Shown piece after piece: positions 1-64,000 of a DNA stretch of 64,000 nt. Numbering within the stretch: the first letter of the stretch is position 1; the number at the start of each line of letters is the position of its first letter. The stretch lies in assembly GCA_001189075.1 (NCBI GenBank), contig LFCN01000006.1, positions 237,219-301,218 on the forward strand, written 5' to 3'. The DNA comes from Parcubacteria bacterium C7867-004. GTDB taxonomy: Bacteria; Patescibacteriota; Minisyncoccia; Phycocordibacterales; Phycocordibacteraceae. The notes below the pieces were generated by a model. That model was not told the origin of the DNA. It did no database searches and worked only from the letters and a program-made list of their open reading frames with translations. The position numbers and the translations under genes were made by a program.

Positions 1-63
1 GAATCCCTTCTCGGATTCGGCTCCCGCGGCCTGGCGCTATTCTTCAGCATATTCCCCTGGGGA

Positions 64-528
64 TTGGCGACGCTTGATCTGATCTTGATAGCTCTGCTCG
101 TTTGGATGTTGCAGCACTTCAGGTTCGTGTACAGGACTCCGCTATTATTCATCATCGCCATACTGATAGTATTCGGCACGGCAAGCGGACTTCTGTTCGA
201 TCGCGAGACCGGGTTCCATGACGACCGATTCGAGGAAGCTGAGGCAGGAGAGCTTCCGATACCGATACAGGAGCTGTATGAGAATGTGCTCCCGACGGCA
301 CCTGAAGACCAGGGCATATATCGCGGGTATGTTACCGGCATCGTTTCCGGAGCGTTCCTGATGACGTATGACGATAATGATCACGACGAAGACGATGGCA
401 CCTGGATCGTCATGGGCCCTTCAGGTTTCGATACGTCCGCACTTCGGATAGGAGACAAGGTATATGTGGCGGGAGACCGTGACGGAAAGACGATCGAGGC
501 ATACGGCGTACGTACCTTGGCTCGGTAG
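64..528 (+). CDS. hypothetical membrane protein with an acidic C-terminal domain
   Basis: 154-aa ORF. N-terminus has two hydrophobic helices and a D/E-rich tail. No recognisable motifs. Confidence 0.4.
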   Translation: MATLDLILIALLVWMLQHFRFVYRTPLLFIIAILIVFGTASGLLFDRETGFHDDRFEEAEAGELPIPIQELYENVLPTAPEDQGIYRGYVTGIVSGAFLMTYDDNDHDEDDGTWIVMGPSGFDTSALRIGDKVYVAGDRDGKTIEAYGVRTLAR

Positions 529-568
529 GGCACTGAAATAAGAGGCGGTTCCCGGGTGTACTACCAGT

Positions 569-763
569 ATGCCCACAGAAACACTCGCATACTCGCTCTA
601 CGTCTGCCTCGAATGCGGATGGATATATGACGAGACGCTCGGGATGCCCGAGCGCGGTATCCCGCCCGGTACCCGGTGGGAGAGCCTTCCTGACGACTTC
701 CAATGCGGTGATTGCGATATCCAGAAGCGCGACACTCATATGTGGCAGAAACTCCCCGCATGA
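569..763 (+). CDS. rubredoxin
   Basis: 64 aa. CLECGWIYDE...GIPPGT...LPDDFQCGDCD carries a CxxCG knuckle and a second CxxC knuckle, a variant of the canonical CPxCG. Conserved aromatic core is present. Confidence 0.8.
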   Translation: MPTETLAYSLYVCLECGWIYDETLGMPERGIPPGTRWESLPDDFQCGDCDIQKRDTHMWQKLPA

Positions 764-1131
764 AAAAGGACACCAAGACATTCCTCTATACCGTACTCGG
801 CATCCCTCTCGTATTGAGTTGGGTGTGGGGGCTTAACGCTGCGAATGAGGCGAGTACGGTGACGTACCAGCGGGAGCATGTTGCCGAAGCTGTGCCTGAG
901 ATAGTGCTGCCGGTTGAACCTGCTCAGGAGGTGGTAGCTGTAGCGACGGCAACTCCCGTGGTGCCTGTCCCTAAGCCCGTGCGCGCAAAGCCTGTCCCGC
1001 AACCTGTGGTAGTTCCCGTGCCGGTAGCTCCACCTGCGGTTGTGACGGTCGTTACGCCTCCGCCTGCCGATCCTGCCCCTAAACCTAAGCCGGTGGCGGT
1101 GAAGAAGGCACGGCGCACCCGCGCCAGCTAA
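760..1131 (+). CDS. membrane-anchored Pro/Val-rich protein (TonB-like spacer, no C-terminal domain)
   Basis: ATG at 760 overlaps the rubredoxin stop (ATGA). One N-terminal TM helix, then a PVVPVPKPV... low-complexity region and a basic tail. Confidence 0.5.
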   Translation: MKKDTKTFLYTVLGIPLVLSWVWGLNAANEASTVTYQREHVAEAVPEIVLPVEPAQEVVAVATATPVVPVPKPVRAKPVPQPVVVPVPVAPPAVVTVVTPPPADPAPKPKPVAVKKARRTRAS

Positions 1132-1135
1132 TGCC

Positions 1136-2062
1136 ATGAAGGAATACGACTACGAGAAGAAGATCATGGGGTCAGAGGCGAGCTTGAGCATCATCGCGCC
1201 TACGCCAGCGATTGCTAACGCTGCGGTAGTTGAGCTCTTTGAGATCGCCGAGAATGAAGAAGCCCGCTTTTCGCGATTTCGCGAAGAGAGCGAGCTTTCA
1301 CGACTCAATCGTGAACGCTCGTGCCAGGTTTCCAAAGAGTTCATGGATGCGTTCTTGCTCGGGAAAGAGCTGTACCGCACAACGCACGGTACATTCAACC
1401 CGCTTGTCGACATTTCCCGTTTCGGATACGACGCGGACATAGCCGTTGTAAAGGGCACGAACCGTATTGGGAAAGAGATTGCGTCGTACGACACCGATAT
1501 GGAATCGGTGCTCGTCGATCAGGAAACTATGACCATTTCGCTTGCGGAGGGTCAGAATCTTGATTTCGGCGGATATATGAAAGGGCATACCGCGGAGAAG
1601 ATGGCGAAGGCTGCCAAGGGCTGTCAGGGAGTACTGGTAAACCTCGGCGGAGACATCTACGCCCGCGGACTCGATGCAGAAGGGAAGCCTTTTATCTTCG
1701 TAATCGAAGACCCGACTGATGCCGGTATCGACCTCTCATTCTTTGCGACTAATGCGGGGATCGCAACCAGTGGATCCTACAACCGCCACTGGAACTATCT
1801 CGGTACCCCGTTCTTTCATATCCTCGACGCATCAGGGACCAAGAACCCGGCGACAGAAATCCTGTCGGCCACTGTTATTGCGCGATCGGGCGCAGAAGCC
1901 GACGCATACGCGACTGCAGCTCTTATTCTCGGGATCAAGCCCGCTGAGAGATTCCTTGAGGAGAACGGGTGCGAGTACTGCCTCATCGGAAAGGACGGCA
2001 GTTTGACCTTTTCCGGAGCATTTCCACTTGTTCAGAAAGCTGAATCCTACCTCTATGCCTAA
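1136..2062 (+). CDS. apbE: FAD:protein FMN transferase (ApbE family)
   Basis: 308 aa. ApbE-like N-terminus (MGS...RFSRF...SELSRLN) and GGDIYARG / SGSY motifs. Confidence 0.8.
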   Translation: MKEYDYEKKIMGSEASLSIIAPTPAIANAAVVELFEIAENEEARFSRFREESELSRLNRERSCQVSKEFMDAFLLGKELYRTTHGTFNPLVDISRFGYDADIAVVKGTNRIGKEIASYDTDMESVLVDQETMTISLAEGQNLDFGGYMKGHTAEKMAKAAKGCQGVLVNLGGDIYARGLDAEGKPFIFVIEDPTDAGIDLSFFATNAGIATSGSYNRHWNYLGTPFFHILDASGTKNPATEILSATVIARSGAEADAYATAALILGIKPAERFLEENGCEYCLIGKDGSLTFSGAFPLVQKAESYLYA

Positions 2063-2681
2063 CAAAACATTCTTCACGTTCATAGCGTCACTTCAAGAGA
2101 CGCTCCTCATAATAGGTATCGGAATATCGCTCCTGCTGCCGATGATTCTTGCCTACGCTCCGGCGTATCTGCCGGAGTGGTCGTACACTGCACTATTCGG
2201 GCTGTCGCTATTCACGGTATTCCTCGTGATGATCATCCGCCCGCTTGCTGATTTGTTTCCTAGCGTCACCTGGATACGGCCGCTCGTGATCTTGCGCAAG
2301 GGATTCGGCGTACTGTCGGCATCGATCATCGTGGGGATTATGCTCTCGAAGTTCATGGTCGATGGATTTGTCTACGCGCTCGACTTCTTCAGTCCTGAGC
2401 ACTGGTCGCTTGCTGGCGGCGCCGTGCTCGCGCCGATCGGAGATCTCTCCGCGCTGGTGCTCTTGGTCACGTCTAACAAATACTCGAAACGCGTACTCGG
2501 CAAGAACTGGAAGCGAATACAGAAGCTCGCGTACGTGTACTTCTATGCAGGCGCCTTGTATGAATTCCTGTTGCTCGATCAAGTCCTCGCTCTGGTAGCG
2601 ATGATCCTCGTAACGGCTCTAGTGGGCGCGGCGTATATAAAGAACAACCTGAAGCCCGTGCGCACACCTCAAACCATATGA
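2055..2681 (+). CDS. ferric-reductase-domain (MsrQ/YedZ-like) polytopic membrane protein lacking the haem-ligating histidines
   Basis: ~6 TM helices. RKGFGVLSA and KLAYVYFYAGALYEF sit at positions resembling MsrQ RRxLG / LHNFVY...H, but the whole protein has only one His. ATG at 2055 overlaps the apbE stop. Confidence 0.6.
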   Translation: MPNKTFFTFIASLQETLLIIGIGISLLLPMILAYAPAYLPEWSYTALFGLSLFTVFLVMIIRPLADLFPSVTWIRPLVILRKGFGVLSASIIVGIMLSKFMVDGFVYALDFFSPEHWSLAGGAVLAPIGDLSALVLLVTSNKYSKRVLGKNWKRIQKLAYVYFYAGALYEFLLLDQVLALVAMILVTALVGAAYIKNNLKPVRTPQTI

Positions 2682-3379
2682 CTATAAAGCGCATGACCGC
2701 GAATATAGGAACCGTACGCGACCTCTCGCCGACCGCGCGTGAAGTCACGCTCCGTCTTCCTGAGCCGCTCGGTTTCTCGCCCGGCGCGTTCGTGAACGTA
2801 TTCATGGATGCGGATGGTTCTCGCCTACGCCGTGCCTACTCGATATCCTCCGATGAGAATGCTCAGGATACGGTCACGCTTTCCATTCGGAAAGGAAGCC
2901 CGGGCGGTATGAGCGAGCGCTTCTGGGACGAGCAGATTGAACGCGTGCCGCTCGAGATCATGGGACCGCTCGGAATTAATACTGCCGATAAGATCACTGG
3001 TAGCAGGATATTCCTATTCGGATTCGGTATCGGCGTGTCAGTGATAAAAGGACTCCTGCCGCACCTGCTTCGAAGGGAAAATGTGACAGAGATAACCGTC
3101 ATGATTGGAAGCAGAAACGAGAAAGAATCCTTATATAAGGGATTCTTCGAGGAATTAGCGGGGCGCGACCCGCGCCTCAGAGTGAAGATAGTACTCTCGC
3201 AGCCGCTCGATGCCGCGTATCCATTCAAGGGATATCTGCAGTACCATGTTGATGACCTCGATTTCAGTGACGCGTCGGTTTATATCTGCGGAACGAAGAT
3301 CGCTGCCGAGTCCCTGAGGGAAGTGATAGAAAAGAAAGGGTCCGCGGTCCGAGAGTTCTTACTAGAAGCGTTCGATTAA
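2678..3379 (+). CDS. FNR-like FAD/NAD(P)-binding oxidoreductase subunit
   Basis: RRAYSISS (RxYS FAD motif) and GFGIGVSV (NAD-binding glycine motif). Start overlaps the upstream gene by 4 nt (ATGA). Confidence 0.75.
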   Translation: MTIKRMTANIGTVRDLSPTAREVTLRLPEPLGFSPGAFVNVFMDADGSRLRRAYSISSDENAQDTVTLSIRKGSPGGMSERFWDEQIERVPLEIMGPLGINTADKITGSRIFLFGFGIGVSVIKGLLPHLLRRENVTEITVMIGSRNEKESLYKGFFEELAGRDPRLRVKIVLSQPLDAAYPFKGYLQYHVDDLDFSDASVYICGTKIAAESLREVIEKKGSAVREFLLEAFD

Positions 3380-3389
3380 GCATATACTC

Positions 3390-3785
3390 ATGACTATGAA
3401 TACCAACACGAAATTCCTCCTTGTCGGACTGCTCGGCATCATTATCGGAATGGGCGGAGCAACGCTTGCGCTGCATGAGCGCGGCAATGATAGCGATGAT
3501 GGCCACCGTATGGCAGACGGATCCCGGATGCGAGGCTCAATGAGTATGCAGGGAGAGATGGACGGCATGATGCAGGCTCTCGACGGGAAGACCGGAGACG
3601 CATTCGATCAGGCCTTCCTGAAGGAAATGATCGTCCATCACCAGGGTGCGGTAGCTATGGCAGAGGCAGCACTAAAGAATGCCAAGCACCAGGAGATCAA
3701 GGACCTCGCCCAGGGAATAATCTCCGCGCAGAATTCTGAGATTCAGAAGATGGGTGAGTGGCAGAAAAGTTGGTACGGTAAGTGA
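3390..3785 (+). CDS. DUF305 family protein (secreted)
   Basis: N-terminal TM/signal region and the DUF305 signature FLKEMIVHHQGAVAMAE. Confidence 0.7.
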   Translation: MTMNTNTKFLLVGLLGIIIGMGGATLALHERGNDSDDGHRMADGSRMRGSMSMQGEMDGMMQALDGKTGDAFDQAFLKEMIVHHQGAVAMAEAALKNAKHQEIKDLAQGIISAQNSEIQKMGEWQKSWYGK

Positions 3786-3961
3786 TACAGAGTAGATCAA
3801 TTTAAATCTCAATGACGCAGCTACAGTAGCTGGGATAAAATACTTTATTATCCTGGCAGCTCAAGCGTTCCTGAGTATCTACAGGAAACGCGCAGGGCGC
3901 AGTAGTTCCGCTAAGACACCCGCCTAGCCATTTGCGCTCTGCTTGGTATAGTTTTCCTATC

Positions 3962-4285
3962 ATGCCAATCATACGAATCGATTACGACAAGGAGCAGATC
4001 GAGAGCGAGGAAGTGCTAAGGCTTTCCCATGCTCTCCGGGATATCGTGTCTGAGGTAACGGGCATACAAGAGGTATTCGTCTATGCTGATAGCCACGAGA
4101 TCACCATCAAGGCGGATCCGCTTGAGATCTTCATAGAAATGAGCGCTCACCTTGCTACGGATGTTGATGCATTGATGGAGGAGATCAAGAAACGACTATC
4201 AGCATGGAAAGCAGAGGTGGGCTTCACCACACCGATAAACCTCACCATTATCCCGATGCAGTGGAAGATAGAGATCGGTATCTAA
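3962..4285 (+). CDS. hypothetical protein
   Basis: ORF 3932..4285. ATG at 3962 (MPIIRIDYD) chosen as start. No recognisable motifs. Confidence 0.4.
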   Translation: MPIIRIDYDKEQIESEEVLRLSHALRDIVSEVTGIQEVFVYADSHEITIKADPLEIFIEMSAHLATDVDALMEEIKKRLSAWKAEVGFTTPINLTIIPMQWKIEIGI

Positions 4286-4301
4286 AGGCTCAATCGTTCC
4301 T

Positions 4302-4736
4302 ATGGCCGAACCAAAGACAAAGGTAACGAAGGCGAGTGTGGAGAAGTTCTTGAGCGGGATAAAGGATGCGCAGAAGCGCGAAGATTGCACTGCCATATCC
4401 AAGATGATGGAGAAGGCGATAAAATCCAAGACAGAGATGTGGGGCGCATCGATCGTCGGCTTCGGTCGCCGGACGTACACGTATGCGAACGGGAAAGAGG
4501 GAGAGTGGATGGTAATCGGCTTTGCTCCGCGCAAACAGAATATCGCACTCTATGGTCTAAAGGTTTTCACTATGACAACTGCTGGCCTACAAGAGAAGAA
4601 AGGAGAAAACGACTTTCTTTTAAAACTGGGGAAATATAAGGAAGGAGGAGGGTGCCTCTATATCAATAGGCTTTCTGATATCGATACGAAAGAGCTTGAG
4701 AAGATAACAAAGCTTGCAGTAAGTCGAAATAAATAA
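4302..4736 (+). CDS. DUF1801 (YdhG-like) domain protein
   Basis: 144 aa. Composition and length fit the YdhG/DUF1801 family (KxxxxKxEDCT..., ...GFAPRKQNIALY). Confidence 0.6.
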   Translation: MAEPKTKVTKASVEKFLSGIKDAQKREDCTAISKMMEKAIKSKTEMWGASIVGFGRRTYTYANGKEGEWMVIGFAPRKQNIALYGLKVFTMTTAGLQEKKGENDFLLKLGKYKEGGGCLYINRLSDIDTKELEKITKLAVSRNK

Positions 4737-5305
4737 TGAACATGCTTTCCATAGAGGACACCAACCGCATGTCTTGGAATGAGGTCGATGAATGCAAAGA
4801 TCGGCTATTCAAGCAGATAGAAGCGGAATTCACTGACCCGGAATCCCTCATAATCGCGCCTCTGCTCCGGACAGGAGGAATTGTCGGCGGCATGCTGTCC
4901 ATAAAGCTTCGGGCGGTTCAGATGCTCCCGCTCCAGTTCAAGTATTTATATAACCCGACAAAGATCAGTCAGTTGCTCTCGATACCCGATTTTCTCGCTG
5001 AGGTGCCTAGCCCCATGAACGTTGTTCTGTGCGAAGGGAATACAAGCTCAGGCTCAACCGCGATAAAGGCATCCGCCGCGATACGTGAGAAATATCCGCA
5101 TGCAAAAGTTTACTTAGCTACGCTGACGAAAGTGTTCGGCGGCCCTGAGGAGCTCGAAGGCATAGAAAAGATATTCTATGGTCGCCAGACAGATGAAGGA
5201 TTTAAAGCTACTGCTGAAGAAAAGGAAAGCCTTGATCTAAGAGAAGGGGTTACCGTTTTCCCATGGGAAAATGCTGACGACGAACTCTCCGATCTAAATG
5301 CCTAG
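4736..5305 (+). CDS. phosphoribosyltransferase-like fold protein (degenerate PRPP motif)
   Basis: NVVLCEGNTSSGSTA resembles the type-I PRTase PRPP loop, but the acidic pair is replaced by EG. Start overlaps the previous stop (TAATG). Confidence 0.4.
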   Translation: MNMLSIEDTNRMSWNEVDECKDRLFKQIEAEFTDPESLIIAPLLRTGGIVGGMLSIKLRAVQMLPLQFKYLYNPTKISQLLSIPDFLAEVPSPMNVVLCEGNTSSGSTAIKASAAIREKYPHAKVYLATLTKVFGGPEELEGIEKIFYGRQTDEGFKATAEEKESLDLREGVTVFPWENADDELSDLNA

Positions 5306-5331
5306 AACAGACTGCTGGTCCTTGAGCCTCT

Positions 5332-5640
5332 CTATTTCTTAGATCGCTTGCTGAGCACCCCTCGCACCGAAGGACTCACCGCTTTATCCTTGCGGTGGAT
5401 ACAACCGATCCAGCAACAGGGACGGCGCACACCTTCCTTGAGCTTGCTGATAAGACACTCTCGATGCTCCTTTCTCGTCTCCTCCTTCTTTACGGAGATA
5501 ACCCAGCAGATCCATTCATTGCGCGCGAGCGGCGTAAGACTCTCCCAGGCAGCGCGTGCGGCCTTGCTTGAGGAAAGAGCCTTTTGGATATCTGAAGGTA
5601 GTGCGTGGGCGGTACCCGCGGAGATTGTTATCGTAGCCAT
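5332..5640 (-). CDS. YdeI/OmpD-associated family protein
   Basis: ~100 aa. C-terminal ...ARNEWICWVISVKKEETRKEHRECLISKL is typical of the YdeI (DUF1905-associated) family. Start taken at MATITIS. Confidence 0.55.
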   Translation of the reverse strand: MATITISAGTAHALPSDIQKALSSSKAARAAWESLTPLARNEWICWVISVKKEETRKEHRECLISKLKEGVRRPCCWIGCIHRKDKAVSPSVRGVLSKRSKK

Positions 5641-5691
5641 ACGTACATAGTACTGCAATTTTATTACCGGGAGATGTGCTACATTCTTCGC

Positions 5692-6237
5692 ATGGTTAGC
5701 ATCATGTACTTCGTCCATGGGACCACCGTCGACAACGAGAATGAGATCTCGTCCGGGTGGTCGGACGCAGAGCTCTCGGAGCTCGGTATCCGGCAGTCGA
5801 TCGAGCTCGGAGAGAAAGTCGATGGGGCATCATTCGACGTCGTCTTCTGCTCGGATCTTTCGCGGGCTCGCAAGTCCGCTGAACTCGCCTGGGGAGAGAC
5901 GGTACCCATCATTCCGGACGCTCGATTGCGGGAATGTAATTACGGAACGCTGAATGGCGCAGCTTCCGCGATCGTGGAGCCGCTGCAGGAGAGAGACATG
6001 CATCATACGCCGTTCCCGGAAGGGGAGAGCTATAACGATGTGAAGGACCGCGTCGCTGATTTCCTTGAATTCCTGAAAGCAGACTATGACGGGAAGCGCG
6101 TTGCTATAGTGGGTCATAAGGCTCCCCAGCTTGCGCTCGACGTATTGCTCAAAGGAATAACCTGGGACGAGGCGCTGGCTCGCGACTGGCGCAAGACCAA
6201 GTCCTGGCAGCCCGGGTGGGAATATACGATTACCTAA
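5692..6237 (+). CDS. histidine phosphatase family protein (phosphoglycerate mutase-like)
   Basis: YFVHGTT(V)...SDLSRARKSAE...VAIVGHKAP matches the RHG-type branch-1 phosphatase layout. The Arg of RHG is replaced by Val. Confidence 0.6.
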   Translation: MVSIMYFVHGTTVDNENEISSGWSDAELSELGIRQSIELGEKVDGASFDVVFCSDLSRARKSAELAWGETVPIIPDARLRECNYGTLNGAASAIVEPLQERDMHHTPFPEGESYNDVKDRVADFLEFLKADYDGKRVAIVGHKAPQLALDVLLKGITWDEALARDWRKTKSWQPGWEYTIT

Positions 6238-6786
6238 ATGAAAAAGGTCATCATCATCCACGGCAACGGGGGAAGCACGGGAAACGATCAGTGGATACCG
6301 TGGCTCGCGGACGAGCTCCGAGGCCACGGCTTTGAAGTGCAGCATCCGACATTCCCGGATAACGTCGAGGCAAAGGGTTCGGTCTGGCTTCCTTATATTG
6401 ATGAACTGGGGGCGGATGAGGATACGATTATCGTGGGCTGGTCTTCAGGAGCAGTGGCCGCTATGCGGTATGCGGAAACACACAAGCTACGTGCCTCGGT
6501 ACTGATCGGCGCCTGCCACACAGATCTCGGGGAAGAGAGCGAGAGGGTATCCGGGTATTACGACGCACCCTGGGATTGGGATGCTATTCGCGCCAATCAG
6601 GTATGGATCGCCCAGTTCGCATCCATAGATGATCCCCTTATTCCCATAGAGGAGGCCAGATTCATACAGGAAAAGCTCGGTACCGAGTACTACGAGTCCT
6701 CCGATAAGCAGCATTTCGGATATCCCGATTCCATGGACACGTTTCCCGAGGTTTTGGATGTAATCCTCTCGCATGAGGGTGCATAA
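6238..6786 (+). CDS. alpha/beta hydrolase (RBBP9/YdeN-like serine hydrolase)
   Basis: IIIHGNGGS and GWSSGA (GxSxG nucleophile elbow), plus a C-terminal His in ...HFGYPDS. Confidence 0.7.
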   Translation: MKKVIIIHGNGGSTGNDQWIPWLADELRGHGFEVQHPTFPDNVEAKGSVWLPYIDELGADEDTIIVGWSSGAVAAMRYAETHKLRASVLIGACHTDLGEESERVSGYYDAPWDWDAIRANQVWIAQFASIDDPLIPIEEARFIQEKLGTEYYESSDKQHFGYPDSMDTFPEVLDVILSHEGA

Positions 6787-6840
6787 GGACATGGTTCGCC
6801 CTTCACGCCAAATTAACGTACTACGCTATACTGTACGCAT

Positions 6841-7179
6841 ATGAAATTCTTTGTTACCTATCAGATGCCCCACACAGGACTCGATGAGTGGATGAAATTA
6901 CCCGAGGAGGAGCGTAAGGCGCAGGAGAACCAGATGAAGTCCGATTGGGATGCGTGGATGGCTGCGCACAAGGACGTGGTAACTGACACCGCAGGAGTCG
7001 GCAAGCCGAAGCGTATTCTGGGAGACACTGTTGAAGATGCTCGTAACGATCTTATGATGTACTCATTCGTCGAGGCAGAGTCGCTCGAAGCTGCTGCAGA
7101 GATATTCAAGGGACACCCTCATTTTGGTATCCCGGGAGGAAGCATCGAGGTAATGAAGGTGAACGCGAACGTCAGTTAA
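6841..7179 (+). CDS. hypothetical small protein
   Basis: 112-aa ORF with a plausible upstream spacer. No motif recognised. Confidence 0.45.
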   Translation: MKFFVTYQMPHTGLDEWMKLPEEERKAQENQMKSDWDAWMAAHKDVVTDTAGVGKPKRILGDTVEDARNDLMMYSFVEAESLEAAAEIFKGHPHFGIPGGSIEVMKVNANVS

Positions 7180-7191
7180 GAACGCCAGGCG

Positions 7192-8220
7192 TTACGGTTC
7201 GATAGGCAGGCTGTTCTCCGCTTCCTCCTGATAGAGGTAGCACTCGCCGTCCTCGAGGCAGTAGTGATCGTCGTAGTACTCGATGCCGTCCTCTTCGTAT
7301 GCGGCATCATCTTTCTCGGTCTTCTCTAGTACGCTAGCGAACGCTACGCCAGCGATAAGGCCGATGTAGATAACCGCCAGGAAGCCGAAAGAGAATATGG
7401 GTCCGAGCACCATGCCGAACAGGTTCGCCTTCGGGAGGACAACCGGCTGGTTCGGTTCGAAGAATGTGCGGATGCGAGAGAATCTGAGCGCGGTGAACGG
7501 ATGCGAGCTGTTCGTGTAGACCACCGCTGGCCAGAACTGCGACACGTCGCGCGCCTGTTCTTCGTACGCGGCGGCATCGAGCGCGGCGCTCCTGCCGTAA
7601 TTGGCGGTAGCGAGCACGGCCACTGCCTGACGCGCTTTTTCGAGCGAGCTTGCGCCGAAGCGCGCTCCGTAGGCGTCACAGGTATATTCACAGGCCCTGC
7701 TGTATGCGGTATAGAGCCACGGCACCAGGCGGACCGGCGCGAAGAAGCTGCTGAAGAGCGTGTGCTTCCGGACATGATGCCCGATCTCATGACCGAGGAT
7801 GAACGAAGTGAGCTCCTTGTCGTTATCGCAGGCGACGAGCAGATCAGTCGTTATAACGACGAAATCTCGCATCACCACCTTAAGTGCGAAGGCGTTGATC
7901 ATTCCGCTGCCGTTGAAGACATAGACACTCGGCAATTTCGTAAGGCCGATCCGATCGCTGATGCGCTTTGTCTCAGCATAGAGATCAGGGTACTGTGTGG
8001 CCGATACGCGGATACCGTACCCCTTTATCTGTGCGATGAATAGGCAATTGAGACAGATCCCGAGAAGACCTCCCAGCACTATCACGATAAGACCGATTCC
8101 GAGTGATGCTATAGCGAACCCAACCCAGAAGATGGTCGCGAGCGCGAAGATACTGAAGAATAACGGACGCTCAGTGGGATAGATCAGATCAGGGGAATCA
8201 GTGCCGGTGGTTTTTTCCAT
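7192..8220 (-). CDS. M48 family metallopeptidase (HtpX-like), membrane
   Basis: HExxH in ILGHEIGHHVRKH. N- and C-terminal TM helices and an acidic C-terminal tail. Start at MEKTTG. Confidence 0.7.
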   Translation of the reverse strand: MEKTTGTDSPDLIYPTERPLFFSIFALATIFWVGFAIASLGIGLIVIVLGGLLGICLNCLFIAQIKGYGIRVSATQYPDLYAETKRISDRIGLTKLPSVYVFNGSGMINAFALKVVMRDFVVITTDLLVACDNDKELTSFILGHEIGHHVRKHTLFSSFFAPVRLVPWLYTAYSRACEYTCDAYGARFGASSLEKARQAVAVLATANYGRSAALDAAAYEEQARDVSQFWPAVVYTNSSHPFTALRFSRIRTFFEPNQPVVLPKANLFGMVLGPIFSFGFLAVIYIGLIAGVAFASVLEKTEKDDAAYEEDGIEYYDDHYCLEDGECYLYQEEAENSLPIEP

Positions 8221-8262
8221 ATGCCAAAAGCATAGCACCCCTATAGAGGGTATGATTGCCGC

Positions 8263-8691
8263 ATGTCAGAAGGACCGCCGTCACAAAAAGAAGGAGATAG
8301 GTCCATGTCGTCGAAAGACGCGCGGGAGCGTTTGGAGCTGTATCTGGCGTTGGAATTCAGGCAGGAATCATATGAAGACTTACGTCCGCTAATTCTCCTC
8401 CTTGAGGGAATATTTGAGGACTTTGAAAAGGAGCATGATCCTGAAGCATTGCTTGCTATCACCTCATTCGCGTCCGAGGAAGAGCGTATCGCTTCTATCC
8501 GACAACCGGCGCTCCTCGCGCTCACGCCTATAGCGCAGACCCTTAAATACCTTAGTCATCAAAAAGCCGTTCCGAAGGATGTGTATGACGCTCTTCGGGC
8601 ACGCCAGAAGTTCCTTAATAATATTGTCGGATCCGTAACCGTTGACCCAAGCGGGAACGTATTCGAGCTCGTGCATCACGATCGAGGGTAG
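8263..8691 (+). CDS. hypothetical protein
   Basis: 142-aa ORF divergent from the M48 gene. No motifs recognised. Confidence 0.4.
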   Translation: MSEGPPSQKEGDRSMSSKDARERLELYLALEFRQESYEDLRPLILLLEGIFEDFEKEHDPEALLAITSFASEEERIASIRQPALLALTPIAQTLKYLSHQKAVPKDVYDALRARQKFLNNIVGSVTVDPSGNVFELVHHDRG

Positions 8692-8772
8692 AAGATAGAG
8701 GACCTGTCGGGAGAGTTGTTTTTCAAAAATTGTATGATATAATCAAAATACAAGACAACTAAACCCTCACCC

Positions 8773-9246
8773 ATGCCCGATTTCAAGAAGACCAATCGAT
8801 TCAGTAAGCCAGGAGGCTTCAAGCGCCCGACATTCGGGTCAGGACCGCGTCGCCCCGCTGGACGCGATTTCGGGAATACCGAGACATTCAAGGCAACCTG
8901 CAGCAAGTGCAACAATTCCTGCGATGTGCCGTTCCGTCCGAATGGGAAGAAGCCGGTATTCTGCAAGGACTGCTTCGTCCGCGATGACGCCCGCCCTCAG
9001 ACCGGGGGATATGAGAAGCGTAGCTACAACGACGAGCGCCCTTCCTACAATCCTAAGCCGGCTGTAACCGAGGACCCTCGTATCGGTGCTATGCAGAAGG
9101 AGCTCGCGGTAGTCCATGCGAAACTCGATACCCTTATCGAGCGCCTCGAAGGCGCGGCGTTCTCTTCGATCATTGAGAAGGCATCCGAGCGCGCGGAAAA
9201 GCCGGTAAAGACTAAAGCCGCAGCAAAGAAAGCAGCGAAAAAATAA
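8773..9246 (+). CDS. zinc-ribbon protein with Lys/Ala-rich C-terminal tail
   Basis: CSKCNNSC...FCKDCF gives a CxxC...CxxC zinc ribbon. C-terminal KTKAAAKKAAKK basic tail. Preceded by TTGTATGATATAAT. Confidence 0.55.
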   Translation: MPDFKKTNRFSKPGGFKRPTFGSGPRRPAGRDFGNTETFKATCSKCNNSCDVPFRPNGKKPVFCKDCFVRDDARPQTGGYEKRSYNDERPSYNPKPAVTEDPRIGAMQKELAVVHAKLDTLIERLEGAAFSSIIEKASERAEKPVKTKAAAKKAAKK

Positions 9247-9355
9247 TTCCTGCCGCAAGACACAGTGCAAGAGCGCGCCCTTCTGGGCGCGTTCTTGTTT
9301 GCTATGCTTGAAGGCATTAACGCTCAGTTCACTATCCTCATTCCATACTTCGCAC

Positions 9356-9748
9356 ATGCTTACCTACAAATCAACATTCAGCGGGTTCTCGGTAGACGAC
9401 ATCATCAAAGCGAAAGAGTTCTATGGCTCAATGCTCGGTATAGATACGAAAGAGACGGAAGAAGGGCTTGAGCTCCATGTTTCGGGAGATGCGCCCGTAT
9501 TTCTCTACCCGAAGCCCAATCATGCTCCGGCGAGTTATACGGTATTGAACTTCTTAGTAACCGACATCGATGCAGCGGCGGATGAACTTATCGCGGCAGG
9601 TGTCAGTCTTGAAACGTACGATATGGGAAAGATGGGAACTGCGGACGAGAAGGGAATCTATCGCGGCAAAGAGGGAGAGATGGGGCCTACGGCAATAGCG
9701 TGGCTCCTCGATCCGGCAGGGAACATCCTTTCGATCATTCAGGAATAA
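9356..9748 (+). CDS. VOC/glyoxalase family protein
   Basis: ~130 aa with βαβββ-like spacing (GIDTKE...ELHVSGD...YPKPNHAP...). Family called from overall pattern. Confidence 0.6.
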   Translation: MLTYKSTFSGFSVDDIIKAKEFYGSMLGIDTKETEEGLELHVSGDAPVFLYPKPNHAPASYTVLNFLVTDIDAAADELIAAGVSLETYDMGKMGTADEKGIYRGKEGEMGPTAIAWLLDPAGNILSIIQE

Positions 9749-9892
9749 AAGAAGATCGCCCATCGATGGATGGGCGAGTCATGCTGTCAACGGGAGCCAC
9801 CATGGTCAGCCAATATATCGAATCATTTGTTGCTTCATGAAGCATTCACACTGCACAGGGTACAGTTCGTTCATAACCCCTTACATTCATCC

Positions 9893-10210
9893 ATGATCTT
9901 CTTCCTTCTCATTGGCTTCATACTCGGCGCTGCCGTTATTATCTTCGCGCTTCAGAATACTGAGGTCGCATCACTCATGTTCCTCGGCTGGCAGTTCGAA
10001 AGCTCACTCGCGCTCGTGATTCTGCTTGCGATAGCCTCCGGCGTTATCATATCCGCCCTGGTGTCGCTCCCGAGTGCTATCGCCAACGGTATCCGCATGA
10101 TGGCGCTTCGCAAGGAGAATGTGAATCTGCGGAAGGAGCTCGAAGAGACGCAGCGCATCGCGTATCAGGGGACGGTGGTGATCGAGGAACCGACGAGCAT
10201 ATACCAATAG
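9893..10210 (+). CDS. LapA-domain (DUF1049) membrane protein
   Basis: MIFFLLIGFILGAAVIIFALQN...LGWQFE...LVILLAIASGVIIS. Two TM helices followed by a coiled tail, as in LapA/YciS. Confidence 0.6.
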   Translation: MIFFLLIGFILGAAVIIFALQNTEVASLMFLGWQFESSLALVILLAIASGVIISALVSLPSAIANGIRMMALRKENVNLRKELEETQRIAYQGTVVIEEPTSIYQ

Positions 10211-10216
10211 GATACG

Positions 10217-10247
10217 AAAGAAGCCGCGCCCCAGAGGGGCGCGGCTT
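10217..10247. terminator. bidirectional intrinsic terminator
   Basis: GAAGCCGCGCCCCagagGGGCGCGGCTTC perfect hairpin between convergent genes. Confidence 0.6.
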
Positions 10248-10270
10248 CTTCAATCTATAGGGACAAGACT

Positions 10271-10474
10271 CTAGACGCGCGAGACATTCACCGCGTAGGG
10301 GCCTTTCTTGCTCTCGGTCACGTCGAACGTGACCTTGTCACCCTTCTTCAATTCTTTGAAGGTGAGCGACTTGAGAGCATCGGCATGGAAGAAGAGTTGG
10401 TCTTCGATCCCAACCCGGCGAATATAGCCGAAGTTACGGTCGACGAGCTCTACAATAACGCCTTTTTGCAACAT
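10271..10474 (-). CDS. csp: cold-shock protein (CspA family)
   Basis: 67 aa with the RNP1-like GYGFI motif region (NFGYIRR...LFFH). Confidence 0.9.
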   Translation of the reverse strand: MLQKGVIVELVDRNFGYIRRVGIEDQLFFHADALKSLTFKELKKGDKVTFDVTESKKGPYAVNVSRV

Positions 10475-10511
10475 ACGAGTGGAATGAGTGCGGTTAGTAA
10501 TCTGTGCTCCC

Positions 10512-10540
10512 TAACGAAAGCGCGCCCAGAGGGCGCGCTT
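10512..10540. terminator. intrinsic terminator
   Basis: AAGCGCGCCCagagGGCGCGCTTTT. Same CAGAG loop as the 10217 terminator. Confidence 0.6.
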
Positions 10541-10547
10541 TTCGTCG

Positions 10548-10748
10548 TTAGATCTTGCTGACCTGGATAGCGTTTGGTCCCTTCGGGCTCTCACCGACCT
10601 CGAACGTCACCTTGTCGCCGACACGGAGGTCGTCGAAGTGTACGTTAACGAGTTCGTTCGAGTGAAAGAAGAGGTCCTTAGCCATCCCCTCAGCCTTGAT
10701 GAATCCGAATCCCTTGTCGGTAAGACCGGCAATTGTTCCTTCCTGCAT
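10548..10748 (-). CDS. csp: cold-shock protein (CspA family)
   Basis: MQEGTIAGLTDKGFGFIKAEG...LFFH. A second tandem csp paralog with a long 5' leader. Confidence 0.9.
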   Translation of the reverse strand: MQEGTIAGLTDKGFGFIKAEGMAKDLFFHSNELVNVHFDDLRVGDKVTFEVGESPKGPNAIQVSKI

Positions 10749-10940
10749 ACAATTTTGATACGAGCGATGCACCTGATAACAATCAAGTGCAGGAGGCTGG
10801 CATTGGAAACTCGACGCGACTTCCGTTCGACAGCACTGCGATTTGATAAGTCAAATCTACCATGAATGATTTTTTCTGTCAATCATTCGTGCTTCTGTCG
10901 ATTGACGTTCCGTAGTAGCTCGGCTACGGTTCAAGTACTC

Positions 10941-11153
10941 ATGAAAGAGTCCATTACCAACACCGTCTACCAGCACCGGAGCGTGCGCGGCGTAACACAG
11001 GAGGAATTCGCCGACGCGGTCGGCGTGAGTCGCCAGACCGTGATAGCGATCGAGAAGGGGAACTACGCTCCATCGGTCGCGCTCGCGCTGCGCATCGCCC
11101 GCTATTTCAAGGTGCCGGTAGAGACGCTATTCTCACTACGTCATCATGCATAA
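10941..11153 (+). CDS. XRE-family HTH transcriptional regulator
   Basis: VRGVTQEEFADAVGVSRQTVIAIEKG is a classic Cro/C1-type HTH. Confidence 0.8.
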   Translation: MKESITNTVYQHRSVRGVTQEEFADAVGVSRQTVIAIEKGNYAPSVALALRIARYFKVPVETLFSLRHHA

Positions 11154-11508
11154 CGCCTATCTCGAAGGAGCGACCGTGCTCGCGCTTGCGGGCCTCTCGC
11201 TCGTACTGCTCGATCCGTTCCATATCTGGATGCCGGACATGGCGTACATGATTGTGCTCTGCTGCCTGGTAGCAGCATTCGGCGCGTTCGCGGCGTTCGT
11301 GCTCTGCGAGCGGGCAGGCGACGAGCGGGAAGATGCGCACCGGATGCTTTCAGGCCGCATGGCCTTCCTAGCCGGAAGCGGAGTGCTGGTTGCGGGCATC
11401 GTGCTTCAGGGTCTTACGGGACCGATCGATCCGTGGCTCATTTATGCGCTTTGCGCGATGGTATTCGCGAAGCTGGCGGCACGCGCTTATAGCGATCGGC
11501 TGGGGTAG
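11146..11508 (+). CDS. membrane protein (partner of XRE regulator)
   Basis: Overlaps the XRE gene by 8 nt. Three or four hydrophobic helices. Confidence 0.5.
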   Translation: MHNAYLEGATVLALAGLSLVLLDPFHIWMPDMAYMIVLCCLVAAFGAFAAFVLCERAGDEREDAHRMLSGRMAFLAGSGVLVAGIVLQGLTGPIDPWLIYALCAMVFAKLAARAYSDRLG

Positions 11509-11523
11509 GTGGGGATAACGAAT

Positions 11524-11544
11524 GTAAAGCAGGCTTTACATCGA
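11524..11544. promoter_or_regulatory. perfect 9-bp inverted repeat (candidate operator)
   Basis: ATGTAAAGCaggCTTTACAT sits ~50 nt upstream of the Met-rich gene. A second IR, CTTAGGGgaatacCCCTAAG, lies at 11561..11579. Confidence 0.35.
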
Positions 11545-11592
11545 GTACGGGAGCTCTATACTTAGGGAATACCCCTAAGTACTATTCATTCC

Positions 11593-11901
11593 ATGGATTC
11601 AGATATGCAGAGCAAGTCGCACGTTATTCCCGTAGTTATCGGTATCATCGTTCTTGTACTCATCGGCGGTGTCGCGTACGCCATGATGAATAAGGAGGCG
11701 ATGATGATGGAGAAGAAGGACGCCATGATGGAGGAGAAGAAGATGGAAGGCGAGGGAAAGATGATGGAAGAGAACAAGATGATGGAGAACGGATCTTCCT
11801 CGGACACTATGATGAAGGGCGAGACGATGATGAAAGCCGATGATTCAGGAATGATGATGAAGGCTGAGTCAGGTGCGATGATGGACACCCCGACGAACTA
11901 A
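11593..11901 (+). CDS. membrane-anchored methionine-rich low-complexity protein
   Basis: One TM helix, then ~70 residues containing ~28 Met in MMxxKK / MMEE repeats. Confidence 0.6.
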   Translation: MDSDMQSKSHVIPVVIGIIVLVLIGGVAYAMMNKEAMMMEKKDAMMEEKKMEGEGKMMEENKMMENGSSSDTMMKGETMMKADDSGMMMKAESGAMMDTPTN

Positions 11902-11906
11902 GCTCG

Positions 11907-12617
11907 ATGGATACGATCTTCCTCGCAACCGCATTCCTGGCCGGCGTGGTCAGCTTCCTTGCGCCCTGTGTGCTCCCGATCATACCGGGATTCCTCGCGT
12001 ATCTCGCAGGATCGACATCTGCGGATTCCCCGAATCGGCGCCGTGACATATTCGTGAACAGCGTGTTCTTCGTTCTCGGATTCTCGGTGGTATTCGCGCT
12101 GCTCGGTATCTTGCTCCAGACGGTGCTTGCGAGCATCGGCGGGGAGGTGCAGAGCGGGCTCTCGAAACTCGGCGGGCTCGTGATCATCTTCTTCGGTCTC
12201 TATCTCACGGGATTGATCAAGATTGCGTTCCTTGAGCGGGATCATAAGGTGCTCGTGAAGAAGAAGTTCTCCTCGCGGTACCTGACCTCGTTCGTGTTCG
12301 GAACGGCATTCGCGGTGGGATGGACGCCATGCGCGGGCGCAGTACTCGGCAGCATCCTCGGACTCGCGGCGTCAGCCCCGGTCTCCGCGTTCTTCCTGCT
12401 GCTCTCCTATGCGCTCGGACTCGGCATGCCGTTCCTGCTAGTCGGCCTCTTCACGGCGCAGGCGACGCGGTTCATCGACCGATACGCAGGCGCGTTCGTG
12501 TACGTGAACAAGCTGTTCGGTGTGGTCCTGGTGCTACTCGGCATCCTCGTGTTCACCGAGAGCCTCTCGCTCGTGGGCAACTTCGACTTCGTGAATTCCT
12601 TTATTCTTAGCCGCTAG
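11907..12617 (+). CDS. ccdA: cytochrome c-type biogenesis / thiol-disulfide transporter CcdA (DsbD family)
   Basis: N-terminal LAPCVLP Cys, a second ...GWTPCAG Cys, and ~6 TM helices, typical of CcdA. Confidence 0.85.
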   Translation: MDTIFLATAFLAGVVSFLAPCVLPIIPGFLAYLAGSTSADSPNRRRDIFVNSVFFVLGFSVVFALLGILLQTVLASIGGEVQSGLSKLGGLVIIFFGLYLTGLIKIAFLERDHKVLVKKKFSSRYLTSFVFGTAFAVGWTPCAGAVLGSILGLAASAPVSAFFLLLSYALGLGMPFLLVGLFTAQATRFIDRYAGAFVYVNKLFGVVLVLLGILVFTESLSLVGNFDFVNSFILSR

Positions 12618-12620
12618 CTT

Positions 12621-13733
12621 ATGACTGTACGGAATGCCGTAACACTCGCCATCGTCATCGCACTCATTGCGGGCGCGATTTGGTACCTGGAGTCGCTGAA
12701 GCCGAAGACCGTGAGCGTCGATAGGAACGAGAACAGTGTCGAGCACGCGACCACTACCGAGACCGCCGACTACGCGGTCCGGGTAAAGAACTTTCCTCTC
12801 GCGCAGGAACTCGTCGCTCCCGACGGATACCTCAACACCGGCGACAAGCCGATAACCATCGCATCACTTGTCGGGAAGAAGGTCATTCTCGTCGACTTCT
12901 GGACGTACAGCTGTATCAACTGCCAGCGCACGCAGCCATATCTGAACGCCTGGTACGAGAAGTACGCGGACGAAGGTCTCGAGATAATCGGAGTGCATAC
13001 GCCGGAGTTCGACTTCGAGAAGGTGAAGGAGAACGTCGCGCAAGCGGTGGCGAGAGATGGGATAAAGTACCCGGTCGTGCAGGATAATGCGTACGCTACC
13101 TGGAACGCGTATCAGAACCGTTTCTGGCCTCATAAGTACTTGATCGATATCAACGGCCTCATCGTCTATGACCACATCGGCGAAGGCGCGTACGACGAGA
13201 CCGAGCGTGAGATTCAGAAAGCCCTTGCCGAACGCAAGCAGGTCCTGGGGGAAGCAGGCTCAATATCGACGGGTATCGTGGCGCCGAGCGAAACCCCGCG
13301 AGCGGGAAGCGCCGAGACGTACTTCGGGTACGATCGTAACGAATTCCTTGGAAACGGCCGCGCGGGGTCGGCGGGCATGCAGACGCTTACTCGTCCAGAA
13401 AAGGTATTACCGAACGTGCTGTACATGACCGGTGCCTGGAACTTCACGAAAGAGTACGCGGAGAGCGCAAGCGCTTCTTCGATTATCTATTCGTATGACG
13501 CGAAGCAGGTGTTCTTCGTCGCTGAAAGCACAGAAGGTACTACCATAACAGTCTTGCGCGACGGAGTGCCCGTAGCAGCTGAGAAAGGAGCTGATGTAGA
13601 CGCCTCAGGAAGGGTGCTTGTGAAGGAGGCACGCCTCTACAAGCTCATCAATGAGAAAGAGCGCGGCACGCACACTATCGAGATCAAGGTAGAGGGGGCA
13701 GGTCTCAAGGCCTTCACCTTCACGTTCGGCTAA
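12621..13733 (+). CDS. TlpA/ResA-like thiol-disulfide oxidoreductase with extra C-terminal domain
   Basis: TM anchor. WTYSCINCQ is a CxxC thioredoxin fold (ILVDFWTYSCINC...GVHTPEF). ~170-aa β-rich C-terminal extension. Confidence 0.8.
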   Translation: MTVRNAVTLAIVIALIAGAIWYLESLKPKTVSVDRNENSVEHATTTETADYAVRVKNFPLAQELVAPDGYLNTGDKPITIASLVGKKVILVDFWTYSCINCQRTQPYLNAWYEKYADEGLEIIGVHTPEFDFEKVKENVAQAVARDGIKYPVVQDNAYATWNAYQNRFWPHKYLIDINGLIVYDHIGEGAYDETEREIQKALAERKQVLGEAGSISTGIVAPSETPRAGSAETYFGYDRNEFLGNGRAGSAGMQTLTRPEKVLPNVLYMTGAWNFTKEYAESASASSIIYSYDAKQVFFVAESTEGTTITVLRDGVPVAAEKGADVDASGRVLVKEARLYKLINEKERGTHTIEIKVEGAGLKAFTFTFG

Positions 13734-13756
13734 TAGCCAGGATGTAGAATGGAGCT

Positions 13757-14374
13757 ATGGAAACCTCACTCACCGTACTGGTGCTGAACGCGTCGCTTAA
13801 GAAAGGAGGAGCGCCTTCGAATACTGAAGAGGTAGCAAACCTCGTACTCGAGCAGATGAAGAAGTATGGGCCTATCGAGAGCGAGATGCTGCGTCTTGCC
13901 GACATGGATATTCCGGTCGGTCTCGGGTATCGCGAGAGCGAGACCGATGAGTGGCCTATGGTCGTTGAGAAGATACAGAAGGCCGATGTCGTTATCTTTG
14001 CTACACCGATATGGTGGGGCGGGCGATCGAGCCTGATGCAGCGCGCAATCGAGCGCATGGACGCCTTCGATGAGGGTACCGTTCCAGGAGGACGCGGCGC
14101 GCTCCTTAATAAGGTAGCGGGCATCGTTATAACGGGAAGCGAGGACGGCGCGCAGGCGGTTATGGCCGGGCTCATGGAAGTGCTCTCATTCATGAACTTC
14201 ACGCTCCCGCCGCAGTGCTGCACGTACTGGGTCGGCGAGACGGGACTTGATCCTAAGACCGATGCGGAGCGCAGACGGGCGAATCCCGTCGTCCAGCATA
14301 TGGCGGAAGCGACCGGCAAGAACCTTTCCTATTACGCTCGTCTCCTCAAGGAGCATCCGCAGTCGACTTCCTAG
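13757..14374 (+). CDS. NADPH-dependent FMN reductase / flavodoxin-like fold protein
   Basis: LVLNASLKKGG...VVIFATPIWWGG flavodoxin-like motif. Confidence 0.7.
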   Translation: METSLTVLVLNASLKKGGAPSNTEEVANLVLEQMKKYGPIESEMLRLADMDIPVGLGYRESETDEWPMVVEKIQKADVVIFATPIWWGGRSSLMQRAIERMDAFDEGTVPGGRGALLNKVAGIVITGSEDGAQAVMAGLMEVLSFMNFTLPPQCCTYWVGETGLDPKTDAERRRANPVVQHMAEATGKNLSYYARLLKEHPQSTS

Positions 14375-14397
14375 GGTGCCCTGGTATCCTTATCCCT

Positions 14398-14874
14398 ATG
14401 GAAAAGAACCACATCATCGCGGCGGTGCTGTTCGTTATAGTCGGTATCGGCATACTCGCGCTCGTGCCCCCTCCACAATCAGTCATGGTAGAGCAGGGAA
14501 CACCTGCTGATACGAGCGTACTTATAGGTACGTTCGAAGGCACCACGCCTTGCGCTGACTGTCCCGGCATCAAGACCGAGCTCACGCTCGTCAAGGACGC
14601 CCCGGACGCCATGGGTGGAACTTATCGGCTCTCGATGACGTACCTCGAGCGGGACGTCGAGCCGTACGTTACGGCAGGAACCTGGATGTTCGTAGAGGGA
14701 ACCGCAACCGACCCGAACGCAACCGTCATTGCACTCGATGCGGACAAGCCGGATCAGCAGCAGAAGTATCAGGTAACGAGCGAGACAACCGTCCGCATGC
14801 TCGACAAGGACGGAAAGACGATTGATTCTTCGCTTCCGTTCGATCTGACGCTCCGCACCGAGACCGGAAGCTAA
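14398..14874 (+). CDS. NlpE N-terminal domain (YbaY-like) protein
   Basis: TM/signal region, then GTFEGTTPCADCPGIKTELTL...GTYRLSMTY fits the NlpE_N CxxC β-barrel. Confidence 0.6.
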   Translation: MEKNHIIAAVLFVIVGIGILALVPPPQSVMVEQGTPADTSVLIGTFEGTTPCADCPGIKTELTLVKDAPDAMGGTYRLSMTYLERDVEPYVTAGTWMFVEGTATDPNATVIALDADKPDQQQKYQVTSETTVRMLDKDGKTIDSSLPFDLTLRTETGS

Positions 14875-15350
14875 GCGAATTTCAGCATCTTGGCCCGGAT
14901 CTCCTGCAGGGATTTCTGGTAACGAGTATCGCTCGGATTCCTCTTATAGTTGATCTGACGAATCGCTACAGTATAGGATTTCCCGACCTTGCCGCGCATC
15001 TCGACACGGATGCGGAATGTGGACGTGAGACCTTTAGGAATCTTCGCGTAGACAATCGTTCCGAGCGTTATCTGCGCTATCCCGTCTCCTTCGCATGAGA
15101 TAGCGGTGGTCGAGATGAGACCCGGGACGGTCCCTTCGATTTGGTATACGAAACCGGTCGGTTTCTTTCCGGACGCTATTGAGACCGGGATATAGATATC
15201 TTCCGTAGGAGCGGTTATATCTAGTATGAACGAGAACTTGCCGATAACCGGGTCCGGTCCGTCAGGAACATAGGTCCTTCTGAAGCTTCGTTTTATATCT
15301 TGAACGTCGACGAGCAGGTTTGCGCTCGGTGTTGTCACCGGATTGCTCAT
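14871..15350 (-). CDS. hypothetical protein
   Basis: 159-aa ORF with a 4-nt overlap onto the convergent neighbour. No motifs. Confidence 0.45.
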   Translation of the reverse strand: MSNPVTTPSANLLVDVQDIKRSFRRTYVPDGPDPVIGKFSFILDITAPTEDIYIPVSIASGKKPTGFVYQIEGTVPGLISTTAISCEGDGIAQITLGTIVYAKIPKGLTSTFRIRVEMRGKVGKSYTVAIRQINYKRNPSDTRYQKSLQEIRAKMLKFA

Positions 15351-15464
15351 AGGTGGTGCAGGTACTCGTAATAGGAAAAATATAACAAGACAAGATGCCG
15401 GAAACCTCTCTTTTCCCCGTACGCCGCATTTGCAATTCAGTTCAATGGCGCTACTATCCGCATC

Positions 15465-16382
15465 ATGAAATACCTCGCCCTACTTATACTCGCAATCCTA
15501 TTCGTTCCTCAGTCAGCCCTGGCGGCGGTGACCAAGCCAACTGCTACGACCTCAACCATCTCAGCAGATACCAACTGGTCCTTCAATCGGCTCGGTAAGG
15601 GGATCAATGTAGGGAGCCAGATTGAGAAACAGGTTGAATATACCGAGGACGAGCTCGTAAACGCATATCGCTATAAGAAGGGAAAGCTTGCGAATCACGA
15701 GCAATACAGCAGCGGCGTTAAAGTCGACAAGAACGATCTTGCAGTCTGGAATATTTTCGAGGGTATCTCGGGAAAGGCGTTCGCCGAGAAGTACGTATAC
15801 GCTCTTCTCACCTATAAGGAACCCCAAAGTGCCTATCTCGCGTACGTACAGACTCTGGCATCGAAGGATAAGTCCTGGCAGCTGAGCGTTAACGTGAATG
15901 CAGTTGATCTGAATAACAAGAAGTGGACGCGGGACATGGCTATCACGCTCGTGCACGAATACGCCCACATCCTCACCCTGAACAATGCACAGATGAAGAA
16001 GGGTAAGGGACTTGAGGCCTCATGTCTGAAAGTGGGAGATACGTTCTGGGTAGCCCGGTACGGCTGCACTAAAGAAGATTCCTATCTTGGCATGTTCGTA
16101 AAGGCATTCTGGACTCCGGCAGACATTATGGCCTATCGTGCCGCACAGAAGAAAGGCGATGAGGCGGGACTCTACAAGGGACAGAACGAAGCATTTGTGA
16201 CTCCGTATGCCGCGACAAGTCCGGTCGAGGACATTGCCGAGTCCTTCACCGACTTCGTGCTCCAGCAGAAGCCGGTGGGCACTACCTCGATACGGGATAA
16301 GAAGATCCACTTCTTCTATCAGTACCCGGAGCTGGTGAAGATGAGGACCCAGATTCGGGCCTCGATATCGAAGTACTTCTAG
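15465..16382 (+). CDS. secreted putative zinc metallopeptidase
   Basis: Signal peptide. HExxH in ITLVHEYAHIL. Downstream DIAESF. Confidence 0.55.
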   Translation: MKYLALLILAILFVPQSALAAVTKPTATTSTISADTNWSFNRLGKGINVGSQIEKQVEYTEDELVNAYRYKKGKLANHEQYSSGVKVDKNDLAVWNIFEGISGKAFAEKYVYALLTYKEPQSAYLAYVQTLASKDKSWQLSVNVNAVDLNNKKWTRDMAITLVHEYAHILTLNNAQMKKGKGLEASCLKVGDTFWVARYGCTKEDSYLGMFVKAFWTPADIMAYRAAQKKGDEAGLYKGQNEAFVTPYAATSPVEDIAESFTDFVLQQKPVGTTSIRDKKIHFFYQYPELVKMRTQIRASISKYF

Positions 16383-16389
16383 TAATAAG

Positions 16390-16435
16390 AACAAATGAAA
16401 CGGCCCGCATTGCGGGCCGTTTCATTTGTTCTATA
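16390..16435. terminator. bidirectional intrinsic terminator
   Basis: GAACAAATGAAACGGCCCGCattGCGGGCCGTTTCATTTGTTC long perfect hairpin between convergent genes. Confidence 0.7.
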
Positions 16436-19400
16436 GCTCCTTGTATCGCTCGCGAACGTCTTTGCCTGGCCAGCGGTGATAGAGGACCGGTATGAGCACC
16501 AGGGTGAGCACCATGGAGAACGCGAGACCGAACATGATCGCGAAGGCGAGCGGGCCCCATATCGCCGAGGCGAAGGAGAGAGGGATCATACCGACAACGG
16601 TAACAACCGTAGTAAGAACGATAGGGCGGAAGCGCGAGCTTGCCGCTGCTACAACCACGTCGGTCAGCGACTGATCGGGATTCTGGCGACCGATGCGCGC
16701 TACCGAGTCCATGAGGATGATCGCGTGGTTTATGATCACGCCGGCTAGCGCGATGACGCCGAGCATCGAGGTAAGCGAGAGTGGGGAACCGGTGAGCATG
16801 AGGCCGATGAACACGCCGATGAGCGAGAACGGGATGATGGAAAGGAGGTAGAGGGAATGGCGGAACGAGTTGAACTCAAGCACGAGGATGGCGAGCATGA
16901 GCGCCGCGCCTCCGACGAGCGCGAGGATAAGCTCAAGGAATGACTTGTTAACGTCCTCGCTTTCGCCGCCCTGCTTCACCACAACGCCCTCTGGAAGCTG
17001 GATGTTTTTCATCTGCTTCTGGAACTCGTTCGTGATCTGAATAGGGTTCCCGCCCTTAGCCGCTTCTGCGGAAAGGGTAGCGATACGCTCGCCGTCCTCG
17101 TGACGGATAACGGTATTTGCAGGCTCGTATGAAATAGTCGCGATCGAGCTCAGCGGCACGGGGCCGTTGATGCCGTTCACGGTCAGGCTGCGAACCGCGT
17201 CGATGGTGGTCTCGTTGGTCTCAGACGGATCACGGTACCCGGGGTTGAGATCGAGCTTGGTGCGGACTTCGATATCGTCATCTCCGGTGCGGATGCTGGT
17301 GGCTTCGGTACCGTAAAGCGCAGTACGAAGCAGATCGGCAACCGCAAGCGTCGAGACGCCGAGCTCGCTCGCTTTGGCGGTGTCGAGATTAACGACGAAC
17401 TCGGCGCTGTCGTCCTTGGTCGAGGTGGTGATGTTGGTGGTACCGGGAATGTCGGCGAGGATGCGTTCCGCCTGAGCAACCGCAGTCGCGAGCGCGCCCA
17501 GGTCGTCTCCCGAGAAGGTGGTCGAGACCGCAGCTCCTGACGGAGGACCGCCTTCAGGTTCGGAGACGGTTACGCGCGCGGACGTAATGGATCCCAGCTC
17601 CGTGCGCAGGTCCTCGACGATTTCGGCGCTGGTCTGCTTGCGCTTCTCCTTCAGGTTCACGCTTATGTTCGCAGCGCGGGATCCGCCGAGACCACTCGCA
17701 GCGAACGAGCTTCCGGCACCTACTTCCGTTACGAATGATGCGATGCGGTCGTCCGCGTACAGAAGCTCCTCGACTTCGCGGACGGCAAGGTCGGTCTCCG
17801 AGAGGGAGGTTCCCTGCGGCTTCTCTATCTCGACGTACACGAGATCGACGTCCTCTCCGGGGAAGAACACTACTTTAACTAAGCCGAGAGCCGGCAGCGT
17901 GAGGACAACGAAGAGAAGAACCGTGATGCCGATAAGGAAGCGGCTCTCTTTTTTGCGGTCGCCGAGAATACCGCGCAGGAACTTCTCGTACCATGCCTTA
18001 GCGCGCTCGTTGTATTCCTCCTGACGTATCTCGAGAGGGGAGAGCGTCGGACGGATGATATACATCGAGAAGAGCGGTACGAATCCGAGCGCGACGAAGA
18101 TGCTCGCGAGCAGCACGAAGATAACGGTGAACGGGATCGACGCGAGGAACTGGCCTACGATACCCGAGAGGAAGAAGAGCGGGACGAATACCGCAATCGT
18201 AGTGAAGGTTCCGGCAAATAGTGGCCACGCATATTCCTTGATGGCGGTCACGGCAGCCTTCTTCTTGTCGCCGTATTCCACGAAGCGGGTGTGGATCGCT
18301 TCCACGATAACGATGCCGGAGTCCACGAGGATACCGATCGCGAGGATCAACGAGAAGAGCGATATGAAGTTGATGGTGTTGCCCGACGCTTGTATGCCGA
18401 TGAACGCGATAAGGAACGAGAGCGGTATGGAAATAGCGGCGGCGATGGATTCGCGCCAGCCGAGCGTGAGGAAGAGCATCAGCATCACGAGCGCCACGGT
18501 CTCAAGTCCCGTGCGGGTGAGCTCGGTGAGGTCATGATTCACGTCCTTGGGCGCGTCGTAGGAGATGACGATCTTGGTTCCGGCGAGCGTCGTAGCCTTG
18601 AGCTCCTCGAGCTTTTCTTTTACCTGGTTTCCGGTGGTGACGACGTTTCCGCCGCGGCTCTTGAATACGCTGATGCCGAGCGCTGGAGCTGAGGGTGCGC
18701 CCTCTACCGAAACTCTGGAATATGTGCGCGCGTCGGCCAGTCCGTTCACCACCTTCGCGACGTCGCGAATGTGAAGGGGCGTGCCGCCGGGGCCGGCAAG
18801 CGCGATGCTTCCCACGCGATCAGGATCAGAGAGACCTGCCTCGAGACGGACTGCGTAGGAGATGTCGTTTACCGTTATCGAACCGAGAGGGGAGGCGAGT
18901 CCCGAGGAGCGAATGGCGTTCGTGACGTCGGAGAGCGAAAGGTTGTACTGACGGAGCTTCGATTGCTCGACGATAACGCTCACTTCGCGCTCGCGGACGC
19001 CCGAGAGCGCTACCTCGGACACGCCCGGAATGCGTTCGAGTTCGTCCTTTACGGTCTCTCCGAGCGCGGTTAGTTCAGCAGGCGCAAGCTCGCCCGAGAT
19101 AGACGCGATGATGATCGGCTGGTCGGCGAAGTTAACGTCGGATACGGACGGATCTTCGGCTTCTCCGGGAAGCTCGGGGCGCACCTTCTCTACCTCGTCT
19201 TTGAGGAGCTGTATGGACTTATCGATATCAGCGGACGCATTGAACTCGACGGTCACGTTCGATACGCCGTCGCCTGAGGTCGAGGTTACTTTCGAGACGT
19301 TCTCGATGCCGAGCACGCGATCCTCGACCTTATCGGTTATGAGTCGCTCAACGTCCTCGCTCGAGGCGCCGGGAAGCACCGTCGTTACGATGCCGACCGG

Positions 19401-19529
19401 TATCTGGATCTCCGGAGATGACTCCTTCGGGATAGTTGCCGCAGCGACAACGCCGGCCGCGATAAGCACTACCGCGAGCAGTATCGTGAAGTGGTGCTTA
19501 TTGATGAAGAAGGTCCAGAACTTAGTCAT
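16431..19529 (-). CDS. RND family efflux transporter permease (AcrB/HAE1-like)
   Basis: 1032 aa with 12 TM helices and two large periplasmic loops. Typical RND length and architecture. Confidence 0.9.
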   Translation of the reverse strand: MTKFWTFFINKHHFTILLAVVLIAAGVVAAATIPKESSPEIQIPVGIVTTVLPGASSEDVERLITDKVEDRVLGIENVSKVTSTSGDGVSNVTVEFNASADIDKSIQLLKDEVEKVRPELPGEAEDPSVSDVNFADQPIIIASISGELAPAELTALGETVKDELERIPGVSEVALSGVREREVSVIVEQSKLRQYNLSLSDVTNAIRSSGLASPLGSITVNDISYAVRLEAGLSDPDRVGSIALAGPGGTPLHIRDVAKVVNGLADARTYSRVSVEGAPSAPALGISVFKSRGGNVVTTGNQVKEKLEELKATTLAGTKIVISYDAPKDVNHDLTELTRTGLETVALVMLMLFLTLGWRESIAAAISIPLSFLIAFIGIQASGNTINFISLFSLILAIGILVDSGIVIVEAIHTRFVEYGDKKKAAVTAIKEYAWPLFAGTFTTIAVFVPLFFLSGIVGQFLASIPFTVIFVLLASIFVALGFVPLFSMYIIRPTLSPLEIRQEEYNERAKAWYEKFLRGILGDRKKESRFLIGITVLLFVVLTLPALGLVKVVFFPGEDVDLVYVEIEKPQGTSLSETDLAVREVEELLYADDRIASFVTEVGAGSSFAASGLGGSRAANISVNLKEKRKQTSAEIVEDLRTELGSITSARVTVSEPEGGPPSGAAVSTTFSGDDLGALATAVAQAERILADIPGTTNITTSTKDDSAEFVVNLDTAKASELGVSTLAVADLLRTALYGTEATSIRTGDDDIEVRTKLDLNPGYRDPSETNETTIDAVRSLTVNGINGPVPLSSIATISYEPANTVIRHEDGERIATLSAEAAKGGNPIQITNEFQKQMKNIQLPEGVVVKQGGESEDVNKSFLELILALVGGAALMLAILVLEFNSFRHSLYLLSIIPFSLIGVFIGLMLTGSPLSLTSMLGVIALAGVIINHAIILMDSVARIGRQNPDQSLTDVVVAAASSRFRPIVLTTVVTVVGMIPLSFASAIWGPLAFAIMFGLAFSMVLTLVLIPVLYHRWPGKDVRERYKEL

Positions 19530-19537
19530 GTAGCGAA

Positions 19538-21076
19538 TTAGCGCACCGAGGCTGCGGACTGCGTCTTAACGAGCTCGCCTTCGGAGAGGCCGCGTGCATC
19601 GGTGACGATCCTGAGATCGCCGGGAAGCTCGGAGAGTATCTCGATACGGTCGCCGCGTACTTCGCCTACTTCGACGGGGCGCGCGACGAGACGGGAATCA
19701 GCATCGACCGTAAAGATGATGCGATCACCGGCGCGGAGCTTCACGGAAGCGAGTGGAAGGAGCGCAGGACCTGCGGCCGCAACAACGGTTGTCTGGGGAG
19801 CGAGGTCAGGAAGCGCGATATGCACGGACTGGCCGTTCACGAGATCGTTCGCACCCGTTACGGCGACGTGCACTTCGATTTGCTTGTTGGTGGGATCGAG
19901 CGCTGGAGCGATCGAGGTGATGATGCCGTCACTCTTGCCTTCGACGGTAACCTTGGTGCCCGCAGCAAGGAGATCACGGTCGCCTTCAGAGACGTATGCG
20001 ACGATCTCGAGCGCGCCGTTCTGAGCTACGGTAGCGACGTGCATGAGGTTGGTGACGTAATCGCCGACGCGTATCGGAAGGAAGTTCACCTGTCCTGCGA
20101 TAGGCGCACGGATAACCGTCTTCTCGAGGTTCGCTTGTGCGGCACGAAGCGATCCCAGCGCCTGCTTCACGGACGCGTCAGCGCTCGCGGACGCACCCAC
20201 GCTTCCTGCGCGGTATCCGCTGCGGGCGGCCTGTAGCGACGCGATCACTCCGTCGACGCTCGCGCGTGCAGCGACGAGTGCCGCTGACTGCGTTTCGGTA
20301 GTGCGGGAGTCGCGGCCGTTAGCGGCAACTGCGAGGCGGGCCATGAACGTCGCTACCTGGCGCGCGATCGATTCAGCTTCCTCAAGAAGCGCGAGCGGGT
20401 CACGGGAACCGGCACTTCCAAGCTTCGCGGCATACGCTTCCATGAGTCCGTCGATTCGCTCGCGTTCGCGGGAAAGATTGTCCGCTTCTGCTGCATTGCT
20501 CGCGAGGATAAGGAGATCGGGACCGACCGGCTTCGGGTCGCCGAAGAATTGGTCTACCTGCGTCTCGAGCGCGGTATCGAGGGTGGTGTAGGCGGCGCGA
20601 TATTCCGCAACTGCTTCATCCTTCGTGTCGGGAAGCGACTGCGCGGAGCGGGCGGCGACCGCTGCGTCGTAGGCGCCTTCGGCCTGAAGCACGCTCGCAC
20701 GCTCGGCTGCGTTCTCGAGGCTCGCGATTATGGAACCGGCTGCGACGAATCCGCCGAGCTGGACGTTAACGGCACGGACGGTACCACCGTTCTGGGCGAG
20801 GAGATCCGCCTCGGTGACGCTGCGCACGGTGCCGATGAGATCCACGACACTTCCGGTACCGGAGAGTTCTCCAATGGACGCGAGGGTGACGGTGCGGCTC
20901 TGGTCAGCAGTCTCTTCAGGCTTCGCCGACGTGAGAAGGAAGATTAGTCCGGCGATAGCTGCGGCGAGCACGAGTGCCATAGCGATGCGCTGCCACAGAG
21001 GACGGGCGACATACCACTTCCAAGAGTGGCGTGCTCGAGCGGGTAGAGTATTGAAAAATGCGCGTACGCGCTTCAT
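19538..21076 (-). CDS. efflux RND periplasmic adaptor (HlyD/MFP family)
   Basis: N-terminal TM, coiled-coil hairpin and a β-barrel region (TVIRAPIAGQV). Immediately upstream of the RND gene. Confidence 0.8.
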   Translation of the reverse strand: MKRVRAFFNTLPARARHSWKWYVARPLWQRIAMALVLAAAIAGLIFLLTSAKPEETADQSRTVTLASIGELSGTGSVVDLIGTVRSVTEADLLAQNGGTVRAVNVQLGGFVAAGSIIASLENAAERASVLQAEGAYDAAVAARSAQSLPDTKDEAVAEYRAAYTTLDTALETQVDQFFGDPKPVGPDLLILASNAAEADNLSRERERIDGLMEAYAAKLGSAGSRDPLALLEEAESIARQVATFMARLAVAANGRDSRTTETQSAALVAARASVDGVIASLQAARSGYRAGSVGASASADASVKQALGSLRAAQANLEKTVIRAPIAGQVNFLPIRVGDYVTNLMHVATVAQNGALEIVAYVSEGDRDLLAAGTKVTVEGKSDGIITSIAPALDPTNKQIEVHVAVTGANDLVNGQSVHIALPDLAPQTTVVAAAGPALLPLASVKLRAGDRIIFTVDADSRLVARPVEVGEVRGDRIEILSELPGDLRIVTDARGLSEGELVKTQSAASVR

Positions 21077-21186
21077 GAGGACGGCTGGTTTCATATGTAT
21101 TTACTACACTATTTTATCAGTAATGTCAATTTGTAGGCCGTCTCAGAAGGAAGAAGATGCGGAGGCGAAGTGGTATCCTTATATCC

Positions 21187-22029
21187 ATGAAATTCCACGA
21201 GTACGTCGACCACCACCATACCTTTATGTACCTCTGGATCGTGGGCGCGCTCTTGGTTCTCGGGGGACTTGCCTATTCCTATATAGATACGCATCCGCAG
21301 GGCGTGCTCGACGGCCAGCATGAAGGGGATGTCCGTACCCTTATCGGCGCATTCGGCAACCAGCTAAATACAGTCTCGCTCCTTTCTCCGGAGGCTGCGG
21401 AAGATATCCGCAAGGCATACGGTCCGTATGCGACGCCCGAACTCGTTGAGGCTTGGGCTGCGGATCCTGCAACCGCGCCGGGACGACTCACCTCAAGTCC
21501 CTGGCCCGATCACATCGAGATCGCAAGCGTGATCATGACTCCGCCTGATTCCTACGCCGTCGAAGGAGAGATCATGCTCGTTACCTCAAGCGGGGACGCC
21601 GGAAGCGTGCCGGTCTCGTTTACGGTTGCGAGGGTAGCCGATCGGTATCTCATCACCTCGTATCGGGAACAGCGCGGTACGTCTGCGGAAGCGCTCCCGA
21701 TTCCTGGTACGGTTGAAGCGAGAACGGTTGCGCTTGGCGAGATCGTGACCGCGTTCGGCGTTTCCGTTACACCCCTCGAAGTTGTCGAGGACAGTCGATG
21801 TCCTGCGAACGCGAATTGCATCCAAGCAGGTACCGTGCGTGTACAGGGAACCTTCGAAGACAAGACGGGCAAGATAGATGCGGTGTTCGGCCTCGGTGTC
21901 GAGATGTCTGGAGTCATCGATGGACCGACTGCGTTCGTGACGCTTACCGAAGTCACGCCTCTGAAGTCGACCTCGACAACCATTGATCCAAGCGACTACC
22001 GCTTCACATTCAAGTTCGAGTACCGCTAG
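21187..22029 (+). CDS. hypothetical membrane-anchored protein
   Basis: N-terminal TM helix and a β-rich ectodomain with a Cys pair (RCPANANC). Confidence 0.45.
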   Translation: MKFHEYVDHHHTFMYLWIVGALLVLGGLAYSYIDTHPQGVLDGQHEGDVRTLIGAFGNQLNTVSLLSPEAAEDIRKAYGPYATPELVEAWAADPATAPGRLTSSPWPDHIEIASVIMTPPDSYAVEGEIMLVTSSGDAGSVPVSFTVARVADRYLITSYREQRGTSAEALPIPGTVEARTVALGEIVTAFGVSVTPLEVVEDSRCPANANCIQAGTVRVQGTFEDKTGKIDAVFGLGVEMSGVIDGPTAFVTLTEVTPLKSTSTTIDPSDYRFTFKFEYR

Positions 22030-22095
22030 GGTTTTTATCTTTTCTTTAACTTTTTCTTAACAGGCCTTGAATATCCGGTCTGCTAGTATGCGCCT

Positions 22096-23769
22096 ATGAC
22101 CCAGAACGAGGCGCTCGCCATTTTGAAGACTGGAGCGAATGTATTCCTTACCGGAGAGCCCGGAAGCGGGAAGACGCATACCGTGAACGCGTACATTGCG
22201 TGGCTACGTTCGCATGGTATTGATCCCGCTATAACCGCGTCTACCGGCATCGCCGCGACGCACGTGGGCGGCATGACGCTCCATGCCTGGGCAGGCATCG
22301 GCATTGCGGAACGCATGACGCCGCAGCTCCTCGATGCGATCGCGAGCAAGGAGCATGTCGCGAAGCGTCTTCAGCGCGCGAAGGTGCTTATCATCGATGA
22401 GGTATCGATGCTTTCTGCGAATGTGCTCTCGATGGTAGACGAAGTTGCGCGTGAAGTGCGGCACGAGCCCCATGAAGCGTTCGGCGGACTGCAGGTAGTG
22501 TTTGTCGGCGATTTCTTCCAGCTCCCGCCAGTCTCGCGCACGGAAACCTCGTTCGCGTTCGAATCCCCGGCGTGGGCAAATGCTCGGCCGATGATCTGTT
22601 ACTTGTCCGAACAGCATCGCCAGGACGACGAGCGGTTGCTCGACGTCCTCTCAGCGATACGCGGCGGCACCTGGGACCATACGCATGTTTCCATCATCAC
22701 CGCTCGGGAAGCCGAATTCGAGGTTATCGAGGACGGCATCCCGCAGTTATTCACGCATAACGCGGATGTCGACCGGATGAACGAGGAACGGCTGAGCCGG
22801 CTTTCGGGCAAAGAGCACGTGTATCTCATGCAAAGTGCAGGAACGCCTGCGCTTACCGAAGCGCTCAAGCGGGGCTGCCTCTCTCCGGAGAGGCTTGTAC
22901 TCAAGGAAGGTGCTGTCGTCATGGCGACGAAGAACAATCCGATCGCGGGGTATTCGAACGGCACGCTTGGTACCGTCATCGATTTCGAATCAGGTACTGA
23001 TTTTCCGATCATAGAAACGCGCGACGGTCGCGAGATAACCGTGCAGCCTGTCGACTGGGCAGTCGAAGAGAATGCAAAGGTCCGCGCTAAGCTCACGCAG
23101 TTTCCGCTCAGGCTCGCGTGGGCGATAACGGTGCACAAGAGTCAGGGACAGAGTCTTGATGCAGCTGCGATCGATCTCTCTCGTGCATTCGAGCACGGAC
23201 AGGGGTATGTTGCACTTTCTCGCGTGCGCAGGCTCGACGGCCTCTTCTTGCTCGGATGGAGCGAGATGGCGCTCTCGGTGCATCCGCGCGTATCCGCACT
23301 TGATGTGGAATTCCGCGAAGCGTCAGCCGCAGCTGCTGAAGCGTTCGCGGAGCTTGAAGAGAGTGGGGAGCGGAAGCAGATGGAGAAGAATTTCATACTG
23401 GCCTCGGGAGGTACGCTCGAATCAAAAGAAGGAACGGCTGGGGCGATTGTTCCGAAAGCAACCACCTACGACCTGACGCTCGCGCTCATCGAAGCCGGGA
23501 AGACGTTAGTTGAGATCGCGAAGGAACGCTCGCTCACAATCGGCACGATCGCGGACCATGCCGACAAACTGGTATCGGCAGGACGCGTTACTGCCTCGAC
23601 CCTTGAGGAGATCATTCCAGACCGCCTAAAGAAGGCGCTCCCGAAGATATTTGAAGCCTTCGAGAAGAAGGGGGCCGAAAAACTTACTCCGGCGTATTCT
23701 ACTCTTAAAGGAAAGTATTCCTATGACGAGTTGAAGCTGGCGCGCGTGCTGTTCCTGCGGCGTGCGTAG
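22096..23769 (+). CDS. PIF1/RecD-like ATP-dependent DNA helicase with C-terminal HTH
   Basis: Walker A GEPGSGKT. Walker B LIIDEVSM. Helicase motif VHKSQGQSLD. Confidence 0.8.
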   Translation: MTQNEALAILKTGANVFLTGEPGSGKTHTVNAYIAWLRSHGIDPAITASTGIAATHVGGMTLHAWAGIGIAERMTPQLLDAIASKEHVAKRLQRAKVLIIDEVSMLSANVLSMVDEVAREVRHEPHEAFGGLQVVFVGDFFQLPPVSRTETSFAFESPAWANARPMICYLSEQHRQDDERLLDVLSAIRGGTWDHTHVSIITAREAEFEVIEDGIPQLFTHNADVDRMNEERLSRLSGKEHVYLMQSAGTPALTEALKRGCLSPERLVLKEGAVVMATKNNPIAGYSNGTLGTVIDFESGTDFPIIETRDGREITVQPVDWAVEENAKVRAKLTQFPLRLAWAITVHKSQGQSLDAAAIDLSRAFEHGQGYVALSRVRRLDGLFLLGWSEMALSVHPRVSALDVEFREASAAAAEAFAELEESGERKQMEKNFILASGGTLESKEGTAGAIVPKATTYDLTLALIEAGKTLVEIAKERSLTIGTIADHADKLVSAGRVTASTLEEIIPDRLKKALPKIFEAFEKKGAEKLTPAYSTLKGKYSYDELKLARVLFLRRA

Positions 23770-23776
23770 GTTTTGA

Positions 23777-24811
23777 ATGGGTTACAATAGTCCCGACATG
23801 CATGTTCAGGTTGTTGAGACAGTCAGACACCGGCGTCCATCACGCCGGATCCTCGTTATAGGGCTGGTAGCGTTCGTCATCGTCCTTGCGGGAAGCCTTC
23901 TCGCGTACGCGCGTTATTTCGGTCCCGCAGATGAGTACGCTGCCATGAGCGAGTTCCTCGTCACGCCGGACCAAGAGTTCGCGGTTATCGCTCATGACCT
24001 CAAAGTTGCCGGCTACATCCGCAGTATCACCGCGTTCCGCGTCGCGTTCGCGCTTACGGGAAATATCCGGGGCGTGCGGGAGGGAGGATATCGCATCAGT
24101 CCGTCGATGGACGCGTGGAGTATTGCCTCCGCGCTCGCGCATCCGCCGTATCTGGCGTGGGTAACCTTCAAGCCGGGACTGCGCAAAGAAGAGATAGCAA
24201 CCATTCTCGCGAAGAAGCTCGAGTGGACTCCCGAAGAGAAGGAGACGTGGCTTACCGTTGATACCGTACCGAACGCGTCGCAGGCGGAAGGTGTGTATCC
24301 CGGAGGCACCTATCTCATCCCGTCTGATCGAACACCGGCGGAAGTCGCGGTGCAATTGCGCGCCCGCTTCCAGGAAGAGTTCGCACCCTACGCGGAGCTC
24401 GTTATCGAGAAGAACATCACGTGGACCGAAGCGATAACGATGGCTTCCCTTATTGAGCGCGAGGCAGCGAAAAGCGACAAGGCGCTCATCGCGGGTATCC
24501 TCTGGAATCGCATCAATGATGGTATGCGCTTGCAGGTAGACGCGACGCTACAGTACATCCGAGGAGAGGAAGGGAACTGGTGGCCAGTGCCGAACGTCGA
24601 GGATAAGAAGATTGATTCTCCGTACAATACCTATAAATACGCGGGGCTCCCGCCGCATCCGATCGCGAATCCTTCGATAGAGTCCATCGAAGCCGCGCTT
24701 AATCCCGAGAAGACGAAGTGCATCTATTATCTCCATGACACCGATGGCGTTATTCATTGCTCGCCGACCTACGCGGGGCAGGTTGCGAACGTGAATAAGT
24801 ACTTGAAATAG
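23777..24811 (+). CDS. mltG: endolytic murein transglycosylase MltG (YceG family)
   Basis: N-terminal TM and the YceG-like domain (GLPPHPIANPS..., ...YYLHDTDG). Confidence 0.8.
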   Translation: MGYNSPDMHVQVVETVRHRRPSRRILVIGLVAFVIVLAGSLLAYARYFGPADEYAAMSEFLVTPDQEFAVIAHDLKVAGYIRSITAFRVAFALTGNIRGVREGGYRISPSMDAWSIASALAHPPYLAWVTFKPGLRKEEIATILAKKLEWTPEEKETWLTVDTVPNASQAEGVYPGGTYLIPSDRTPAEVAVQLRARFQEEFAPYAELVIEKNITWTEAITMASLIEREAAKSDKALIAGILWNRINDGMRLQVDATLQYIRGEEGNWWPVPNVEDKKIDSPYNTYKYAGLPPHPIANPSIESIEAALNPEKTKCIYYLHDTDGVIHCSPTYAGQVANVNKYLK

Positions 24812-24908
24812 CTTGGAACACGCCGTTGACGCTTTACCTATATAAGGTTATTCTATTTTCATCAGCCCGCAGGGCCTTTTTATTTTACCCACGCCAGCTT
24901 AGATCCCT

Positions 24909-26702
24909 ATGGAAATCCGAAATATCGCTATCATCGCCCACGTGGACCACGGCAAGACCACGCTGACCGACGCCATCATGAAGCAGACCGGTGCGGCTCC
25001 TGAGGGCCTCTCCATGGACTCGAACGCTCTCGAGCACGAGCGCGGCATCACCATTTACTCGAAGAACACCTCCATCGAGTACAAGGGAACGAAGATCAAC
25101 ATCGTCGACACCCCTGGCCACTCCGACTTCGGTTCGGAGGTTGAGCGCGTGCTCCGCTCCATCGACTCGGTGCTCCTGATCGTGGACGCACAGGAAGGTC
25201 CGATGCCGCAGACCCGCTTCGTGCTGAAGAAGTCGCTCGAGTTGGGCCTCAAGCCTATTGTCGTACTCAACAAGATCGACAAGCCAGCCGCTGATCCCGC
25301 ACGCGCTGAAGAGCAGGTGCTTGAGCTCTTCTACGATCTCGGCGCTTCTGACGAGCAGTCTGATTTCACTACGGTATACGCGATCGGCCGCGAAGGCGTC
25401 GCGATGCGCAAGCTCGACGACGAGAGGGTTGATCTCTCTCCGCTCCTCGACGTGATCCTCGAGAAGGTGACGCCGACGGCCAGCGATGTCGAATCCGCAA
25501 AGCCGCTCAAGCTCCAGACCTTCAACCTCGCCTACGATAACTTCCTCGGACGCCTCGCTATCGGTCGCGTGTACGAAGGTATCGTGAAGGCAGGACAGAA
25601 CGTCATCGTGAAGAAGCCGGACGGCACCTCACGCAACGCGAAGATCACCAAGGTCTTCACCTTCAAGGGCATCGAGCGCGTCGACGTCGAGCAGGCGGTG
25701 GCAGGTGACATCGTCATCATCGCGGGAATCGCTGACGCCTACATCGGCGAGACGGTCACTACCGACCCTGAGGTCGAGGCGATGCCGGCTATCGCTATCG
25801 ACGAGCCGACCATCACCGTGAACTTCCTCGTGAACAACTCTCCGTTCGCCGGAAAGGAGGGCAAGTTCGTCACGAGCCGTCAGCTGCGTGACTATCTCGA
25901 GAAGGAGCTCGAGGTTAACGTAGGACTCAAGGTTGATTTCCATTCGCCTGACGCATTCAAGGTGTCAGGTCGTGGCGAGCTCCACATCGCGATCCTTCTT
26001 GAGAACATGCGCCGTGCCGGCTACGAGATGCAGGTCTCTCAGCCGCAGGTCATCATCCGCGAGGAGGACGGCGTGAAAGTCGAGCCGTACGAGGAGGTCA
26101 CTATCGATACACCGACCGAATTCCAGGGCTCCATCATCGAGCGTCTCGGTACGCGCGCGTTCGTCCTTCAGAACCTCGTGCAGACCAACGACCAGGTGCG
26201 CCTCACCCTCGAAGGCCCGACCCGCGGACTCCTCGGCTACCGCAACCAGTTCGTCGTCGACACCAAGGGCGAAGGCATCCTCTCTTCACGCGTCATCGGC
26301 TTCAAGCCGTACGCAGGAGAGATCAAGAAGCGCCAGGTTGGCTCGATGATCTCCATGGCTTCAGGCAAGTCTCTCGGCTATGCGCTTTGGGGTCTTCAGG
26401 AGCGCGGCGTGCTCTACATCGTTCCTGCTACGGAAGTGTACGAGGGCATGGTTATCGGAAACACCTCGAAGGGCGAGGAAATGATGGCGAACCCAACGAA
26501 GGGAAAGAACCAGTCCAACGTTCGTTCCTCGGGTATGGACGAGGCTATCAATCTCGTGCCGGCCTACACCCTCACCATCGAGCGCGGACTCGAAGTCATG
26601 TCGGAAGACGAATACCTCGAGATCACGCCGACCTCGGTGCGTCTGCGCAAGCAATTCCTCAATGAGAGCGAACGCGTGAAGGCTCGTAGCAAGAACAAGT
26701 AG
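24909..26702 (+). CDS. typA: translational GTPase TypA/BipA
   Basis: [25 protein letters not shown] and NKIDK G-motifs in the EF-G-like domain order. Confidence 0.95.
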
Positions 26703-26723
26703 GGTTCATTTTGGAACCAGTAA

Positions 26724-26757
26724 TGAAGGGCGGTGCCGCAGGGCACCGCCCTTCATT
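26724..26757 (+). terminator. intrinsic terminator after typA
   Basis: ATGAAGGGCGGTGCCgcagGGCACCGCCCTTCAT, then ATT. Confidence 0.6.
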
Positions 26758-26814
26758 AATTCTCCAGACGGATTTTCGTATGGTTTCCTGTATTAGAACC
26801 ATAAATCATATTCC

Positions 26815-26967
26815 ATGCTGTACACCATCGCCGTCATACTTCTCGTGCTCTGGCTTCTGGGTCTCGTGACGTCGTACACTATCGGCGGGTTCATCCATCT
26901 TCTCCTGGTTGTTGCGATAGTCATGGTGATGATTCGTCTCATACAGGGACGCAACCCGATCGCGTAA
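26815..26967 (+). CDS. lmo0937-family small membrane protein (50 aa)
   Basis: MLYTIAVILLVLWLLGLVTSYTIGGFIHLLLVVAIVMVMIRLIQGRNPIA. Not in the ORF track because it is under 60 aa. Confidence 0.55.
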   Translation: MLYTIAVILLVLWLLGLVTSYTIGGFIHLLLVVAIVMVMIRLIQGRNPIA

Positions 26968-26980
26968 ATAACGTAGATTG

Positions 26981-27030
26981 CCTATTGGCAGGAAACGAGC
27001 GCCACGTTCTGTGGCGCTCGTTTCCAATAG
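26981..27030 (+). promoter_or_regulatory. long near-perfect hairpin in DEAD-box helicase leader
   Basis: CCTATTGGcaGGAAACGAGCGCCACgttcTGTGGCGCTCGTTTCCaATAGG forms a ~23-bp stem with no U-tract. Confidence 0.45.
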
Positions 27031-27233
27031 GGCTTGCTAAAATACGTACGTCTGCTATACTAGTTTCACAACGGTTACTCCATTGTTTGTCGTCCAGGGA
27101 GCCAAGGCTCAAAGGACCACGGGGCTACGCGCGAAACGCAACGCCTACACGCACAGAGAACGGTTGGAGTCGGTTTTCCGACGACCTTATACACAACCAA
27201 GGCACGGCGCACCCGTGCGAACAACAACACTAC

Positions 27234-28670
27234 ATGGATCAGAAGAACAACCAGCGCTCGCGTGGCGGAAGCCGTGGCGCAGCGCCATCACGCCGTCCCG
27301 GCGGTCGCGATACCCGCATGAGCTCCGCATACGAAGCAGGTATGAAGTTCGCGCTCGATAACGGCTTCAAGCGACCGATGACGGCCGCGGTAGAGCCGCG
27401 TCGCCGTCCTTCGGGAGGCGGAGCTTCACGTGGCGGACCCCGTCGCGATAGCGGCTCGTCGTCGAGCCGTGGCGGATACTCACGCGACGCAGGTCGGGGC
27501 GCGGATCGCGGTGGCTCACGCGGCGGAAGCCGTGGTGGCGGTCGCGGATTCCAGGAGATGCACGTCGACCTCGCAAAGCTCGTCAACAAGGCGCAGCCGC
27601 ACGAGGAAGTCGAGGCATACGTCCCGACCCACGCATTCGCTGACTTCGCTATCGATGAGCGTCTCAAGGACAACATCATCGCGAAGGGCTACATCACCCC
27701 GACCCCTATCCAGGATCAGTCGATCCCGCACGTCCTTCTCGGGAAGGATATCGTCGGCATGGCGAACACCGGAACAGGAAAGACCGCGGCATTCCTCATT
27801 CCGCTTATCGATAAAGTGCTTAAGTTCCGCGCGATCGGCACTGATGAGCGCGTGCTTATCATGGTTCCGACCCGCGAGCTCGCTATCCAGATCGAGGCCG
27901 AGTTCTTCGGCTTCGCGAAGGGGCTCCAGCTCTCGTCCGTTACCTGTGTCGGTGGCGCGAACATCACGCCGCAGATCCGCCTCCTTCAAAGGAAGCCGTC
28001 ATTCGTCATCGGTACTCCGGGACGCCTCAAGGACCTCATGGAGCGCCGCGATCTCGATCTCTCGAAGTTCGGCACCGTTGTCCTCGACGAGGCTGATCGC
28101 ATGCTCGACATGGGATTCATCGACGACATGCGCTTCATCATGAGCACGATGCGCGCTGAGCGCCACACGCTCTTCTTCTCGGCGACCATGTCCCGGGAGA
28201 TCCAGGCTCTCATCGGCGCATTCCTCAACGATCCCGTCTCGGTATCGGTGAAGACCCGCGAGACTTCGCACACTATCGAGCAGGACGTTGTGCGCGTTCC
28301 GCATGCTCAGAAATTCGAGAAGCTCGTCGAGCTTCTCTCGACTCCGGGCTTTGACAAGGTGCTCGTCTTCGGACGTACCAAGCACGGCGTCGAACGCCTC
28401 GCGAAGGATCTCCGTCACCGCGGCATCAAGTCTGATTCCATCCATGGAAACAAGACGCATGGCGCGCGCCAGAAAGCCCTTACCGCTTTCAAGCGCGGGG
28501 AAGCGAGCGTGCTTACCGCTACCGACGTTGCCGCTCGCGGTCTCGATATCTCGGGCGTTTCGCACGTCATCAACTATGACCTGCCGTCGACCTACGAGGA
28601 CTATACGCACCGCATCGGTCGTACCGGGCGCGCGGGACAGGCAGGCATGGCGCTTACCTTCATTCCGTAA
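27234..28670 (+). CDS. DEAD-box ATP-dependent RNA helicase with N-terminal RG-rich tail
   Basis: Q-motif, AxTGTGKT, PTRELA, DEAD (VLDEADRM), SAT and HRIGRTGR. ~100-aa RGG/SR N-terminus. ORF opens at 26985, but MDQKNNQ at 27234 is the likely start. Confidence 0.85.
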   Translation: MDQKNNQRSRGGSRGAAPSRRPGGRDTRMSSAYEAGMKFALDNGFKRPMTAAVEPRRRPSGGGASRGGPRRDSGSSSSRGGYSRDAGRGADRGGSRGGSRGGGRGFQEMHVDLAKLVNKAQPHEEVEAYVPTHAFADFAIDERLKDNIIAKGYITPTPIQDQSIPHVLLGKDIVGMANTGTGKTAAFLIPLIDKVLKFRAIGTDERVLIMVPTRELAIQIEAEFFGFAKGLQLSSVTCVGGANITPQIRLLQRKPSFVIGTPGRLKDLMERRDLDLSKFGTVVLDEADRMLDMGFIDDMRFIMSTMRAERHTLFFSATMSREIQALIGAFLNDPVSVSVKTRETSHTIEQDVVRVPHAQKFEKLVELLSTPGFDKVLVFGRTKHGVERLAKDLRHRGIKSDSIHGNKTHGARQKALTAFKRGEASVLTATDVAARGLDISGVSHVINYDLPSTYEDYTHRIGRTGRAGQAGMALTFIP

Positions 28671-28700
28671 GCAGCCGTCATCGAATACCAGGATAAGCCG

Positions 28701-28727
28701 AAAAAGCCCCGTTTTGCGGGGCTTTTT
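28701..28727 (+). terminator. intrinsic terminator after DEAD-box gene
   Basis: AAAAAGCCCCGttttGCGGGGCTTTTT. Confidence 0.7.
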
Positions 28728-28753
28728 CATGCCTACGGCTCCCGGCGGGAACA

Positions 28754-28781
28754 TTGACATATTTCTATTATGGTATATGAT
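28754..28781 (+). promoter_or_regulatory. sigma70-like promoter for the 28.9-31.6 kb module
   Basis: TTGACA, 16 nt, TATGAT, preceded by TG. Confidence 0.5.
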
Positions 28782-28823
28782 TAGAACAGGAAAAAAGTAC
28801 CTTGACAATAGAGGTTAGTACAC

Positions 28824-28880
28824 GGGCGGTTGCAGCCATAAGCGGCCTAGTTCTTAGGCCATTTACGGCTGCAACCGACC
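28824..28880 (+). promoter_or_regulatory. nested inverted-repeat element in 5' leader
   Basis: GGGCGGTTGCAGCC...GGCTGCAACCGaCCC outer stem encloses the inner palindrome GGCCTAGttcCTAGGCC. Confidence 0.45.
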
Positions 28881-28979
28881 CAACCCATCATGATGGTGGA
28901 CGGACAACAGCTCGTGTTGAGGCGATGCCTCGATGCAGATCACCTTTCCACCATCAGCAAATCTCAAGGAGACACCCTC

Positions 28980-30491
28980 ATGCGCATGCCGTTCAAGCGT
29001 CAGACCGCAACGACTGCCACGACCGACGAGAACGGGCTTGAGACTCTCAATCCCGCGCTCCTTCTGGAGGGCGAGATTGAGACCGAGATCGGGCGGGCGC
29101 ATGCCCTCGCGGTCACGTTCAAGCCCGGAGAAGAACTCCAACCCTTCCTCAGACAGATCATCGGGCGCGTCGCTCGCATGCACGTGGACTACAACAAGCG
29201 TGCGACGAGCACCCTGCAGGCTATCGCCGGCAGGTTCGTGGTCCTCAAGACCCAACTCGACCAGCCGGTCGAAACCGAGGCAGCGAAGTCTCGCGCGGAA
29301 CTCACCAAAAGGATCGAGAACCACGTGAGGGATCGCGTTCGTCGGAAACTGAAGATCGCCAGCTCCCTCAAGGGACAACGTGAAGACGAGCGCAAGCTCG
29401 CCATCGGCATCTTCGGTGATCCGGAACTCTCGGCTCAAAAGCCGAGCCGGCTGAAAGACGTGGCCGCCTTCCTCATCAGCCTCTTCGTTGGAGCGGGTCT
29501 CGACCTGTCCCTCAACCTGGAGTTGATGAGCTTCGGCTCCACCTTCGCCGTCGCGATCTCCATGTCGCTGCTGATCTCGCTGATCGGTGCGACCTTGGCG
29601 CATTTCGCCTCCCGGTCCATCAGGACCTGGAAGTGCCATCGCCAAGCCCTCGCCGCCTTCAGCCGGGAATTCCCGGATGGGAAGGACTTCAAGACTGGGA
29701 AAGAGGTCTTCGTGTTGCCGCTGCCGCCCGGCTTCGCGCCGATGGCAAGCGTCACGCACGGCGGCCTCATCCTGCTCGCTGCCGCTCTTGTCTGGGTTCG
29801 CCTGGACATCATGCGGGACCAGCCCGGCGCGAATGCCATCGGCCTCTTCGCGACCTTCCTGGTGATCGGCACCTGGTTCGTCCAGTACCTCTTTGAAGCG
29901 TTCATGTCGGGCATCGAACACGCCCGGCTCCGTGAGCTTCATGAGATGCAGGAGAACCTGGGCGGTCTCGAAGAGGAACACCTTTCCCTCAGCGAGATCG
30001 ACGGCACCGACGAGTTCATGGTCAAGATCGGCCAAGAGGTCTCGGACTACGAAGAAGCCGCCGTGACCCGCGCGAAAGCGCTGGCAGAGACGGCGGAAAA
30101 GCTCACTCGCGAGCGTAACGAGTTCGATCGTTTGTTGGCGGAGTTCCAGGCATCTCATGCCTGGTTCACCGCCGCTGCGACGGATGTGGCCGAGGTTTTC
30201 CTGGCCGACGTCGCGGGCTCCAAGACTGCTCCGAGTGCGCTTAAGCCCAACGATCTCAGTACGATGATCGTGGGCGTGCTCCCGGAACCCGTCAAGGCTG
30301 TGGCTGATTTCGACAAGATCTTCGCCTTCGATGTCCCGCAAGACGGGGCGTCGGAGGAACCGGTCGACGTCGAGACTATCGTCCTCAGCTTCGCGGACGC
30401 TTTCGAGGCTCGTGAACGTTCGCGACAAGAAAAAGAAGCTGAGCGGGCTCGAGTCGAAGAGGCGCAAGCCTTCCTCGCCAAGACCAACTGA
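28980..30491 (+). CDS. polytopic membrane protein with N- and C-terminal cytoplasmic coiled-coil domains (unknown family)
   Basis: ~503 aa. ~165-aa soluble N-terminus, 3-4 central TM helices, ~190-aa acidic coiled-coil C-terminus. Very GC-rich codons. Confidence 0.55.
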   Translation: MRMPFKRQTATTATTDENGLETLNPALLLEGEIETEIGRAHALAVTFKPGEELQPFLRQIIGRVARMHVDYNKRATSTLQAIAGRFVVLKTQLDQPVETEAAKSRAELTKRIENHVRDRVRRKLKIASSLKGQREDERKLAIGIFGDPELSAQKPSRLKDVAAFLISLFVGAGLDLSLNLELMSFGSTFAVAISMSLLISLIGATLAHFASRSIRTWKCHRQALAAFSREFPDGKDFKTGKEVFVLPLPPGFAPMASVTHGGLILLAAALVWVRLDIMRDQPGANAIGLFATFLVIGTWFVQYLFEAFMSGIEHARLRELHEMQENLGGLEEEHLSLSEIDGTDEFMVKIGQEVSDYEEAAVTRAKALAETAEKLTRERNEFDRLLAEFQASHAWFTAAATDVAEVFLADVAGSKTAPSALKPNDLSTMIVGVLPEPVKAVADFDKIFAFDVPQDGASEEPVDVETIVLSFADAFEARERSRQEKEAERARVEEAQAFLAKTN

Positions 30492-30520
30492 GCTACAACA
30501 CCTTCAGGAAAGTTACTGAC

Positions 30521-31606
30521 ATGAAACGCCAAGCTGTCACGCCCACGCCGAAGGCCGGGCAAAAGTCCGCATCGCGCGGATTCAGTATCTGGTGGATCGT
30601 CGGCGCGGTGGGAGCGTTCATCGCCCTCATCGCCCTGATCTCCGTCTTCGTCTTCGGGCGATCGGAGTTCATGCCGCAGACGGACACCTACACCTTCGCG
30701 CGCGACCTGTCCATCGACAACGGCCAGAAGATCGATCCCGCCACGTTCAAGGACACGACGGGAAAGATCACGCTCGCCGAGGTCTTCACGGACAACAAGG
30801 CGCTGAGCTACTACGGCGCCGACGACAAGGGTCAAGACGGAGTGGGCCTCACGGTCCGCTTCGTCACGACGGTGGGCGGCAGGCCGGTCCCTGGTGGGGA
30901 CAAGGCCTTCAGCCTTCCGGGCTGGAAGAGCCGAAACGAGAACGGGGTCAACAACCCCGTTCGTCGCGCGTTCGCGAAAGAGAAGCAGGGCGAGTTCCAC
31001 TCGCTCGTCGGCTCCTTCGCCGCGTCCGTTTCTCTCGATCGTCTCGCAGTCGTGGTGGTCGACACCACGAGCGGGGTGAGCGAGGACATGGCCCGCCGGG
31101 TCAACACCACGGTCAACGGGATCTGCAAGGATCCCGATACTGTGGTCCGGCTGCACCTCATCTCGAGCGAGTCCTACCAGGGCGGCGCTCGCGAATGGCG
31201 GTGTCGGATCCTGTCTTCGGGCGAGATCGACGCGGTGATCGCAAGCCAAGGGGCCAACGCCTCCGGCGTGCTCAAGAGCCTCCGGGCTATCACCGAGTCG
31301 GTCTCGAACGAGGTCGCGGAGAACCCGCGGTCGCTGGTCACGGTCCATGTCTTCACCGACGGGATCGAGAACTACGACGGCTGGGACTTCTACAAGGCCC
31401 AGCGCCCGATGATCGAAGACCAGTCCAACTGGTCCAAGGTCGATGAGCGGTTCGGTCTCGCCAGCTTCAAGCTGCAAGGGGTGAGGTTCGTCCTCCACCC
31501 CACGCCGCAACCGCCGGAGCATCAGGCGCTGATGGGGCATGCACTCGCGTACCTGGCCGACAGGCTGGAGAACGCGGGCGCGAAGGTCCAAAAGCTCGAC
31601 TTCTAG
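30521..31606 (+). CDS. membrane-anchored protein with vWA-like domain
   Basis: N-terminal TM. VVVVDTTSGVS (MIDAS-like) and VHVFTDGIEN (vWA TDG motif). 30 nt downstream of the previous gene. Confidence 0.5.
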   Translation: MKRQAVTPTPKAGQKSASRGFSIWWIVGAVGAFIALIALISVFVFGRSEFMPQTDTYTFARDLSIDNGQKIDPATFKDTTGKITLAEVFTDNKALSYYGADDKGQDGVGLTVRFVTTVGGRPVPGGDKAFSLPGWKSRNENGVNNPVRRAFAKEKQGEFHSLVGSFAASVSLDRLAVVVVDTTSGVSEDMARRVNTTVNGICKDPDTVVRLHLISSESYQGGAREWRCRILSSGEIDAVIASQGANASGVLKSLRAITESVSNEVAENPRSLVTVHVFTDGIENYDGWDFYKAQRPMIEDQSNWSKVDERFGLASFKLQGVRFVLHPTPQPPEHQALMGHALAYLADRLENAGAKVQKLDF

Positions 31607-31641
31607 TCGGGCCAACGACGGTACTACCCTCTATTGTACTT

Positions 31642-31684
31642 GCGCCCCCTGGACCACAACGGTTCCGGGGGCGTTTTCTTTTAT
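31642..31684 (+). terminator. intrinsic terminator
   Basis: GCGCCCCCTGGaccacaacggttCCGGGGGCG, then TTTTCTTTT. Confidence 0.6.
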
Positions 31685-31720
31685 ACAGCCGTTGAGTATG
31701 CCTTTCGGTATACTGGATAG

Positions 31721-32179
31721 ATGCAAACGGATTCTCCTCACGGTACGGGATTCGATCCGGATTTCCGGCCGGATCTGACGCCCGCGCAAATGCTCGCGCT
31801 CGGCGTGTTCGGCGGCGCGTATTTTGATAACGAATCGACAGACGAATATCCGAAGGAATGGTTCAAGGATGCAAAGATCTCGGATCATGGCCCCGATAAG
31901 AGCCTGAACTATTTCGGTGTCGATGCGTCGCAGTCGAGAGAGGAGTGGATACGCAAAGGATGGATACGCGATCAGGATCCGCTCGGGTGGTTCCAGTGGT
32001 ACTGCCGGTATTATCTCGGTCGCCGCTCAGAGGATGATGCGCGTCAGATCAAGCGCTGGCGTCAGATGGTCCGTCATGCGGCGCAGGTGAAGTACGGATG
32101 TCGCGCAGGAGACGCAACCTGCAGGCCCAAGCAGCGTCAGGCGCTGTTACACTGGGCCTATGACTCACGCAGGATCTGA
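31721..32179 (+). CDS. hypothetical conserved protein
   Basis: 152 aa, Trp-rich (WFQWYCRYYLGRR). No TM helices. Family not recognised. Confidence 0.45.
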   Translation: MQTDSPHGTGFDPDFRPDLTPAQMLALGVFGGAYFDNESTDEYPKEWFKDAKISDHGPDKSLNYFGVDASQSREEWIRKGWIRDQDPLGWFQWYCRYYLGRRSEDDARQIKRWRQMVRHAAQVKYGCRAGDATCRPKQRQALLHWAYDSRRI

Positions 32180-32804
32180 TCGATTCAAGTACGGCTGGCT
32201 CACGCTCACGCTCACGCTCACGCTCAGTCTCGTATCGTCAGCAGCGTTCCTCGCGCTCGCGCTTATCGAATACTACGCCCACGATCTTCCGCAAGCGGTA
32301 GATTCCTTAGTCGCTACTATGATCGGTCCCTTACGTACGGTCGGACTCATAGAGGTATTCCTCACCATAACTACGCTCGGGAACACGCTCTCGATAGTGC
32401 TCGTCGCGCTTGCTTCCGCATTCTTCCTGCGTAAGAGCCCGCACGTTGTCGAACGTCTCGCGTTCGTGCTCATCGGAAGCACGCTTGTCGTAAACATCGT
32501 GAAGATCGCGATATCCCGCGTACGACCGGAAACACTCATATGGTTCGATCCGCTGCTTACGTATTCCTTTCCGAGCGGGCACGCGGCAGCAAGCATGGCG
32601 CTGTACGGGTCCTTGGCGATCATATCCGCACGCTTGCTGAGGGGCTGGAAACGCACACTCGCTGTTATCCTCTGCGTCCTCATCATCCTCGGGGTAGGCA
32701 CAAGCCGGGTGGTGCTCAGCGCACATTTCTTCACGGATGTAATCGGTGGATACCTGCTTGGTATCGCGTTCGTAGCCTTGGCGTTCTCGTTTAGGAGCCG
32801 CTAG
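32160..32804 (+). CDS. PAP2 superfamily phosphatase
   Basis: KIAISRVRP (KxxxxxxRP), FPSGHAAAS (PSGH) and SRVVLSAHFFTDVIGG (SRxxxxxHxxxD). Confidence 0.8.
   Translation: MTHAGSDRFKYGWLTLTLTLTLSLVSSAAFLALALIEYYAHDLPQAVDSLVATMIGPLRTVGLIEVFLTITTLGNTLSIVLVALASAFFLRKSPHVVERLAFVLIGSTLVVNIVKIAISRVRPETLIWFDPLLTYSFPSGHAAASMALYGSLAIISARLLRGWKRTLAVILCVLIILGVGTSRVVLSAHFFTDVIGGYLLGIAFVALAFSFRSR
32199..32227 (+). repeat. (CTCACG)n hexanucleotide tandem repeat, ~4.7 units
   Basis: ctcacgctcacgctcacgctcacgctcag encodes the (LT)n run LTLTLTLTL near the PAP2 N-terminus. Confidence 0.8.
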
Positions 32805-33462
32805 CGGGACCCTGCTTCTGGGCTTCTTCGGCTTTCTTGTCTTGCCGATGGTTCCAGTATTCGAATGCGAGCGGAAGGAATGAGAGTACGATGATCAATC
32901 CGATGATAGGAAGGAGGTAGTGCTCGCTTTGTGGAAAGGATCTTCCGAGGAAGTACCCGAGTGTCGTCACGCCCGTTCCCCAGAGCAATGCGCCGATGAC
33001 GTTGTAGGTGATGAAGGTGCGGTACTGCATCGAGCCGATGCCGGCGAGTATCGGGACGAATGAGCGCACGGCCGGTATGAAGCGGGCAAGGACAACCGCA
33101 CGCACGCCATACTTCTCATAGAACTCCTCGGTGCGCTTCACATGCTTCTCCTTGATGAAGAAGGAGTCGGGTCGTCCGAGGTATTTCTTGCCAAGCACGC
33201 TTCCGAGCCAGTACCCAGCGCTGTCGCCGAGTATCGCTGCAATGGTAACGACCACCACGAGCGGCACGATAGGGAACCATCCTTGGGACGCGAGGAAGCC
33301 GGCGGTAAACAGGAGGCTCTCTCCGGGAAAGACGAATCCGAACGGCATGCCACTCTCGCAAAAGACGATAATGAAAAGGCCTACTAATCCCGCGCTCTGG
33401 ACCAGGTGCGGCAGTGAGATACCGATAGCATCAAGCATTTCATCCCAGTATACTGCCCCCAT
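32791..33462 (-). CDS. DedA/VTT (SNARE-associated) family membrane protein
   Basis: FCESGMPFGFVFPGESLLFTAGFLA and ...VVLARFIP... DedA signatures. Start may instead be MLDAIG at 33438. Confidence 0.8.
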   Translation of the reverse strand: MGAVYWDEMLDAIGISLPHLVQSAGLVGLFIIVFCESGMPFGFVFPGESLLFTAGFLASQGWFPIVPLVVVVTIAAILGDSAGYWLGSVLGKKYLGRPDSFFIKEKHVKRTEEFYEKYGVRAVVLARFIPAVRSFVPILAGIGSMQYRTFITYNVIGALLWGTGVTTLGYFLGRSFPQSEHYLLPIIGLIIVLSFLPLAFEYWNHRQDKKAEEAQKQGPASGS

Positions 33463-33871
33463 GAACGAACGGGAATTCGAGCAGATCGCGATAGAGGAGT
33501 GGAAGCGGGTGCCGGACCGATTTAAGGGGAAGATACAGAATCTCGCACTCCTTATCGAAGACGAGCCAGACCAGGAGGTGCGAGAACTGGAAGCGCTCGA
33601 AGAGGGCGAGACGCTGCTCGGTCTCTATCGCGGCGTCCCGCTCACCGAACGGGGAAGCGAGTACGGCATCGGCATGACGCTGCCCGATACGATAACGCTG
33701 TACCGGCTTCCAATTATAGAGGAGGCGGAGGAGATGGATCGCGCGTTCAGGGATGCGGTGCGCATTGTTGTCCGCGAGACCATATGGCACGAAGTAGGGC
33801 ACTACTTCGGTCATGGGGAAGAATCGATCAATGAGCGGGAGGATGATGGGACCAATCGGTTCGAGTCCTAA
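33461..33871 (+). CDS. zincin-like metallopeptidase family protein (DUF1025-like)
   Basis: HExxH in IWHEVGHYFGH. ~136 aa. Confidence 0.6.
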   Translation: MNEREFEQIAIEEWKRVPDRFKGKIQNLALLIEDEPDQEVRELEALEEGETLLGLYRGVPLTERGSEYGIGMTLPDTITLYRLPIIEEAEEMDRAFRDAVRIVVRETIWHEVGHYFGHGEESINEREDDGTNRFES

Positions 33872-33991
33872 TCTCCCAGCTTGGCACAAGGTGACGCCTT
33901 GACAGCTCCAATCGCGGTCGCGTTGCGAATTTAGCATGTCGGTACATAATTCGAGCGAGCCCGCAGGGGCGGTTACGTCGGGCTACTCACT

Positions 33992-36289
33992 ATGATTTCT
34001 AAGATAAATCGCGTCAGAAAACTCGGACTCGTCTTCGCTGACTTCTCATGGTCAGCGGTAGTCCCCGCGTTTCGAGCCTTCAATCTGGTCTATGGCTGGA
34101 ACGGCTGCGGAAAAACGACGCTCACCCGCCTGTTCGACATGATCGCGCGCGGCGACGCTGGCGAGGTGGAATACGAAGTTGAAGATGTAAGCGGGGCCGC
34201 TTTCAGGTCAGCAGATCAATTCCCCACGCCGATACGCGTCTTCAATCAGGACTACGTCCAGAGCAATGTCCGAGTCCTGGAGTCGTCAGCGAACACAATC
34301 TCCGTACTGTTGGGCGCAGAGAACAAGGAACTCGCGACCCAGATTGAAGCTGACGAGCGCCTCCTGAACGGCTTGCCAGGTGACGGCGACAAAATCGGGA
34401 AGGTTCGCGAACTGCGCGGGTACACCGAAAAGAAGATCCGCAAGGAAAAGGGTAACGACACCGCCTTCACCGACATCGCCAAGACCATCGGAGCGGCGAT
34501 TGTCGGTAGCGGCGCGGCATCTCGCACCTATCGGGCTCCGGATGCGAAGAAGGACTTCTCTAGCATAAAAGCGCCCGCGCTCCTCTCGGACGAGGAGCGG
34601 GAACGGCACATTCTGGCGCTCAAGCAGGAGATGCTGCCCGAGGTGGAGCCAGTCCAGGCCCCTTCCTTGGACTTTAACGGCAAAGAGGCCTCAGTCCTCG
34701 AGGTCCTCGCCGCGCTTTCCGACCGCGCGGCCGCGCTCTGCATCGAAACGGTCGAGAGCGAAACGGTCCGCAAGCTAATAGGGCATCCCGACATCGCAGC
34801 CTGGGTTGAGGCGGGCCTCCATCTTCACAACGAGCATTCGTCGAAGAGTTGTGAATTCTGCGGCAACGAAATCCCAAAGGACCGCTTGGCCCAGCTTGCG
34901 CGCCACTTCAGCGAGGCCGATCGACGCCTGAAGGCGGACGTTGAGGCTGTCGTGGTGCAGCTCCGCGACGTGCATCGCCTCCTTACGGCCGTTCCGGTGC
35001 CCGATGCTGCGCGCCTATACCGCGAGCTTCAGGCGGACTTCGCCGAGAAGCGGTTGCTGGTTGAGGATGCCCGAACCAACCTGCTGGCACAGGTAACGGC
35101 GGTCGGGAAGGCGCTTCAAGAAAAGAAGTTGCGCACGACAGAAGCCGTCGAGCTAGGCGCAGGGGTGGACGTGAGGCCGCTCGCCGATGCGATCGAGACG
35201 GCGAACGCCGTGATCGAAATGCACAACCGGAGATCCAAGGACTTCATGGCGGTGCAGAGAAAGTCAGTGGGCGCGATCAAGGTGCACTATCTCAGCACCA
35301 TCTTCGACGATGTGACGCGGCGAAACGGCGAGATTGCAGAACTCGTAACAGGCCTCGCGCGGCGGTCCGTGGAGATCGATGAAATTCGCGCTCGGGTCGC
35401 AGCAGCACGGGCCAAGATCTCCTCCGCTCATGCGGCATGCGAGCAGATCAACGAAGGCCTTAGGACCTTCTTGGGGCGCGACGAGCTGCGCTTTGTACCT
35501 GAGGAGCGCGAAGCCGACGGGGACGGCCAGGCCGCGGGTACTGTGTTGGGTTATCGGATCATGCGGGGCGACGAGCCGGCGGTTTATCTCAGCGAAGGGG
35601 AGAAGACAGCACTCGGGTTCGTGTACTTCGTTGTGCACCTCAACGACGGTCAGTTCCCTAAGCGGGATGGAATCGTCGTTATCGATGACCCGATCTCAAG
35701 CCTCGACTCGAACTCTCTCTACCAAGCGTTCAGCTTCCTCAAGAATGCTGTGGCGGGTTGCCAGCAGGTCTTCGTGCTCACTCACAATTTTGACTTTCTC
35801 AAGCTCCTCCTGAATTGGCGTAAACGGGATGGAGGTGCCGGATACTACATGATCAAGAACCATATCGAAGCCGACGAACGACGTGCCTCGATTGTCGAAA
35901 TGGACAAGGAGCTTCGGCAGTACGAGAGCGAGTACCATTACCTGTTCAAGCGCCTGAAGGAGATGCGGACGGAGCAGGACGGCACAATCATGCGCGCCTA
36001 TCCGGTGCCGAACATCGCGCGCAAGGTTTGGGACACGTTCCTCACCTTCCAAGTTCCGAACGGCGAGAGTCAATATCAGAAGATGAAGTACCTCAAGACG
36101 CAGGACTATTCAGCCGAAAAGCTCGACGCCATATATAAGTTTACGAACGATCAGTCCCACATCACCGGTGCGGGCTTTGATCCCGCTCTGGTCCCTGAGA
36201 CACAGAAGGTTCTGGCCGAGTTGTTCGAGATGATGGAGCAGATCGCGCCCGAGCATTTCCGGATTCTCGACCGCGCTACGGCTGTCTAG
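33992..36289 (+). CDS. RloC/PrrC-like AAA_13 ATPase with zinc hook and anticodon-nuclease-like C-terminal domain
   Basis: Walker A GWNGCGKTT. Central coiled-coil with CEFC. Walker B/ABC-like VVIDDPISSLD. C-terminal IARKVWDTFLTF and NDQSH. Confidence 0.65.
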   Translation: MISKINRVRKLGLVFADFSWSAVVPAFRAFNLVYGWNGCGKTTLTRLFDMIARGDAGEVEYEVEDVSGAAFRSADQFPTPIRVFNQDYVQSNVRVLESSANTISVLLGAENKELATQIEADERLLNGLPGDGDKIGKVRELRGYTEKKIRKEKGNDTAFTDIAKTIGAAIVGSGAASRTYRAPDAKKDFSSIKAPALLSDEERERHILALKQEMLPEVEPVQAPSLDFNGKEASVLEVLAALSDRAAALCIETVESETVRKLIGHPDIAAWVEAGLHLHNEHSSKSCEFCGNEIPKDRLAQLARHFSEADRRLKADVEAVVVQLRDVHRLLTAVPVPDAARLYRELQADFAEKRLLVEDARTNLLAQVTAVGKALQEKKLRTTEAVELGAGVDVRPLADAIETANAVIEMHNRRSKDFMAVQRKSVGAIKVHYLSTIFDDVTRRNGEIAELVTGLARRSVEIDEIRARVAAARAKISSAHAACEQINEGLRTFLGRDELRFVPEEREADGDGQAAGTVLGYRIMRGDEPAVYLSEGEKTALGFVYFVVHLNDGQFPKRDGIVVIDDPISSLDSNSLYQAFSFLKNAVAGCQQVFVLTHNFDFLKLLLNWRKRDGGAGYYMIKNHIEADERRASIVEMDKELRQYESEYHYLFKRLKEMRTEQDGTIMRAYPVPNIARKVWDTFLTFQVPNGESQYQKMKYLKTQDYSAEKLDAIYKFTNDQSHITGAGFDPALVPETQKVLAELFEMMEQIAPEHFRILDRATAV

Positions 36290-36605
36290 CCCGTCGCGGC
36301 AGCGCAATCGGAGACCGTGGAGTAGGACGACAGCATCCTTCAGGCGCATCGTCTGGTGCCGCTACGACACCAGGAAGTGGACGTAGGGACGTTAGGACTT
36401 TCTATGCGGCCTCGTGTGCCGTATCGCGCCGTCGACGAACGACCAACCCGGCAAGATCAAGCTGATCTCGATGGGTTTCGTCGGCCGCGATTTCTTCAAC
36501 AGTCCGCTTCAATTCAGCTTCAAGGGTTTGAACTTCGTCGCGTAGCCCCAGCCTGTGATTTTATAAAAAGAAAAGAGCCGATGTGTTACATCAGCTTCAC
36601 GTTTT

Positions 36606-36869
36606 CTAGACCGGCACCATGTCCACTTCTCCCATCGTAGACCTCACCGCATAGACGAGGCACTGGTCAGTGCAGGACTCGGGGTTGGCGGCGATGAACT
36701 CCTGCGCCTTTTCTATGGACGTGAAGGTTTCGAGCACACAGAGACCCATCACGATGTCGAGCAGCGGTGCATAGACCAGCCCATCGCCCATTCCCATTTT
36801 CGGGGCAATGCGGCACAGCCAGGGATTCAGGGACGCGGTCGCGTTCTTCTTGATACAGAACTTATCGCT
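36606..36869 (-). CDS. hypothetical small protein (cassette 1)
   Basis: ORF 36606..36884. MSDKFCIKK after a GGAGG RBS. Four Cys. No known motif. Confidence 0.4.
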   Translation of the reverse strand, partial: SDKFCIKKNATASLNPWLCRIAPKMGMGDGLVYAPLLDIVMGLCVLETFTSIEKAQEFIAANPESCTDQCLVYAVRSTMGEVDMVPV

Positions 36870-36936
36870 CATGTGAGCCTCCAAGGTGTCAGTCAGGGCG
36901 ACTATATCACCAATTCAAAGTTTGTCATTGCAAAAA

Positions 36937-36961
36937 GGTTCCAACGTCGTACCAAACTCCC
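36937..36961 (-). repeat. conserved 25-nt promoter-proximal element, copy 1
   Basis: + strand GGTTCCAACGTCGTACCAaACtCCC. Lies between the terminator of gene 37024..37860 and the -35 of gene 36606..36869. Confidence 0.7.
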
Positions 36962-37023
36962 AAACAAAAAAGATAGCCTCGCGCTATAAGAGCGCGAGGC
37001 CTAATCTATCTCGGGACTGGGAT

Positions 37024-37860
37024 CTAAGCGGCCGATGTCCGCAGACGGGGGCGAGGGGTGAACTGAAGCACCTTTCCATCCCCGAACTTGACTTCAGCTT
37101 CATCGCTCAGCGCGACCACCACCGGGGTGCTTTCCTCCGCCAGGGTTCGATTGAGATACTCCACCAGGCAGTTTAAGGCGTGGTTGAGGAAGCAGTGCTT
37201 CGTGGGATTCTCGACGAAGAGCGGGATACCGCTCGTCTGACTAAGAATCTCAAGAAATGCGTCCCTGCGCCGCTCCCAGTTCGTATCGGCTTCGGGATTG
37301 AGGACCACGAAGCTCGGGCTAATGCCCGCTCCAACCAGTCCCCAGAACACACCGGGATCTTCCTCTCCGACAGGAAGCCGGAGAATCGCCGGCGCCTGTT
37401 CGAATGGCCACCCCGAAGCTTGATGCGCCGGCTGTCCAACCTGCTCTCGTGGATAGAAGCCGAACGCGAGCGTGCCGCCCTGAATCAGGGTCGATTGGCC
37501 GTCGGCAGGAATGACGCAAACGCCGAGGTCAAACCCGAGGGTGCTGATGTCAGGATACCCCTCTTGAAGATCCTGAAGCAGGAGCCCCATCAGCAGCTGT
37601 GCGTTCGACGGGTTCTGCGACCGGAGCCGCTCGTACTCATCGCAGAACGCCTGGTATTCAGGCGCCGGGTTCGAGGCCCGGATCTCCTGCATATACAGAG
37701 CGTCATGGCTCAGAAGATCTTCGAAGGTGTAGATCGGGTGGCAACCCTCTCGCTCCGTCTCGAACAGACAGACGATGTGTTGCCGCCCGATGTTTCCGTT
37801 GATGATGTGGCAGACCTGCCGAGGATCATCGGATTCCAGCATTTCAATGCCAAACAACAT
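37024..37860 (-). CDS. hypothetical protein (cassette 2)
   Basis: 278 aa with its own promoter and terminator (GGCCTCGCGC...GCGCGAGGC, then a T-run). Confidence 0.5.
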   Translation of the reverse strand: MLFGIEMLESDDPRQVCHIINGNIGRQHIVCLFETEREGCHPIYTFEDLLSHDALYMQEIRASNPAPEYQAFCDEYERLRSQNPSNAQLLMGLLLQDLQEGYPDISTLGFDLGVCVIPADGQSTLIQGGTLAFGFYPREQVGQPAHQASGWPFEQAPAILRLPVGEEDPGVFWGLVGAGISPSFVVLNPEADTNWERRRDAFLEILSQTSGIPLFVENPTKHCFLNHALNCLVEYLNRTLAEESTPVVVALSDEAEVKFGDGKVLQFTPRPRLRTSAA

Positions 37861-37957
37861 ATTCGCCTCCAGGGCAGGTTGAACGTTCCTGGAGCTGAAT
37901 ATATAAGATTATTTATAAAAGTCAAAAATGTACTTAACTAAGGGAATTACTCAAAAA

Positions 37958-37982
37958 GGTTCCAACGTCGTACCAGACACCC
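37958..37982 (-). repeat. conserved 25-nt element, copy 2
   Basis: GGTTCCAACGTCGTACCAGACACCC. Confidence 0.8.
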
Positions 37983-38019
37983 AAAGAAAAAACGACGGTG
38001 GTGGCCGTCGCTCGTCTCA

Positions 38020-38406
38020 TCAGTGTTTGGGAACAATTTTGAGAGCATCTGCTTCCTTCAGATGCTTCAGGAAGTGCGACATGCCGTCGCGCATGTCTCT
38101 GGCCCAGAAGTCGGCGAAGAACACTTCCGCATCTGCGAGCAGGTCAGTGAAGTCATCGCCCTTGATCGTGGGGTTGGTGAGGTCGCCGCTCAGATCAACT
38201 CGCGTGACTGCCTGAGCCTCGACGAAGAGTCGCACCCCGCCGTTCCAGCTGTCTCGCTGAATTCGAACGGTCTCCTGCCCGTTGCGAGACAGGATGAGGT
38301 CCTGGATGCCGAGCCCCGGCTCATACACCCCTTCGTACAGACCTCGTGGGCTGTACATTACGCCCTGCTCCCTCGCCAGTTCCCGCACGTTGTCTTGATA
38401 GCCCAT
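38020..38406 (-). CDS. hypothetical protein (cassette 3)
   Basis: Start at MGYQDN after a GGGAGGTG RBS. The longer ORF to 38505 would run through repeat copy 3, so it is rejected. Confidence 0.5.
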   Translation of the reverse strand: MGYQDNVRELAREQGVMYSPRGLYEGVYEPGLGIQDLILSRNGQETVRIQRDSWNGGVRLFVEAQAVTRVDLSGDLTNPTIKGDDFTDLLADAEVFFADFWARDMRDGMSHFLKHLKEADALKIVPKH

Positions 38407-38453
38407 AAACACCTCCCTGGGGTCTGGACAGAACCTAGCATGGATTGCGTGAG

Positions 38454-38478
38454 GGTTCCAACGTCGTACCAGACACCC
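38454..38478 (-). repeat. conserved 25-nt element, copy 3
   Basis: GGTTCCAACGTCGTACCAGACACCC. Confidence 0.8.
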
Positions 38479-38537
38479 ACTATACAAAAGACCCGCCGAC
38501 AACATGCCAGCGGGCCCAGAAAACTATACTCGTGCGA

Positions 38538-38792
38538 CTAGGGGATCTTGTCCACCACCGCTTGAGCCTTGAGGAGCTGGTACACCATGAGCGGACCCAT
38601 GGCGAACGCGCCCCTCTCATTGTCGGACATGGGCGGGAGTTTGAGGAGCCACTCCGCCACATGAGCGGCGATGATGGGGTTCTCCTCAGTGACCTCCTTC
38701 AGCCAGTTGCCGACATCGGCACCGGCTCTGTCCCGGACCGACTCCATCACGGCGTCGGAGGTTGCTCGGGACACTACAGGAAGTTCGGTCAT
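38538..38792 (-). CDS. hypothetical protein (cassette 4)
   Basis: 84 aa. TTGACA...TATTAT promoter and a GGTG RBS. Confidence 0.45.
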   Translation of the reverse strand: MTELPVVSRATSDAVMESVRDRAGADVGNWLKEVTEENPIIAAHVAEWLLKLPPMSDNERGAFAMGPLMVYQLLKAQAVVDKIP

Positions 38793-38893
38793 TTCACCTA
38801 ATCCTTGTGAGTTGTTGTCAGAATGTGCTCAAATACATAATACACATATATTATGTATTTGTCAATGTTTTAAGAGCAAAAGCCTTCAAAAAA

Positions 38894-38918
38894 GGTTCCA
38901 ACGTCGTACCAGACACCC
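38894..38918 (-). repeat. conserved 25-nt element, copy 4
   Basis: GGTTCCAACGTCGTACCAGACACCC, 5 nt beyond the stop of the L,D-transpeptidase gene. Confidence 0.8.
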
Positions 38919-38923
38919 AGCTC

Positions 38924-39751
38924 CTAATTTTGCACCAGAACTGAAGTACCAAGCTGAGCCCATGCATACAGCTTCTCCGCTGTGTCGAGCGGCAGGTTCA
39001 CGCAACCATGCGACCACTGCTTCCCGAACTCGGTATGCCAGTATGCGCCGTGTATCGCTCCGCCCTCTTTGGTGAAATACAGGTTCCAGGGGACACCGGG
39101 AAGGTCATAATACTGATCGGATATGCCGGGAAGCGGCCCTTGCATGTAGCGGCTCGGAGTCTTTCGATACACGCTGAAGAAGCCGCGCGGCGTCGGTGTG
39201 AGATCGAGCCCGGTCGATGCCTGAGACTCCATGAAGAGTTCCTCGCCCTCATATGCGTAGAGCTTCTGTTCGGAGATATCGACTACAATGTGCTTTTTCG
39301 CTGACGGTTCATTCTGCATATCTTCAACAGGGAAGAATGGATGGACGAAATCTCCGGCGACATACCAGTCCTTAGCCACGCGATCGGGATACCGAATCCA
39401 TTCGGTGAATTGAACCCGATACCACGTTCGTCCGGTGGAATCGATGCTCGTGCTCGTCGCAACCGGTAATACCATGCCGGTGCGGAGGTTACCGATCGAA
39501 GGAGCCGTGCTCGTCGGCGCCGAGCGTATGTTCACGCATGCTCCTTCGAAATGCGGTCCGCATCCGTCGAGTATCTCTATATATGGGGGATGTGGAGCAG
39601 TGTTTTCCTGCTCCGTGAACAGCTCCGAGAAGAGGTTGGCGGCTGGGCCTTCCACACCGCCCGTCTCTGGTTTAGAAAAGAGAACGAACAAGAGGATACA
39701 GATAAGTACGGCCGCGCAGGCGAGAAGCGGTATCCAAGTAATTTTACGCAT
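38924..39751 (-). CDS. L,D-transpeptidase (YkuD domain) with N-terminal anchor
   Basis: HIVVDISEQKLYAYEG...SHGCVNLP catalytic His/Cys motif. N-terminal TM. Confidence 0.8.
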   Translation of the reverse strand: MRKITWIPLLACAAVLICILLFVLFSKPETGGVEGPAANLFSELFTEQENTAPHPPYIEILDGCGPHFEGACVNIRSAPTSTAPSIGNLRTGMVLPVATSTSIDSTGRTWYRVQFTEWIRYPDRVAKDWYVAGDFVHPFFPVEDMQNEPSAKKHIVVDISEQKLYAYEGEELFMESQASTGLDLTPTPRGFFSVYRKTPSRYMQGPLPGISDQYYDLPGVPWNLYFTKEGGAIHGAYWHTEFGKQWSHGCVNLPLDTAEKLYAWAQLGTSVLVQN

Positions 39752-39816
39752 GAAGGCCGACTGATTCCCGCATATGCCGATGTATCTCCATGCAATCCGT
39801 TCTTCGGTATGCCGGG

Positions 39817-40278
39817 TTACGGCACAAGCTGCGAGAATACCTCGTCAGTACCGTCTCCTTTCGTGAAGTCCGCCCACCGCACCCTGCTCGGCGTTATCTT
39901 GTAGAAGAGCACACGGCCTGCATCGAGGTGCGTAAGCGGGGCGAAATGCGGACCGTTCTTCATGAGCGTATCCATGAGTTCCTGCACGATCGGATCGATT
40001 GTTGCGGTATCGGTGAGCTCGGATATCACGCCTTCTATCTGTATCGTCCGCGGCACGTCTTCAGCGGATACAACGAACGCAGCATGATGATCGTTATTGA
40101 TGTCCTCAACCTTGCTCGTTCCGGAAAGCGTAAGGAAGAATATCCCGAACGAATCATCAGAGGCGTAATAGACGCTCCTCGCTCTCGGCTCCCCCTCGGG
40201 CGATACGGTCGCGAGTACGCCGAACGCGCGCTCCTTGAGGAAGGAGAGCGCCGTCTGCCTCGTAAGTGGATCGGTCAT
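39817..40278 (-). CDS. pyridoxamine 5'-phosphate oxidase-like FMN-binding protein
   Basis: ERAFGVLATVSPEGEPRARSVYY...FFLT is a split-barrel PNPOx signature. Confidence 0.7.
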   Translation of the reverse strand: MTDPLTRQTALSFLKERAFGVLATVSPEGEPRARSVYYASDDSFGIFFLTLSGTSKVEDINNDHHAAFVVSAEDVPRTIQIEGVISELTDTATIDPIVQELMDTLMKNGPHFAPLTHLDAGRVLFYKITPSRVRWADFTKGDGTDEVFSQLVP

Positions 40279-40350
40279 ATGCCTCTAGTGTATACCATTC
40301 GGAACGGTATACTTACCGGGAGCTGTCAATTGCCCATAATCCCACACACC

Positions 40351-40758
40351 ATGAAAGGATTCGTCTCAAACATTGAGCAGGAAACTCTGGAAAACGAGGA
40401 TTTCCGACGCGTTCTCTATACTGCCGAGCACTGCCAGCTCGTGCTCATGTGCATACCCGCAGGCGGTGAAATCGGCGAAGAGGTGCATGATGTCGATCAA
40501 TTCATCCGTATCGAGGAAGGGGAAGGGGAAAGCATCCTCGACGGCGTGGAGCGTGATCTAACCGACGGTTCAGTCATCATCATTCCGGCGGGAGTACGGC
40601 ATAACATCAAGAACGTACTGCCGGACGAACCGCTGAAGCTCTATAGTCTTTACGCACCTCCGCACCATAAGGACGCAACTGTCCATAGGACGAAGGAGGA
40701 TGCCATGAAAAGTGAGGAAGAATTCGACGGTGAGACGACTGATGACCTTACGCCGTAA
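40351..40758 (+). CDS. cupin domain protein
   Basis: GGEIGEEVHDVDQFIRIEEGEG...IIIPAGVRHNIKN gives two cupin His motifs. Confidence 0.7.
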   Translation: MKGFVSNIEQETLENEDFRRVLYTAEHCQLVLMCIPAGGEIGEEVHDVDQFIRIEEGEGESILDGVERDLTDGSVIIIPAGVRHNIKNVLPDEPLKLYSLYAPPHHKDATVHRTKEDAMKSEEEFDGETTDDLTP

Positions 40759-40761
40759 GTT

Positions 40762-41241
40762 ATGAATACCGGCACACGATTCGCGCGTTCGTTCATCTTG
40801 TACGTCGCAACACTCCTGTTCTTCGGTGTAGGAGCGATAACAACCTTGGGCATTGATTGGTATGCGACGCTTCGGCTTCCGTCCTGGGCACCGCCGGAGC
40901 TCGTCGTCGCTCTCATCTGGTTCGTTCTCTTCCTATGCACAGCCTTCTCGGTAATCCGATTCTGGGAGCACTCAAAGAGAGATGAGATTTCTTTCCGTTC
41001 GGTTATCTACCTGTATGTGCTGAATAGCTTCTTGGTACTTCTCTGGAACTACTTGTTCTTCGGAGTTCACGAGCTTGGCTTCGCGTTCGCTGCCGCAGTG
41101 GCTGTGGGAGTGTCGGTGGCCATCCTCATATTCCGTCTCTGGAGGGAAGCTCGCACGTCGGCGCTGCTTCTCGTGCCGTATCTGGCGTGGATGCTGTTCG
41201 CCCTTCTGTACACGTATACGGTTATGTCCTTGAACGCGTAA
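40762..41241 (+). CDS. tspO: TspO/MBR family tryptophan-rich sensory protein
   Basis: WYATLRLPSWAPP..., five TM helices, conserved Trp and Tyr residues. Confidence 0.8.
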   Translation: MNTGTRFARSFILYVATLLFFGVGAITTLGIDWYATLRLPSWAPPELVVALIWFVLFLCTAFSVIRFWEHSKRDEISFRSVIYLYVLNSFLVLLWNYLFFGVHELGFAFAAAVAVGVSVAILIFRLWREARTSALLLVPYLAWMLFALLYTYTVMSLNA

Positions 41242-41407
41242 CGGGAGAGTCTCTGAAAGCGCTTACAAAGTCCGATTAGGTTTGTTTAGGTGTTGCGCAG
41301 TCGACCGGCAATAAAAGGAAGTCGCACACCAACCGAGGAGCGGGGTTACCGAATAAGGTGCCTGGCCCGATTTATCCACGACGGTATACCGGGTATAGAA
41401 TAGGAAC

Positions 41408-41866
41408 ATGGAACTCGATGCACTCAGGCAGTTTATCCTTGGTGCGAGTAGGGCGACGTACGCCTCGGGAGATGCGTCAATAAAAGAGAGGCAACCGGAC
41501 AACTCAACGACCATTCGTTTTGAACAAGGTGAGTTTCGTTACCACGACAACTATTTCGGCGGCGAGCCCTATGGAGGACGTGAGGTCGTCTTTCATAACG
41601 ATAAACCGGTGTGGATGATGGTGTACTACGGTCTCGTCGATGCGGGCGTCCCGAAGCAAGATGTCTACCCGTTCCTTATGGAGAGCCTGTCACAAGCTAC
41701 TCTCGATATGCCGTATCGTGGACCTGCGGATTACCGGCGCGGAGACTACCGGTATGAAAACTTGCTCGAGGGCGATCTCGATTCGTTCTCAGGCATTGAG
41801 AAGATCTTCAGGGATAAAGAATGTATTTATGAAGCTAGATATATGGGTGGTCTTATTGATCAGTGA
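41408..41866 (+). CDS. hypothetical protein (DUF5680-like)
   Basis: 152-aa soluble ORF. Family guess only. Confidence 0.4.
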   Translation: MELDALRQFILGASRATYASGDASIKERQPDNSTTIRFEQGEFRYHDNYFGGEPYGGREVVFHNDKPVWMMVYYGLVDAGVPKQDVYPFLMESLSQATLDMPYRGPADYRRGDYRYENLLEGDLDSFSGIEKIFRDKECIYEARYMGGLIDQ

Positions 41867-41914
41867 GGCGGGTATTGTCGGATAGAGAATATATCCGCGT
41901 GCTACGCTTTCGGC

Positions 41915-42688
41915 ATGAAGGTCAAGCCGGTAAGCATAGTCATCCCTACGCTTAACGAGGAACAGTATCTGCCGCGCCTGCTTGAATCCCTAGTAAGCGT
42001 CACGAGCCCACTCGATATCATCGTGGTCGACGGCGCATCGGAGGACGGGACCGTCCACGTCGTCGAGCGATTCTCATCATCGTTCCAAAGAGACTCTTCA
42101 CTCACCTTGATACAAAGTCCGGAGCGGGGAATATCCCTCCAGCGCAACAAGGGAGCCGAACAGGCAACGCATGACATTCTGATTTTCTGCGATGCCGACA
42201 TTGTCTTTCCTTCAGACGAGGTATTCCAAAGGATCGTTACTGAATTGGTAGAAAAGAAGTATGCGGTAGCGGCTCCACTACTTCGACCCATTGAGTCCGG
42301 GAATGATCTGAAACGCTTGTATCATATTCTTACCCTCATGCAGAAGTTGCTACTCTTCTTCGGTCGGCCGTTTTTCGCCGGCTCATGCCTGCTTACCTCA
42401 AAGGACGTGTTCAAGCGCGCGGGAGGATTCGATGAGACTATCATGCTCGGAGAAGATGTCGATTATTCGATTCGGGCAGCAAAACTCGGACGTGCCGGTC
42501 TGGTGCATATCGAGCTACCGGTCTCAGCTAGACGAGCAATCAAGTATGGATATAAGTGGCTTCTCTCCGAACTTCCAAATCTTTTCAGATTTCTTCTAAC
42601 CGGCAAATTGAAATCGGAAACCATCTACTATCCGTTCGGGGAATACGGAGGCCAGAAGCCGCATCATGTAACGCGAAATACGGGTTGA
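41915..42688 (+). CDS. family 2 glycosyltransferase
   Basis: VSIVIPTLNEE...VVDGASEDGT...CDAD with DxD. Confidence 0.8.
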   Translation: MKVKPVSIVIPTLNEEQYLPRLLESLVSVTSPLDIIVVDGASEDGTVHVVERFSSSFQRDSSLTLIQSPERGISLQRNKGAEQATHDILIFCDADIVFPSDEVFQRIVTELVEKKYAVAAPLLRPIESGNDLKRLYHILTLMQKLLLFFGRPFFAGSCLLTSKDVFKRAGGFDETIMLGEDVDYSIRAAKLGRAGLVHIELPVSARRAIKYGYKWLLSELPNLFRFLLTGKLKSETIYYPFGEYGGQKPHHVTRNTG

Positions 42689-42719
42689 TAGAGTTCCTTC
42701 CGTATAGAAAGAGAACGCG

Positions 42720-43070
42720 CTATTTCCGCAGGATCTTCTCCATCGCTTTTCCTTTCGCGAGCTCATCGATGAGCTTGTCGAGATAGCGGATCTCGCGCAT
42801 GGTTGGCTCCTGTATGTCTTCTACACGGATGCCGCACACTACGCCCGTTATCAATTTCCTCGAGGGATTGAGCTTCGGCGCTGTAGCGAAGAAGGTCTCC
42901 AGGTCGGTGCCTTTCTTCAATTGGGATTCTAGTTTCTTAGGCGTGTAGCCGGTCATCCAGCGGATGATCTCATTCACTTCAGCTTTCGTCCGACCTTTCC
43001 GCTCCGCCTTGGCGATATAGAGCGGGTAGACTCGCGCGAAGCTCATCGTATAGATCCGGTGTTTGTCCAT
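42720..43070 (-). CDS. DUF2200 family protein
   Basis: 116 aa. ...[22 protein letters not shown]... is typical of DUF2200. Confidence 0.5.
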
Positions 43071-43147
43071 GGTGCCTTACTTTGTATACGCAAGGCTACC
43101 ACGACTTAGACTAGGGACCGGTCCGGGCCTCTGCTAGGATAGATCCG

Positions 43148-43471
43148 ATGAAGAACCTATCAGCACTCCTTCTCCCGCTGCTGCTGATAGCCATACTCGC
43201 ATTCGGCGGCATCCTGCACGCAACGCTTCCGCATTCCCATACGGGAACCGCGATGATGACGGACCTAATGCATACCGTGACGAGCACCGCCTCAAAGGAG
43301 CTGTTCGCGTTCGTGCAGCTTGCAATTCCGTTCCTGTTCATTCTGGCTGTCTCGCTCGCCAGGCTTCTTCCTGCGAGCCACTTCTCGCTTTATGCGATAC
43401 GGGCCTCATCGCGCGATACCAGCATCCAAGCGCTCAGGCGGGGCATCGTGCACTATCGACGCTTCCTCTAG
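43148..43471 (+). CDS. small membrane protein with His/Met-rich loop
   Basis: Two TM helices flank HATLPHSHTGTAMMTDLMH. Confidence 0.4.
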   Translation: MKNLSALLLPLLLIAILAFGGILHATLPHSHTGTAMMTDLMHTVTSTASKELFAFVQLAIPFLFILAVSLARLLPASHFSLYAIRASSRDTSIQALRRGIVHYRRFL

Positions 43472-43518
43472 TTTGCACTCGTATTCCTTTTACTGGGGTT
43501 CGAGTATCACAATCTAAG

Positions 43519-44196
43519 ATGAAGTATCTATTCGCGTTCGCACTGGCATTGTCTCTCGTAGTCATGCCGGTTTCAGTCAGTGCTCACGAGGTGCAGCAGT
43601 TCGAGATAAATGGTGAGCACTATGAATTCGTCGTTGGTTCGCTTAACGAGCCAGTTACCGTGGATGACAAAACGGGTGTGTACCTGCATGTCCGGGAAGT
43701 CGGCCATGTCGCAGGCGGGGAAGCTGACCACCATGCTGCCGCCGGAGCGCTCGCCGGTCTCGAAGAGACGCTCCAGGTAGAGATCTCAGCGGGTACTGAG
43801 AAGAAGGTGCTCGCGCTCTCGCCGATACATGATGAGCCGGGCGCATACCGCGCTTCCTTCTATCCGACTGTCGCGACCACGTACTCGTATCGCTTCTTCG
43901 GCACGATAGAGGAGACCCCAGTGGACCTCGCCTTCACTTGCAGCCAGGCGGGTCACGCAGTAGCCGAAGAGGACACGAAGGAAGTAGTCCTCTCTGAAGG
44001 TGTGACTCGCATCAGCAAGACGGGCGCGTTCGGTTGCCCGGCTCCAAAGGAAGATCTTGGATTCCCTGAACCAGCCGTAACCATGACCAGTCTCAGGGAT
44101 GATGTCGCGAAGGCGAACACACTCGCTACGGGAGCGATGGGCGTCGCCGTCCTTGCGATCCTCGGCATGGCCTATATCGCAATGCGCAAGAAATAA
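43519..44196 (+). CDS. YcnI-like (DUF1775) secreted copper-binding protein with C-terminal TM anchor
   Basis: Signal peptide. Predicted mature N-terminus begins with His (SA|HEVQ). C-terminal TM. Sits directly upstream of the CopC-CopD gene, as in the Bacillus ycn locus. Confidence 0.5.
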   Translation: MKYLFAFALALSLVVMPVSVSAHEVQQFEINGEHYEFVVGSLNEPVTVDDKTGVYLHVREVGHVAGGEADHHAAAGALAGLEETLQVEISAGTEKKVLALSPIHDEPGAYRASFYPTVATTYSYRFFGTIEETPVDLAFTCSQAGHAVAEEDTKEVVLSEGVTRISKTGAFGCPAPKEDLGFPEPAVTMTSLRDDVAKANTLATGAMGVAVLAILGMAYIAMRKK

Positions 44197-44252
44197 TCGA
44201 GCGTTTGCTCGCGGGGTCTCGGTACTCGGGACCTCGCCGCAAGTCCTTGCAT

Positions 44253-47003
44253 ATGAAACTACTACTCACATCGATACTCGTAGCTTTCGCATTCATCGTT
44301 CTGCCGATGGAAGCATCTGCGCATGCTTCGCCGATAGACTATGCGCCGAAGTCGTCCGCGGGCCTTACGGAAGCTCCCTCAGAGATTAGTATCAGATTCA
44401 GCGAGCGGCTCGAGCCGGGCGCAAGCCGCATCGTTGTCACGGACAGCTCCGGCGCGCGATTATCTACGGGGAATGCCACGGTCGATCCGAGTGATCCTCG
44501 TGTCCTTACGCTCGCTATTCCGCAAAGCAGGGAAGGCACCTTCATTGTTACCTGGAGTGTCGTGTCTTCGGACGACGGGCACTTTACGAAAGGCGGCTAT
44601 ACGTACTTCGTAGGGCAGGAAGACGTGGTAGGGAGTACCACCCCTCAAGTGGAAGTGGTGCAGCTTTCGGCGCTTCCTGAAGCCTCAGCGATATTCGTCG
44701 AACTCTTGGGGAATTCATTCCTGCTCGGCGCCCTATTCCTGTTCGCGTTTTGCATACGCAGGGTGCTTCCGGGCTTTTCCGAGCGGGAACGCTCTGCTAT
44801 CTCGCGGGTATATCTGTCCTTCGTTGCTGTCGGCATCGTATTCGTACTTGGCGGCGGAATATCGCATGTGCTACTTAAGACCCTTGAGCTCGCGAGCCTG
44901 CACGAGATACCGATAGGCGAAGCATTCCCGCTCTATACCGCAACGGTGGCAGGTTCCGCGACGATAGGAAGGGCGCTCGTTGCTCTATCGTTCGGCGTCC
45001 TGTTCCTCTTCCGGCGCCGGATCATCCTGCAGGCTTCAAAGCTCACCCTCTCTGAGGTCGCTCTGTTCCTGCTGCTCTGCGTGTTCGCGTATCTTCGCGC
45101 GAAGGTAAGTCATGCAACCGCTAACCCCTTCTTCCCGGAGCTATCCGTCCTCGTTAATTTCGTGCATCTCATCGGCAAGGATGCCTGGGCCGGCATGTTG
45201 GGCGTTCTCTCCGTGATGCTTCTGGTCCCGACGCTCCGCGCGCACCTTCCCGAACTGCTCCCAAAAGCATTCAAGCTCATGTTGGGAGCCGCCGCGCTTG
45301 TTGCGATAAGCGCCACATATATCGTATGGCTCCATCTCAAGGACTTCTCGAATCTTTCCTCGACGCTCTGGGGCGAGCGATTCGTTCCGCTTGCGATTAC
45401 CGCCCTACTTGCGGTCGGATTACTCACGTACCACGTCCTGAGTAATCGCTTCCGACCGGCGCTATTCAGCCGTTTCCTTGCGTACACACTCCCTGCAGAA
45501 TTCGCAGCCGGCGTACTCGTAGTCTTCTTCTCAAGCCTTCTCATCATCACGTCTCCGCCGCTCGAGATGTCTCGAGGACAAGTATTCAGGGTGAGCGATC
45601 AGGGTATTAAGATCGAGTTTCAGGCGTCGCCGTACGAAGACGAGGCGGGGCTGATAACCGTCACGAGCAAAACGGGAAGCGCTCTCAATCAGCCGACGGC
45701 ATTCCTCGGGACCAATAGCGAAGAGGGGGTACTCCTGGCACTCAAGAAACGCTTCGATGGAGGATACGCGTTCCCGCTCGCACTGCTTCCGCTTGATAAC
45801 CCGAGCACGCTTACCGTAAACGTGTCCCAAGAAGGCGGATATGACGCTCGCGCGAGCTTCAGCGTCTCGCGCGCCAGCCTCATACCGAGCGCCGGGCCGC
45901 CACGCAGCCTGGATGCGTTCACGCTCGTCATGATCGCTGTCGCGGCCGCCGCCGTCATCTTCCTCGTGCTGCTGTATAGGACTTCATCCGCAACGTATCC
46001 CGCGATCGGCAAGCATGCGTGGTTCGCTCCGATACTCGGCATCTTGCTCTTAATCTTTATTTCGAGCCAGCTCATTGCTGGAGCGAAGCTTCTGTTCGGA
46101 AACTCGTATAAGAAGGAGTGTCTGTCAGACGGCAACGCCTGGCACCTCATGCTTCCGTCCAAGGATTCGATACCGCAGTCCTCCATCCCGAGAGAAGGAT
46201 GCATGGCACTCGGCGGCGCGTTCCATATCGCGGACAGCCGCGAATACCAGTACCTGAAGTCTCCCGGAGAGTCGAACGTACACTTCGCGCATGAGCTGAC
46301 CGATCTGCAGGCCGGCATTCCGGTCGATATCGAGTTATCTATCGTCGACGAGGAAGGAAAGGATGCGCTCCTCTCGCTCGTGCATGAGCGTCTCGTGCAC
46401 GCCATGATAACGAGCAAGGACATGAAAGAATTCTGGCACGTGCATCCTGAGCGCCAGGAAGACGGAAGCTTCATCCTTCCATTCACATTCCCGCGCTCGG
46501 GAGAATATCTGCTCGCGCTCGATTACACGAACGGGCTCTCTTCGGTGACCGAGACGTTTCCTCTGGCGGTAGCGGGTTCGATTCCTCAAGATCCTCAGCC
46601 TGCTCTCTATCCGTCGCCCGAAAAGATAGATAACTATGAGATCCGCCTCGAGCACTCGCTGCTGTTCGTAGGCCGAAAAGAAACGTTTACGTACCGCATA
46701 ACGCGCAACGGGGAAGACGTTACCGATCTTGCGCCGTATCTGGGGGCCGCGATGCATCTGGCGGTGGTAAAGAACGATCTCTCCGCGTTCATCCATACGC
46801 ATGGGGAAGTGCATCCGTTCGGTACCGTGACCAAACCGCTCCCGACAAGTACGGTGCATCAGCATGCGCCGCCGCCCGCCCGGTTCGGACCCGTAGTAGA
46901 GGCGCACGTCACGTTCCCGAGTCCCGGCACCTACACGATATTCGGCGAATTCAGCCATGAGAGCGTGGTCCGAACCTCATCATTCACCGTTACGGTCGAG
47001 TAA
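44253..47003 (+). CDS. CopC-CopD fusion (YcnJ-like) copper transport protein with extended C-terminal His-rich domains
   Basis: Signal peptide, SA|HASPIDY...VVSSDDGH CopC domain, ~8 TM CopD region, YtkA-like segment, two more TM helices, then a duplicated WHVHPE / IHTHGEVHP domain. Confidence 0.8.
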   Translation: MKLLLTSILVAFAFIVLPMEASAHASPIDYAPKSSAGLTEAPSEISIRFSERLEPGASRIVVTDSSGARLSTGNATVDPSDPRVLTLAIPQSREGTFIVTWSVVSSDDGHFTKGGYTYFVGQEDVVGSTTPQVEVVQLSALPEASAIFVELLGNSFLLGALFLFAFCIRRVLPGFSERERSAISRVYLSFVAVGIVFVLGGGISHVLLKTLELASLHEIPIGEAFPLYTATVAGSATIGRALVALSFGVLFLFRRRIILQASKLTLSEVALFLLLCVFAYLRAKVSHATANPFFPELSVLVNFVHLIGKDAWAGMLGVLSVMLLVPTLRAHLPELLPKAFKLMLGAAALVAISATYIVWLHLKDFSNLSSTLWGERFVPLAITALLAVGLLTYHVLSNRFRPALFSRFLAYTLPAEFAAGVLVVFFSSLLIITSPPLEMSRGQVFRVSDQGIKIEFQASPYEDEAGLITVTSKTGSALNQPTAFLGTNSEEGVLLALKKRFDGGYAFPLALLPLDNPSTLTVNVSQEGGYDARASFSVSRASLIPSAGPPRSLDAFTLVMIAVAAAAVIFLVLLYRTSSATYPAIGKHAWFAPILGILLLIFISSQLIAGAKLLFGNSYKKECLSDGNAWHLMLPSKDSIPQSSIPREGCMALGGAFHIADSREYQYLKSPGESNVHFAHELTDLQAGIPVDIELSIVDEEGKDALLSLVHERLVHAMITSKDMKEFWHVHPERQEDGSFILPFTFPRSGEYLLALDYTNGLSSVTETFPLAVAGSIPQDPQPALYPSPEKIDNYEIRLEHSLLFVGRKETFTYRITRNGEDVTDLAPYLGAAMHLAVVKNDLSAFIHTHGEVHPFGTVTKPLPTSTVHQHAPPPARFGPVVEAHVTFPSPGTYTIFGEFSHESVVRTSSFTVTVE

Positions 47004-47037
47004 CGCTATGCAGTACGCGCACATATTTCGGTAGGGT

Positions 47038-47619
47038 ATGATACCAGTCATGACACTCGACCAATTCTCAGCTCTGCTCTCGATCGGATTACTCGCGATA
47101 AGTGGTACCGTGCTTATCGGTACGGTGCTGTATTTCCTCGTCCCATCGGTGCGAAGGCACGTAGAGCGGCATACCTATCGGCAGTTCATCGCTGTTCTCG
47201 GACTTCTGTCTGCTGCGTCAATCGTCGGCGCGCTGATCTACCAGCTCGCGTATCTCACCCCGGTCTGCGAACTCTGCTGGTGGCAGCGTATCTTCCTCTT
47301 CCCGATAAGCGTGATCGCGGGTGTCGCGTACTGGTACAAGACTAAGGAAGCACATATCACCATCGGCATACTCGCGCTCTTCGGTCTCTTCTACGCTTCC
47401 TACCATTACTACTACCACTTCCAGGGCCTCGTCCTCGGCAACACGCTCGCGCTGCCATGCTCGTCGGGCGGTCTCCTGCCGGCCTGTACTGACTCGCCGA
47501 TACTGACGTTCGGGTTCGTAACCATCCCGCTCATGGGAATCCTAGTATTCGGCAGCATGCTCATACTCGCTGCATTCGCCCATGTGGCGGCAAAACGGGA
47601 GCAAAGGACAGGTGTGTAG
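47038..47619 (+). CDS. DsbB-family disulfide oxidoreductase (BdbC-like)
   Basis: Four TM helices. CELC in the first loop. C...C (CSSGGLLPAC) in the second loop. Confidence 0.6.
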   Translation: MIPVMTLDQFSALLSIGLLAISGTVLIGTVLYFLVPSVRRHVERHTYRQFIAVLGLLSAASIVGALIYQLAYLTPVCELCWWQRIFLFPISVIAGVAYWYKTKEAHITIGILALFGLFYASYHYYYHFQGLVLGNTLALPCSSGGLLPACTDSPILTFGFVTIPLMGILVFGSMLILAAFAHVAAKREQRTGV

Positions 47620-47640
47620 AAATTGCTATACTCTTCCCAT

Positions 47641-48291
47641 ATGACAACGAAATCAATGCTATGGACGGGCGGGATTGTGATCGTAGTTCTCGGGTTCGCG
47701 TTCGCGCTCTCCCTGCTCGGTACGAAGCCTGCGGCAGGCGTTGCGATCCCGCTTCCGCCGGTCACCGCTGACGATCACGTCAAAGGAGCGGAGAACGGCA
47801 GGGTCACGGTCGTCGAGTATCTCGATCTCGAATGCGCTGCCTGCGCCGCGTACTATCCGCTCGTGAAGCAGATGGAAGAGGAGTTCGGGGACCGCGTAAC
47901 CTTCGTCGTACGCTATTTCCCGCTCCAGGGCCACATCAACGGGTATCCTGCAGCGCTCGCAGCAGAGGCTGCGAGCCGCCAGGGAAAGTTCTGGGAAATG
48001 CACGATCTTCTGTTCGAGAACCAGAAGGAGTGGGGAGGAAAGCAGTCGGCTACTCCTGAAGTCTTTGAAACCTATGCACAGAAAATCGGCCTCAATATGG
48101 AGCAGTTCAAGACGGATTTCGCGTCCGAGAGCGTGAAGGAGCGTGTCGAACGAAACAAGACGGAGGCCCGGGACCTGAAGCTCAACGGCACGCCGTCGTT
48201 CTTCCTCCAGGGGCTGCAAATCGCGAGCCCGCCGTCACCTGAAGCTTTCCGTGCGCTTATCCAGGCAGAGCTTGATCGCACTGCGTCATAA
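47641..48291 (+). CDS. DsbA-family thiol:disulfide oxidoreductase
   Basis: TM anchor and a thioredoxin fold with the CAAC active site (LECAACAAY). Confidence 0.8.
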   Translation: MTTKSMLWTGGIVIVVLGFAFALSLLGTKPAAGVAIPLPPVTADDHVKGAENGRVTVVEYLDLECAACAAYYPLVKQMEEEFGDRVTFVVRYFPLQGHINGYPAALAAEAASRQGKFWEMHDLLFENQKEWGGKQSATPEVFETYAQKIGLNMEQFKTDFASESVKERVERNKTEARDLKLNGTPSFFLQGLQIASPPSPEAFRALIQAELDRTAS

Positions 48292-48312
48292 CTGACCCTA
48301 CTACCTATATCT

Positions 48313-49041
48313 ATGGAACACGAACCAACCCCAAAGGCCGCATCAAACGTTGCGCTCACGACCCCGGTCGCGATACTTATCGGTTCGCTGATAATTGCCG
48401 GAGCGATACTCATAACCAAGTACGCGCCTAATCCGCTTGGAGGAGTAGCGGCTCAAGCGGAAGAGAAAGTGAATCTTGAGGCGATGCGTCCGGTTACCGC
48501 TGAAGATCACATCCGTGGCAATCCCGACGCGCCGGTAAAGATAGTCGCGTATTCCGATACCGAGTGCCCGTTCTGCAAGCGTTTCCATGACACCATGATG
48601 GAGGTTATGGCCACCTATGGCGCAGAGGGGAAAGTAGCGTGGGTATATCGCCATTTCCCGCTCGATCAGCTCCATCAGAGCGCACGCGCAGAAGCGGTCG
48701 CTACCGAATGTGCGGCAGAGCAGGGAGGCGATGAGGTGTTCTGGAAGTACGTCGACCGGATGATGGAGATAACCCCTTCGAACGACGGGCTCGATCCCAG
48801 CGAGCTTCCGAAGATCGCCGCATTCGTCGGACTCGACGTCACCGCATTCAATGCCTGCGTCTCGTCTGACAAGTACGCAAAGAAGATCCAGGACGATATT
48901 GATAACGCGGTGGAAACGGGCGGACGGGGAACGCCGTGGAGCATCATCGTCGGCGCGGACGGCAAGCAGTACCCGCTCTCAGGCGCGCAGCCGATCACGG
49001 CAATCAACAAGCTCGTCGATGTCGCACTCGCCGGTACATAA
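48313..49041 (+). CDS. DsbA-family thiol:disulfide oxidoreductase
   Basis: TM anchor and the CPFC active site (TECPFCKRF). Confidence 0.8.
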   Translation: MEHEPTPKAASNVALTTPVAILIGSLIIAGAILITKYAPNPLGGVAAQAEEKVNLEAMRPVTAEDHIRGNPDAPVKIVAYSDTECPFCKRFHDTMMEVMATYGAEGKVAWVYRHFPLDQLHQSARAEAVATECAAEQGGDEVFWKYVDRMMEITPSNDGLDPSELPKIAAFVGLDVTAFNACVSSDKYAKKIQDDIDNAVETGGRGTPWSIIVGADGKQYPLSGAQPITAINKLVDVALAGT

Positions 49042-49045
49042 TCGG

Positions 49046-49579
49046 ATGCTCGGCACCCTGCGAACGGTGTTCAAGGAAGCCAGGAGCACGAGCATAGCAA
49101 TTGCCGCGATGCTGGTGCTTTTCGCTATCGTGGCCTTCTTCCCGAACCTCGGCGTGCTCGGACCCGTGTTCGCGTCCGCGGCGCCAGTTGGAGAGAAAGC
49201 CGCATTCCTATTCTCCCTGCTCGGCTCTCCCGCGGAGAATGCAACCGGGTTCGGGTTCGCACTGCTTCTTATAAGCGTATTCCTGTCGGGTCTGGTTATA
49301 GCACTCGCAGCTTTTGCGTTACGTAAGCGCGCGCAGGATGTGAGCGCCATGGGCGTGTCAGGGCTCGGTATGCTCTCTGCCTTCGTTGGTATCGGATGCG
49401 CCTCCTGCGGATCGCTCGTGCTGTCCGCTCTCATCCCAATAATCGGCGCAGGGGCGTTCGCGACGCTGCTGCCGCTCGGGGGCCTCGAGTTCAGTATCCT
49501 CGGGATTCTGCTTCTGCTGATCTCGGGATATGTACTCGTACGCAAGATTGAACGGTCCGGCGTGTGTGCTATCGCGTAA
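49046..49579 (+). CDS. polytopic membrane protein with CxxC
   Basis: Four or five TM helices. GCASCGS at the membrane edge. Confidence 0.45.
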   Translation: MLGTLRTVFKEARSTSIAIAAMLVLFAIVAFFPNLGVLGPVFASAAPVGEKAAFLFSLLGSPAENATGFGFALLLISVFLSGLVIALAAFALRKRAQDVSAMGVSGLGMLSAFVGIGCASCGSLVLSALIPIIGAGAFATLLPLGGLEFSILGILLLLISGYVLVRKIERSGVCAIA

Positions 49580-49583
49580 TACT

Positions 49584-50174
49584 ATGACCATTCGATTGGA
49601 ACGGTTCCTAGTCCCCGTAGTCCTGCTGCTTGCGGTGTGTCTCCTGCCGCAGGGCGTACAGGCGCACGGGGAGGGCGTGCTTCCGTTCACGGCTACCACG
49701 ACCGAGGGCTATATCATCGATGTCGATTACGGCGGTCTCAAGATAGAGTCCGATGTCTCGGGCACTTTCACCTTCAATCTCTTTAAGGACGCGGCGCGTA
49801 CAGAGGAGGCGGTCTTTAAGGACCTATGGGTCCGCATCGTCGAAGAGGATGGGAGCGAGCATGGTCGTACGATATTCGCGGGACCGATAGCCCGCCCGGT
49901 ATTCGGACAGCTCAGCTTCTTGTACGTATTCCAGCATGCGGGGAAGTATTCGCTCGTAGTTCGGTATAACCAGGAGGAGACAGGAAGCATCTATGATCAG
50001 AAGAAGATTGAAGCAACCTTCCCGCTTGAAGTGTATCCACGGGCAGCTACAGGATGGTTCTCGGTCTCCTCTGAATTCCTTATGGGAGGCGCGGCGGGCG
50101 CCTTGAGCGTGCTGCTGCTTGGCTTACTCATGCACGTGATACGACGCAAGCGGTCAGGCAAGCGTGCTCTATGA
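49584..50174 (+). CDS. secreted protein with mature N-terminal His and C-terminal TM anchor
   Basis: Signal peptide ...GVQA|HGEGV, β-rich body and a C-terminal TM plus basic tail. Same architecture as the YcnI-like gene. Confidence 0.45.
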   Translation: MTIRLERFLVPVVLLLAVCLLPQGVQAHGEGVLPFTATTTEGYIIDVDYGGLKIESDVSGTFTFNLFKDAARTEEAVFKDLWVRIVEEDGSEHGRTIFAGPIARPVFGQLSFLYVFQHAGKYSLVVRYNQEETGSIYDQKKIEATFPLEVYPRAATGWFSVSSEFLMGGAAGALSVLLLGLLMHVIRRKRSGKRAL

Positions 50175-50713
50175 AGAGGAATCTTTTAATCCTTGCCGCG
50201 CTTGTACTCGTCGCTCTAGCGGGTATCGCGTTGTGTCACTATTTCGCAAGGGAGGATAGTGCGCTCTCGAGTGACGTCGCGGGCGTACCGTTCATCATGC
50301 GAGGCGAGTTCGTAACGCTTCATGGCGGAGTCGCGGAAGACGTTACGGGACCTGACGGGATATCTAAAACAGTCGTGCGCTATTTCGGCAATGAGGTGCG
50401 GCATGACATCGACGGAGACGGTACCGATGATGTTGTCTTCCTCATCACGCAGGAAACGGGAAGCAGCATGTATTTCTATGCGGTAGGAGCGCTCAAGCGA
50501 GACAAGGGATATCAGGGAACGGCGGCAGTTATGCTCGGAGAAGGTATTGCACCTCAGACTACGGAAAAAGGAGAAGGACGGTCGGTCGTGGTGAACTATG
50601 CTGAGAAGACTGCGGATTCGACCTCGATCAACAAGAGCATCCATCTAGTGCTCGATACGAAACGCCTTGAGTTCGGCGAGCTGGTCCAGGGCTTCGAAGG
50701 AGAGGAGCGGTAA
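50171..50713 (+). CDS. secreted hypothetical protein
   Basis: Signal/TM region, then a β-rich domain. 4-nt overlap with the upstream gene. Confidence 0.4.
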   Translation: MKRNLLILAALVLVALAGIALCHYFAREDSALSSDVAGVPFIMRGEFVTLHGGVAEDVTGPDGISKTVVRYFGNEVRHDIDGDGTDDVVFLITQETGSSMYFYAVGALKRDKGYQGTAAVMLGEGIAPQTTEKGEGRSVVVNYAEKTADSTSINKSIHLVLDTKRLEFGELVQGFEGEER

Positions 50714-50764
50714 GTACGAAAGGCCATCCTAGGATGGCCTTCGGGTGGCGGGAGAGAAAGAGAG

Positions 50765-51016
50765 TCAGGGCTCCTGGATGGGGGTCACGTGCGGGAGAAC
50801 GAACGGCTCTTGAGAGAGCGGTATGGTTCCAGCAGATGCGGCGAGGTCGGTAGCTACGGTAGCTGAGACGAATGCGCCATGCAGGAACGCGACTACGGTC
50901 TTTTCTCCTTCGGAAAGGACGGCGGGAGCGAGGAATTTGAGGACGATGATAAGCACACCGAGACCGATAGCTTGCAAGATAGGCATAACGGAGAAGGTGA
51001 ATGGTAAGTCGAACAA
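50765..51016 (-). CDS. possible small membrane protein
   Basis: 83-aa ORF with two hydrophobic segments. Weak support. Confidence 0.25.
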   Translation of the reverse strand: MFDLPFTFSVMPILQAIGLGVLIIVLKFLAPAVLSEGEKTVVAFLHGAFVSATVATDLAASAGTIPLSQEPFVLPHVTPIQEP

Positions 51017-51152
51017 GAATATATCTTGCCGACGAGACAGCGAGGCCGTCTCGTATCATCGTCTTTCAAGGTGCTTGCCCCTCTATCAGCTAGAACCAGC
51101 AGTTATATGGAAGGTTTCAGCTGAACCGGTCTCGGCGGTATACTGTACGCAT

Positions 51153-51632
51153 ATGGAGACCAAAACAGAGCAGGCTATATTCGCCGCGGGGTGTTTCTGG
51201 GGCGTCGAGGCGGCGTTTCTCGCCGTCCCTGGAGTTACGGATGCCGAGAGTGGGTACACGGGAGGACATACGCAGAACCCAACCTATGGCGAGGTATGCA
51301 CCGATACAACCGGGCATGCCGAGGCCGTGCGGGTCACGTTCGATCCAGAAACGGTATCCTTCGAGACACTCGTACGAAAGTTCTTCACGTTGCACGATCC
51401 GACGCAGGTAAATCGACAAGGACCGGATGTGGGAAGCCAGTATCGTTCCGGCGTGTTCTACCTTTCTGACGAGCAAAAAGAGGTCGCGGAAAAGGTGAAG
51501 AGCGAGTATGCGCAGAAACTTGCGCCAAAGGCGGTCGCCACCGAAGTAACCAAGGCGTCAGAATTCTTCCGCGCGGAAGAATACCATCAGCGGTATTTCG
51601 AGAAGCATCCTTCGGCTACCTGCCACATATAG
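51153..51632 (+). CDS. msrA: peptide methionine sulfoxide reductase MsrA
   Basis: GCFWGVE active-site motif. ...HDPTQVNRQG...YHQ... Confidence 0.9.
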   Translation: METKTEQAIFAAGCFWGVEAAFLAVPGVTDAESGYTGGHTQNPTYGEVCTDTTGHAEAVRVTFDPETVSFETLVRKFFTLHDPTQVNRQGPDVGSQYRSGVFYLSDEQKEVAEKVKSEYAQKLAPKAVATEVTKASEFFRAEEYHQRYFEKHPSATCHI

Positions 51633-51716
51633 GACTTCATACGGCGCTCATCGTCGGAAGGGTACAAGAGTATGCGGAGCGATCGCTCCGCATTTCTCGT
51701 AACTTCTTTTCTGACA

Positions 51717-52193
51717 ATGGACCCAATAGAAATAATCAAGAACGACCATCGAACCGTCGAGGCGTTGTTCTCTGAGTACGAATCGCTTGGCGATCGTGCA
51801 TACGAAGGGAAGCAGCGCATCGTCGACCAGCTCATCAAGGAACTCACGCTCCACGCCGAGATGGAGGAGACCATCGCGTACCCGGCATTCATGGAAGCTT
51901 TCACCAAAGAAGACGACAAGATGGTTGCGGAAGCGTATATCGAACATACGGGCGCCAAGCGCCTCATGGAGGATCTCCAAGGGCTCTCTCCCGAAGACAT
52001 AGAATTTGATGCAACCGTGAAAGTGCTCAAGGAGAACATCGAACATCACGTGAAGGAGGAAGAGGAGGAGTTGCTTCCGACGGCCGAAAAAGAGGTGCCG
52101 GAAGACGTGCTCGAGGAGATCGGGAAGGACATGATGGCGTTCAAGGATGCTGCGGCTGACGAAGAAGAAGACGCAGAATTGGAAGCGCTTTAA
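51717..52193 (+). CDS. hemerythrin HHE cation-binding domain protein
   Basis: DHRTVEALF...HAEMEE...IEHH...HHVKEEEEE gives an H...H...E pattern. Acidic tail. Confidence 0.7.
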   Translation: MDPIEIIKNDHRTVEALFSEYESLGDRAYEGKQRIVDQLIKELTLHAEMEETIAYPAFMEAFTKEDDKMVAEAYIEHTGAKRLMEDLQGLSPEDIEFDATVKVLKENIEHHVKEEEEELLPTAEKEVPEDVLEEIGKDMMAFKDAAADEEEDAELEAL

Positions 52194-52212
52194 TCCTAGA
52201 AACGAGAACAAA

Positions 52213-52243
52213 AAACGCGCCTTGAGGGGCGCGTTTTTGATTG
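52213..52243. terminator. bidirectional intrinsic terminator
   Basis: AAAAACGCGCCttgagGGGCGCGTTTTT between convergent genes. Confidence 0.7.
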
Positions 52244-52244
52244 C

Positions 52245-52652
52245 TTATTTCTGAGCGTCCTCTTGCTCGAAGCCGAGGCACACCGAGTTGATGCAATACC
52301 GCTTGCCGCCGGCATCTTTTGGACCGTCATCGAAGACGTGTCCCAGATGGCCTCCGCAGGTCTTGCAGTACACTTCCGTGCGATGCATCCCAAGCGAGCT
52401 ATCGTCGCGTGTGCCTACGTTTGCTGCTACGGCAGGGTCGGTGAAGGAGGGCCAGCCGCTCCCAGAATCGAACTTCTTTTCGGACGAGAACAGCGCAGAC
52501 CCACAGGCGCGGCAGGTATACATGCCGGTCTCATGGTTATTCACGAATTTCCCCGTGAACGGGGCTTCGGTACCTGCTTCGCGTAGGACGCGGTATTCCT
52601 CAGGGCTCAGCTCGTTCTTCCACTCCTCTTCGGTCTTGGTGACGGGTTCCAT
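52245..52652 (-). CDS. msrB: peptide methionine sulfoxide reductase MsrB
   Basis: Two CxxC zinc pairs (CRAC...CKTC), GWPSF and RYCINS catalytic Cys. Start at MEPVTK. The upstream ORF extension is rejected. Confidence 0.9.
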   Translation of the reverse strand: MEPVTKTEEEWKNELSPEEYRVLREAGTEAPFTGKFVNNHETGMYTCRACGSALFSSEKKFDSGSGWPSFTDPAVAANVGTRDDSSLGMHRTEVYCKTCGGHLGHVFDDGPKDAGGKRYCINSVCLGFEQEDAQK

Positions 52653-52718
52653 ATAGGAAAAGTATAGCAGGGAGGGTAAATCTTGACTCAGGGGGCATTG
52701 TGATACCATAGGCCTATT

Positions 52719-53888
52719 ATGAAGCGCCTCGGTATATTCGCGGCCGTACTCCTTATGGGAGCGATACCGCTTCAGGCGGCGGCGGCTACTTTGCTCAGCA
52801 ATCGTACGCTCGTCGTATCCGAGGCACCTCCCGGGAACGCCTATCTCACCGGAACCGATATCACGGTGACGGTCCCGCTCCCAGCTGACGTTGCGGCCTT
52901 CGGAGGCACTCTCACGCTCTCGGCTCCCGTTATGGGCGACGCACTGCTTGTCGGGGGTACGGTGCTTGCGAGCAAGGCAGTAGCGGGAGATCTGCGTGCT
53001 GCCGGAGCGCAGATAACGGTCACCGGTCCTGTAACCGGCGATTTGATGCTCGCGGGAGGCTCGGTCGTTGCGTCGACCTCCGCAAGCGACGTGCATATCA
53101 TCGGCGGGAACGTGCAGCTTACCGGTAGCGGCGGACCAGTCACCATCTATGGCGCCGACGTCATACTTTCAGGCGAGTTTGATGGCGACGTCGCTATCGT
53201 CGCCTCGGACAGCGTTACGCTCGGCGAGGGCACTGTAATCCATGGCGCGCTCAAGTACGATGCGCCGCAGCAGGCGGGAATCCCGGTATCTGCAGTCATC
53301 GATAACGGCGTCAACTACACCGGTGCCGCGACCTATCTCCCGACGGTCGAGCAGGCGGAAACGTTTGCGATAGCCGGTGCGGGAGTTCTCTACGTCGTGA
53401 AGATCATCGCGCTCCTGATAGCGGCAGGGCTTCTCGCCGGTCTCTTCCCGCTCTTTACCCAGACGGTAGCTGATCGCGCCATAGCGCGTACGCCCGGCCG
53501 GTTCATACTGCTTGCGCTTCTCGGGTTTGCTATCGTTATCGCGACACCCGTCCTCATCTTCCTGCTCCTCATCTCGTTCGTAGGCATGGCGGTGGCGTTC
53601 ATGCTCGCCGCTTCCTATGCGCTCCTGCTTTTGCTCGGGTACGTGTACGCGGGCATCATCGCCGGAAGCGCGCTCTCGCGCGGCGTGCTCAAGCGCACTG
53701 ACGTGAGTTGGAAGATAGCGTTGCTCGGCATGCTCGTGCTCTCGGTTATCGGCGCTATCCCGGTCTTCGGCGCCCTCGTGATATTCATACTCTTCCTGGC
53801 CGCTACCGGCGCCATCGTCTCGATCGGCTACACGTTCGCATTCGGCAAACAGGACGTCGATGATCTTGCGGACCTTTCCGTTGAGTAG
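52719..53888 (+). CDS. membrane protein with N-terminal β-helical repeat domain (bactofilin/DUF4097-like)
   Basis: Signal peptide, ~200 aa of repeating GxxVxVxGxVxGD units, then four TM helices. Confidence 0.45.
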   Translation: MKRLGIFAAVLLMGAIPLQAAAATLLSNRTLVVSEAPPGNAYLTGTDITVTVPLPADVAAFGGTLTLSAPVMGDALLVGGTVLASKAVAGDLRAAGAQITVTGPVTGDLMLAGGSVVASTSASDVHIIGGNVQLTGSGGPVTIYGADVILSGEFDGDVAIVASDSVTLGEGTVIHGALKYDAPQQAGIPVSAVIDNGVNYTGAATYLPTVEQAETFAIAGAGVLYVVKIIALLIAAGLLAGLFPLFTQTVADRAIARTPGRFILLALLGFAIVIATPVLIFLLLISFVGMAVAFMLAASYALLLLLGYVYAGIIAGSALSRGVLKRTDVSWKIALLGMLVLSVIGAIPVFGALVIFILFLAATGAIVSIGYTFAFGKQDVDDLADLSVE

Positions 53889-53894
53889 CCGGAT

Positions 53895-54368
53895 ATGAGT
53901 TCGATGCCGCAGGTTGGAGACATCGCCCCAGATTTCACGCTTCCCGATCAAGACGGCGGCATGCACGCGCTCTCGAGTTATCGGGGCAAGAACATTCTCC
54001 TGTATTTCTATCCGAAAGATGATACGCCCGGCTGCACGAAGGAGGCCTGCGCCATCCGGGATGCTGAACCCGACTTCTCAAAGCTCAATGCGGTTGTGCT
54101 CGGGGTATCTGCGGACTCGGTGAAGAGTCATAAGAAGTTCTCCGAGAAGTACGGTCTCGCATTCACGCTCCTGGCTGACGAAGGGAAGGAGGTAGTGAAT
54201 CTCTACGGCGTATGGGGCCGGAAGAAGATGATGGGACGCGAATATGACGGCGTGTTCCGCACTTCCTTCCTCATCGGCCCGGATGGGCGCATCAAGCGAG
54301 TGTATGAAAAAGTGAAGCCGGAACTGCATGCGGCTGACGTGCTCGCTGATCTTAACGGGCATGCCTGA
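53895..54368 (+). CDS. bcp: thiol peroxidase Bcp (peroxiredoxin Q)
   Basis: [15 protein letters not shown] gives the peroxidatic Cys and the resolving Cys five residues apart. Confidence 0.85.
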
Positions 54369-55029
54369 GAAAATATTCGAGGAACGAAAGGCACGGGCGA
54401 AGAAACTGATCGCGTATCTTAAGAAAGCGTATCCGAAACCGGCAACCGAGCTCAATTATACGACCCCTATACAGCTCGTTGTAGCAGTCATGCTGTCGGC
54501 GCAATCGACCGACAAGCGCGTGAATCTGGTCACGGAGGTGATCTTCAAGAACTACAAGACCGTGAATGACTTTGCGGATGCTGACTTGGCGACGTTCACG
54601 CAGCAGATCTCTTCCATCACGTTCTTCCAGAACAAAGCGAAGCACATCATCGCAACCGCGAAGATGATCAGGGATGAGTTCGGAGGCGAGATACCCAAGA
54701 TTGAAGCCCAGCTCGTGCGGCTTCCCGGGATCGCGTACAAGACTGCGCACGTGGTGCTCGGCGAGCTCTACGGCATCTATGAAGGCATCCCAACCGATAC
54801 GCACGTCCGCCGGTTCGCACTGCGCTTCGATCTCACCAACCGCACTGAGCTTACGAGGATATCAAAGGATCTTGAGATGCTCATCCCGAAGAACGATTGG
54901 AAATACGTGAACAACGGCTTCGTGCTCTATGGCCGATATCTGTGTCCTGCGCTCCCGCATCCGTGCGAGAACCATCCGCTCACGAAGCTTTGGCCGCCAG
55001 CGGCCAATCGTTGGCCGAAATCGAAATAA
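54361..55029 (+). CDS. nth: endonuclease III-like HhH-GPD glycosylase (incomplete Fe-S motif)
   Basis: Hh[14 protein letters not shown] and catalytic Lys/Asp region. Only two of the four cluster Cys are present (CPALPHPC). Overlaps bcp by 8 nt. Confidence 0.8.
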
Positions 55030-55080
55030 TTAAAAACCGCAGGGGAGCGAAGCTCCGCCTGCAGTCTGGGTTGAAGTGGA

Positions 55081-55482
55081 CTAGACCCGAGGCTCGGACC
55101 TGCAGACCAGGTAGAAGTCGTACCTTCGGCCGTGCCCGCCGGGCGTCACGACCCGCTCTTCGAACATCTGACCGGCAGAACAGTCGCGGAGACCTTGCCG
55201 AATGCACACTGCGCTGATCTCCGAGAATATAACGTTGTTCCTGTAGCTGCGGAGATAGACGCGCAATGCCGCATCCTTGTAGCCGGGCTGACAGGGCGTC
55301 GACTTCATCCGACCGTGCTCGTCAGTGTGTCTGTGAAAGTCGTCGTTCTTCGGGGCCCCCGCGGGTGCCGTCTTGAGCCTCGGCGACGGCACGTCCGCGC
55401 CGTAGCTGTCGCCCGGAGAGGCATACGCCGGGCAAGAAATGGCCAGCGTGCCAGCAGCCAAGGTAATCAATATACGACGCAT
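55081..55482 (-). CDS. secreted hypothetical protein
   Basis: Signal peptide MRRILITLAAGTLAISCPAYA. Four Cys. No family. Confidence 0.4.
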   Translation of the reverse strand: MRRILITLAAGTLAISCPAYASPGDSYGADVPSPRLKTAPAGAPKNDDFHRHTDEHGRMKSTPCQPGYKDAALRVYLRSYRNNVIFSEISAVCIRQGLRDCSAGQMFEERVVTPGGHGRRYDFYLVCRSEPRV

Positions 55483-55618
55483 AGAAGCGGACTCCATAGA
55501 CGGCCCTTGATTGGGTCAGTCGTCCATCTAGAGAGCAGACTTACATACTTATTCATTTTGTCAATTTCAAAGAAAATGTACACAAAGTCATAAGGAGGAT
55601 TTGATATACTGAACACAT

Positions 55619-55867
55619 ATGGAAAAACGACTGTATCGAAGCCGCACTAATAAGGTCATTGCGGGCGTCCTCGGCGGGATCGGCGAGTATTACGACACTG
55701 ACCCTGTGATCATCCGTCTGGTCTACCTCCTCGCTACATTCGCAACCGGTATCGTCCCGGGCATCCTCGCGTATTTGGTCGCCATGCTCATTGTTCCGGT
55801 AGCGCCTCCGTTCGTACCGTCCACCCCGGCCTCTGCCGAAGCGGTACATGACACCGAAACGGTTTAG
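55619..55867 (+). CDS. PspC domain membrane protein
   Basis: LYRSRTNKVIAGVLGGIGEYYDTDPVIIRLVYLL is the PspC signature. One TM. Confidence 0.7.
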   Translation: MEKRLYRSRTNKVIAGVLGGIGEYYDTDPVIIRLVYLLATFATGIVPGILAYLVAMLIVPVAPPFVPSTPASAEAVHDTETV

Positions 55868-56657
55868 GGAAACCGTCCTCGCGTACTACGCGAAAGAAGG
55901 AAGACAAACGCTTCCGTGGAGGCGAACGAAGGATCCGTACCGTATCCTCGTGTCGGAAGTAATGCTGCAGCAGACGCAGGTGGAGCGGGTCATCCCGTAC
56001 TATCGCGCATTCCTCGATCGGTTCCCGAAGATAGAAGACCTTGCGAGCGCTCCGCTTTCAGACGTTCTCACACTTTGGCAAGGACTCGGCTACAACCGCC
56101 GCGCAAAGATGCTGCATGAGGCAGCGAAAATGGTGCGGGTAGATTTCAGTGGAAAGATGCCGACGACTCCCGAGAAGCTTGAGATGCTTCCCGGTGTGGG
56201 TCCGTACACGGCAGGAGCGATAGCAGCATTCAGCAAGAACACCGATGTGATATTCATCGAGACGAATATTCGTACGGCAGTTATCCATCATTTCTTTCCG
56301 GGAGAAGAGAAGGTTCCTGATAGCGAGATAGTTTCAATACTCGAGAAAGCGTATCCCGAGGGTAAGGCCCGCGAGTGGTATTCGGCGCTCATGGACTATG
56401 GCTCAATGCTCAAGCGAAGTGGCGTGCGAGTAAACGTGAAAAGCAAGGGATACGCAAAGCAAACGAAGTTCGAGGGCTCGAAGCGTCAGGCACGCGGAGC
56501 GATTCTGAAAGCACTCGTAGGAAGTCCTCGTAGAGGAGATTTCCTCATCGCGCTCCTTGGTCCCGAGCGGGAAGGACAGATGCGTTCGCAACTCGCCTCC
56601 CTTACAAAAGAAGGGCTTGTCGAGCTTACGAACCGACGGTTCCGGCTTCCAGGCTGA
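55848..56657 (+). CDS. MutY/EndoIII-like HhH-GPD glycosylase lacking Fe-S cysteines
   Basis: LPWRRTKDPYRILVSEVMLQQTQV...WQGLGYNRRAKML...LPGVGPYTAGAI. No Cys cluster. Confidence 0.75.
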   Translation: MTPKRFRETVLAYYAKEGRQTLPWRRTKDPYRILVSEVMLQQTQVERVIPYYRAFLDRFPKIEDLASAPLSDVLTLWQGLGYNRRAKMLHEAAKMVRVDFSGKMPTTPEKLEMLPGVGPYTAGAIAAFSKNTDVIFIETNIRTAVIHHFFPGEEKVPDSEIVSILEKAYPEGKAREWYSALMDYGSMLKRSGVRVNVKSKGYAKQTKFEGSKRQARGAILKALVGSPRRGDFLIALLGPEREGQMRSQLASLTKEGLVELTNRRFRLPG

Positions 56658-57837
56658 TAATGGAGGTCTTCTGTGCACGAGGAATAGCAACCTGATGTAT
56701 GCCGATAGTTGCAATAACGCCGAGCGCTGCGATCAAGGCGCCTGCAATAAGGAAGAAGATGAGGTAGTTTCCGGCGAAGAGGATGATGCTCGCGAACACT
56801 GGGGCGATAAGCGCCGATAGGGGGCGCGTCATGCGAAATACGCTGATGGTATTCGCATCCCGCTCCGAGACCCTGCGGAAGAAGTGACTCTCCACCATGC
56901 TCTCGACGAGCGCCGCGCCGATGCGACTTATAAAGAGTATGGCGACGATAATTTCTACCGGTGTGGTGGTATCAACGAAGCCGATTGCTGCGAACGCCAC
57001 GCCCGCGATAAGGAACCCGGCTATGAGCATGCCCTTGTCCCCGAGATACCGATCCGCAAGCCAGCCTGCGGGGTACTCAACGAAGACGAACGGTAGCAGC
57101 ATAATGGCGAAGATCCACCCGAGTTGTTCCCACGGCATGCCGAGTACCGTGTGAAGATATAGCGGGATATAGAGCGGCGCGAGGTGATAGAAGAACTGGA
57201 GGACCGCGTTGCCGAGTGCGGCCGCACGCAGATCGGCATCCTTCCAGATGCACGCGCACGTCATCCCAACCGCGCTGAATACCGGCGGCTGGCCTTCAGG
57301 AAGCGGCTCGATAAGAAAGAGCGCAATAAACGGTGCGAGCGAGAGGCTCGCAACCAGGAATACGAGGGAGTATCGCTCGCTATCATCGAGCAGGAAGCCT
57401 ATCGCGATTGGCGCCATTATGAGCGCCAGGTTGCCGGCGGTAAGGAAGGCGGTACGGACCCGGCCGGTAGTGCTCTCGCCACGCATGGTTGCCTCAAGGA
57501 GGAGGTCGAGTTGATACGCGATGAGCGGCGATAGTGCGCAGGAGAGCGCGATGCAGGCAATAGCGAGCACCATCATCGGCGCACCAGCCAGCAGGAACAG
57601 GTTCACCGACTGGAGGAACGCGAGGATGATAACCAACCGCTTCGCGCCGAACTTACACACGAGTCGCGGCATGAACGGGAATACGCTGAGCGTGATGATC
57701 GCACCGAGTGAGACAACAAGACCGGCTTGTGCGGCCGGCATGAAGAGCGCGAGGTAGGGCGCGATGATATAGACGATCAAGAAGAAGTGCGCGGCACTAA
57801 AAAAGTTACCGACCGAAAGGATCAAGCGCGGGTGCAT
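56626..57837 (-). CDS. MFS transporter
   Basis: 403 aa with 12 TM helices. Confidence 0.85.
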   Translation of the reverse strand: MHPRLILSVGNFFSAAHFFLIVYIIAPYLALFMPAAQAGLVVSLGAIITLSVFPFMPRLVCKFGAKRLVIILAFLQSVNLFLLAGAPMMVLAIACIALSCALSPLIAYQLDLLLEATMRGESTTGRVRTAFLTAGNLALIMAPIAIGFLLDDSERYSLVFLVASLSLAPFIALFLIEPLPEGQPPVFSAVGMTCACIWKDADLRAAALGNAVLQFFYHLAPLYIPLYLHTVLGMPWEQLGWIFAIMLLPFVFVEYPAGWLADRYLGDKGMLIAGFLIAGVAFAAIGFVDTTTPVEIIVAILFISRIGAALVESMVESHFFRRVSERDANTISVFRMTRPLSALIAPVFASIILFAGNYLIFFLIAGALIAALGVIATIGIHQVAIPRAQKTSIISLEAGTVGS

Positions 57838-57930
57838 TACGAATATTTTAGCATCCTGGTTGTCCGAATTGGCACAAAAGAAACATGCCGCACGAGGTGC
57901 GGCATGTTTCTTTGCGAGACGTTGGGTAAC

Positions 57931-59886
57931 TTACACTCCGATAAGAACCGGAATAACCATCGGCGCCTTGTTGGTCCTCGTGAAGAGGTACCCGCTCATG
58001 GTGTCGGAGAGCGCATTCTTCACGAAGTCGAGGTCGACGGGGTCCATACCCTCGGTAGAGTCCTCCACGGTCTTCTTGATGAGAAGGCGCGCCTGATTGA
58101 GCATGTCCTGGCTCTCGCGCAGGTACACGAATCCGCGGGAGATGATGTCCGGAGACTTGCGGAGCTTGCCGGTCTTGAGGTTTACGGTCGCGATAATCAC
58201 GAACATGCCGTCCTTGGCAAGCATCTGGCGGTCGCGGATGACCACCTCCTGCATATCGCCGATGGAGAACCCATCGACAACAAGCGGGGCGGACGGGACC
58301 TTCTCCTTGTGCCAGAAGAGCTTCTCGCCGTTCTCGACGATGTCGATGACGCTGCCGTTATCGGCGAGGATGATGCTCTCGCGCGGGCGTCCTGCCTGCT
58401 CAACTGCTTTGGCGTGGCAACTGGTCATGGAGTAGTAGCCGTACGCAGGCATGAAGAACTTTGCGCCCACCTGCTGGTTGATCCAGATGAGCTCGCCGGT
58501 GTTGCCGTGCCCGGTCGAGTGAACGTCCGAGGAACGGTAGTGGATGAGCGTCACGCCGTTGCGGTAGAGGTTGTCCTTCAGCTTCTGGACGCTGATCTCA
58601 TTGCCCGGGATAACCGAGGACGAGAGGACAATGGTGTCGCGGTTCGTGAGTTGTATGTTCTTGTGCTGCTTGGTCGCGATGCGCATGAGGGCAGCGAACT
58701 CCTCGCCCTGTGCGCCGGTAGCGAGCACGACGATCTTGTCGGGAGGGTAATCGCCGATCTCCTGCGCGCTGATGAGCGTATCTTTCTTTACGGTGAGAAG
58801 GCCGGTCTTCTGCGCGATCTCGAGGTTCGTCTTTATCGAGCGGCCCTCGGTCACGATCTTCTTCCCGAGGCTCTCCGCGATCTGGATGATACGGACCATG
58901 CGCTCGAACTGCGACGCGAAGGTGCCGATGATGAGGCGGCCCTGCACCGTCTTAATGATCTCCTCGAGAGTCTCGTGCACCTTGCGCTCAGGCACCGAGA
59001 ACCCGTCGCGCTCGGCGTTGGTCGAGTCGGCGATGAAGAGGAGGTTCTTCTGACTGCCTAACGCTCCCCATTTCTTTGCCTCGGCTTCCGTCGGGATGCC
59101 ATTGTTGTGATCAAGCTTGAGGTCGCCGGTAGCGATGACGTTTCCGTACGGGGTCGAGATTGCGATACCCATCGAATCGGGAATGGAGTGTGTAACGGGG
59201 AAGAACTGGACCTTCGTATTGCTGATGGTCATGGTGCTCCCTGGCTCTACCGTGACGATATCGAGCTCCGGCATATCCGGATATTCTTCCTGGCGCTTCT
59301 TGATCATCACCGCGGAAAGGTTCTGCGTGTAGATGGTCGGGTTGCCGAAGCGGTTCATCAGGAACGGGATGCCGCCGATGTGGTCGAGGTGGCCGTGGGT
59401 TATGAATACGCCCTTGATGCGATCCTGGTTCTTCTCGAGGTACTTCGTGTTCGGAAGGACGTAGTCGACGCCCGGAGAGGTGTCCTCGGAGACGAACTGG
59501 AAGCCGACATCGAAGATGAAGATATCGTTGTTCGTCTCGATGGTGAACATGTTGCGTCCGACCTCCTCGACGCCGCCGAGCGGGACGACGCGGACGACGT
59601 CCTTGGCAGGCGCTTCAGGATAATAATCGGCTACTTTCTTCTCGCGCGGTGGACCGCTGCGATCGGGTGCACCGCCGCTTTGGCGGCGGACAGGACGGCG
59701 AAGAGTACGATTGCCTCCTCCACGAGGGGGGCGGGAACCGTCACTGCGTGGTGCGCCGCTGTTCGGGCGCGGACCGCGGTCACGCGGAGGGCGTCCGCTA
59801 TCGCGCGGAATGCGCGGTTGCTCTGATTGTGATGCCGGTTGAGGGCGGGGGCTTGGCGCCGGAGCCGGCGCGGGTGCTGCTGACAT
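57931..59886 (-). CDS. rnj: ribonuclease J (metallo-β-lactamase/β-CASP) with disordered RP/G-rich N-terminal extension
   Basis: HxHxDH (ITHGHLDHIGG) and β-CASP motifs. ~110-aa APAPAP / RPPR low-complexity N-terminus. ORF extends to 59937. Confidence 0.9.
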   Translation of the reverse strand: MSAAPAPAPAPSPRPQPASQSEQPRIPRDSGRPPRDRGPRPNSGAPRSDGSRPPRGGGNRTLRRPVRRQSGGAPDRSGPPREKKVADYYPEAPAKDVVRVVPLGGVEEVGRNMFTIETNNDIFIFDVGFQFVSEDTSPGVDYVLPNTKYLEKNQDRIKGVFITHGHLDHIGGIPFLMNRFGNPTIYTQNLSAVMIKKRQEEYPDMPELDIVTVEPGSTMTISNTKVQFFPVTHSIPDSMGIAISTPYGNVIATGDLKLDHNNGIPTEAEAKKWGALGSQKNLLFIADSTNAERDGFSVPERKVHETLEEIIKTVQGRLIIGTFASQFERMVRIIQIAESLGKKIVTEGRSIKTNLEIAQKTGLLTVKKDTLISAQEIGDYPPDKIVVLATGAQGEEFAALMRIATKQHKNIQLTNRDTIVLSSSVIPGNEISVQKLKDNLYRNGVTLIHYRSSDVHSTGHGNTGELIWINQQVGAKFFMPAYGYYSMTSCHAKAVEQAGRPRESIILADNGSVIDIVENGEKLFWHKEKVPSAPLVVDGFSIGDMQEVVIRDRQMLAKDGMFVIIATVNLKTGKLRKSPDIISRGFVYLRESQDMLNQARLLIKKTVEDSTEGMDPVDLDFVKNALSDTMSGYLFTRTNKAPMVIPVLIGV

Positions 59887-60001
59887 ATGGTAAATGATTA
59901 GTTTGCTAGTTGTGGTTGTGCACGGGTCGACTGACACGAGTGCGCAATGGGCAGTCCGTAGGAGAGAAGGGGACGTATCCGGCTTCGCTATGGACTATCT
60001 A

Positions 60002-61732
60002 CTACTCACTCGCCGGAACCAGGAATGGCCATACGTACTCGCTTTCCCGGTACCAGGTGCTGACGTCGTTGAATCGGTCAGACGGCGAGGTTATCTGCGG
60101 AAGGCGGACCCCGTACACGCTCTTAGGTACAGCATACAGGAAGTCGGGGGCATGCGTAAAGGCGGCGGGGAAATCGAGCGCAATAGCGTCCGAAATACGC
60201 TGCAGAGCAGCCTGCTTTGCTTCAGGGTCGAGCTCGGTGCGCGCGTCATCGAGGAGGCCATCCACCGTCTTATTCGCGTATGCGGCGATGTTGAGGCCGG
60301 GGTCCTGACGCTCGCCAGAGTCCCAGAACGCGTACAGATCCTGGTCGCGTCCGATAACCATGCCGAAGAGAAGCGCTTCATAGGCGCGCGGACGTATTAC
60401 GTCGCTTGCGAGGTCTCCCGGCTCATAGAGCTCGACTTCTACTGGCACGCCGAGCGCCTCCCAGTCGCTCTCGATCTCGGCAGCAATAGCCTTGAGTTCG
60501 GGAACGTTCGAGGTCTTGAGCGTGATGGAGGGGAGGGTAATCTTCTCCTTCGCGTTCGACCATAGGCCGGTCTCGGGATCCTGTGCCCAGCCTCCGTCCG
60601 TAAGGGCAGCTTTTGCGAGCTCGACGCTATTGCCTTCCGGTAGTGCCGGCTGCGTTACGCTGCTACCAGGCGGTACGGGACCCATCAGCGCAGTTGCATA
60701 CCCGCCGAGTATGTCGTTCACGATGCGCGTACGATCAACCGCGAGCGAAAGCGCTTCCCGCACTTCACGCCTCGCAAACGCGGGGTTCTGGTCGCTGTTG
60801 AAGAATGCGCCGAAGACGCGCGAATAGGGAGCACGCAGCGCAGTATCGCTCGCAATGCCGTGCGCGCTCTCGATGCTCCCTGACTTATACGCGCTTTGGA
60901 GCGCCTGCAGATCATCAAAAAACTTCACCCGGATGCGGTCGAGGTACGGCTTCCCGAGCACGTACTTTGCGAACGGCTTGAGCTCTATCTCCTTGATGCT
61001 GCCGTCACTTCCGCGTGCCACATTCGCGATCTGGAACGGACCTGCTCCCACCGGTTTCGTCATAAGTGGGGAGAAGGGGAATTCGTCCGCGGGAATGTTT
61101 CGCCAGAGGTGCGCCGGAAGGATACCGAGCGTAGTGTCGATAAGGAACGGTGCGTACGGTTTCGGCAGTAGGAACCGGACGGTGCGTGCATCCACGACAT
61201 CCGCCTTAATGCTCGCCCAGTTCGCAAGCTCGGGGCTCTTAAGTGCTGGATCCTGCGCCCGTTCGATGGTGAAGACGACATCGTCCGCGGTTACGGGCGT
61301 TCCGTCGGAGAAGCGTGCATCCTCCCGTATCACGAACACGTATTCTTTCCCGTCTTCGGACACACTGTAGCTTTCTGCAAGTACCAGCTGGAGCATACCG
61401 TCGCCGTCCACTTTCATGAGGCCCGCGTACGTGAGCGCAGTGAGATCACGATCGGCGTCCGAAAGTGCGAGCAGGGGATTCACGAATCGGGGAGAGCCGA
61501 TGATGCCTTCGGTGAGCGTTCCGCCATGAGCAGGTACGCGCACGAGGACTGAGCGCTCGAGTGCGAACAAGGCTATAAGGCTCGACGCCACGATAAGCGC
61601 GCCGAGGAACCCGAGAATGAGCTTGTCGCCGGGGCGTAGTCCGCATATGTGCGCGGAAAGCCATTCGAACGCCGGAACATGCCTGCGCCTGGTTAGTACG
61701 GAAAAGAGGGTAGAGAGTCGCGGGAGCGACAT
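60002..61732 (-). CDS. ABC transporter substrate-binding protein (family 5, peptide/nickel-type) with N-terminal TM anchor
   Basis: ~575 aa. Cluster-C SBP-like length and motifs. Start taken at MSLPRL to avoid overlapping secG. Confidence 0.75.
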   Translation of the reverse strand: MSLPRLSTLFSVLTRRRHVPAFEWLSAHICGLRPGDKLILGFLGALIVASSLIALFALERSVLVRVPAHGGTLTEGIIGSPRFVNPLLALSDADRDLTALTYAGLMKVDGDGMLQLVLAESYSVSEDGKEYVFVIREDARFSDGTPVTADDVVFTIERAQDPALKSPELANWASIKADVVDARTVRFLLPKPYAPFLIDTTLGILPAHLWRNIPADEFPFSPLMTKPVGAGPFQIANVARGSDGSIKEIELKPFAKYVLGKPYLDRIRVKFFDDLQALQSAYKSGSIESAHGIASDTALRAPYSRVFGAFFNSDQNPAFARREVREALSLAVDRTRIVNDILGGYATALMGPVPPGSSVTQPALPEGNSVELAKAALTDGGWAQDPETGLWSNAKEKITLPSITLKTSNVPELKAIAAEIESDWEALGVPVEVELYEPGDLASDVIRPRAYEALLFGMVIGRDQDLYAFWDSGERQDPGLNIAAYANKTVDGLLDDARTELDPEAKQAALQRISDAIALDFPAAFTHAPDFLYAVPKSVYGVRLPQITSPSDRFNDVSTWYRESEYVWPFLVPASE

Positions 61733-61742
61733 ACGAAAGGGG

Positions 61743-61973
61743 TTAGAGGAAGAACCCGGCAGCAGCCGAAAGCACGAAGAGAACGGCGAGCACAATCGTA
61801 GCATTGAACAGGAACTTCTCAGCGCCGCGGCGCTTGTAGAAGGTCGAAGCGAAATTGTCGCCACCGAAGGCGCCGCCAAGGGACGCGCCGCGGTTCTGCA
61901 GCACGATTCCCGCTATGAGGAGCACCGCGAGCGTTATCTCGATGTAGGGCAAAAGGCCTATAATAGTCTGCAT
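61743..61973 (-). CDS. secG: preprotein translocase subunit SecG
   Basis: MQTIIGLLPYIEITLAVLLIAGIVLQNRGASLGGAFGG..., two TM helices. Classic SecG. Confidence 0.7.
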   Translation of the reverse strand: MQTIIGLLPYIEITLAVLLIAGIVLQNRGASLGGAFGGDNFASTFYKRRGAEKFLFNATIVLAVLFVLSAAAGFFL

Positions 61974-62063
61974 CTTGGTGGGGAGGATAGCATGGATAGG
62001 GGCCGGTTTCAAGGTTGTCTAGGCGGGTTCGATACCTGCTCTGCCAACATAAGTGTATAAATA

Positions 62064-62091
62064 AAAAGAAGCCGCCCGGACGCGACAGGAA
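62064..62091 (-). terminator. intrinsic terminator for gene 62114..62563
   Basis: On the minus strand, GCCCGGAatattcctgtcgcgTCCGGGC is followed by a T-run. Confidence 0.6.
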
Positions 62092-62113
62092 TATTCCGGG
62101 CGACTCCAGACGG

Positions 62114-62563
62114 CTACAAATAGGACGGCGGAGACTCTACTCCAGCCTCCCGCTGCCATTGGTCTTGAAGGATCAGGTCGCGCGCCACGCAGACGATGAC
62201 CTGCGTCGCTACTCTCGCGAGAAGGCCATGGCCGTTAAACGAGTGCATGTAGAAATTGGGCGCCGGGAGGTGAACGAATCCGGTTTGATGACGGAATCGC
62301 GCACCAGGGATCTTTTCTCCAGGGAGATGAGCACCATGCGGCGTCCCGTACGCACAGATGCGCCCGAGCGTCTCGTTGCTCATCTCGTATGCCTTCTGCT
62401 GGATTAGCAGATGAAGCTGCTCGTAGAGCTTGTGAGCATCAGCTCCCTTATCCCGCTCTCGGTGGGCGCGAAGTAGTCTCACTCCCACGACGTGCTTGGT
62501 CAGGTTGATGATGTAGTCCCCGTCTTGGACCCACGGTTCCGCGACCGTAATGGACATACTCAT
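62114..62563 (-). CDS. hypothetical protein (His-rich; downstream of repeat copy 5)
   Basis: 149 aa. GAGGGAT RBS. ~200-nt leader starting at a TTGACT...TAAATAT promoter next to the degenerate 25-nt element. Confidence 0.45.
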   Translation of the reverse strand: MSMSITVAEPWVQDGDYIINLTKHVVGVRLLRAHRERDKGADAHKLYEQLHLLIQQKAYEMSNETLGRICAYGTPHGAHLPGEKIPGARFRHQTGFVHLPAPNFYMHSFNGHGLLARVATQVIVCVARDLILQDQWQREAGVESPPSYL

Positions 62564-62768
62564 GTTTATCCCTCGGTAAGAGATTTCCCACTATCTGAAT
62601 GAATCGAGTAGCTCAGCATTGAGCAGTTCGATACAAGGCAGAGTGACCTTGTTAGTGGCCCAGCAGGCCGAAGCAAGCTGATGTGGAGTATATTTACATA
62701 AAAAACGAATAAGTCAAGTATCATACCCCGCGGCCAGTACTCGAGTAGGATTTTAATAATTTATTAAA

Positions 62769-62792
62769 AGTTCTAACTTCGTCCCAGACACC
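62769..62792 (-). repeat. degenerate 25-nt element, copy 5
   Basis: aGTTCtAACtTCGTcCCAGACACC. Same orientation relative to the minus-strand promoter as copies 1-4. Confidence 0.5.
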
Positions 62793-62815
62793 AAGCCGCG
62801 CTACACTGCACGTAT

Positions 62816-63034
62816 ATGGCACTTGGACGACTCATTTCAAACCGGTTCACGAACGAGAAGGGGAATGACATATATGTGCGAGCCAAGGAAGAACCGATAG
62901 GAGGGGTTCCGGGCATCCTGCTCTATATCGCCGGTCCAGATTCTGATAGCGAGATGCACGTTACGCGACAGGAAGGTCTTGAACTCCTCGCAGTACTGTC
63001 GAAACTCCTGAAGACCGGTCGCAGGAGCGCGTAA
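62816..63034 (+). CDS. hypothetical small protein
   Basis: 72-aa ORF. Weak support. Confidence 0.3.
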   Translation: MALGRLISNRFTNEKGNDIYVRAKEEPIGGVPGILLYIAGPDSDSEMHVTRQEGLELLAVLSKLLKTGRRSA

Positions 63035-63048
63035 GCATACGAGCCCAT

Positions 63049-63077
63049 TTGACGCTCCCGAAGGGGATTCATATACT
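63049..63077 (+). promoter_or_regulatory. sigma70-like promoter upstream of groES
   Basis: TTGACG, 17 nt, TATACT. A GCGAGaaaaCTCGC inverted repeat lies downstream. No canonical CIRCE seen. Confidence 0.45.
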
Positions 63078-63163
63078 GGGGATAACTTCGGGGCGAGAAA
63101 ACTCGCGTCGAGTAGGGAATTAATCGTTTTCTCTTTACTAACCGTTCAGCGAATATCTTTCCT

Positions 63164-63475
63164 ATGGCTACACCAGCAAAAACGCTCTCTATCAAGCCGC
63201 TTGGCGATCGCGTCGTCGTCCAGCCGATACAGAAAGACGAAGTGTCAAGCTCCGGCATCATCATTCCCGACACGCTTAAACCAGAAAAGCCGGAGCGGGG
63301 AACTGTGGTTGCGGCTGGTCCCGGCAAGTACGGCGACGAGGGCGACCTCATCCCTATGACGGTTAAGGTCGGCGACAAGGTCCTCTTCTCCAAGTACGGC
63401 TATGACGAAGTGAAGATAGACGGCACGGAATACTACATCCTCTCCGAGTCGAACGTGCTTGCGGTCCTCAAGTAA
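63164..63475 (+). CDS. groES: co-chaperonin GroES
   Basis: IKPLGDRVVV...GIIIPDT...KPERGTVVAVG is the canonical GroES sequence. Confidence 0.95.
   Translation: MATPAKTLSIKPLGDRVVVQPIQKDEVSSSGIIIPDTLKPEKPERGTVVAAGPGKYGDEGDLIPMTVKVGDKVLFSKYGYDEVKIDGTEYYILSESNVLAVLK

Positions 63476-64000
<525 letters not shown>

Follow-up and report, generated by a model that had tools for sequence, protein, structure and literature searches.

The gene considered here lies on the forward strand of a 64-kb window (64,000 nucleotides, the whole stretch of DNA analysed) from a Parcubacteria genome, downstream of genes for a PAP2 phosphatase, a DedA/VTT protein and a Zincin_1 protein (Table 1). All three neighbours had been named in the first-pass annotation, made from the sequence alone, and were confirmed, as was the statement that the gene has no linked hsd genes: restriction-modification (R-M) components were absent from the Pfam-scanned ORFs of at least 230 aa in the window, and neither hsd nor other R-M genes were present amongst the called genes within 10 kb on either side. 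No tRNA genes were found around the gene in the window and no Mre11/SbcD partner was found in its neighbourhood. A weak sigma-70-like promoter match (9/12 consensus positions) falls inside the 120-nt gap that follows the Zincin_1 gene, and is only suggestive because the sites found were not above shuffle expectation. The description of the locus as a GC-rich accessory stretch did not hold, as the GC content of the gene (58.8%; GC3, 73%) equals that of its housekeeping neighbours (BipA, 59.0%; RNase J, 59.7%) and no compositionally distinct stretch is therefore present. A defence island or mobile element surrounding the gene within the window was considered and rejected, with flanks devoid of an integrase, R-M genes and PADLOC matches beyond generic helicase similarity.

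Table 1. Position, strand and supporting evidence of the RloC-family gene, its domains and motifs, and the features upstream of it (coordinates are those of the window).
Feature	Position	Strand	Remarks
PAP2	32160-32804	+	
DedA/VTT	32791-33462	-	
Zincin_1	33461-33871	+	120 nt upstream of RloC-family gene, same strand
Weak sigma-70-like promoter match, TTGCGA-16-CATAAT	33923..33950	+	42 nt upstream of ATG; consensus scan
RloC-family gene	33992..36289	+	765 aa plus stop, ATG start; ORF, translation, profile matches
Walker A / P-loop GWNGCGKTT, residues 35-43	34094..34120	+	G40, K41, T42 invariant
Helical (coiled-coil-type) insert, interrupts the ATPase head; residues ~112-494	34325..35473	+	AF2 DSSP, Foldseek
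Hook region H279...C287-E-F-C290...H305-F306	34826..34909	+	Mid-insert; residue conservation
CxxC within SKSCEFCG, C287/C290	34850-34861	+	Both Cys invariant, 82 sequences
ABC signature-like LSEGEK, residues 533-538	35588..35605	+	S534, E537 invariant
Walker B plus D-loop VVIDDPISSLD, residues 562-572	35675..35707	+	D565, D566, P567, S569, S570, D572 invariant
H-loop / switch VLTHN, H598	35774..35788	+	T597, H598 invariant
All-alpha HEPN-fold domain, predicted anticodon nuclease, residues ~640-765	35909..36286	+	
R677-K-V-W-D681, Arg-X3-Glu counterpart with Asp for Glu	36020..36034	+	R677 invariant
K716-F-T-N719-D-Q-S722-H723, HEPN Rx6H-type motif, Lys for Arg	36137..36160	+	H723 invariant

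The protein is matched over nearly its full length by the Pfam family AAA_13 (PF13166; E 5e-122; 409.4 bits against a gathering threshold of 36), with residues 18-746 covering model positions 5-713 of 713, and by the PADLOC PDC-S06 model PDLC04894 (E 1.5e-229), with residues 1-761 covering profile positions 1-736 of 740. A further 12 PDC-S06 models in PADLOC match the same protein, and PDC-S06 appears to be the PADLOC label for AAA_13/RloC-like proteins. These matches bear out the RloC/PrrC-like AAA_13 ATPase core that had been proposed, and each of the motifs quoted with it (the Walker A, SKSCEFCG, the Walker B and the C-terminal NDQSH) is present in the ORF; based on the AAA_13 E-value and the invariance of the key residues in 82 relatives, these motifs are not due to chance. 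An identical protein is held in the public database under the product name 'Translation-disabling ACNase RloC', and many homologues carry the JGI name 'wobble nucleotide-excising tRNase'. The PADLOC PrrC model gave a weak and partial match (E 1.6e-9; residues 561-747), which derives mainly from the ATPase part, since the C-terminal domain on its own matched only PDC-S06 models in PADLOC and did not reach the PrrC model.

Residue conservation was assessed in 82 relatives sharing 23-63% identity with the protein, and gene neighbourhoods were drawn from 81 loci. Residues C287, C290, D565, D566, H598, R677 and H723 are invariant across all 82 relatives, and the ATPase motifs (Walker A, LSEGEK, Walker B and H598) are invariant or nearly so amongst 77-82 relatives. 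K41 is retained in all of the relatives that possess an N-terminus and corresponds to K44 of the Geobacillus kaustophilus RloC (GkaRloC), for which a K44N mutant has been described (PMC3458546). In the full-length AF2 model (pLDDT 85.7), the N-terminal two-thirds of the protein is shown as a Rad50/SMC-like ABC ATPase head, and the top Foldseek matches of the model are Rad50/SMC heads with coiled coils (E 1e-7), in agreement with the AAA_13 ATPase core and CxxC-bearing coiled coil noted at first pass. AriA structures were also matched weakly in a profile search of the PDB.

The insert spans ~380 residues, with long helices assigned by DSSP on the AF2 model at residues 137-170, 296-332, 344-380, 395-436 and 438-476, and C287 and C290 lie near its midpoint; the hook residue of GkaRloC is C291 (PMC2610378, PMC3458546). 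Conservation extends beyond the cysteines, with W271 and G275 invariant in the 82 sequences and H279 and H305 present in 74 and 70, respectively. Within the PDLC04894 subclade this takes the form of a conserved signature, W-x3-G-x3-H-x7-CxFC-x14-HF, that could represent an intramolecular Cys2His2 zinc site instead of a Rad50-type intermolecular hook. AF2 confidence around the hook is low (pLDDT 52-66), and as such neither a Rad50-type apex geometry nor the binding of zinc is established by the model.

On the predicted structure, the C-terminal domain has the HEPN fold as assigned by Anantharaman et al. 2013. The segment reads IARKVWDTF...NDQSH, corresponding to R677-x3-D681-x41-S722-H723, whose spacing agrees with that published for the RloC triad, Arg-X3-Glu-X36-52-(Ser)His (PMC2610378), including the serine that precedes the histidine. 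The conserved site as a whole takes the form R...(K/R)xxNxxSH. R677 and H723 are accompanied by S722 in 81/82 relatives and by N719, the match to N352 of the Escherichia coli PrrC (EcoPrrC), which is nearly invariant in the subclade. The anticodon-nuclease-like C-terminus with Asp at the acidic position, as originally described, is thus upheld by the spacing, the invariant Arg and His and the fold, and it is not SMC/RecN-like.

Two residues depart from the canonical site, Asp681 in place of Glu and Lys716 in place of Arg, and both changes recur naturally in the family. Position 681 is occupied by Glu in 68 relatives and by Asp in 14, with the two alternating amongst the closest homologues, and close homologues with Glu are otherwise near-identical in the active-site region. 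Position 716 is Arg in 46 relatives and Lys in 30, and Lys is fixed in all relatives of at least 39% identity except one (L017). Lys716, which occupies the position of EcoPrrC Arg349, is a deviation that was absent from the first-pass annotation. In EcoPrrC, R349, N352 and H356 are essential, R349K is inactive and E324D is non-toxic (PMC3025547), such that the counterparts of both residues found here are each inactive in that enzyme; the Arg at the Arg349 position has been reported as conserved in PrrC and RloC, and the Asn at the N352 position as conserved in RloC (PMC3025547). The interchange of Asp/Glu and of Lys/Arg across the family tree, without other architectural change, points to neutral or compensated variation, and from the alignment we infer that Asp at 681 is tolerated in this protein.

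Across the 81 loci, neighbour clustering identified no recurrent partner gene other than hsd genes, which are carried by 14 loci (~17%), nine of them in the order hsdM-hsdS-X-hsdR as for prrC/rloC. Together with the R-M linkage of 8/72 in a survey of RloC (PMC2610378), this indicates that a stand-alone state is the rule for RloC and not an oddity. The family was found on 229 plasmids, 157 of which are conjugative, and in Methylocystis, Sphingosinicella and another genome of the Parcubacteria it adjoins genes of defence or mobile character. The closest named relatives (63% identity) occur on mobile elements of Alphaproteobacteria, and the PDLC04894 subclade ranges over the CPR/Patescibacteria, the Alphaproteobacteria and a few other phyla. 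No close homologues were detected in phages, in which matches were partial and limited to the ATPase.

The gene product is an ordinary and already annotated RloC-family protein that combines a Rad50-like ATPase with a fused HEPN RNase domain, and the protein itself is a new, uncharacterised representative of this known kind. The core of the first-pass reading, a candidate suicidal tRNA-cleaving module, is supported by the profiles, the predicted fold and the triad pattern. Based on published work on GkaRloC and EcoPrrC, the protein probably functions as a stand-alone, DNA- and ATP-switched HEPN RNase that cleaves tRNA anticodon loops and shuts off translation. By analogy, the zinc-binding hook probably keeps the protein silent as a dimer, and the binding of DNA (especially ends), combined with the hydrolysis of ATP in the head, probably activates the HEPN RNase. 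The RNase would then probably cut the anticodon loops of tRNAs in a metal-independent manner, leaving 2',3'-cyclic phosphate ends, and the halt in translation may abort a phage infection or serve as a response to DNA damage. As a single-gene module the system would need no dedicated partner, and the gene, while situated amongst ordinary genes of this Parcubacteria genome, was probably acquired horizontally.

The same architecture and switch might instead control a HEPN RNase with another substrate or chemistry, directed at mRNA, rRNA or other sites in tRNA, a reading that is unlikely but draws on the active site itself: Lys716 is nearly fixed amongst the closer relatives, Asp and Glu alternate at 681, and because both substitutions abolish the toxicity of EcoPrrC the site cannot work in exactly the PrrC manner. 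The HEPN class also includes mRNases and rRNA-processing enzymes. Set against this, R677, N719, S722 and H723 match the RloC family, as does the architecture throughout, and the repeated Lys/Arg and Asp/Glu swaps leave that architecture unchanged. A related and similarly doubtful proposal is that the PDLC04894 subclade, in which Lys716 consistently replaces the canonical Arg, Asp is tolerated at 681 and the hook may be an intramolecular zinc site, is a functionally distinct RloC lineage whose substrate choice, chemistry or switching would be unlike the GkaRloC model.

The possibility that the HEPN domain has lost some or all of its catalytic activity, leaving the protein as an ATP- and DNA-dependent sensor or RNA binder only, is less probable again. 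The protein carries both of the changes that are null in EcoPrrC, and non-catalytic HEPN domains such as MtlR exist, but the invariance of R677 and H723, the near-invariance of S722 and N719 in the subclade and the strong conservation of K716 argue for an active site that is maintained and not decaying, as does the near-identity in this region of the close homologues with Glu at 681.

It is very improbable that the protein belongs, as the ATPase subunit, to a two-gene defence system (in the manner of PARIS AriA, Lamassu LmuB, AbiL or the retron-associated SMC-like ATPases) with its nuclease effector encoded in a neighbouring gene, such as that of the upstream Zincin_1 protein. Weak PADLOC matches to LmuB (4e-13), AriA (1e-8) and AbiLi (8e-5), along with the AriA structures, the position of the Zincin_1 gene close upstream on the same strand and a HEPN_AbiV gene downstream of one Parcubacteria homologue would fit such a system; however, the matches are confined to common ABC ATPase parts and fall 200 orders of magnitude below PDC-S06, and a HEPN effector is already fused in cis. 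The alternative considered at first pass, that an Abi-type AAA_13 protein with a different effector logic might be the better match, did not materialise, as conservation of a second, effector-encoding gene is lacking. Zincin_1 as a partner was ruled out by its absence from the neighbourhoods of the 81 relatives. A housekeeping DNA-repair ATPase of the Rad50/SbcC/RecN type is the least probable reading of all, as beyond the Rad50/SMC-like head and coiled coil and a weak, sub-threshold match to SMC_N (Pfam), the gene lacks a nearby Mre11/SbcD partner, Rad50/SbcC have no fused HEPN domain, the family is patchily distributed and carried on plasmids and mobile elements, and the NCBIfam repair-family models are all below cut-off for the 765-aa protein.

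With the protein taken as an RloC-type RNase, a CPR (Parcubacteria) genome of ~0.7 Mb keeps a 2.3-kb single-gene module for abortive infection or translation shutoff. Beyond the existing annotation the gene adds little, and it is notable only for the tiny CPR host genome and the two unusual active-site residues. The relatives with 63% identity on alphaproteobacterial mobile elements add a data point on how defence genes spread between phyla and into the genomes of episymbionts, and the natural Lys and Asp variants could help to show which PrrC/RloC catalytic residues are indispensable. Searches of the PDB by sequence (the protein and two profiles) and by fold detected no RloC or PrrC structure, and the confident AF2 model may therefore serve as a convenient starting point.

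Amongst known systems, the protein resembles Rad50/SbcC and SMC in the predicted fold of its head, in the helical arms that emerge from it and in the CxxC that the insert carries, but its insert is much shorter, it has no Mre11/SbcD partner, it bears a fused HEPN RNase, and the W271, G275, H279 and H305 conserved in its hook region are lacking from the Rad50 hook. It is a full-length match to PDC-S06, a single-gene system in both cases, though PDC-S06 is a computational class of phage-defence candidates only, for which the literature yielded census mentions and no experimental validation. With PrrC it shares homologous ABC ATPase motifs and the C-terminal HEPN-type nuclease (R...E/D...N-x3-H), and the Walker B/D-loop of EcoPrrC (215-DDPVSSLDDNH-225; PMC3025547), a tRNA-Lys anticodon nuclease encoded within the type Ic R-M locus EcoprrI, is almost identical to its DDPISSLD. 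PrrC differs in its size of ~400 aa without a coiled-coil/CxxC insert, compared to 765 aa with a 380-aa insert, in the PrrC box that follows the Walker A (YYNAFYEDLFYWDND-like; PMC3025547), unlike the equivalent region here (RVFNQDYVQSNVRVL), and in its constant placement in, and silencing by, an hsdM-hsdS-prrC-hsdR operon, whereas no hsd genes are near this gene.

The closest correspondence is with RloC. GkaRloC likewise belongs to the ~750-800 aa size class and has the ABC ATPase motifs and a helical insert whose centre bears a CxxC, and by published residue numbers K41, C290, D565, R677, D681 and H723 of this protein are collinear with K44, C291, D572, R692, E696 and H737. The C-terminal Arg-x3-acidic-x41-Ser-His is inside the published RloC spacing, the non-obvious ribosome-binding site noted for rloC genes is seen here as well, and RloC is usually stand-alone, as is this gene, and sometimes located in type I R-M loci. 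The protein differs from previously described RloC in the Asp at the acidic position of the triad (E696 in GkaRloC), in the Lys where Arg has been reported as conserved (Arg349 in EcoPrrC) and in its host, a CPR/Parcubacteria organism.

The open reading frame and every motif quoted in the first-pass annotation were found in the window (see table), and the start codon is right because the N-terminus, MISKINRVRKLGLVF, agrees with the consensus of the 77-sequence family alignment (A1). The AAA_13 assignment proposed there holds, with the whole Pfam model covered (E 5e-122; bit score 409, cut-off 36). In PADLOC, model PDLC04894 of the single-gene phage-defence candidate class PDC-S06 matches end to end (E 1.5e-229), matches to LmuB, AriA, PrrC and AbiLi are weak and partial, and no NCBIfam model reaches its cut-off. 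The proposed RloC-type identity is already carried by an identical public protein, 'Translation-disabling ACNase RloC [Parcubacteria bacterium C7867-004]', which places the window in a CPR/Parcubacteria genome, and many homologues bear the JGI name 'wobble nucleotide-excising tRNase'; the protein is an uncharacterised member of the known RloC kind, already so annotated in GenBank. An identical protein with the same neighbour genes is also present in L001 (GCA_002398375.1, DGYM01000008.1), in addition to the C7867-004 contig of 685,965 bp, apparently the same organism assembled more than once.

Features of the RloC-family gene and its surroundings (motif coordinates checked)
Feature	Window position	Strand	Protein residues or size
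RloC-family ORF	33992..36289	+	765 codons
Walker A, GWNGCGKTT			35-43
Hook motif, SKSCEFCG			includes C287 and C290
Hook signature, W271-x3-G275-x3-H279-x7-C287-x-F-C290-x14-H305-F306	34802-34909		271-306
Walker B/D-loop, VVIDDPISSLD			562-572
C-terminal site, IARKVWD...NDQSH			R677-x3-D681-x41-S722-H723
AcrB-type RND transporter and HlyD-family adaptor	16431-21094	-	1032 aa (transporter)
PIF1/RecD-like helicase	22096-23769	+	
Upstream hypothetical block	28890-32179	+	533, 361 and 152 aa
PAP2	32160-32804	+	
DedA/VTT	32791-33462	-	
Zincin_1 protein	33461-33871	+	136 aa
Downstream hypothetical block	36606-38792	-	88-278 aa

Conservation was read from A1 and from an independent alignment of 82 species-level relatives (23-63% identity). 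Invariant in both are K41, C287, C290, D565, D566, H598, R677 and H723, and S722 is nearly so. The Asp at the acidic position had been recognised from the outset; Glu occupies position 681 in 68 of the 82 relatives and Asp in 14, the two alternating among the closest homologues. A second deviation had been missed: Lys716, seven residues before the catalytic His, is the counterpart of Arg349 of E. coli PrrC (EcoPrrC), the residue that opens the HEPN Rx6H motif. Across the family this position is Arg in 46/82 and Lys in 30/82, with Lys fixed, one exception aside, in relatives of at least 39% identity. In EcoPrrC, E324D and R349K each abolish toxicity (PMC3025547, Table 1). Since variants of both types recur in several lineages while the surrounding site is strictly conserved, both residues are predicted to be tolerated.

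Domain architecture, the conserved ATPase, hook and HEPN-site residues and the folds are shown, and the biochemistry of EcoPrrC and of Geobacillus kaustophilus RloC (GkaRloC) makes it probable that the whole mechanism is shared. A dimeric ABC head would be kept inactive through the zinc-binding hook until DNA, DNA ends especially, and ATP hydrolysis lift the block; the HEPN domain would then cleave tRNA anticodon loops by metal-independent transesterification, and translation would halt, with sacrifice or arrest of the cell that is infected or damaged. The foremost alternative, that the Lys/Asp subclade has changed its RNA substrate or chemistry, is unlikely. Catalytic attenuation of the HEPN domain, as the EcoPrrC mutants might suggest, is somewhat less likely still, given the conservation of the active site.

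The invariant cysteines of the hook are flanked by H279 and H305, kept in 74/82 and 70/82 relatives, and W271 and G275 do not vary either. From this pattern the region could form an intramolecular Cys2His2 zinc site instead of a Rad50-type intermolecular hook, and it is a tentative, rather doubtful idea that the Lys716/Asp681 subclade represents an RloC lineage with a mechanism of its own, whose hook signature possibly forms such a site.

Within 10 kb on either side the called genes encode BipA, a DEAD-box helicase, hypotheticals, PAP2, DedA, Zincin_1 (the last three as first described), YkuD, cupin, TspO, a glycosyltransferase and CopC, and larger ORFs scanned elsewhere in the window include an RND pump, a PIF1-type helicase, RNase J, a transporter and similar. 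None of these is a restriction-modification (R-M) subunit, in line with the reported absence of hsd genes, nor an integrase or recognised defence protein. PADLOC returned nothing beyond generic helicase similarity for the flanking hypotheticals, the blocks tabulated on either side having no Pfam or PADLOC match, and the 64-kb window holds no tRNA genes (ARAGORN) or Rfam families at gathering threshold. The RND transporter is full-length (E 8e-188), in an otherwise very small CPR genome; the helicase at 22096-23769 has a C-terminal HTH_40 domain, and its moderate similarity to the PADLOC models for type IV CRISPR RecD and PDC-S68/PDC-M16A is probably that of helicases in general. The RloC-family gene is preceded, at a distance of 42 nt, by a weak promoter-like site. 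Its GC (58.8%; GC3 73%) equals that of its housekeeping neighbours, so that the description 'GC-rich accessory stretch' is unsupported.

Neighbour genes were clustered for 81 related loci, with six further gene-context look-ups of homologues. No partner recurs except type I R-M genes, and the upstream Zincin_1, considered as a linked partner, is not conserved alongside; stand-alone status, correctly read in the window, is therefore the norm for the family and not unusual. An Hsd gene lies within 6 kb in 14/81 loci. Nine (L019, L022, L020, L023, L027, L029, L030, L031 and L060) have the order hsdM-hsdS-X-hsdR, X being an AAA_13/RloC-like gene with canonical Arg/Glu site residues in most; Pfam confirmed it for L019 (Nitrospirota, 44% identity; 2642-11422) and L022 (1928-11498). 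A Methylocystis relative adjoins type I R-M genes and an OLD-family nuclease, and a Nomurabacteria relative stands alone among housekeeping genes. The closest named relatives are alphaproteobacterial (62-63% identity). Those from Sphingosinicella ginsenosidimutans (L005) and a JGI metagenome contig (L091) lie in similar elements (~8001-18300) that contain a large serine recombinase and an HTH protein, a TrwB- or DUF87-type ATPase lying upstream; this suggests that the element is mobile and that the gene crossed phyla into CPR bacteria. The family occurs on 229 plasmids (157 conjugative) but is all but missing from phage genomes. In Parcubacteria group bacterium LiPW_30 (L006) a HEPN_AbiV gene (213 aa; 10329-10970) starts 19 nt beyond a 52%-identical homologue and on its strand. 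The two stand as an insertion amid housekeeping genes, mur among them, and are possibly a small defence islet of two genes. That the gene studied here belongs to a two-gene Abi-type system is nonetheless very improbable, no such partner recurring.

The full-length AlphaFold2 model built from the family alignment is confident (mean pLDDT 85.7) and has a β/α head, long helices across residues ~112-494 and an all-α C-terminus, the hook region being of low confidence (pLDDT 52-66). The best Foldseek matches in the PDB are heads with coiled coils of Rad50, cohesin, condensin and SMC (E 1e-7 to 1e-4); a housekeeping Rad50-like repair protein, to which these heads might point, is scarcely credible beside the fused HEPN domain. 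For the C-terminal domain, lower-ranked matches to AbiA, Las1, sacsin HEPN and Cas13b are consistent with the published placement of PrrC/RloC nuclease domains in the HEPN superfamily (PMC3710099). Sequence and profile searches found no RloC or PrrC structure in the PDB.

Compared with known systems, the protein differs from PrrC in standing outside an hsd locus, in its large insert and in lacking the PrrC box. The nine hsd-linked relatives have the prrC/rloC arrangement, and linkage in 14/81 loci is similar in frequency to the 8/72 reported in 2008 (PMC2610378). By published residue numbers, K41/C290/D565/R677/D681/H723 are collinear within 1-15 residues with GkaRloC K44/C291/D572/R692/E696/H737 (triad and hook residue, PMC2610378; K44 and D572, PMC3458546). 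The published signature is Arg-X3-Glu-X36-52-His, often with Ser before the His (PMC2610378), and the spacing here is 41. The protein has the architecture and most of the motifs of RloC, with Asp681 in place of the triad Glu and Lys716 in place of the second Arg.

Follow-up and report, generated by a model that had tools for sequence, protein, structure and literature searches.

A repeated element resembling the tRNA-Gln 3′ end closes single-gene cassettes in putative integron-like arrays of Patescibacteria

In integrons, cassettes of a few hundred base pairs, mostly with a single ORF, form unidirectional arrays in which each cassette is closed by a repeated site of fixed orientation. Most of these cassettes are promoterless and co-directional, a minority is inverted and has its own promoter, and the cargo consists of small accessory enzymes and ORFans. 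The arrays described here, from Patescibacteria, share all of these properties and, like CALINs (clusters of attC sites without an integrase), they can occur without an adjacent integrase. They differ from integrons in their site and in their anchor. The element is ~33 nt long, has neither the imperfect palindrome nor the single-stranded fold of attC, and appears to come from the 3′ end of a tRNA, and the arrays are anchored at a tRNA-Gln gene, not at intI-attI. Two other systems bear comparison. The recombinase-associated orphan immunity gene arrays of Bacteroidales (rAID-1) are neighbors of a XerD-like recombinase gene and are not known to contain a repeat derived from a tRNA; like four of the cassettes treated below, for which an immunity function is putative, they combine small unrelated genes with conserved intergenic sequence that includes promoters. 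CIMEs in streptococci, integrase-less cis-mobilizable elements that grow by accretion, belong to the same comparison class as tRNA-anchored islands.

Among the latter, the tycheposon islands of Prochlorococcus are anchored at tRNA genes and built by tandem site-specific integration (10.1101/2020.12.28.424599). Such islands lie directly 3′ of a tRNA gene, have direct repeats related to the tRNA 3′ end between insertions, and include defense and niche genes in their cargo, as do the arrays described here. In contrast, the repeats of those systems are faithful partial tRNAs of ~40 nt, whereas here the tRNA end is remodeled, with a 5-nt insertion and a non-tRNA core that is conserved across lineages. 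Their units are also multi-gene and have, or formerly had, their own tyrosine recombinase, whereas the units here are single genes with no integrase or relic of one. The tycheposon model has older insertions displaced outward by each new arrival, an order that for the present arrays is assumed. Searches of the literature with the exact sequence and with keywords returned nothing relevant to the element or its arrays.

We analyzed a 64,000-nt stretch of the genome of Parcubacteria bacterium C7867-004 (contig LFCN01000006.1), hereafter the window. Our main reading, to which we give a probability of about 60%, is that the repeated element in this window would be an att-like recombination site, and that the genes around it form a tRNA-Gln-anchored, integron-like cassette array served by a recombinase encoded elsewhere.

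The 25-mer GGTTCCAACGTCGTACCAGACACCC occurs on the + strand of the window at 37958, 38454 and 38894 with 25/25 identity and at 36937 with 23/25, as a preliminary description of the sequence had reported. It had no matches in 100 dinucleotide-preserving shuffles, so the window copies are non-random. The conserved unit exceeds the 25 nt originally proposed, since it takes in the T-run and one more TTGGAAC/TTGCAAC; the 25-mer forms the core of a ~33–40 bp element, (tt)GCTGGGnGTy-TGGTACGACGTTGGAACC-TTTTTG. All four copies lie on the + strand. Copy 1 (38889..38922, exact 25-mer 38894-38918) forms the distal end of the array, copy 2 (38452..38479, exact 25-mer 38454-38478) lacks the T-run on its promoter-proximal side, copy 3 occupies 37953..37983 (exact 25-mer 37958-37982), and copy 4 (36932..36962) contains the 23/25 match at 36937-36961 and reads GGTTCCAACGTCGTACCAAACTCCCAAAC on the + strand, in the tRNA-Gln-3′-like sense. 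The degenerate copy noted earlier near 62.77 kb is real: a singleton at 62767..62796 (+) matches a 30-nt reference at 25/30 positions and repeats the layout of the array, with the element followed by a promoter and the ORFan gene 62114-62563 (− strand). Another candidate, AGGGTTTGAACTTCGTCGCGTAGCCCCAGC at 36523..36552 (+), matches at 20/30, which is significant neither on its own nor genome-wide and is notable for its position only. It lies on the right strand within a 317-nt gene-free gap and has the 5-nt insert variant ACTTC found in the 62767 copy.

Along the + strand, the window array consists of a tRNA-Gln 3′ remnant, a PDC-S06 gene, this decayed putative element and four element-closed ORFan cassettes, and ends at an L,D-transpeptidase gene (YkuD + SH3; 38924..39751, −), a chromosomal flank gene outside the array. 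Homologs of the transpeptidase in related genomes (63–72% identity) were found in other contexts, with no adjoining element and no tRNA. Element copy 1 begins 5 nt past the transpeptidase stop codon. The PDC-S06 gene (33992..36289, +) encodes an AAA_13 ATPase (Pfam AAA_13, E=5e-122) assigned to a PADLOC candidate defense family (PDC-S06, E=1.5e-229). Co-directional with the tRNA remnant, it is judged from its position to be probably the first cassette; the sequence at 36523..36552, if it is an element, would possibly close it.

The four ORFan cassettes are inverted relative to the array, and each has its own promoter and terminator. Their genes, all on the − strand, are gene 1 (38538..38792, 84 aa), gene 2 (38020..38406, 128 aa), gene 3 (37024..37860, 278 aa) and gene 4 (36606..36872, 88 aa). 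Independent gene calls on the source contig gave products of 84, 128, 278 and 88 aa, so the MGYQ start after GGGAGGTG that the preliminary description had assigned to its third gene, our 128-aa gene 2, is right. The four small proteins had no matches in Pfam, PADLOC or PDB. Only four relatives of the 278-aa protein are known, and its single-sequence AlphaFold model (pLDDT 35) was unusable.

Consensus scans reproduced the repeating order of gene, terminator, element, promoter and gene. On the − strand, promoter-like sites precede gene 1 (TTGACA-17-TATTAT, 38837..38865), gene 3 (TTGACT-16-TATATT, 37898..37925) and gene 4 (ATGACA-16-TATAGT with TG in front, 36901..36928). Terminators follow gene 1 (38489..38517), gene 2 (37990..38013) and gene 3 (36975..37001), and a terminator-like hairpin with a T-run follows gene 4 (36576..36596). 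The gene 1 promoter is overlapped by a perfect 13-nt inverted repeat (38830-38842 / 38849-38861). Gene 2 has no separate TTGACA-type promoter. Its leader and candidate promoter (38421..38461, −) consist of TTGGAA, 18 nt and TGcTAGGTT, and the TTGGAA, which lies within the element, is the sole −35 candidate. The 20-nt leader TGCTAGGTTCTGTCCAGACC also occurs in a second array locus (L089), at equal distance from the element, before a 126-aa ORF whose product has no detectable homology to the 128-aa protein in the same slot of the window.

Such an arrangement invites a regulatory explanation, in which a transcription factor or an RNA polymerase determinant would act on heptads of the form TTGGNAC, phased at 11 bp, to control the adjoining promoter. 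The element does contain three such heptads (GTTCCAA / GTTCCAA / GTACCAA) at 11-bp phasing, each window copy is followed on the coding strand by a promoter, gene 2, with the element's TTGGAA as its sole −35 candidate, has an arrangement that is conserved in L089, and the element-to-promoter distance of the 278-aa gene differs between the window and L089 by exactly 11 nt. The core also resembles the −24/−12 pair of a sigma-54 promoter. That resemblance breaks down on closer alignment: the core is TGGTACG-N3-TTGG against TGGCACG-N4-TTGC, giving GG-N9-GG where sigma-54 has GG-N10-GC, with the spacer one base short and GG as the second doublet, and the element often has no downstream gene in that orientation. 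Moreover, although the preliminary description was right to place the element upstream of promoters, it is not immediately 5′ of the −35 box; the distance in the window is 9, 28 or 32 nt. 

A search for the exact 18-nt core in one genome per species returned 29 loci. About 25 of these are Patescibacteria MAGs, all with the extended consensus, and the four matches outside Patescibacteria all lack it; by our own calculation, ~17 matches would be expected by chance over the whole 596 Gb. A metagenome scan added 57 further loci, and dozens of Patescibacteria MAGs, drawn from several lineages, share the core without a single difference. In a profile search, diverged copies formed arrays in L001, L004, L006, L043, L045, L050, L084 and other loci. 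Adjacent elements were on the same strand in 65/65 pairs, with a median spacing of 584 nt. The units are 270–2400 bp long and mostly hold one small non-recombinase gene, for example a GNAT, HIT, kinase, RibD_C or methyltransferase protein among the small accessory enzymes; a CRISPR-like or tandem repeat was rejected on the same grounds, since genes occupy the 270–2400 bp between copies. At least one array, that of L043, has a terminal cassette with no element of its own, which counts against our main reading. An origin in phages or plasmids was rejected as well, since IMG/VR does not contain the exact 18-mer and blastn with a 51-nt query matched nothing among INPHARED phages or PLSDB plasmids.

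In these other arrays, 37 of 54 cassette genes are co-directional with the tRNA and the array and 17 are inverted. The 37 thus lie on the opposite strand compared with the layout in the window, and their stop codons abut the element, which leaves no room for a promoter. The orientation of the element follows the tRNA and the array, not the genes, and this, together with the variable promoter spacing and the apparent origin of the element in a tRNA 3′ end, disfavors both the operator and the alternative-sigma determinant suggested at first; we consider regulation by the element distinctly unlikely. The third suggestion of the preliminary description, a recombination site of cassette-like units, fits the unidirectional single-gene arrays found at tRNA-Gln across Patescibacteria and the homology that ends at their elements.

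The relation to tRNA-Gln emerged from an alignment. Read on the other strand, the element corresponds to the tRNA-Gln 3′ end, from the T-loop to the discriminator, plus a 5-nt insertion: GGTTCGA-----GTCCATGTCCCCCAGC of the tRNA aligns with GGTTCCAACGTCGTACCAGACACCCAGC of the element. By this alignment, the element repeats the final ~23 nt of tRNA-Gln in modified form, with five extra bases in the T-loop part. Given the insertion and the diverged T-stem part, it could not restore a tRNA. ARAGORN found no intact tRNA gene in the window; only a 3′-end remnant, AATCGGTTCGAGTCCTAATCTCCCAGC, is present at 33853..33880 (+). This remnant comprises the T-loop, the 3′ strands of the T-stem and acceptor stem, G73 and C74, lacks the 5-nt insertion, and matched a profile of 18 Patescibacteria tRNA-Gln genes at positions 48–72 (nhmmer, E=0.003). 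It overlaps the stop codon of a Zincin_1 gene. We propose that it may be the origin of the array, an attI/attB-like end. The tRNA-Gln origin, the remnant and the probable membership of the AAA_13 gene had escaped the first reading of the sequence.

Synteny points to the same position, with PAP2, tRNA-Gln and array in L045 and PAP2 ... remnant and array in the window. Across 438 kb of non-redundant loci we found 31 tRNA genes, 18 of them tRNA-Gln, and at these 18 loci all 41 of 41 elements were downstream of the tRNA and co-directional with it. The tRNA-Gln of the array loci is often near pyrG and ftsEX. Copies within one genome are homogeneous, and the acceptor-like part differs between lineages; unusual acceptor-stem bases of tRNA-Gln (L045, L002, L089, L019) recur in the elements of the same lineages (permutation p=0.007). 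Two points here count against our main reading: the window itself has a tRNA remnant in place of a tRNA, and arrays next to tRNA-Gln(CUG) mostly have elements whose acceptor-like part matches tRNA-Gln(UUG), a 1-nt difference.

The first cassette ORFs begin 18–40 nt past the end of the tRNA, in sequence that is unrelated from one locus to the next. With such tight packing, and with two thirds of cassettes co-directional with the tRNA, the arrays might be co-transcribed from the tRNA-Gln promoter, and the element, which in the tRNA sense reads like a tRNA-Gln 3′ half, might serve after each ORF to direct processing, to stabilize the transcript or to punctuate it, in analogy to tRNA punctuation. 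An RNA of this kind would lack the 5′ acceptor strand and the T-stem pairing. Predicted folding energies of the single-stranded DNA were 0 to −1.5 kcal/mol, no better than shuffles (z-scores +0.5 to +1.4), and Rfam scans at gathering and E-value thresholds found no relevant family. All four small genes of the window lie antisense to the tRNA-sense strand, which runs into their terminators and would thus give the signal no message to act on. A signal in RNA is the least probable of the explanations that we weighed.

Insertion-free remnants occur at array origins only, at 33853 in the window and at 8915 and 4070 in L089. Together with the degenerate copies, they could suggest that the elements are inert scars, decaying attL/attR remnants of larger integrase-carrying elements repeatedly gained and lost at tRNA-Gln and now without function; there is ample documentation of tRNA-anchored islands in which partial tRNAs lie scattered (10.1101/2020.12.28.424599). 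Scars of this kind should be copies of the local tRNA and should decay evenly. What we see is that conservation is strongest in the non-tRNA-like core, which includes the 5-nt insertion and is identical across lineages, and that the units are regularly one gene long, which makes inert scars very unlikely.

The comparison of arrays across genomes proposed in the preliminary description revealed homologous cassettes in different neighborhoods. Homology begins directly after the ...CCCAG of the upstream element, includes the downstream element and goes no further, as in L037/L050, in RibD_C and GNAT cassettes, and in a gene (geneX) shared by L043/L084. The 278-aa gene of the window has a homolog in L089 (54% identity) that is likewise preceded by an element and a TTGACT promoter and lies in a different chromosomal context, behind rpsT, in a mini-array that also ends in an insertion-free tRNA-Gln 3′ remnant. 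Against our main reading, our searches yielded neither an excision product nor a circular cassette, nor any presence/absence polymorphism among near-identical strains. The exact window proteins, when looked up, had an unchanged arrangement, and Logan contigs just break at identical copies.

On our main reading a recombinase encoded elsewhere would move these cassettes, and the searches for a linked gene count against it. Among the ~60 window ORFs, Pfam, motif searches and an approximate gamma-delta resolvase probe found no recombinase domain and no IntI-type gene, nor is there an adjacent intI with attI and Pc. CALIN-type arrays lack intI as well, so its absence alone is not decisive. Among 150 large ORFs near elements elsewhere there were only two Resolvase-domain matches, and the 25 most frequent families did not include Phage_integrase. 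A motif search identified two large serine recombinase-like ORFs, both in L024, which are probably those same two matches.

Natural DNA uptake is known in Patescibacteria. If no dedicated recombinase exists, incoming cassettes might simply be inserted or exchanged by RecA, with the ~30–40 bp element and the highly conserved tRNA-Gln as short homology. The lack of a linked recombinase, the homogeneity of copies within genomes despite lineage differences in the acceptor-like part, and the conserved location of the arrays would all agree with this. Homology alone does not explain why the 18-nt core stays unchanged across lineages when the tRNA-like part beside it drifts, and it does not account for the shared 5-nt insertion, the strict co-orientation or the boundaries at one end of the element. 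A length of ~30 bp is also close to the minimum for RecA-mediated exchange. We therefore regard exchange by homology as unlikely and return to site-specific recombination.

The element does not belong to the site classes that we compared it with. The R''-L''...L'-R' imperfect inverted repeat of attC and its bottom-strand hairpin are absent; the only GTT box is GTTGGAA, with A and not Y as the seventh base of GTTRRRY, and no complementary RYYYAAC lies within 150 nt of it on that strand. Xer/dif-type sites, including pdif modules, have two 11-bp inverted arms around a 6–8 bp spacer, and in pdif modules they alternate in orientation; here all sites are direct, and the core contains only a weak 5-7-5 pseudo-dyad, GGTTC-CAACGTC-GTACC. 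Also against our main reading, the clear inverted arms of classical core sites are missing, and we found no inverted counterpart inside the element or next to it. The pseudo-dyad and the 11-bp phasing would nonetheless be compatible with a recombinase core site and multiple protein contacts.

Extended to the phylum, our model is more tentative, and we put it at somewhat less than even odds. Patescibacteria would share a mode of gene capture that is integron-like in function and independent of integrons, with the tRNA-Gln 3′ end as insertion point, the tRNA promoter as expression signal, a ~33-bp remodeled tRNA-Gln 3′ end as cassette-borne site, and an unlinked recombinase that moves single-gene cassettes between the genomes of these small, symbiotic bacteria. 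The element marks the 3′ boundary of each single-gene unit in arrays that begin directly downstream of tRNA-Gln. On our main reading it would serve as the attachment site for a site-specific recombinase whose gene lies elsewhere in the genome. A circular cassette with one element would recombine with the 3′ (acceptor) end of tRNA-Gln, in the role of attI, or with an element already in the array, so that new cassettes would enter beside the tRNA and the array would grow as integrons do. The tRNA promoter might drive promoterless cassettes of the same direction, and inverted cassettes would need their own promoter and terminator, which all four small genes of the window have.

Patescibacteria (CPR) have tiny genomes with few recognizable mobile elements, and the route by which they acquire accessory and defense genes is therefore largely unknown. 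If our reading is correct, the tRNA-Gln cassette system would be a main route by which genes move within a large share of bacterial diversity, and a second, independently evolved answer to the problem that integrons solve. The 18-mer would provide a simple tag for finding the flexible gene pool of Patescibacteria in metagenomes, and the element could offer a way to find the missing recombinase by phylogenetic profiling and, in the few members that can be cultivated, perhaps a place to dock genetic tools.

The 25-mer GGTTCCAACGTCGTACCAGACACCC occurs on the + strand of the window exactly at 37958, 38454 and 38894 and with two mismatches at 36937, as the preliminary description had it, and found no match in 100 dinucleotide-preserving shuffles. 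In the sense of the genes, which lie on the minus strand, each copy reads GGGTGTCTGGTACGACGTTGGAACC, and three of the four are followed by a T-run. Consensus scans recovered the proposed units of gene, terminator, element and promoter, with promoter-like sites at 38865-38837, 37925-37898 and 36928-36901 and terminator-like hairpins at 38517-38489, 38013-37990, 37001-36975 and 36596-36576 (all minus strand). Genes 1-4, as called on the public source contig, encode 84, 128, 278 and 88 aa, which bears out the suggested MGYQ start; the genome, Parcubacteria bacterium C7867-004, is also deposited as GCA_002398375.1 (contig DGYM01000008.1). The C7867 genomes come from thiocyanate-bioreactor samples. 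The degenerate copy reported near 62.77 kb is real (25/30 against a 30-nt reference), and a sixth candidate at 36523-36552 matches that reference at only 20/30. A perfect 13-nt inverted repeat (38830-38842 / 38849-38861; CAAATACATAATA ... TATTATGTATTTG) covers the -10 region of the 84-aa gene's promoter and could be an operator private to that cassette. Unrelated to the array, the window holds two paralogous pairs, two HhH-GPD glycosylase genes and two DsbA-like genes (54328-55029 and 55848-56657; 47623-49041).

Scanning one genome per species for exact matches to the 18-nt core GGTTCCAACGTCGTACCA gave 29 loci, and a metagenome scan 57 more. About 25 of the 29 belong to Patescibacteria MAGs labelled Paceibacterota, Kaiserbacteria, Parcubacteria or Saccharibacteria, and all of these share the extended consensus tt-GCTGGGnGTy-TGGTACGACGTTGGAACC-TTTTTG(G/C)AAC, beyond which their flanks are unrelated. 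The four matches from other phyla lack this consensus and are consistent with chance, for which calculation predicts ~17 matches in 596 Gb. The core was not found in IMG/VR viral contigs, INPHARED phages or PLSDB plasmids, and an Rfam search with the element gave no matching family.

Around the exact-core instances, a 36-nt profile built from them detected diverged copies that form arrays, with at least eight copies at locus L006, six at L001, five to seven at L004 and four each at L043, L045, L050 and L084. The spacing between elements (median 584 nt, range 267-2436 nt) corresponds to one gene per interval. These genes are small, accessory and unrelated to one another: GNAT acetyltransferases, P-loop kinases, HIT hydrolases, endo/exonuclease-phosphatases, C39 peptidases, RibD_C reductases, SAM methyltransferases, FMN reductases and ORFans. 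Beyond the arrays lie housekeeping genes, among them pyrG, ftsEX and dnaX.

Adjacent elements are co-oriented in all 65 of 65 pairs. Gene strand relative to the element varies: 17 intervals are arranged as in the window and 37 the opposite way, and in the latter the stop codon and the element's GGAACC end are 0-4 nt apart, leaving a promoter no space. Element orientation is constant per array and not per gene, so the element behaves like a recombination site and not like an operator. A regulatory operator or promoter element, one of the readings first proposed from the promoter-proximal copies in the window, leaves this array-following orientation unexplained and is unlikely; the other early suggestion, a recombination site of cassette-like units, fits both the orientation and the element-bounded homology described below.

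The lead towards a tRNA origin came from sequences at locus L089 that start like the element but then run on as a reverse-complemented tRNA T-arm. In 438 kb of non-redundant element-bearing loci, ARAGORN found 31 tRNA genes, 18 of them tRNA-Gln, and at all 18 tRNA-Gln loci the elements lie downstream of the tRNA and are co-directional with it (41/41, reading GGTTCC...CCCAGC). This association is independent of locus selection, because the loci were chosen solely by the 18-mer, which is absent from the tRNA. Alignment of tRNA-Gln (GGTTCGA-----GTCCATGTCCCCCAGC) with the element (GGTTCCAACGTCGTACCAGACACCCAGC) shows the latter to be the tRNA-Gln 3' end, G53 to C74, plus five extra bases. Conservation is lowest in the third of the element that is equivalent to the acceptor 3' strand and discriminator, and where a lineage has an unusual tRNA-Gln acceptor its elements share those bases (L045, CTGGCAAC; L019, CCCGCAGC; L002 and L089, TCTGCCAGC). 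In a permutation test, elements matched the adjacent tRNA at 4.70/7 positions, against 4.25 +/- 0.16 for shuffled pairings (p=0.007); the tracking is imperfect, with UUG-type elements usual in arrays adjoining tRNA-Gln(CUG). One array (L043, 11822-12229) departs from the tRNA-Gln pattern: it adjoins a cluster of tRNA-Pro, tRNA-Pro and tRNA-Ala, with the relative orientation reversed, and its terminal cassette lacks an element. At three loci (L001 7816-7879, L084 6340-6404, and L045) a ~60-nt sequence (GAGCTARGTTATCNCGCTCNAG...) directly 3' of tRNA-Gln is conserved, and it is not conserved in the other fifteen.

Sequence 3' of the 18 tRNA-Gln genes is unrelated from locus to locus and the cassette ORFs start 18-40 nt past the tRNA, which makes the 3' end of the tRNA a junction in its own right. 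Two loci with unrelated neighbours on both sides, L037 and L050, have one cassette in common (76% identity), and its homology runs from just past the ...CCCAG of the upstream element, across the ORF and the downstream element, to the end of the latter's CCCAG. Homology between L043 and L084 in geneX begins at the same point, and the RibD_C and GNAT cassettes are bounded by elements in three or four different neighbourhoods. Each unit therefore consists of unique sequence closed by one element on the side away from the tRNA, and we infer that exchange takes place at the acceptor-like end of the element. Inert integration scars would leave such regular one-gene units and the conserved core unexplained, and are distinctly unlikely. 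Short portable homology used for RecA-dependent exchange is doubtful, since it does not account for the invariant core that is foreign to the tRNA. That core forms a weak 5-7-5 dyad, GGTTC-CAACGTC-GTACC, and no classical inverted arms were found in the element. Together with the T-run side it contains three to four GT(T/A)CCAA heptads with 11-bp phasing, a layout that, judged from sequence, would suit several protein subunits binding one helix face.

Read in the tRNA sense (+ strand), the window region starts with a PAP2 gene, a VTT-family gene on the other strand and Zincin_1. A tRNA-Gln 3' remnant of 25-28 nt, without the insertion, follows at 33853-33880 (+) and overlaps the Zincin_1 stop codon. 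The Zincin_1 metallopeptidase gene ends at 33871, with its last codons and stop codon inside the remnant, and the event in which the tRNA was destroyed may have generated or changed the C-terminus of its product. Between the remnant and the weak element-like sequence at 36523 lies an AAA_13 gene (33992-36289, +; 765 aa), whose product is a full-length PADLOC match to the candidate single-gene defence family PDC-S06 (E=1.5e-229); this ATPase also shows weaker similarity to the LmuB, PrrC and AriA ATPases. After 36523 come gene 4, element, gene 3, element, gene 2, element, gene 1, element and an L,D-transpeptidase gene. The identical order of PAP2, tRNA-Gln and array at L045 supports the window remnant as the ancestral tRNA position. 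All four small genes are inverted, which accounts for each carrying a strong promoter and a terminator of its own. The tRNA-sense strand is antisense to all four, and the element has no predicted structure; both points count against an RNA punctuation signal, which we regard as very improbable.

Behind rpsT in L089-L092 lies a homologue of the 278-aa gene (54% identical) that, as in the window, has an element and a TTGACT promoter in front of it, and this mini-array also terminates in an insertion-free tRNA-Gln remnant. The slot before the homologue holds an ORF of equal size with no detectable homology to its window counterpart (both ~127 aa), although the element and a 20-nt leader, TGCTAGG(G)TTCTGTCCAGACC, are common to both, at the same distance past the element (window 38421-38440, minus strand; L089 7420-7440). 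The leader's reverse complement (GGTCTGG...CCTAGCA) resembles a second, decayed T-arm remnant. Elsewhere in L089 (3900-4104), a 170-nt unit between an element and a tRNA-Lys with an adjoining tRNA-Gln 3' remnant encodes only a 34-aa hydrophobic peptide (MKKDKLMRQIILVVVGAAIILYLFAGIKCLIHIN).

Each of the alternatives accounts for part of the data and fails on specific points. The best-supported reading, to which we give a probability of roughly 0.6, is that the element is an attachment site at which site-specific recombination builds integron-like arrays at tRNA-Gln, with a recombinase that would be supplied in trans. Weighing against it, besides the lack of classical inverted arms, no array-linked recombinase was found among the ORFs of the window or those near elements at other loci. 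Element copies at L024 (contig JAZKAB010000009.1) are flanked by two ORFs of ~450 aa that resemble large serine recombinases (399-1754 and 6649-7998); they are the only recombinase candidates seen close to any element. Look-ups of the window proteins and Logan contigs of the same organism gave no direct evidence of excision or strain polymorphism, a further weakness of this reading. The likeness to integrons would lie in function; the features that define that family, a folded attC, R boxes and intI, were not found. The arrays also resemble tRNA-anchored islands such as those of tycheposons, which grow by tandem integration and carry partial tRNA repeats (10.1101/2020.12.28.424599), but differ from them in their single-gene units, in the absence of an integrase and in a remodelled repeat kept across lineages. 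A full-text literature search for the sequence and related terms, incomplete in coverage, found no prior description of the element or its arrays.

Contig breaks in Logan assemblies of the same organism (L088, L095 and L097) coincide exactly with the three identical element copies, but the copy with two mismatches is read through, as expected of k-mer assembly at exact repeats. Element arrays of this kind are often to be expected in fragments in short-read MAGs.

Follow-up and report, generated by a model that had tools for sequence, protein, structure and literature searches.

The described systems closest to the locus analysed here are YcnJ and YcnI of Bacillus subtilis (ycnKJI) and the YobA-YebZ-YebY (AZY) operon of E. 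coli. YcnJ carries CopC, CopD and an extracellular beta domain in that order (PMC12362106, PMC13344008). Its His24 and His110 are essential and form a histidine brace that binds Cu(II), which exchanges with YcnI (PMC12362106), and the N-terminal His brace of CopC has sub-femtomolar affinity for Cu(II) (PMC12362106, PMC9182242). In YebZ, two histidines on the outer face, His135 and His154, lie 19 residues apart and are required for copper-specific uptake, while Zn, Fe and Co are not imported (PMC11923076); YcnJ has His295 in CopD (PMC13344008). The partners of CopD in the AZY operon are a Cu(II) protein of the CopC type and a further small copper protein that has a modulating role (PMC11923076). 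All CopD-family proteins that have been tested experimentally, YcnJ, YebZ and P. syringae CopCD, indicate import (PMC12362106, PMC13344008, PMC11923076).

We compared these systems with a locus in a 64,000-nucleotide stretch of DNA (the window) from Parcubacteria bacterium C7867-004, an uncultured organism of tiny size. ORFs for all three genes of the original prediction were found on the + strand, with coordinates that bear out its description: gene A (43148-43471, 107 aa), encoding a two-helix membrane protein; gene B (43519-44196, 225 aa), encoding a cell-surface protein; and gene C (44253-47003), encoding a large fusion protein, which measures 916 aa from its ATG rather than the 917 aa originally given. 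An upstream TTG at 44205 would extend gene C to 932 aa, and the ATG at 44253 is the start position in its homologues. The public call of gene C (P0001 on DGYM01000008.1, 898 aa) starts 19 codons later and thereby loses the signal peptide; the public name for these proteins is 'copper resistance protein CopC'. There are about 60 full-length relatives of gene C, at 28–57% identity. It is well supported that the locus is a real, conserved copper-handling gene cluster and a larger version of the Bacillus YcnJ importer, and by this relationship transport would run inward. Unlike ycnKJI, the locus has no YcnK-type regulator in the annotated 10-kb flanks, and it has additional partners in gene A and in gene H, on the + strand 2.5 kb downstream of gene C (49584-50174, 196 aa; signal peptide, beta domain and C-terminal anchor). 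Neighbours in the window include envelope-redox and oxidative-stress genes (Dsb, Msr, AhpC). The window additionally encodes a DUF305 protein and an RND pump, besides stress genes.

Similar to YcnJ, gene C carries an N-terminal CopC domain (residues 24–122; 44322-44618, + strand) with brace histidines at positions 24 and 110. Pfam CopC (PF04234) matches residues 24–119 at 61.1 bits (cut-off 23.3; E 2.1e-16) and also matched all 37 relatives scanned; the top match in the PDB is 9c14_A, the CopC domain of YcnJ (E 6.7e-15). The ligand set comprises His24-Ala25, Glu51 and Asp108-Gly-His110, and D107, D108, G109 and H110 are invariant. Residues 24–122 contain no Met, so a Met-rich Cu(I) site is absent, and from its sequence the domain is classed as the Cu(II)-only type (C0-1 class). 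The preceding signal peptide (residues 1–23; 44253-44321, + strand) has an AXA-type end, EASA, followed by HASP, with cleavage predicted before His24. The query and 62 relatives were aligned, and 98% of these 63 sequences have this histidine; A23, H24 and A25 are each at least 90% conserved, and His24 aligns with residue 1 of 9c14_A, the crystallised mature YcnJ CopC domain.

A His directly after the signal peptide had been proposed for three proteins of the window. We predicted cleavage sites in genes B, C and H from the −3/−1 rule and conservation, and for CopC also by homology. Similar to His24 of gene C, the predicted mature N-terminal His23 of gene B (signal peptide 1–22, ending VSA before HEV) is conserved, being invariant in 50/50 aligned relatives; 76 of 77 loci encode a signal-peptide-like region with His at +1, and the remaining one is truncated by a contig end. 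In gene H, the corresponding site (VQA before HGEG) is conserved in Patescibacteria orthologues and in 17/35 overall.

A CopD-type eight-helix domain (residues 146–436; 44688-45560, + strand) was delimited from hydrophobic segments and hhalign. Residues 146–434 contain eight hydrophobic segments with a positive-inside pattern, in line with the eight-helix CopD of AZY; unlike in AZY, CopC is fused to CopD here and the accessory proteins come from different families. Gene C is too divergent from the wider CopD family for a Pfam CopD (PF05425) match at E≤0.1 or E≤1, and this model is matched by 9/37 of its relatives (best E 1.2e-7). Against canonical CopC-CopD proteins, a set in which two re-scanned members (P0069 and P0075) score 62–71 bits on PF05425, hhalign assigns homology a probability of 97.1% (E 5.4e-11, 199 columns). 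Thus the predicted CopD identity of the transmembrane region holds. The description of a YcnJ-like yet larger CopC-CopD fusion is also supported, and CopC lies above its Pfam threshold.

Within CopD, H287 (in SHATANPF) is invariant; H305, 18 residues further on, is 97% conserved. CopD of AZY likewise has two outer-face histidines, the spacing in the two systems being 18–19 residues. H287 and H305 lie in a loop and at a helix end, facing outward by the positive-inside rule. Both align with histidines of the canonical set, which consists of metagenomic CopC-CopD proteins and not of YebZ or YcnJ themselves; through this set, H287 and H305 would be the counterparts of YebZ His135/His154 and YcnJ His295. 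The outer-face pair on which uptake by YebZ depends thus seems to be retained in gene C. His361 and His394 are also conserved, and YcnJ likewise has a conserved histidine in CopD.

Gene C follows the domain order of YcnJ but is about 375 residues longer, with two helices, a disulfide subdomain and two His-triad domains that YcnJ lacks. In an AF2 model of residues 436–916 (pLDDT 92.9), a beta-sandwich is followed by two helices, a small subdomain with a Cys pair and, last, two domains of Ig type. The beta-sandwich (residues 438–552; 45564-45908, + strand) is extracytoplasmic, has its strands at model residues 10–103 (pLDDT >90) and sits where YcnJ has its YtkA domain. It has no conserved His and no similarity to the C-terminal domains of gene C; to the domain that follows CopD in canonical fusions it matches only weakly, by position (hhalign 21.5%, E 0.001). 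The next segment (residues 555–612; 45915-46088, + strand) forms a hairpin of two extra TM helices, from hydrophobic segments at 557–575 and 592–610 and AF2 model residues 120–143 and 156–180, that returns the chain to the outside. From this membrane topology, an outward orientation of all beta domains is consistent.

The Cys-pair subdomain (residues 613–672; 46089-46268, + strand) was defined from conservation and AF2. It contains invariant Cys623 and Cys650 together with conserved Trp630-His631-x-Met633 and Met651; it is found in Patescibacteria stand-alone modules and absent from Actinobacteria and Paenibacillus relatives. Two His-triad YtkA-like Ig domains follow on the + strand, at residues 673–790 (46269-46622) and 791–916 (46623-47000), the first delimited by hhalign against the second copy and the second by hhalign and profile matches. 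In the first, the ligand candidates are H711, H716 and H729-x-H731-P, in a motif conserved across phyla. The second has the motif PYLGAxxH835 and H848-x-H850, in which H835, H848 and H850 are invariant, followed by an insert of about 20 residues with H854 and H869, and then H885. Aligning residues 672–790 to 791–916 by hhalign (probability 97.3%, E 1.7e-11) confirms the duplication and places their His motifs at matching positions. Thus AF2 and hhalign bear out the extra helices and the duplicated His-rich C-terminal domains that had been predicted. The YtkA-like domain predicted directly after CopD is present as a beta domain, while the Pfam YtkA signal falls in the duplicated C-terminal domains instead.

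YtkA-like (PF13115) has no match on gene C of the window and is matched by 14/37 full-length relatives (best E 5.7e-6), and the stand-alone relative P0211 exceeds the YtkA threshold (37.1 bits versus 25.9, E 5e-9). Filamin and PKD models match relatives over the same stretch, and a weak ZrgA match was obtained on P0225. Like the YtkA family and CtaK, the C-terminal domains are Ig-like, extracytoplasmic, membrane-tethered and copper-linked; unlike them, they are arranged in tandem, carry a fixed motif of histidines (HExxxH...HxHP and PYLGAxxH...HxH), are preceded by the Cys-pair subdomain and lack the His/Met pattern and acidic-His tail of CtaK (PMC9145763). In total, 2827 cluster representatives match the C-terminal module at E≤0.001. 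The module alone follows csoR-copZ in Paenibacillus and lies between copZ and copA in Spirillospora, and its fusion partners elsewhere are CopD alone, a plastocyanin-type cupredoxin (P0343), HMBD and DsbD_TM.

In 72 of 77 genomes, gene B is the gene immediately upstream of this CopC-CopD lineage, and the genomes with the gene B-gene C pair span Patescibacteria, Acidobacteriota, Ignavibacteriota and Binatia. The protein has a beta-sandwich, in which Cys141/Cys173 form a conserved pair and His146 is also conserved, and a membrane anchor at its C-terminus (about 189–224); its conserved set is H23, E44, D49, D50, C141, H146 and C173. The closest folds are the copper proteins CrdA, P19 and CopC, while a Foldseek search gave no match at E≤0.001. 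Sequence identity to CopC-family beta-sandwiches and P19/Tp34/FtrA is only 10–15%, and hhalign against CopC gave <1%, with no profile-level similarity. Unlike CopC, PcoC, H. pylori CrdA and P19/Tp34/FtrA, gene B has its own set of conserved residues. It is a Pfam orphan with a modelled CopC/CrdA-like fold, and belongs to a cell-surface protein family so far undescribed in databases.

The original prediction had called gene B YcnI-like. Membership of YcnI/DUF1775 was rejected, as gene B matched neither the model nor the solved YcnI structures. A YcnI monohistidine brace with conserved Glu and Trp was also rejected: no Trp in the family is invariant or at least 90% conserved, and a second conserved His, H146, is present instead. 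The likeness is limited to layout and gene position, namely a beta-sandwich with an N-terminal His after the signal peptide, a C-terminal helix as membrane anchor and a CopC-CopD gene beside it, features that on their own do not define the family. Additionally, gene B lies upstream of the fusion gene rather than downstream as in ycnKJI.

Gene A had been described as a His/Met-loop membrane protein. From hydrophobic segments and the positive-inside rule, its loop with H24, H29, H31 and H42 (motif HAxxPHxH) faces outward and its basic tail (LRRGxxxYRRF) is cytoplasmic. Orthologues occupy the equivalent position in four other loci (L002, L003, L004 and L006); the four loop histidines are invariant across four aligned orthologues while Met is not conserved, so that the His part of the description stands and the Met part does not. 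Gene A matched neither Pfam nor NCBIfam, and it was found upstream of gene B in about 22 of the 77 genome loci, all in Patescibacteria-labelled MAGs.

Gene H, originally considered unrelated, proved to be linked. In 32 of 77 genomes its homologues lie next to or within the operon, in many cases separating B from C, and hhalign relates it to domain 1 of gene C (73.9%, E 2.9e-5). Homologues also directly follow the stand-alone module in L006 and are convergent to the fusion gene in L004. Thus gene H is a linked accessory of the system, and, as for gene B and the C-terminal module, it would bind copper. Locus L006 contains genes A, B, the module and H without any CopC-CopD, and those parts therefore do not need the permease.

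Genes for CsoR, CopZ or CopA occur within 6 kb in only 4/77 loci and Fur-family genes in 13/77. A Fur-family regulator next to the operon is usual for uptake systems. In L031, the fusion gene faces a CopA gene in convergent orientation. No client cuproenzyme was detected in the annotated 10-kb flanks or in ten further ORFs scanned, and we know of no copper-requiring client for C7867-004. Unlike the B. subtilis host, C7867-004 has no reported heme-copper oxidase; terminal oxidase genes are listed for only 3 of 8 C7867 genomes, a group that does not include C7867-004 (PMC4508563). Acidobacteriota that carry the protein at full length have multi-Mb genomes and plausibly respire.

We lean slightly towards an extracytoplasmic copper capture-and-relay that feeds a CopD-type permease, as an enlarged relative of the YcnJ/YcnI and YobA/YebZ uptake systems. 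In this bacterium without an outer membrane, signal peptidase cleavage would leave B, H and the CopC domain of C each starting with His, and each such His could then form a histidine-brace-type Cu(II) site, with Asp108 and His110 as partners in CopC and probably His146 and/or an acidic residue in B. Cu(II) would move among the tethered domains to CopC, in a transfer order that we infer, then from CopC to H287 and H305 on the outer face of CopD, and across the membrane. The C-terminal module, kept outside by the two added helices, would bear the two His-triad YtkA-like domains and the disulfide subdomain. Fungal Bim1/X325 LPMO-like proteins are likewise membrane-tethered, non-enzymatic histidine-brace helpers of a surface copper importer; they differ in fold family, in their eukaryotic GPI anchor and in having a Ctr-type rather than a CopD-type partner. 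The domain identities, the conserved proposed ligands, the pairing of B with C, the copper-specific genomic company of the module and the Fur-family regulator adjoining the operon in several genomes argue for this relay. Against it stand the stand-alone modules in csoR-copZ and copZ-copA efflux operons, which are induced by copper excess and not shortage, the gene content of L006, the lack of a reported terminal oxidase in C7867-004 (PMC4508563) and the envelope-redox and oxidative-stress neighbours in the window.

More tentatively, and on balance doubtfully, A, B, the tandem His-triad module and H may form a self-standing, CopD-independent surface apparatus for copper relay or sequestration. 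Such an apparatus would be previously undescribed, would include two new N-terminal-His (histidine-brace-like) families, and would be joined to a YcnJ-type importer in most lineages while persisting in ultra-small bacteria without a known copper enzyme. If true, it would imply that the Candidate Phyla Radiation has a need for copper, or a defence against it, that has gone unrecognised.

Rather unlikely, in our estimation, is a role in copper defence, in which the tethered His-rich domains (B, H, CopC and the tandem module) hold Cu(II) outside the membrane of a cell with little use for copper, and CopD has a minor, sensing or redistribution role as in classical copABCD. The public name, the efflux-operon modules, the convergent CopA gene of L031 and the permease-free set of L006 are consistent with defence, as are the position of C7867-004 outside the C7867 genomes with terminal oxidases (PMC4508563) and the DUF305, RND pump and stress genes of the window. 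However, each tested CopD-family protein indicates import (PMC12362106, PMC13344008, PMC11923076), both uptake-critical CopD histidines are kept, and Fur-family genes accompany the locus more often than CsoR, CopZ or CopA (13/77 versus 4/77).

It is improbable that the YtkA-like module is a chaperone station passing imported or captured copper to an extracytoplasmic or membrane cuproprotein. Such a role has a model in CtaK and the YtkA domain of YcnJ, which serve the CuA site of cytochrome c oxidase: the YcnJ domain overlaps CtaK function in CuA assembly (PMC13344008) and a CtaK His118Tyr mutant is null (PMC9145763). The cupredoxin fusion in P0343 and the plausibly respiring Acidobacteriota carriers fit this role, but the scanned flanks and ORFs hold no client cuproenzyme, heme-copper oxidases are reported absent from C7867-004 (PMC4508563), and the module motif is His-only, without the His/Met pattern of CtaK (PMC9145763). 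Lastly, handling of another divalent metal (e.g. zinc or nickel) by all-His sites, with the copper label merely inherited from the CopC/CopD names, is very improbable: the sites in A, the module and probably B consist of His and carboxylate and contain hardly any Cys or Met, P0225 has its weak ZrgA match, and ZIP transporter, Fur-family and YibE/F genes adjoin the locus in several Patescibacteria, but the CopC brace binds Cu(II) at sub-femtomolar affinity (PMC12362106, PMC9182242), YebZ does not import Zn, Fe or Co (PMC11923076), the fusion and operon partners of the module are copper-specific (CsoR, CopZ, CopA, cupredoxin and CopD), and the three genes of the Fur-ZIP-YibE/F set look like a separate adjacent operon.

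Nine ORFs separated by short gaps occupy the forward strand of the window from 43148 to 50713. The first three are A (43148-43471), encoding a 107-aa two-helix membrane protein, B (43519-44196), encoding a 225-aa surface protein, and C (44253-47003), encoding a CopC-CopD fusion. A DsbB-like gene, two DsbA-like genes and a gene for a CxxC membrane protein lie between C and H (49584-50174), which encodes a 196-aa protein and is followed by a gene for a 180-aa protein. All features that the original prediction described for this locus are present in the sequence. The window corresponds to contig DGYM01000008.1 (assembly GCA_002398375.1), and B is identical to a protein of Parcubacteria bacterium C7867-004. 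This host comes from an aquifer, is uncultured and has a genome of ~0.78 Mb (PMC4508563). Direct Pfam and NCBIfam scans matched CopC alone in C and returned no match for A, B or H. Promoter and terminator counts across 42600-51200 were at shuffle level, and an operator search upstream of A yielded one imperfect long-range inverted repeat. By eye, we also noted a perfect 10-bp palindrome, GGACCGGTCC (43116-43125), ~25 bp 5' of the A start, in the 77-bp gap between A and a divergent DUF2200 gene.

The C protein comprises 916 amino acids from the ATG at 44253, a start backed by homologues; the frame also extends up to a TTG at 44205. The public gene call (P0001, 898 aa; DGYM01000008.1, GCA_002398375.1) begins at MEASAHASP, 19 codons after the ATG, so the signal peptide is lost. 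C, B and H had each been proposed to carry a histidine directly after the signal peptide, and the three junctions do obey the -3/-1 rule and are conserved, with cleavage predicted to place the histidine at the mature N-terminus. For C, this residue (His24) is retained in 98% of the aligned family and is in register with residue 1 of the YcnJ CopC domain as crystallised in its mature form.

Residues 24-122 of C form a CopC domain of the Cu(II)-only type (Pfam 61 bits vs a cut-off of 23.3) containing His-Ala, Glu51 and Asp108-Gly-His110 and no methionine. The brace of YcnJ is likewise formed by His24 and His110, neither of which is dispensable (PMC12362106). The following membrane region (residues 146-436, eight hydrophobic segments) did not match the Pfam CopD model (PF05425). 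As originally predicted, the region is nevertheless a CopD homologue: the family profile of C aligns with canonical metagenomic CopC-CopD proteins over 199 columns (hhalign 97.1%, E 5.4e-11), and 9/37 relatives match PF05425. Within it, H287 is invariant and H305 is retained in 97% of the family; both are on the predicted outer face, with a spacing of 18 residues. YebZ requires two histidines for copper-specific uptake (PMC11923076), and YcnJ carries His295 in its CopD domain (PMC13344008). By analogy, we read H287 and H305 as probable counterparts of the YebZ pair and of YcnJ His295.

Beyond CopD, C continues with a beta-sandwich (residues 438-552; AF2 model, pLDDT 92.9), two extra helices (555-612, indicated by hydrophobic segments and the AF2 model), a subdomain with Cys623 and Cys650 (613-672, delimited by conservation and the AF2 model) and two His-triad Ig-like domains (673-790 and 791-916), each supported by hhalign and a conserved His motif. 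From the positive-inside pattern, we infer that all beta domains lie outside the membrane. The proposed C-terminal duplication is genuine, with the two domains aligning at 97.3% (hhalign, E 1.7e-11) and their His motifs in register. A YtkA-like domain had been placed directly after CopD; YtkA, Filamin and PKD Pfam signals do occur in relatives, but they map to the two C-terminal domains. For the sandwich that does follow CopD, the match to the YtkA/FixH domain at this position in canonical fusions was only weak, and hhalign comparison ruled the sandwich out as a third His-rich copy.

The B protein had been called YcnI-like, an identity that did not hold up. Among 50 members of its family, none matched DUF1775, and YcnI/DUF1775 entries were absent from the match lists. 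Thus, B is an analogue of YcnI, sharing its layout and the position of its gene, but lies outside the YcnI family. We detected 728 relatives and no Pfam domain in the family, and Foldseek against the PDB gave nothing at E<=0.001. The AF2 model (pLDDT 91.4) consists of a beta-sandwich and a C-terminal helix. His23 is invariant in 50/50 relatives, and in 76/77 genome loci the histidine follows a signal-peptide-like stretch. Additionally, E44, D49, D50, the pair C141/C173 and H146 are conserved, a set of residues compatible with a candidate two-histidine brace. Kinship of B with CopC or other domains of C was rejected (hhalign <1%), as was kinship with H, for which a 45% hhalign score spans 19 columns only and is not meaningful.

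Scanning a single genome for each species gave 77 loci, distributed over Patescibacteria (Paceibacteria-type and Peribacteria), Acidobacteriota, Ignavibacteriota, Binatia, Udaeobacter and one 'Nanoarchaeia' bin. B directly precedes the fusion gene in 72 of these; the other five are fragmentary or truncated close upstream of the fusion gene. H, previously regarded as unrelated, was found in 32/77 loci, often between B and C, and therefore belongs to the system. Its N-terminal histidine is kept in Patescibacteria orthologues and in 17/35 proteins overall. A was detected in ~22 of the 77 loci, exclusively in MAGs labelled Patescibacteria. Fusion proteins fall into length classes of ~575, ~670 and ~900 aa, with the window protein in the commonest, full-length class. 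The order B-(H)-CopC-CopD was also present in several-Mb genomes of Acidobacteriota and Ignavibacteriota and in the Nanoarchaeia-labelled bin (L082, L030-L034, L052, L056, L060, L062); for the bin, mis-binning or gene transfer may be the cause. In several Peribacteria and Patescibacteria genomes, a Fur-family gene lies just 5' of B (L043 4275-4685, L076 1744-2151, L049 4466-4864, L081 421-834 and, divergent from B, L085 5128-4724), with no ZIP gene nearby. Its product is a candidate operon regulator; near the window locus, no Fur-family gene was found.

The C-terminal part of C, comprising the Cys-pair subdomain and both His-triad domains, also exists as a stand-alone anchored protein of ~335 aa. 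A full library scan with this module recovered 2827 cluster representatives at E<=0.001. In Paenibacillus, distant relatives follow csoR-copZ, and in Spirillospora a 322-aa paralogue (L007 474-1442) lies between copZ and a CopA-type ATPase gene, with a second copy (P0220) 3.5 kb away. Other relatives are fused to CopD alone, a plastocyanin-type cupredoxin, HMBD or DsbD_TM. The His motifs are retained in the stand-alone, csoR-copZ/copZ-copA and fused forms. Together, these fusions and neighbourhoods provide independent evidence for a copper link of the module. One patescibacterial locus (L006 3985-6596, syntenic with L003) holds an A-like ORF, B, a stand-alone module and H without CopC-CopD, suggesting that A, B, the module and H can work without the permease.

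Involvement of the system in copper handling is well supported and, in our judgement, highly probable. We favour a tethered Cu(II) relay in which B and H would pass copper to CopC, from which it would move to the CopD histidines and across the membrane, with the module serving as an additional buffer or hand-off site. The direction of transport is not well supported. Import is favoured by all functional data on CopD proteins, by the uptake histidines kept in the CopD of C, and by Fur-family regulators that adjoin the operon in several genomes. Copper defence or sequestration, the less likely role, draws on the presence of the module in efflux operons, the CopD-less variant (L006), the stress genes neighbouring the locus and the position of C7867-004 outside the three C7867 genomes reported to have terminal oxidase genes (PMC4508563). 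Service to another metal is improbable in view of the chemistry of CopC and of partners that are specific to copper.

The core of this system is already known, being YcnJ-like and labelled CopC in databases. The novelty lies in B, an orphan and obligate partner, in the H and A proteins linked to the locus, and in the tandem His-triad module, which comes with two additional helices; a literature search centred on Patescibacteria turned up no paper on such an architecture. How bacteria recognise and acquire extracellular copper is still poorly understood, and work on YcnJ/YcnI and YobA/YebZ dates from 2021-2026 only. The CopC-CopD core can evidently recruit a different obligate partner, the Pfam-orphan N-terminal-His family of B, as well as a widespread tandem His-triad module that keeps consistently copper-related gene company. 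Because B and the module both offer compact, soluble ectodomains that are modelled with confidence, they are well suited to immediate work on metal binding and structure. The occurrence of the system in a ~0.8-Mb genome outside the reported C7867 terminal-oxidase carriers raises the question of how copper is used or excluded in reduced symbiont-like bacteria.

Directly 3' of C, 47038-49579 encodes a DsbB/VKOR-like membrane protein and two DsbA-like thioredoxins. Also encoded here is a membrane protein of five helices that carries a GCASCG motif and matched no Pfam model. This Dsb set could form the disulfides of the conserved Cys pairs in B and C. As a part of the system it was rejected, as it was found beside the fusion gene in none of the other genomes save for one DsbB-like match in L065, and we treat it as context. 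An oxidative-stress cluster (50823-54368) encodes MsrA, a hemerythrin-domain protein, MsrB, a DUF8173 protein and an AhpC/TSA peroxiredoxin. At 3390-3785 lies a gene for a 131-aa membrane-anchored DUF305 protein with an N-terminal stretch rich in His, Met and Asp. Since DUF305 is the domain type of CopM, a copper-binding protein of cyanobacteria, the window may here contain a second gene with a link to copper. Genes at 11593-13733 encode a small Met-rich membrane protein (containing KEAMMMEKKDAMMEEKK), a DsbD_TM/CcdA-type protein and a 370-aa thioredoxin-like protein; in another organism, P0334 joins the His-triad module to DsbD_TM. Lastly, 16431-21094 on the reverse strand encodes a full-length AcrB-family RND pump (1032 aa) and an HlyD-type membrane-fusion protein, which was unexpected since the host is presumed to have no outer membrane.
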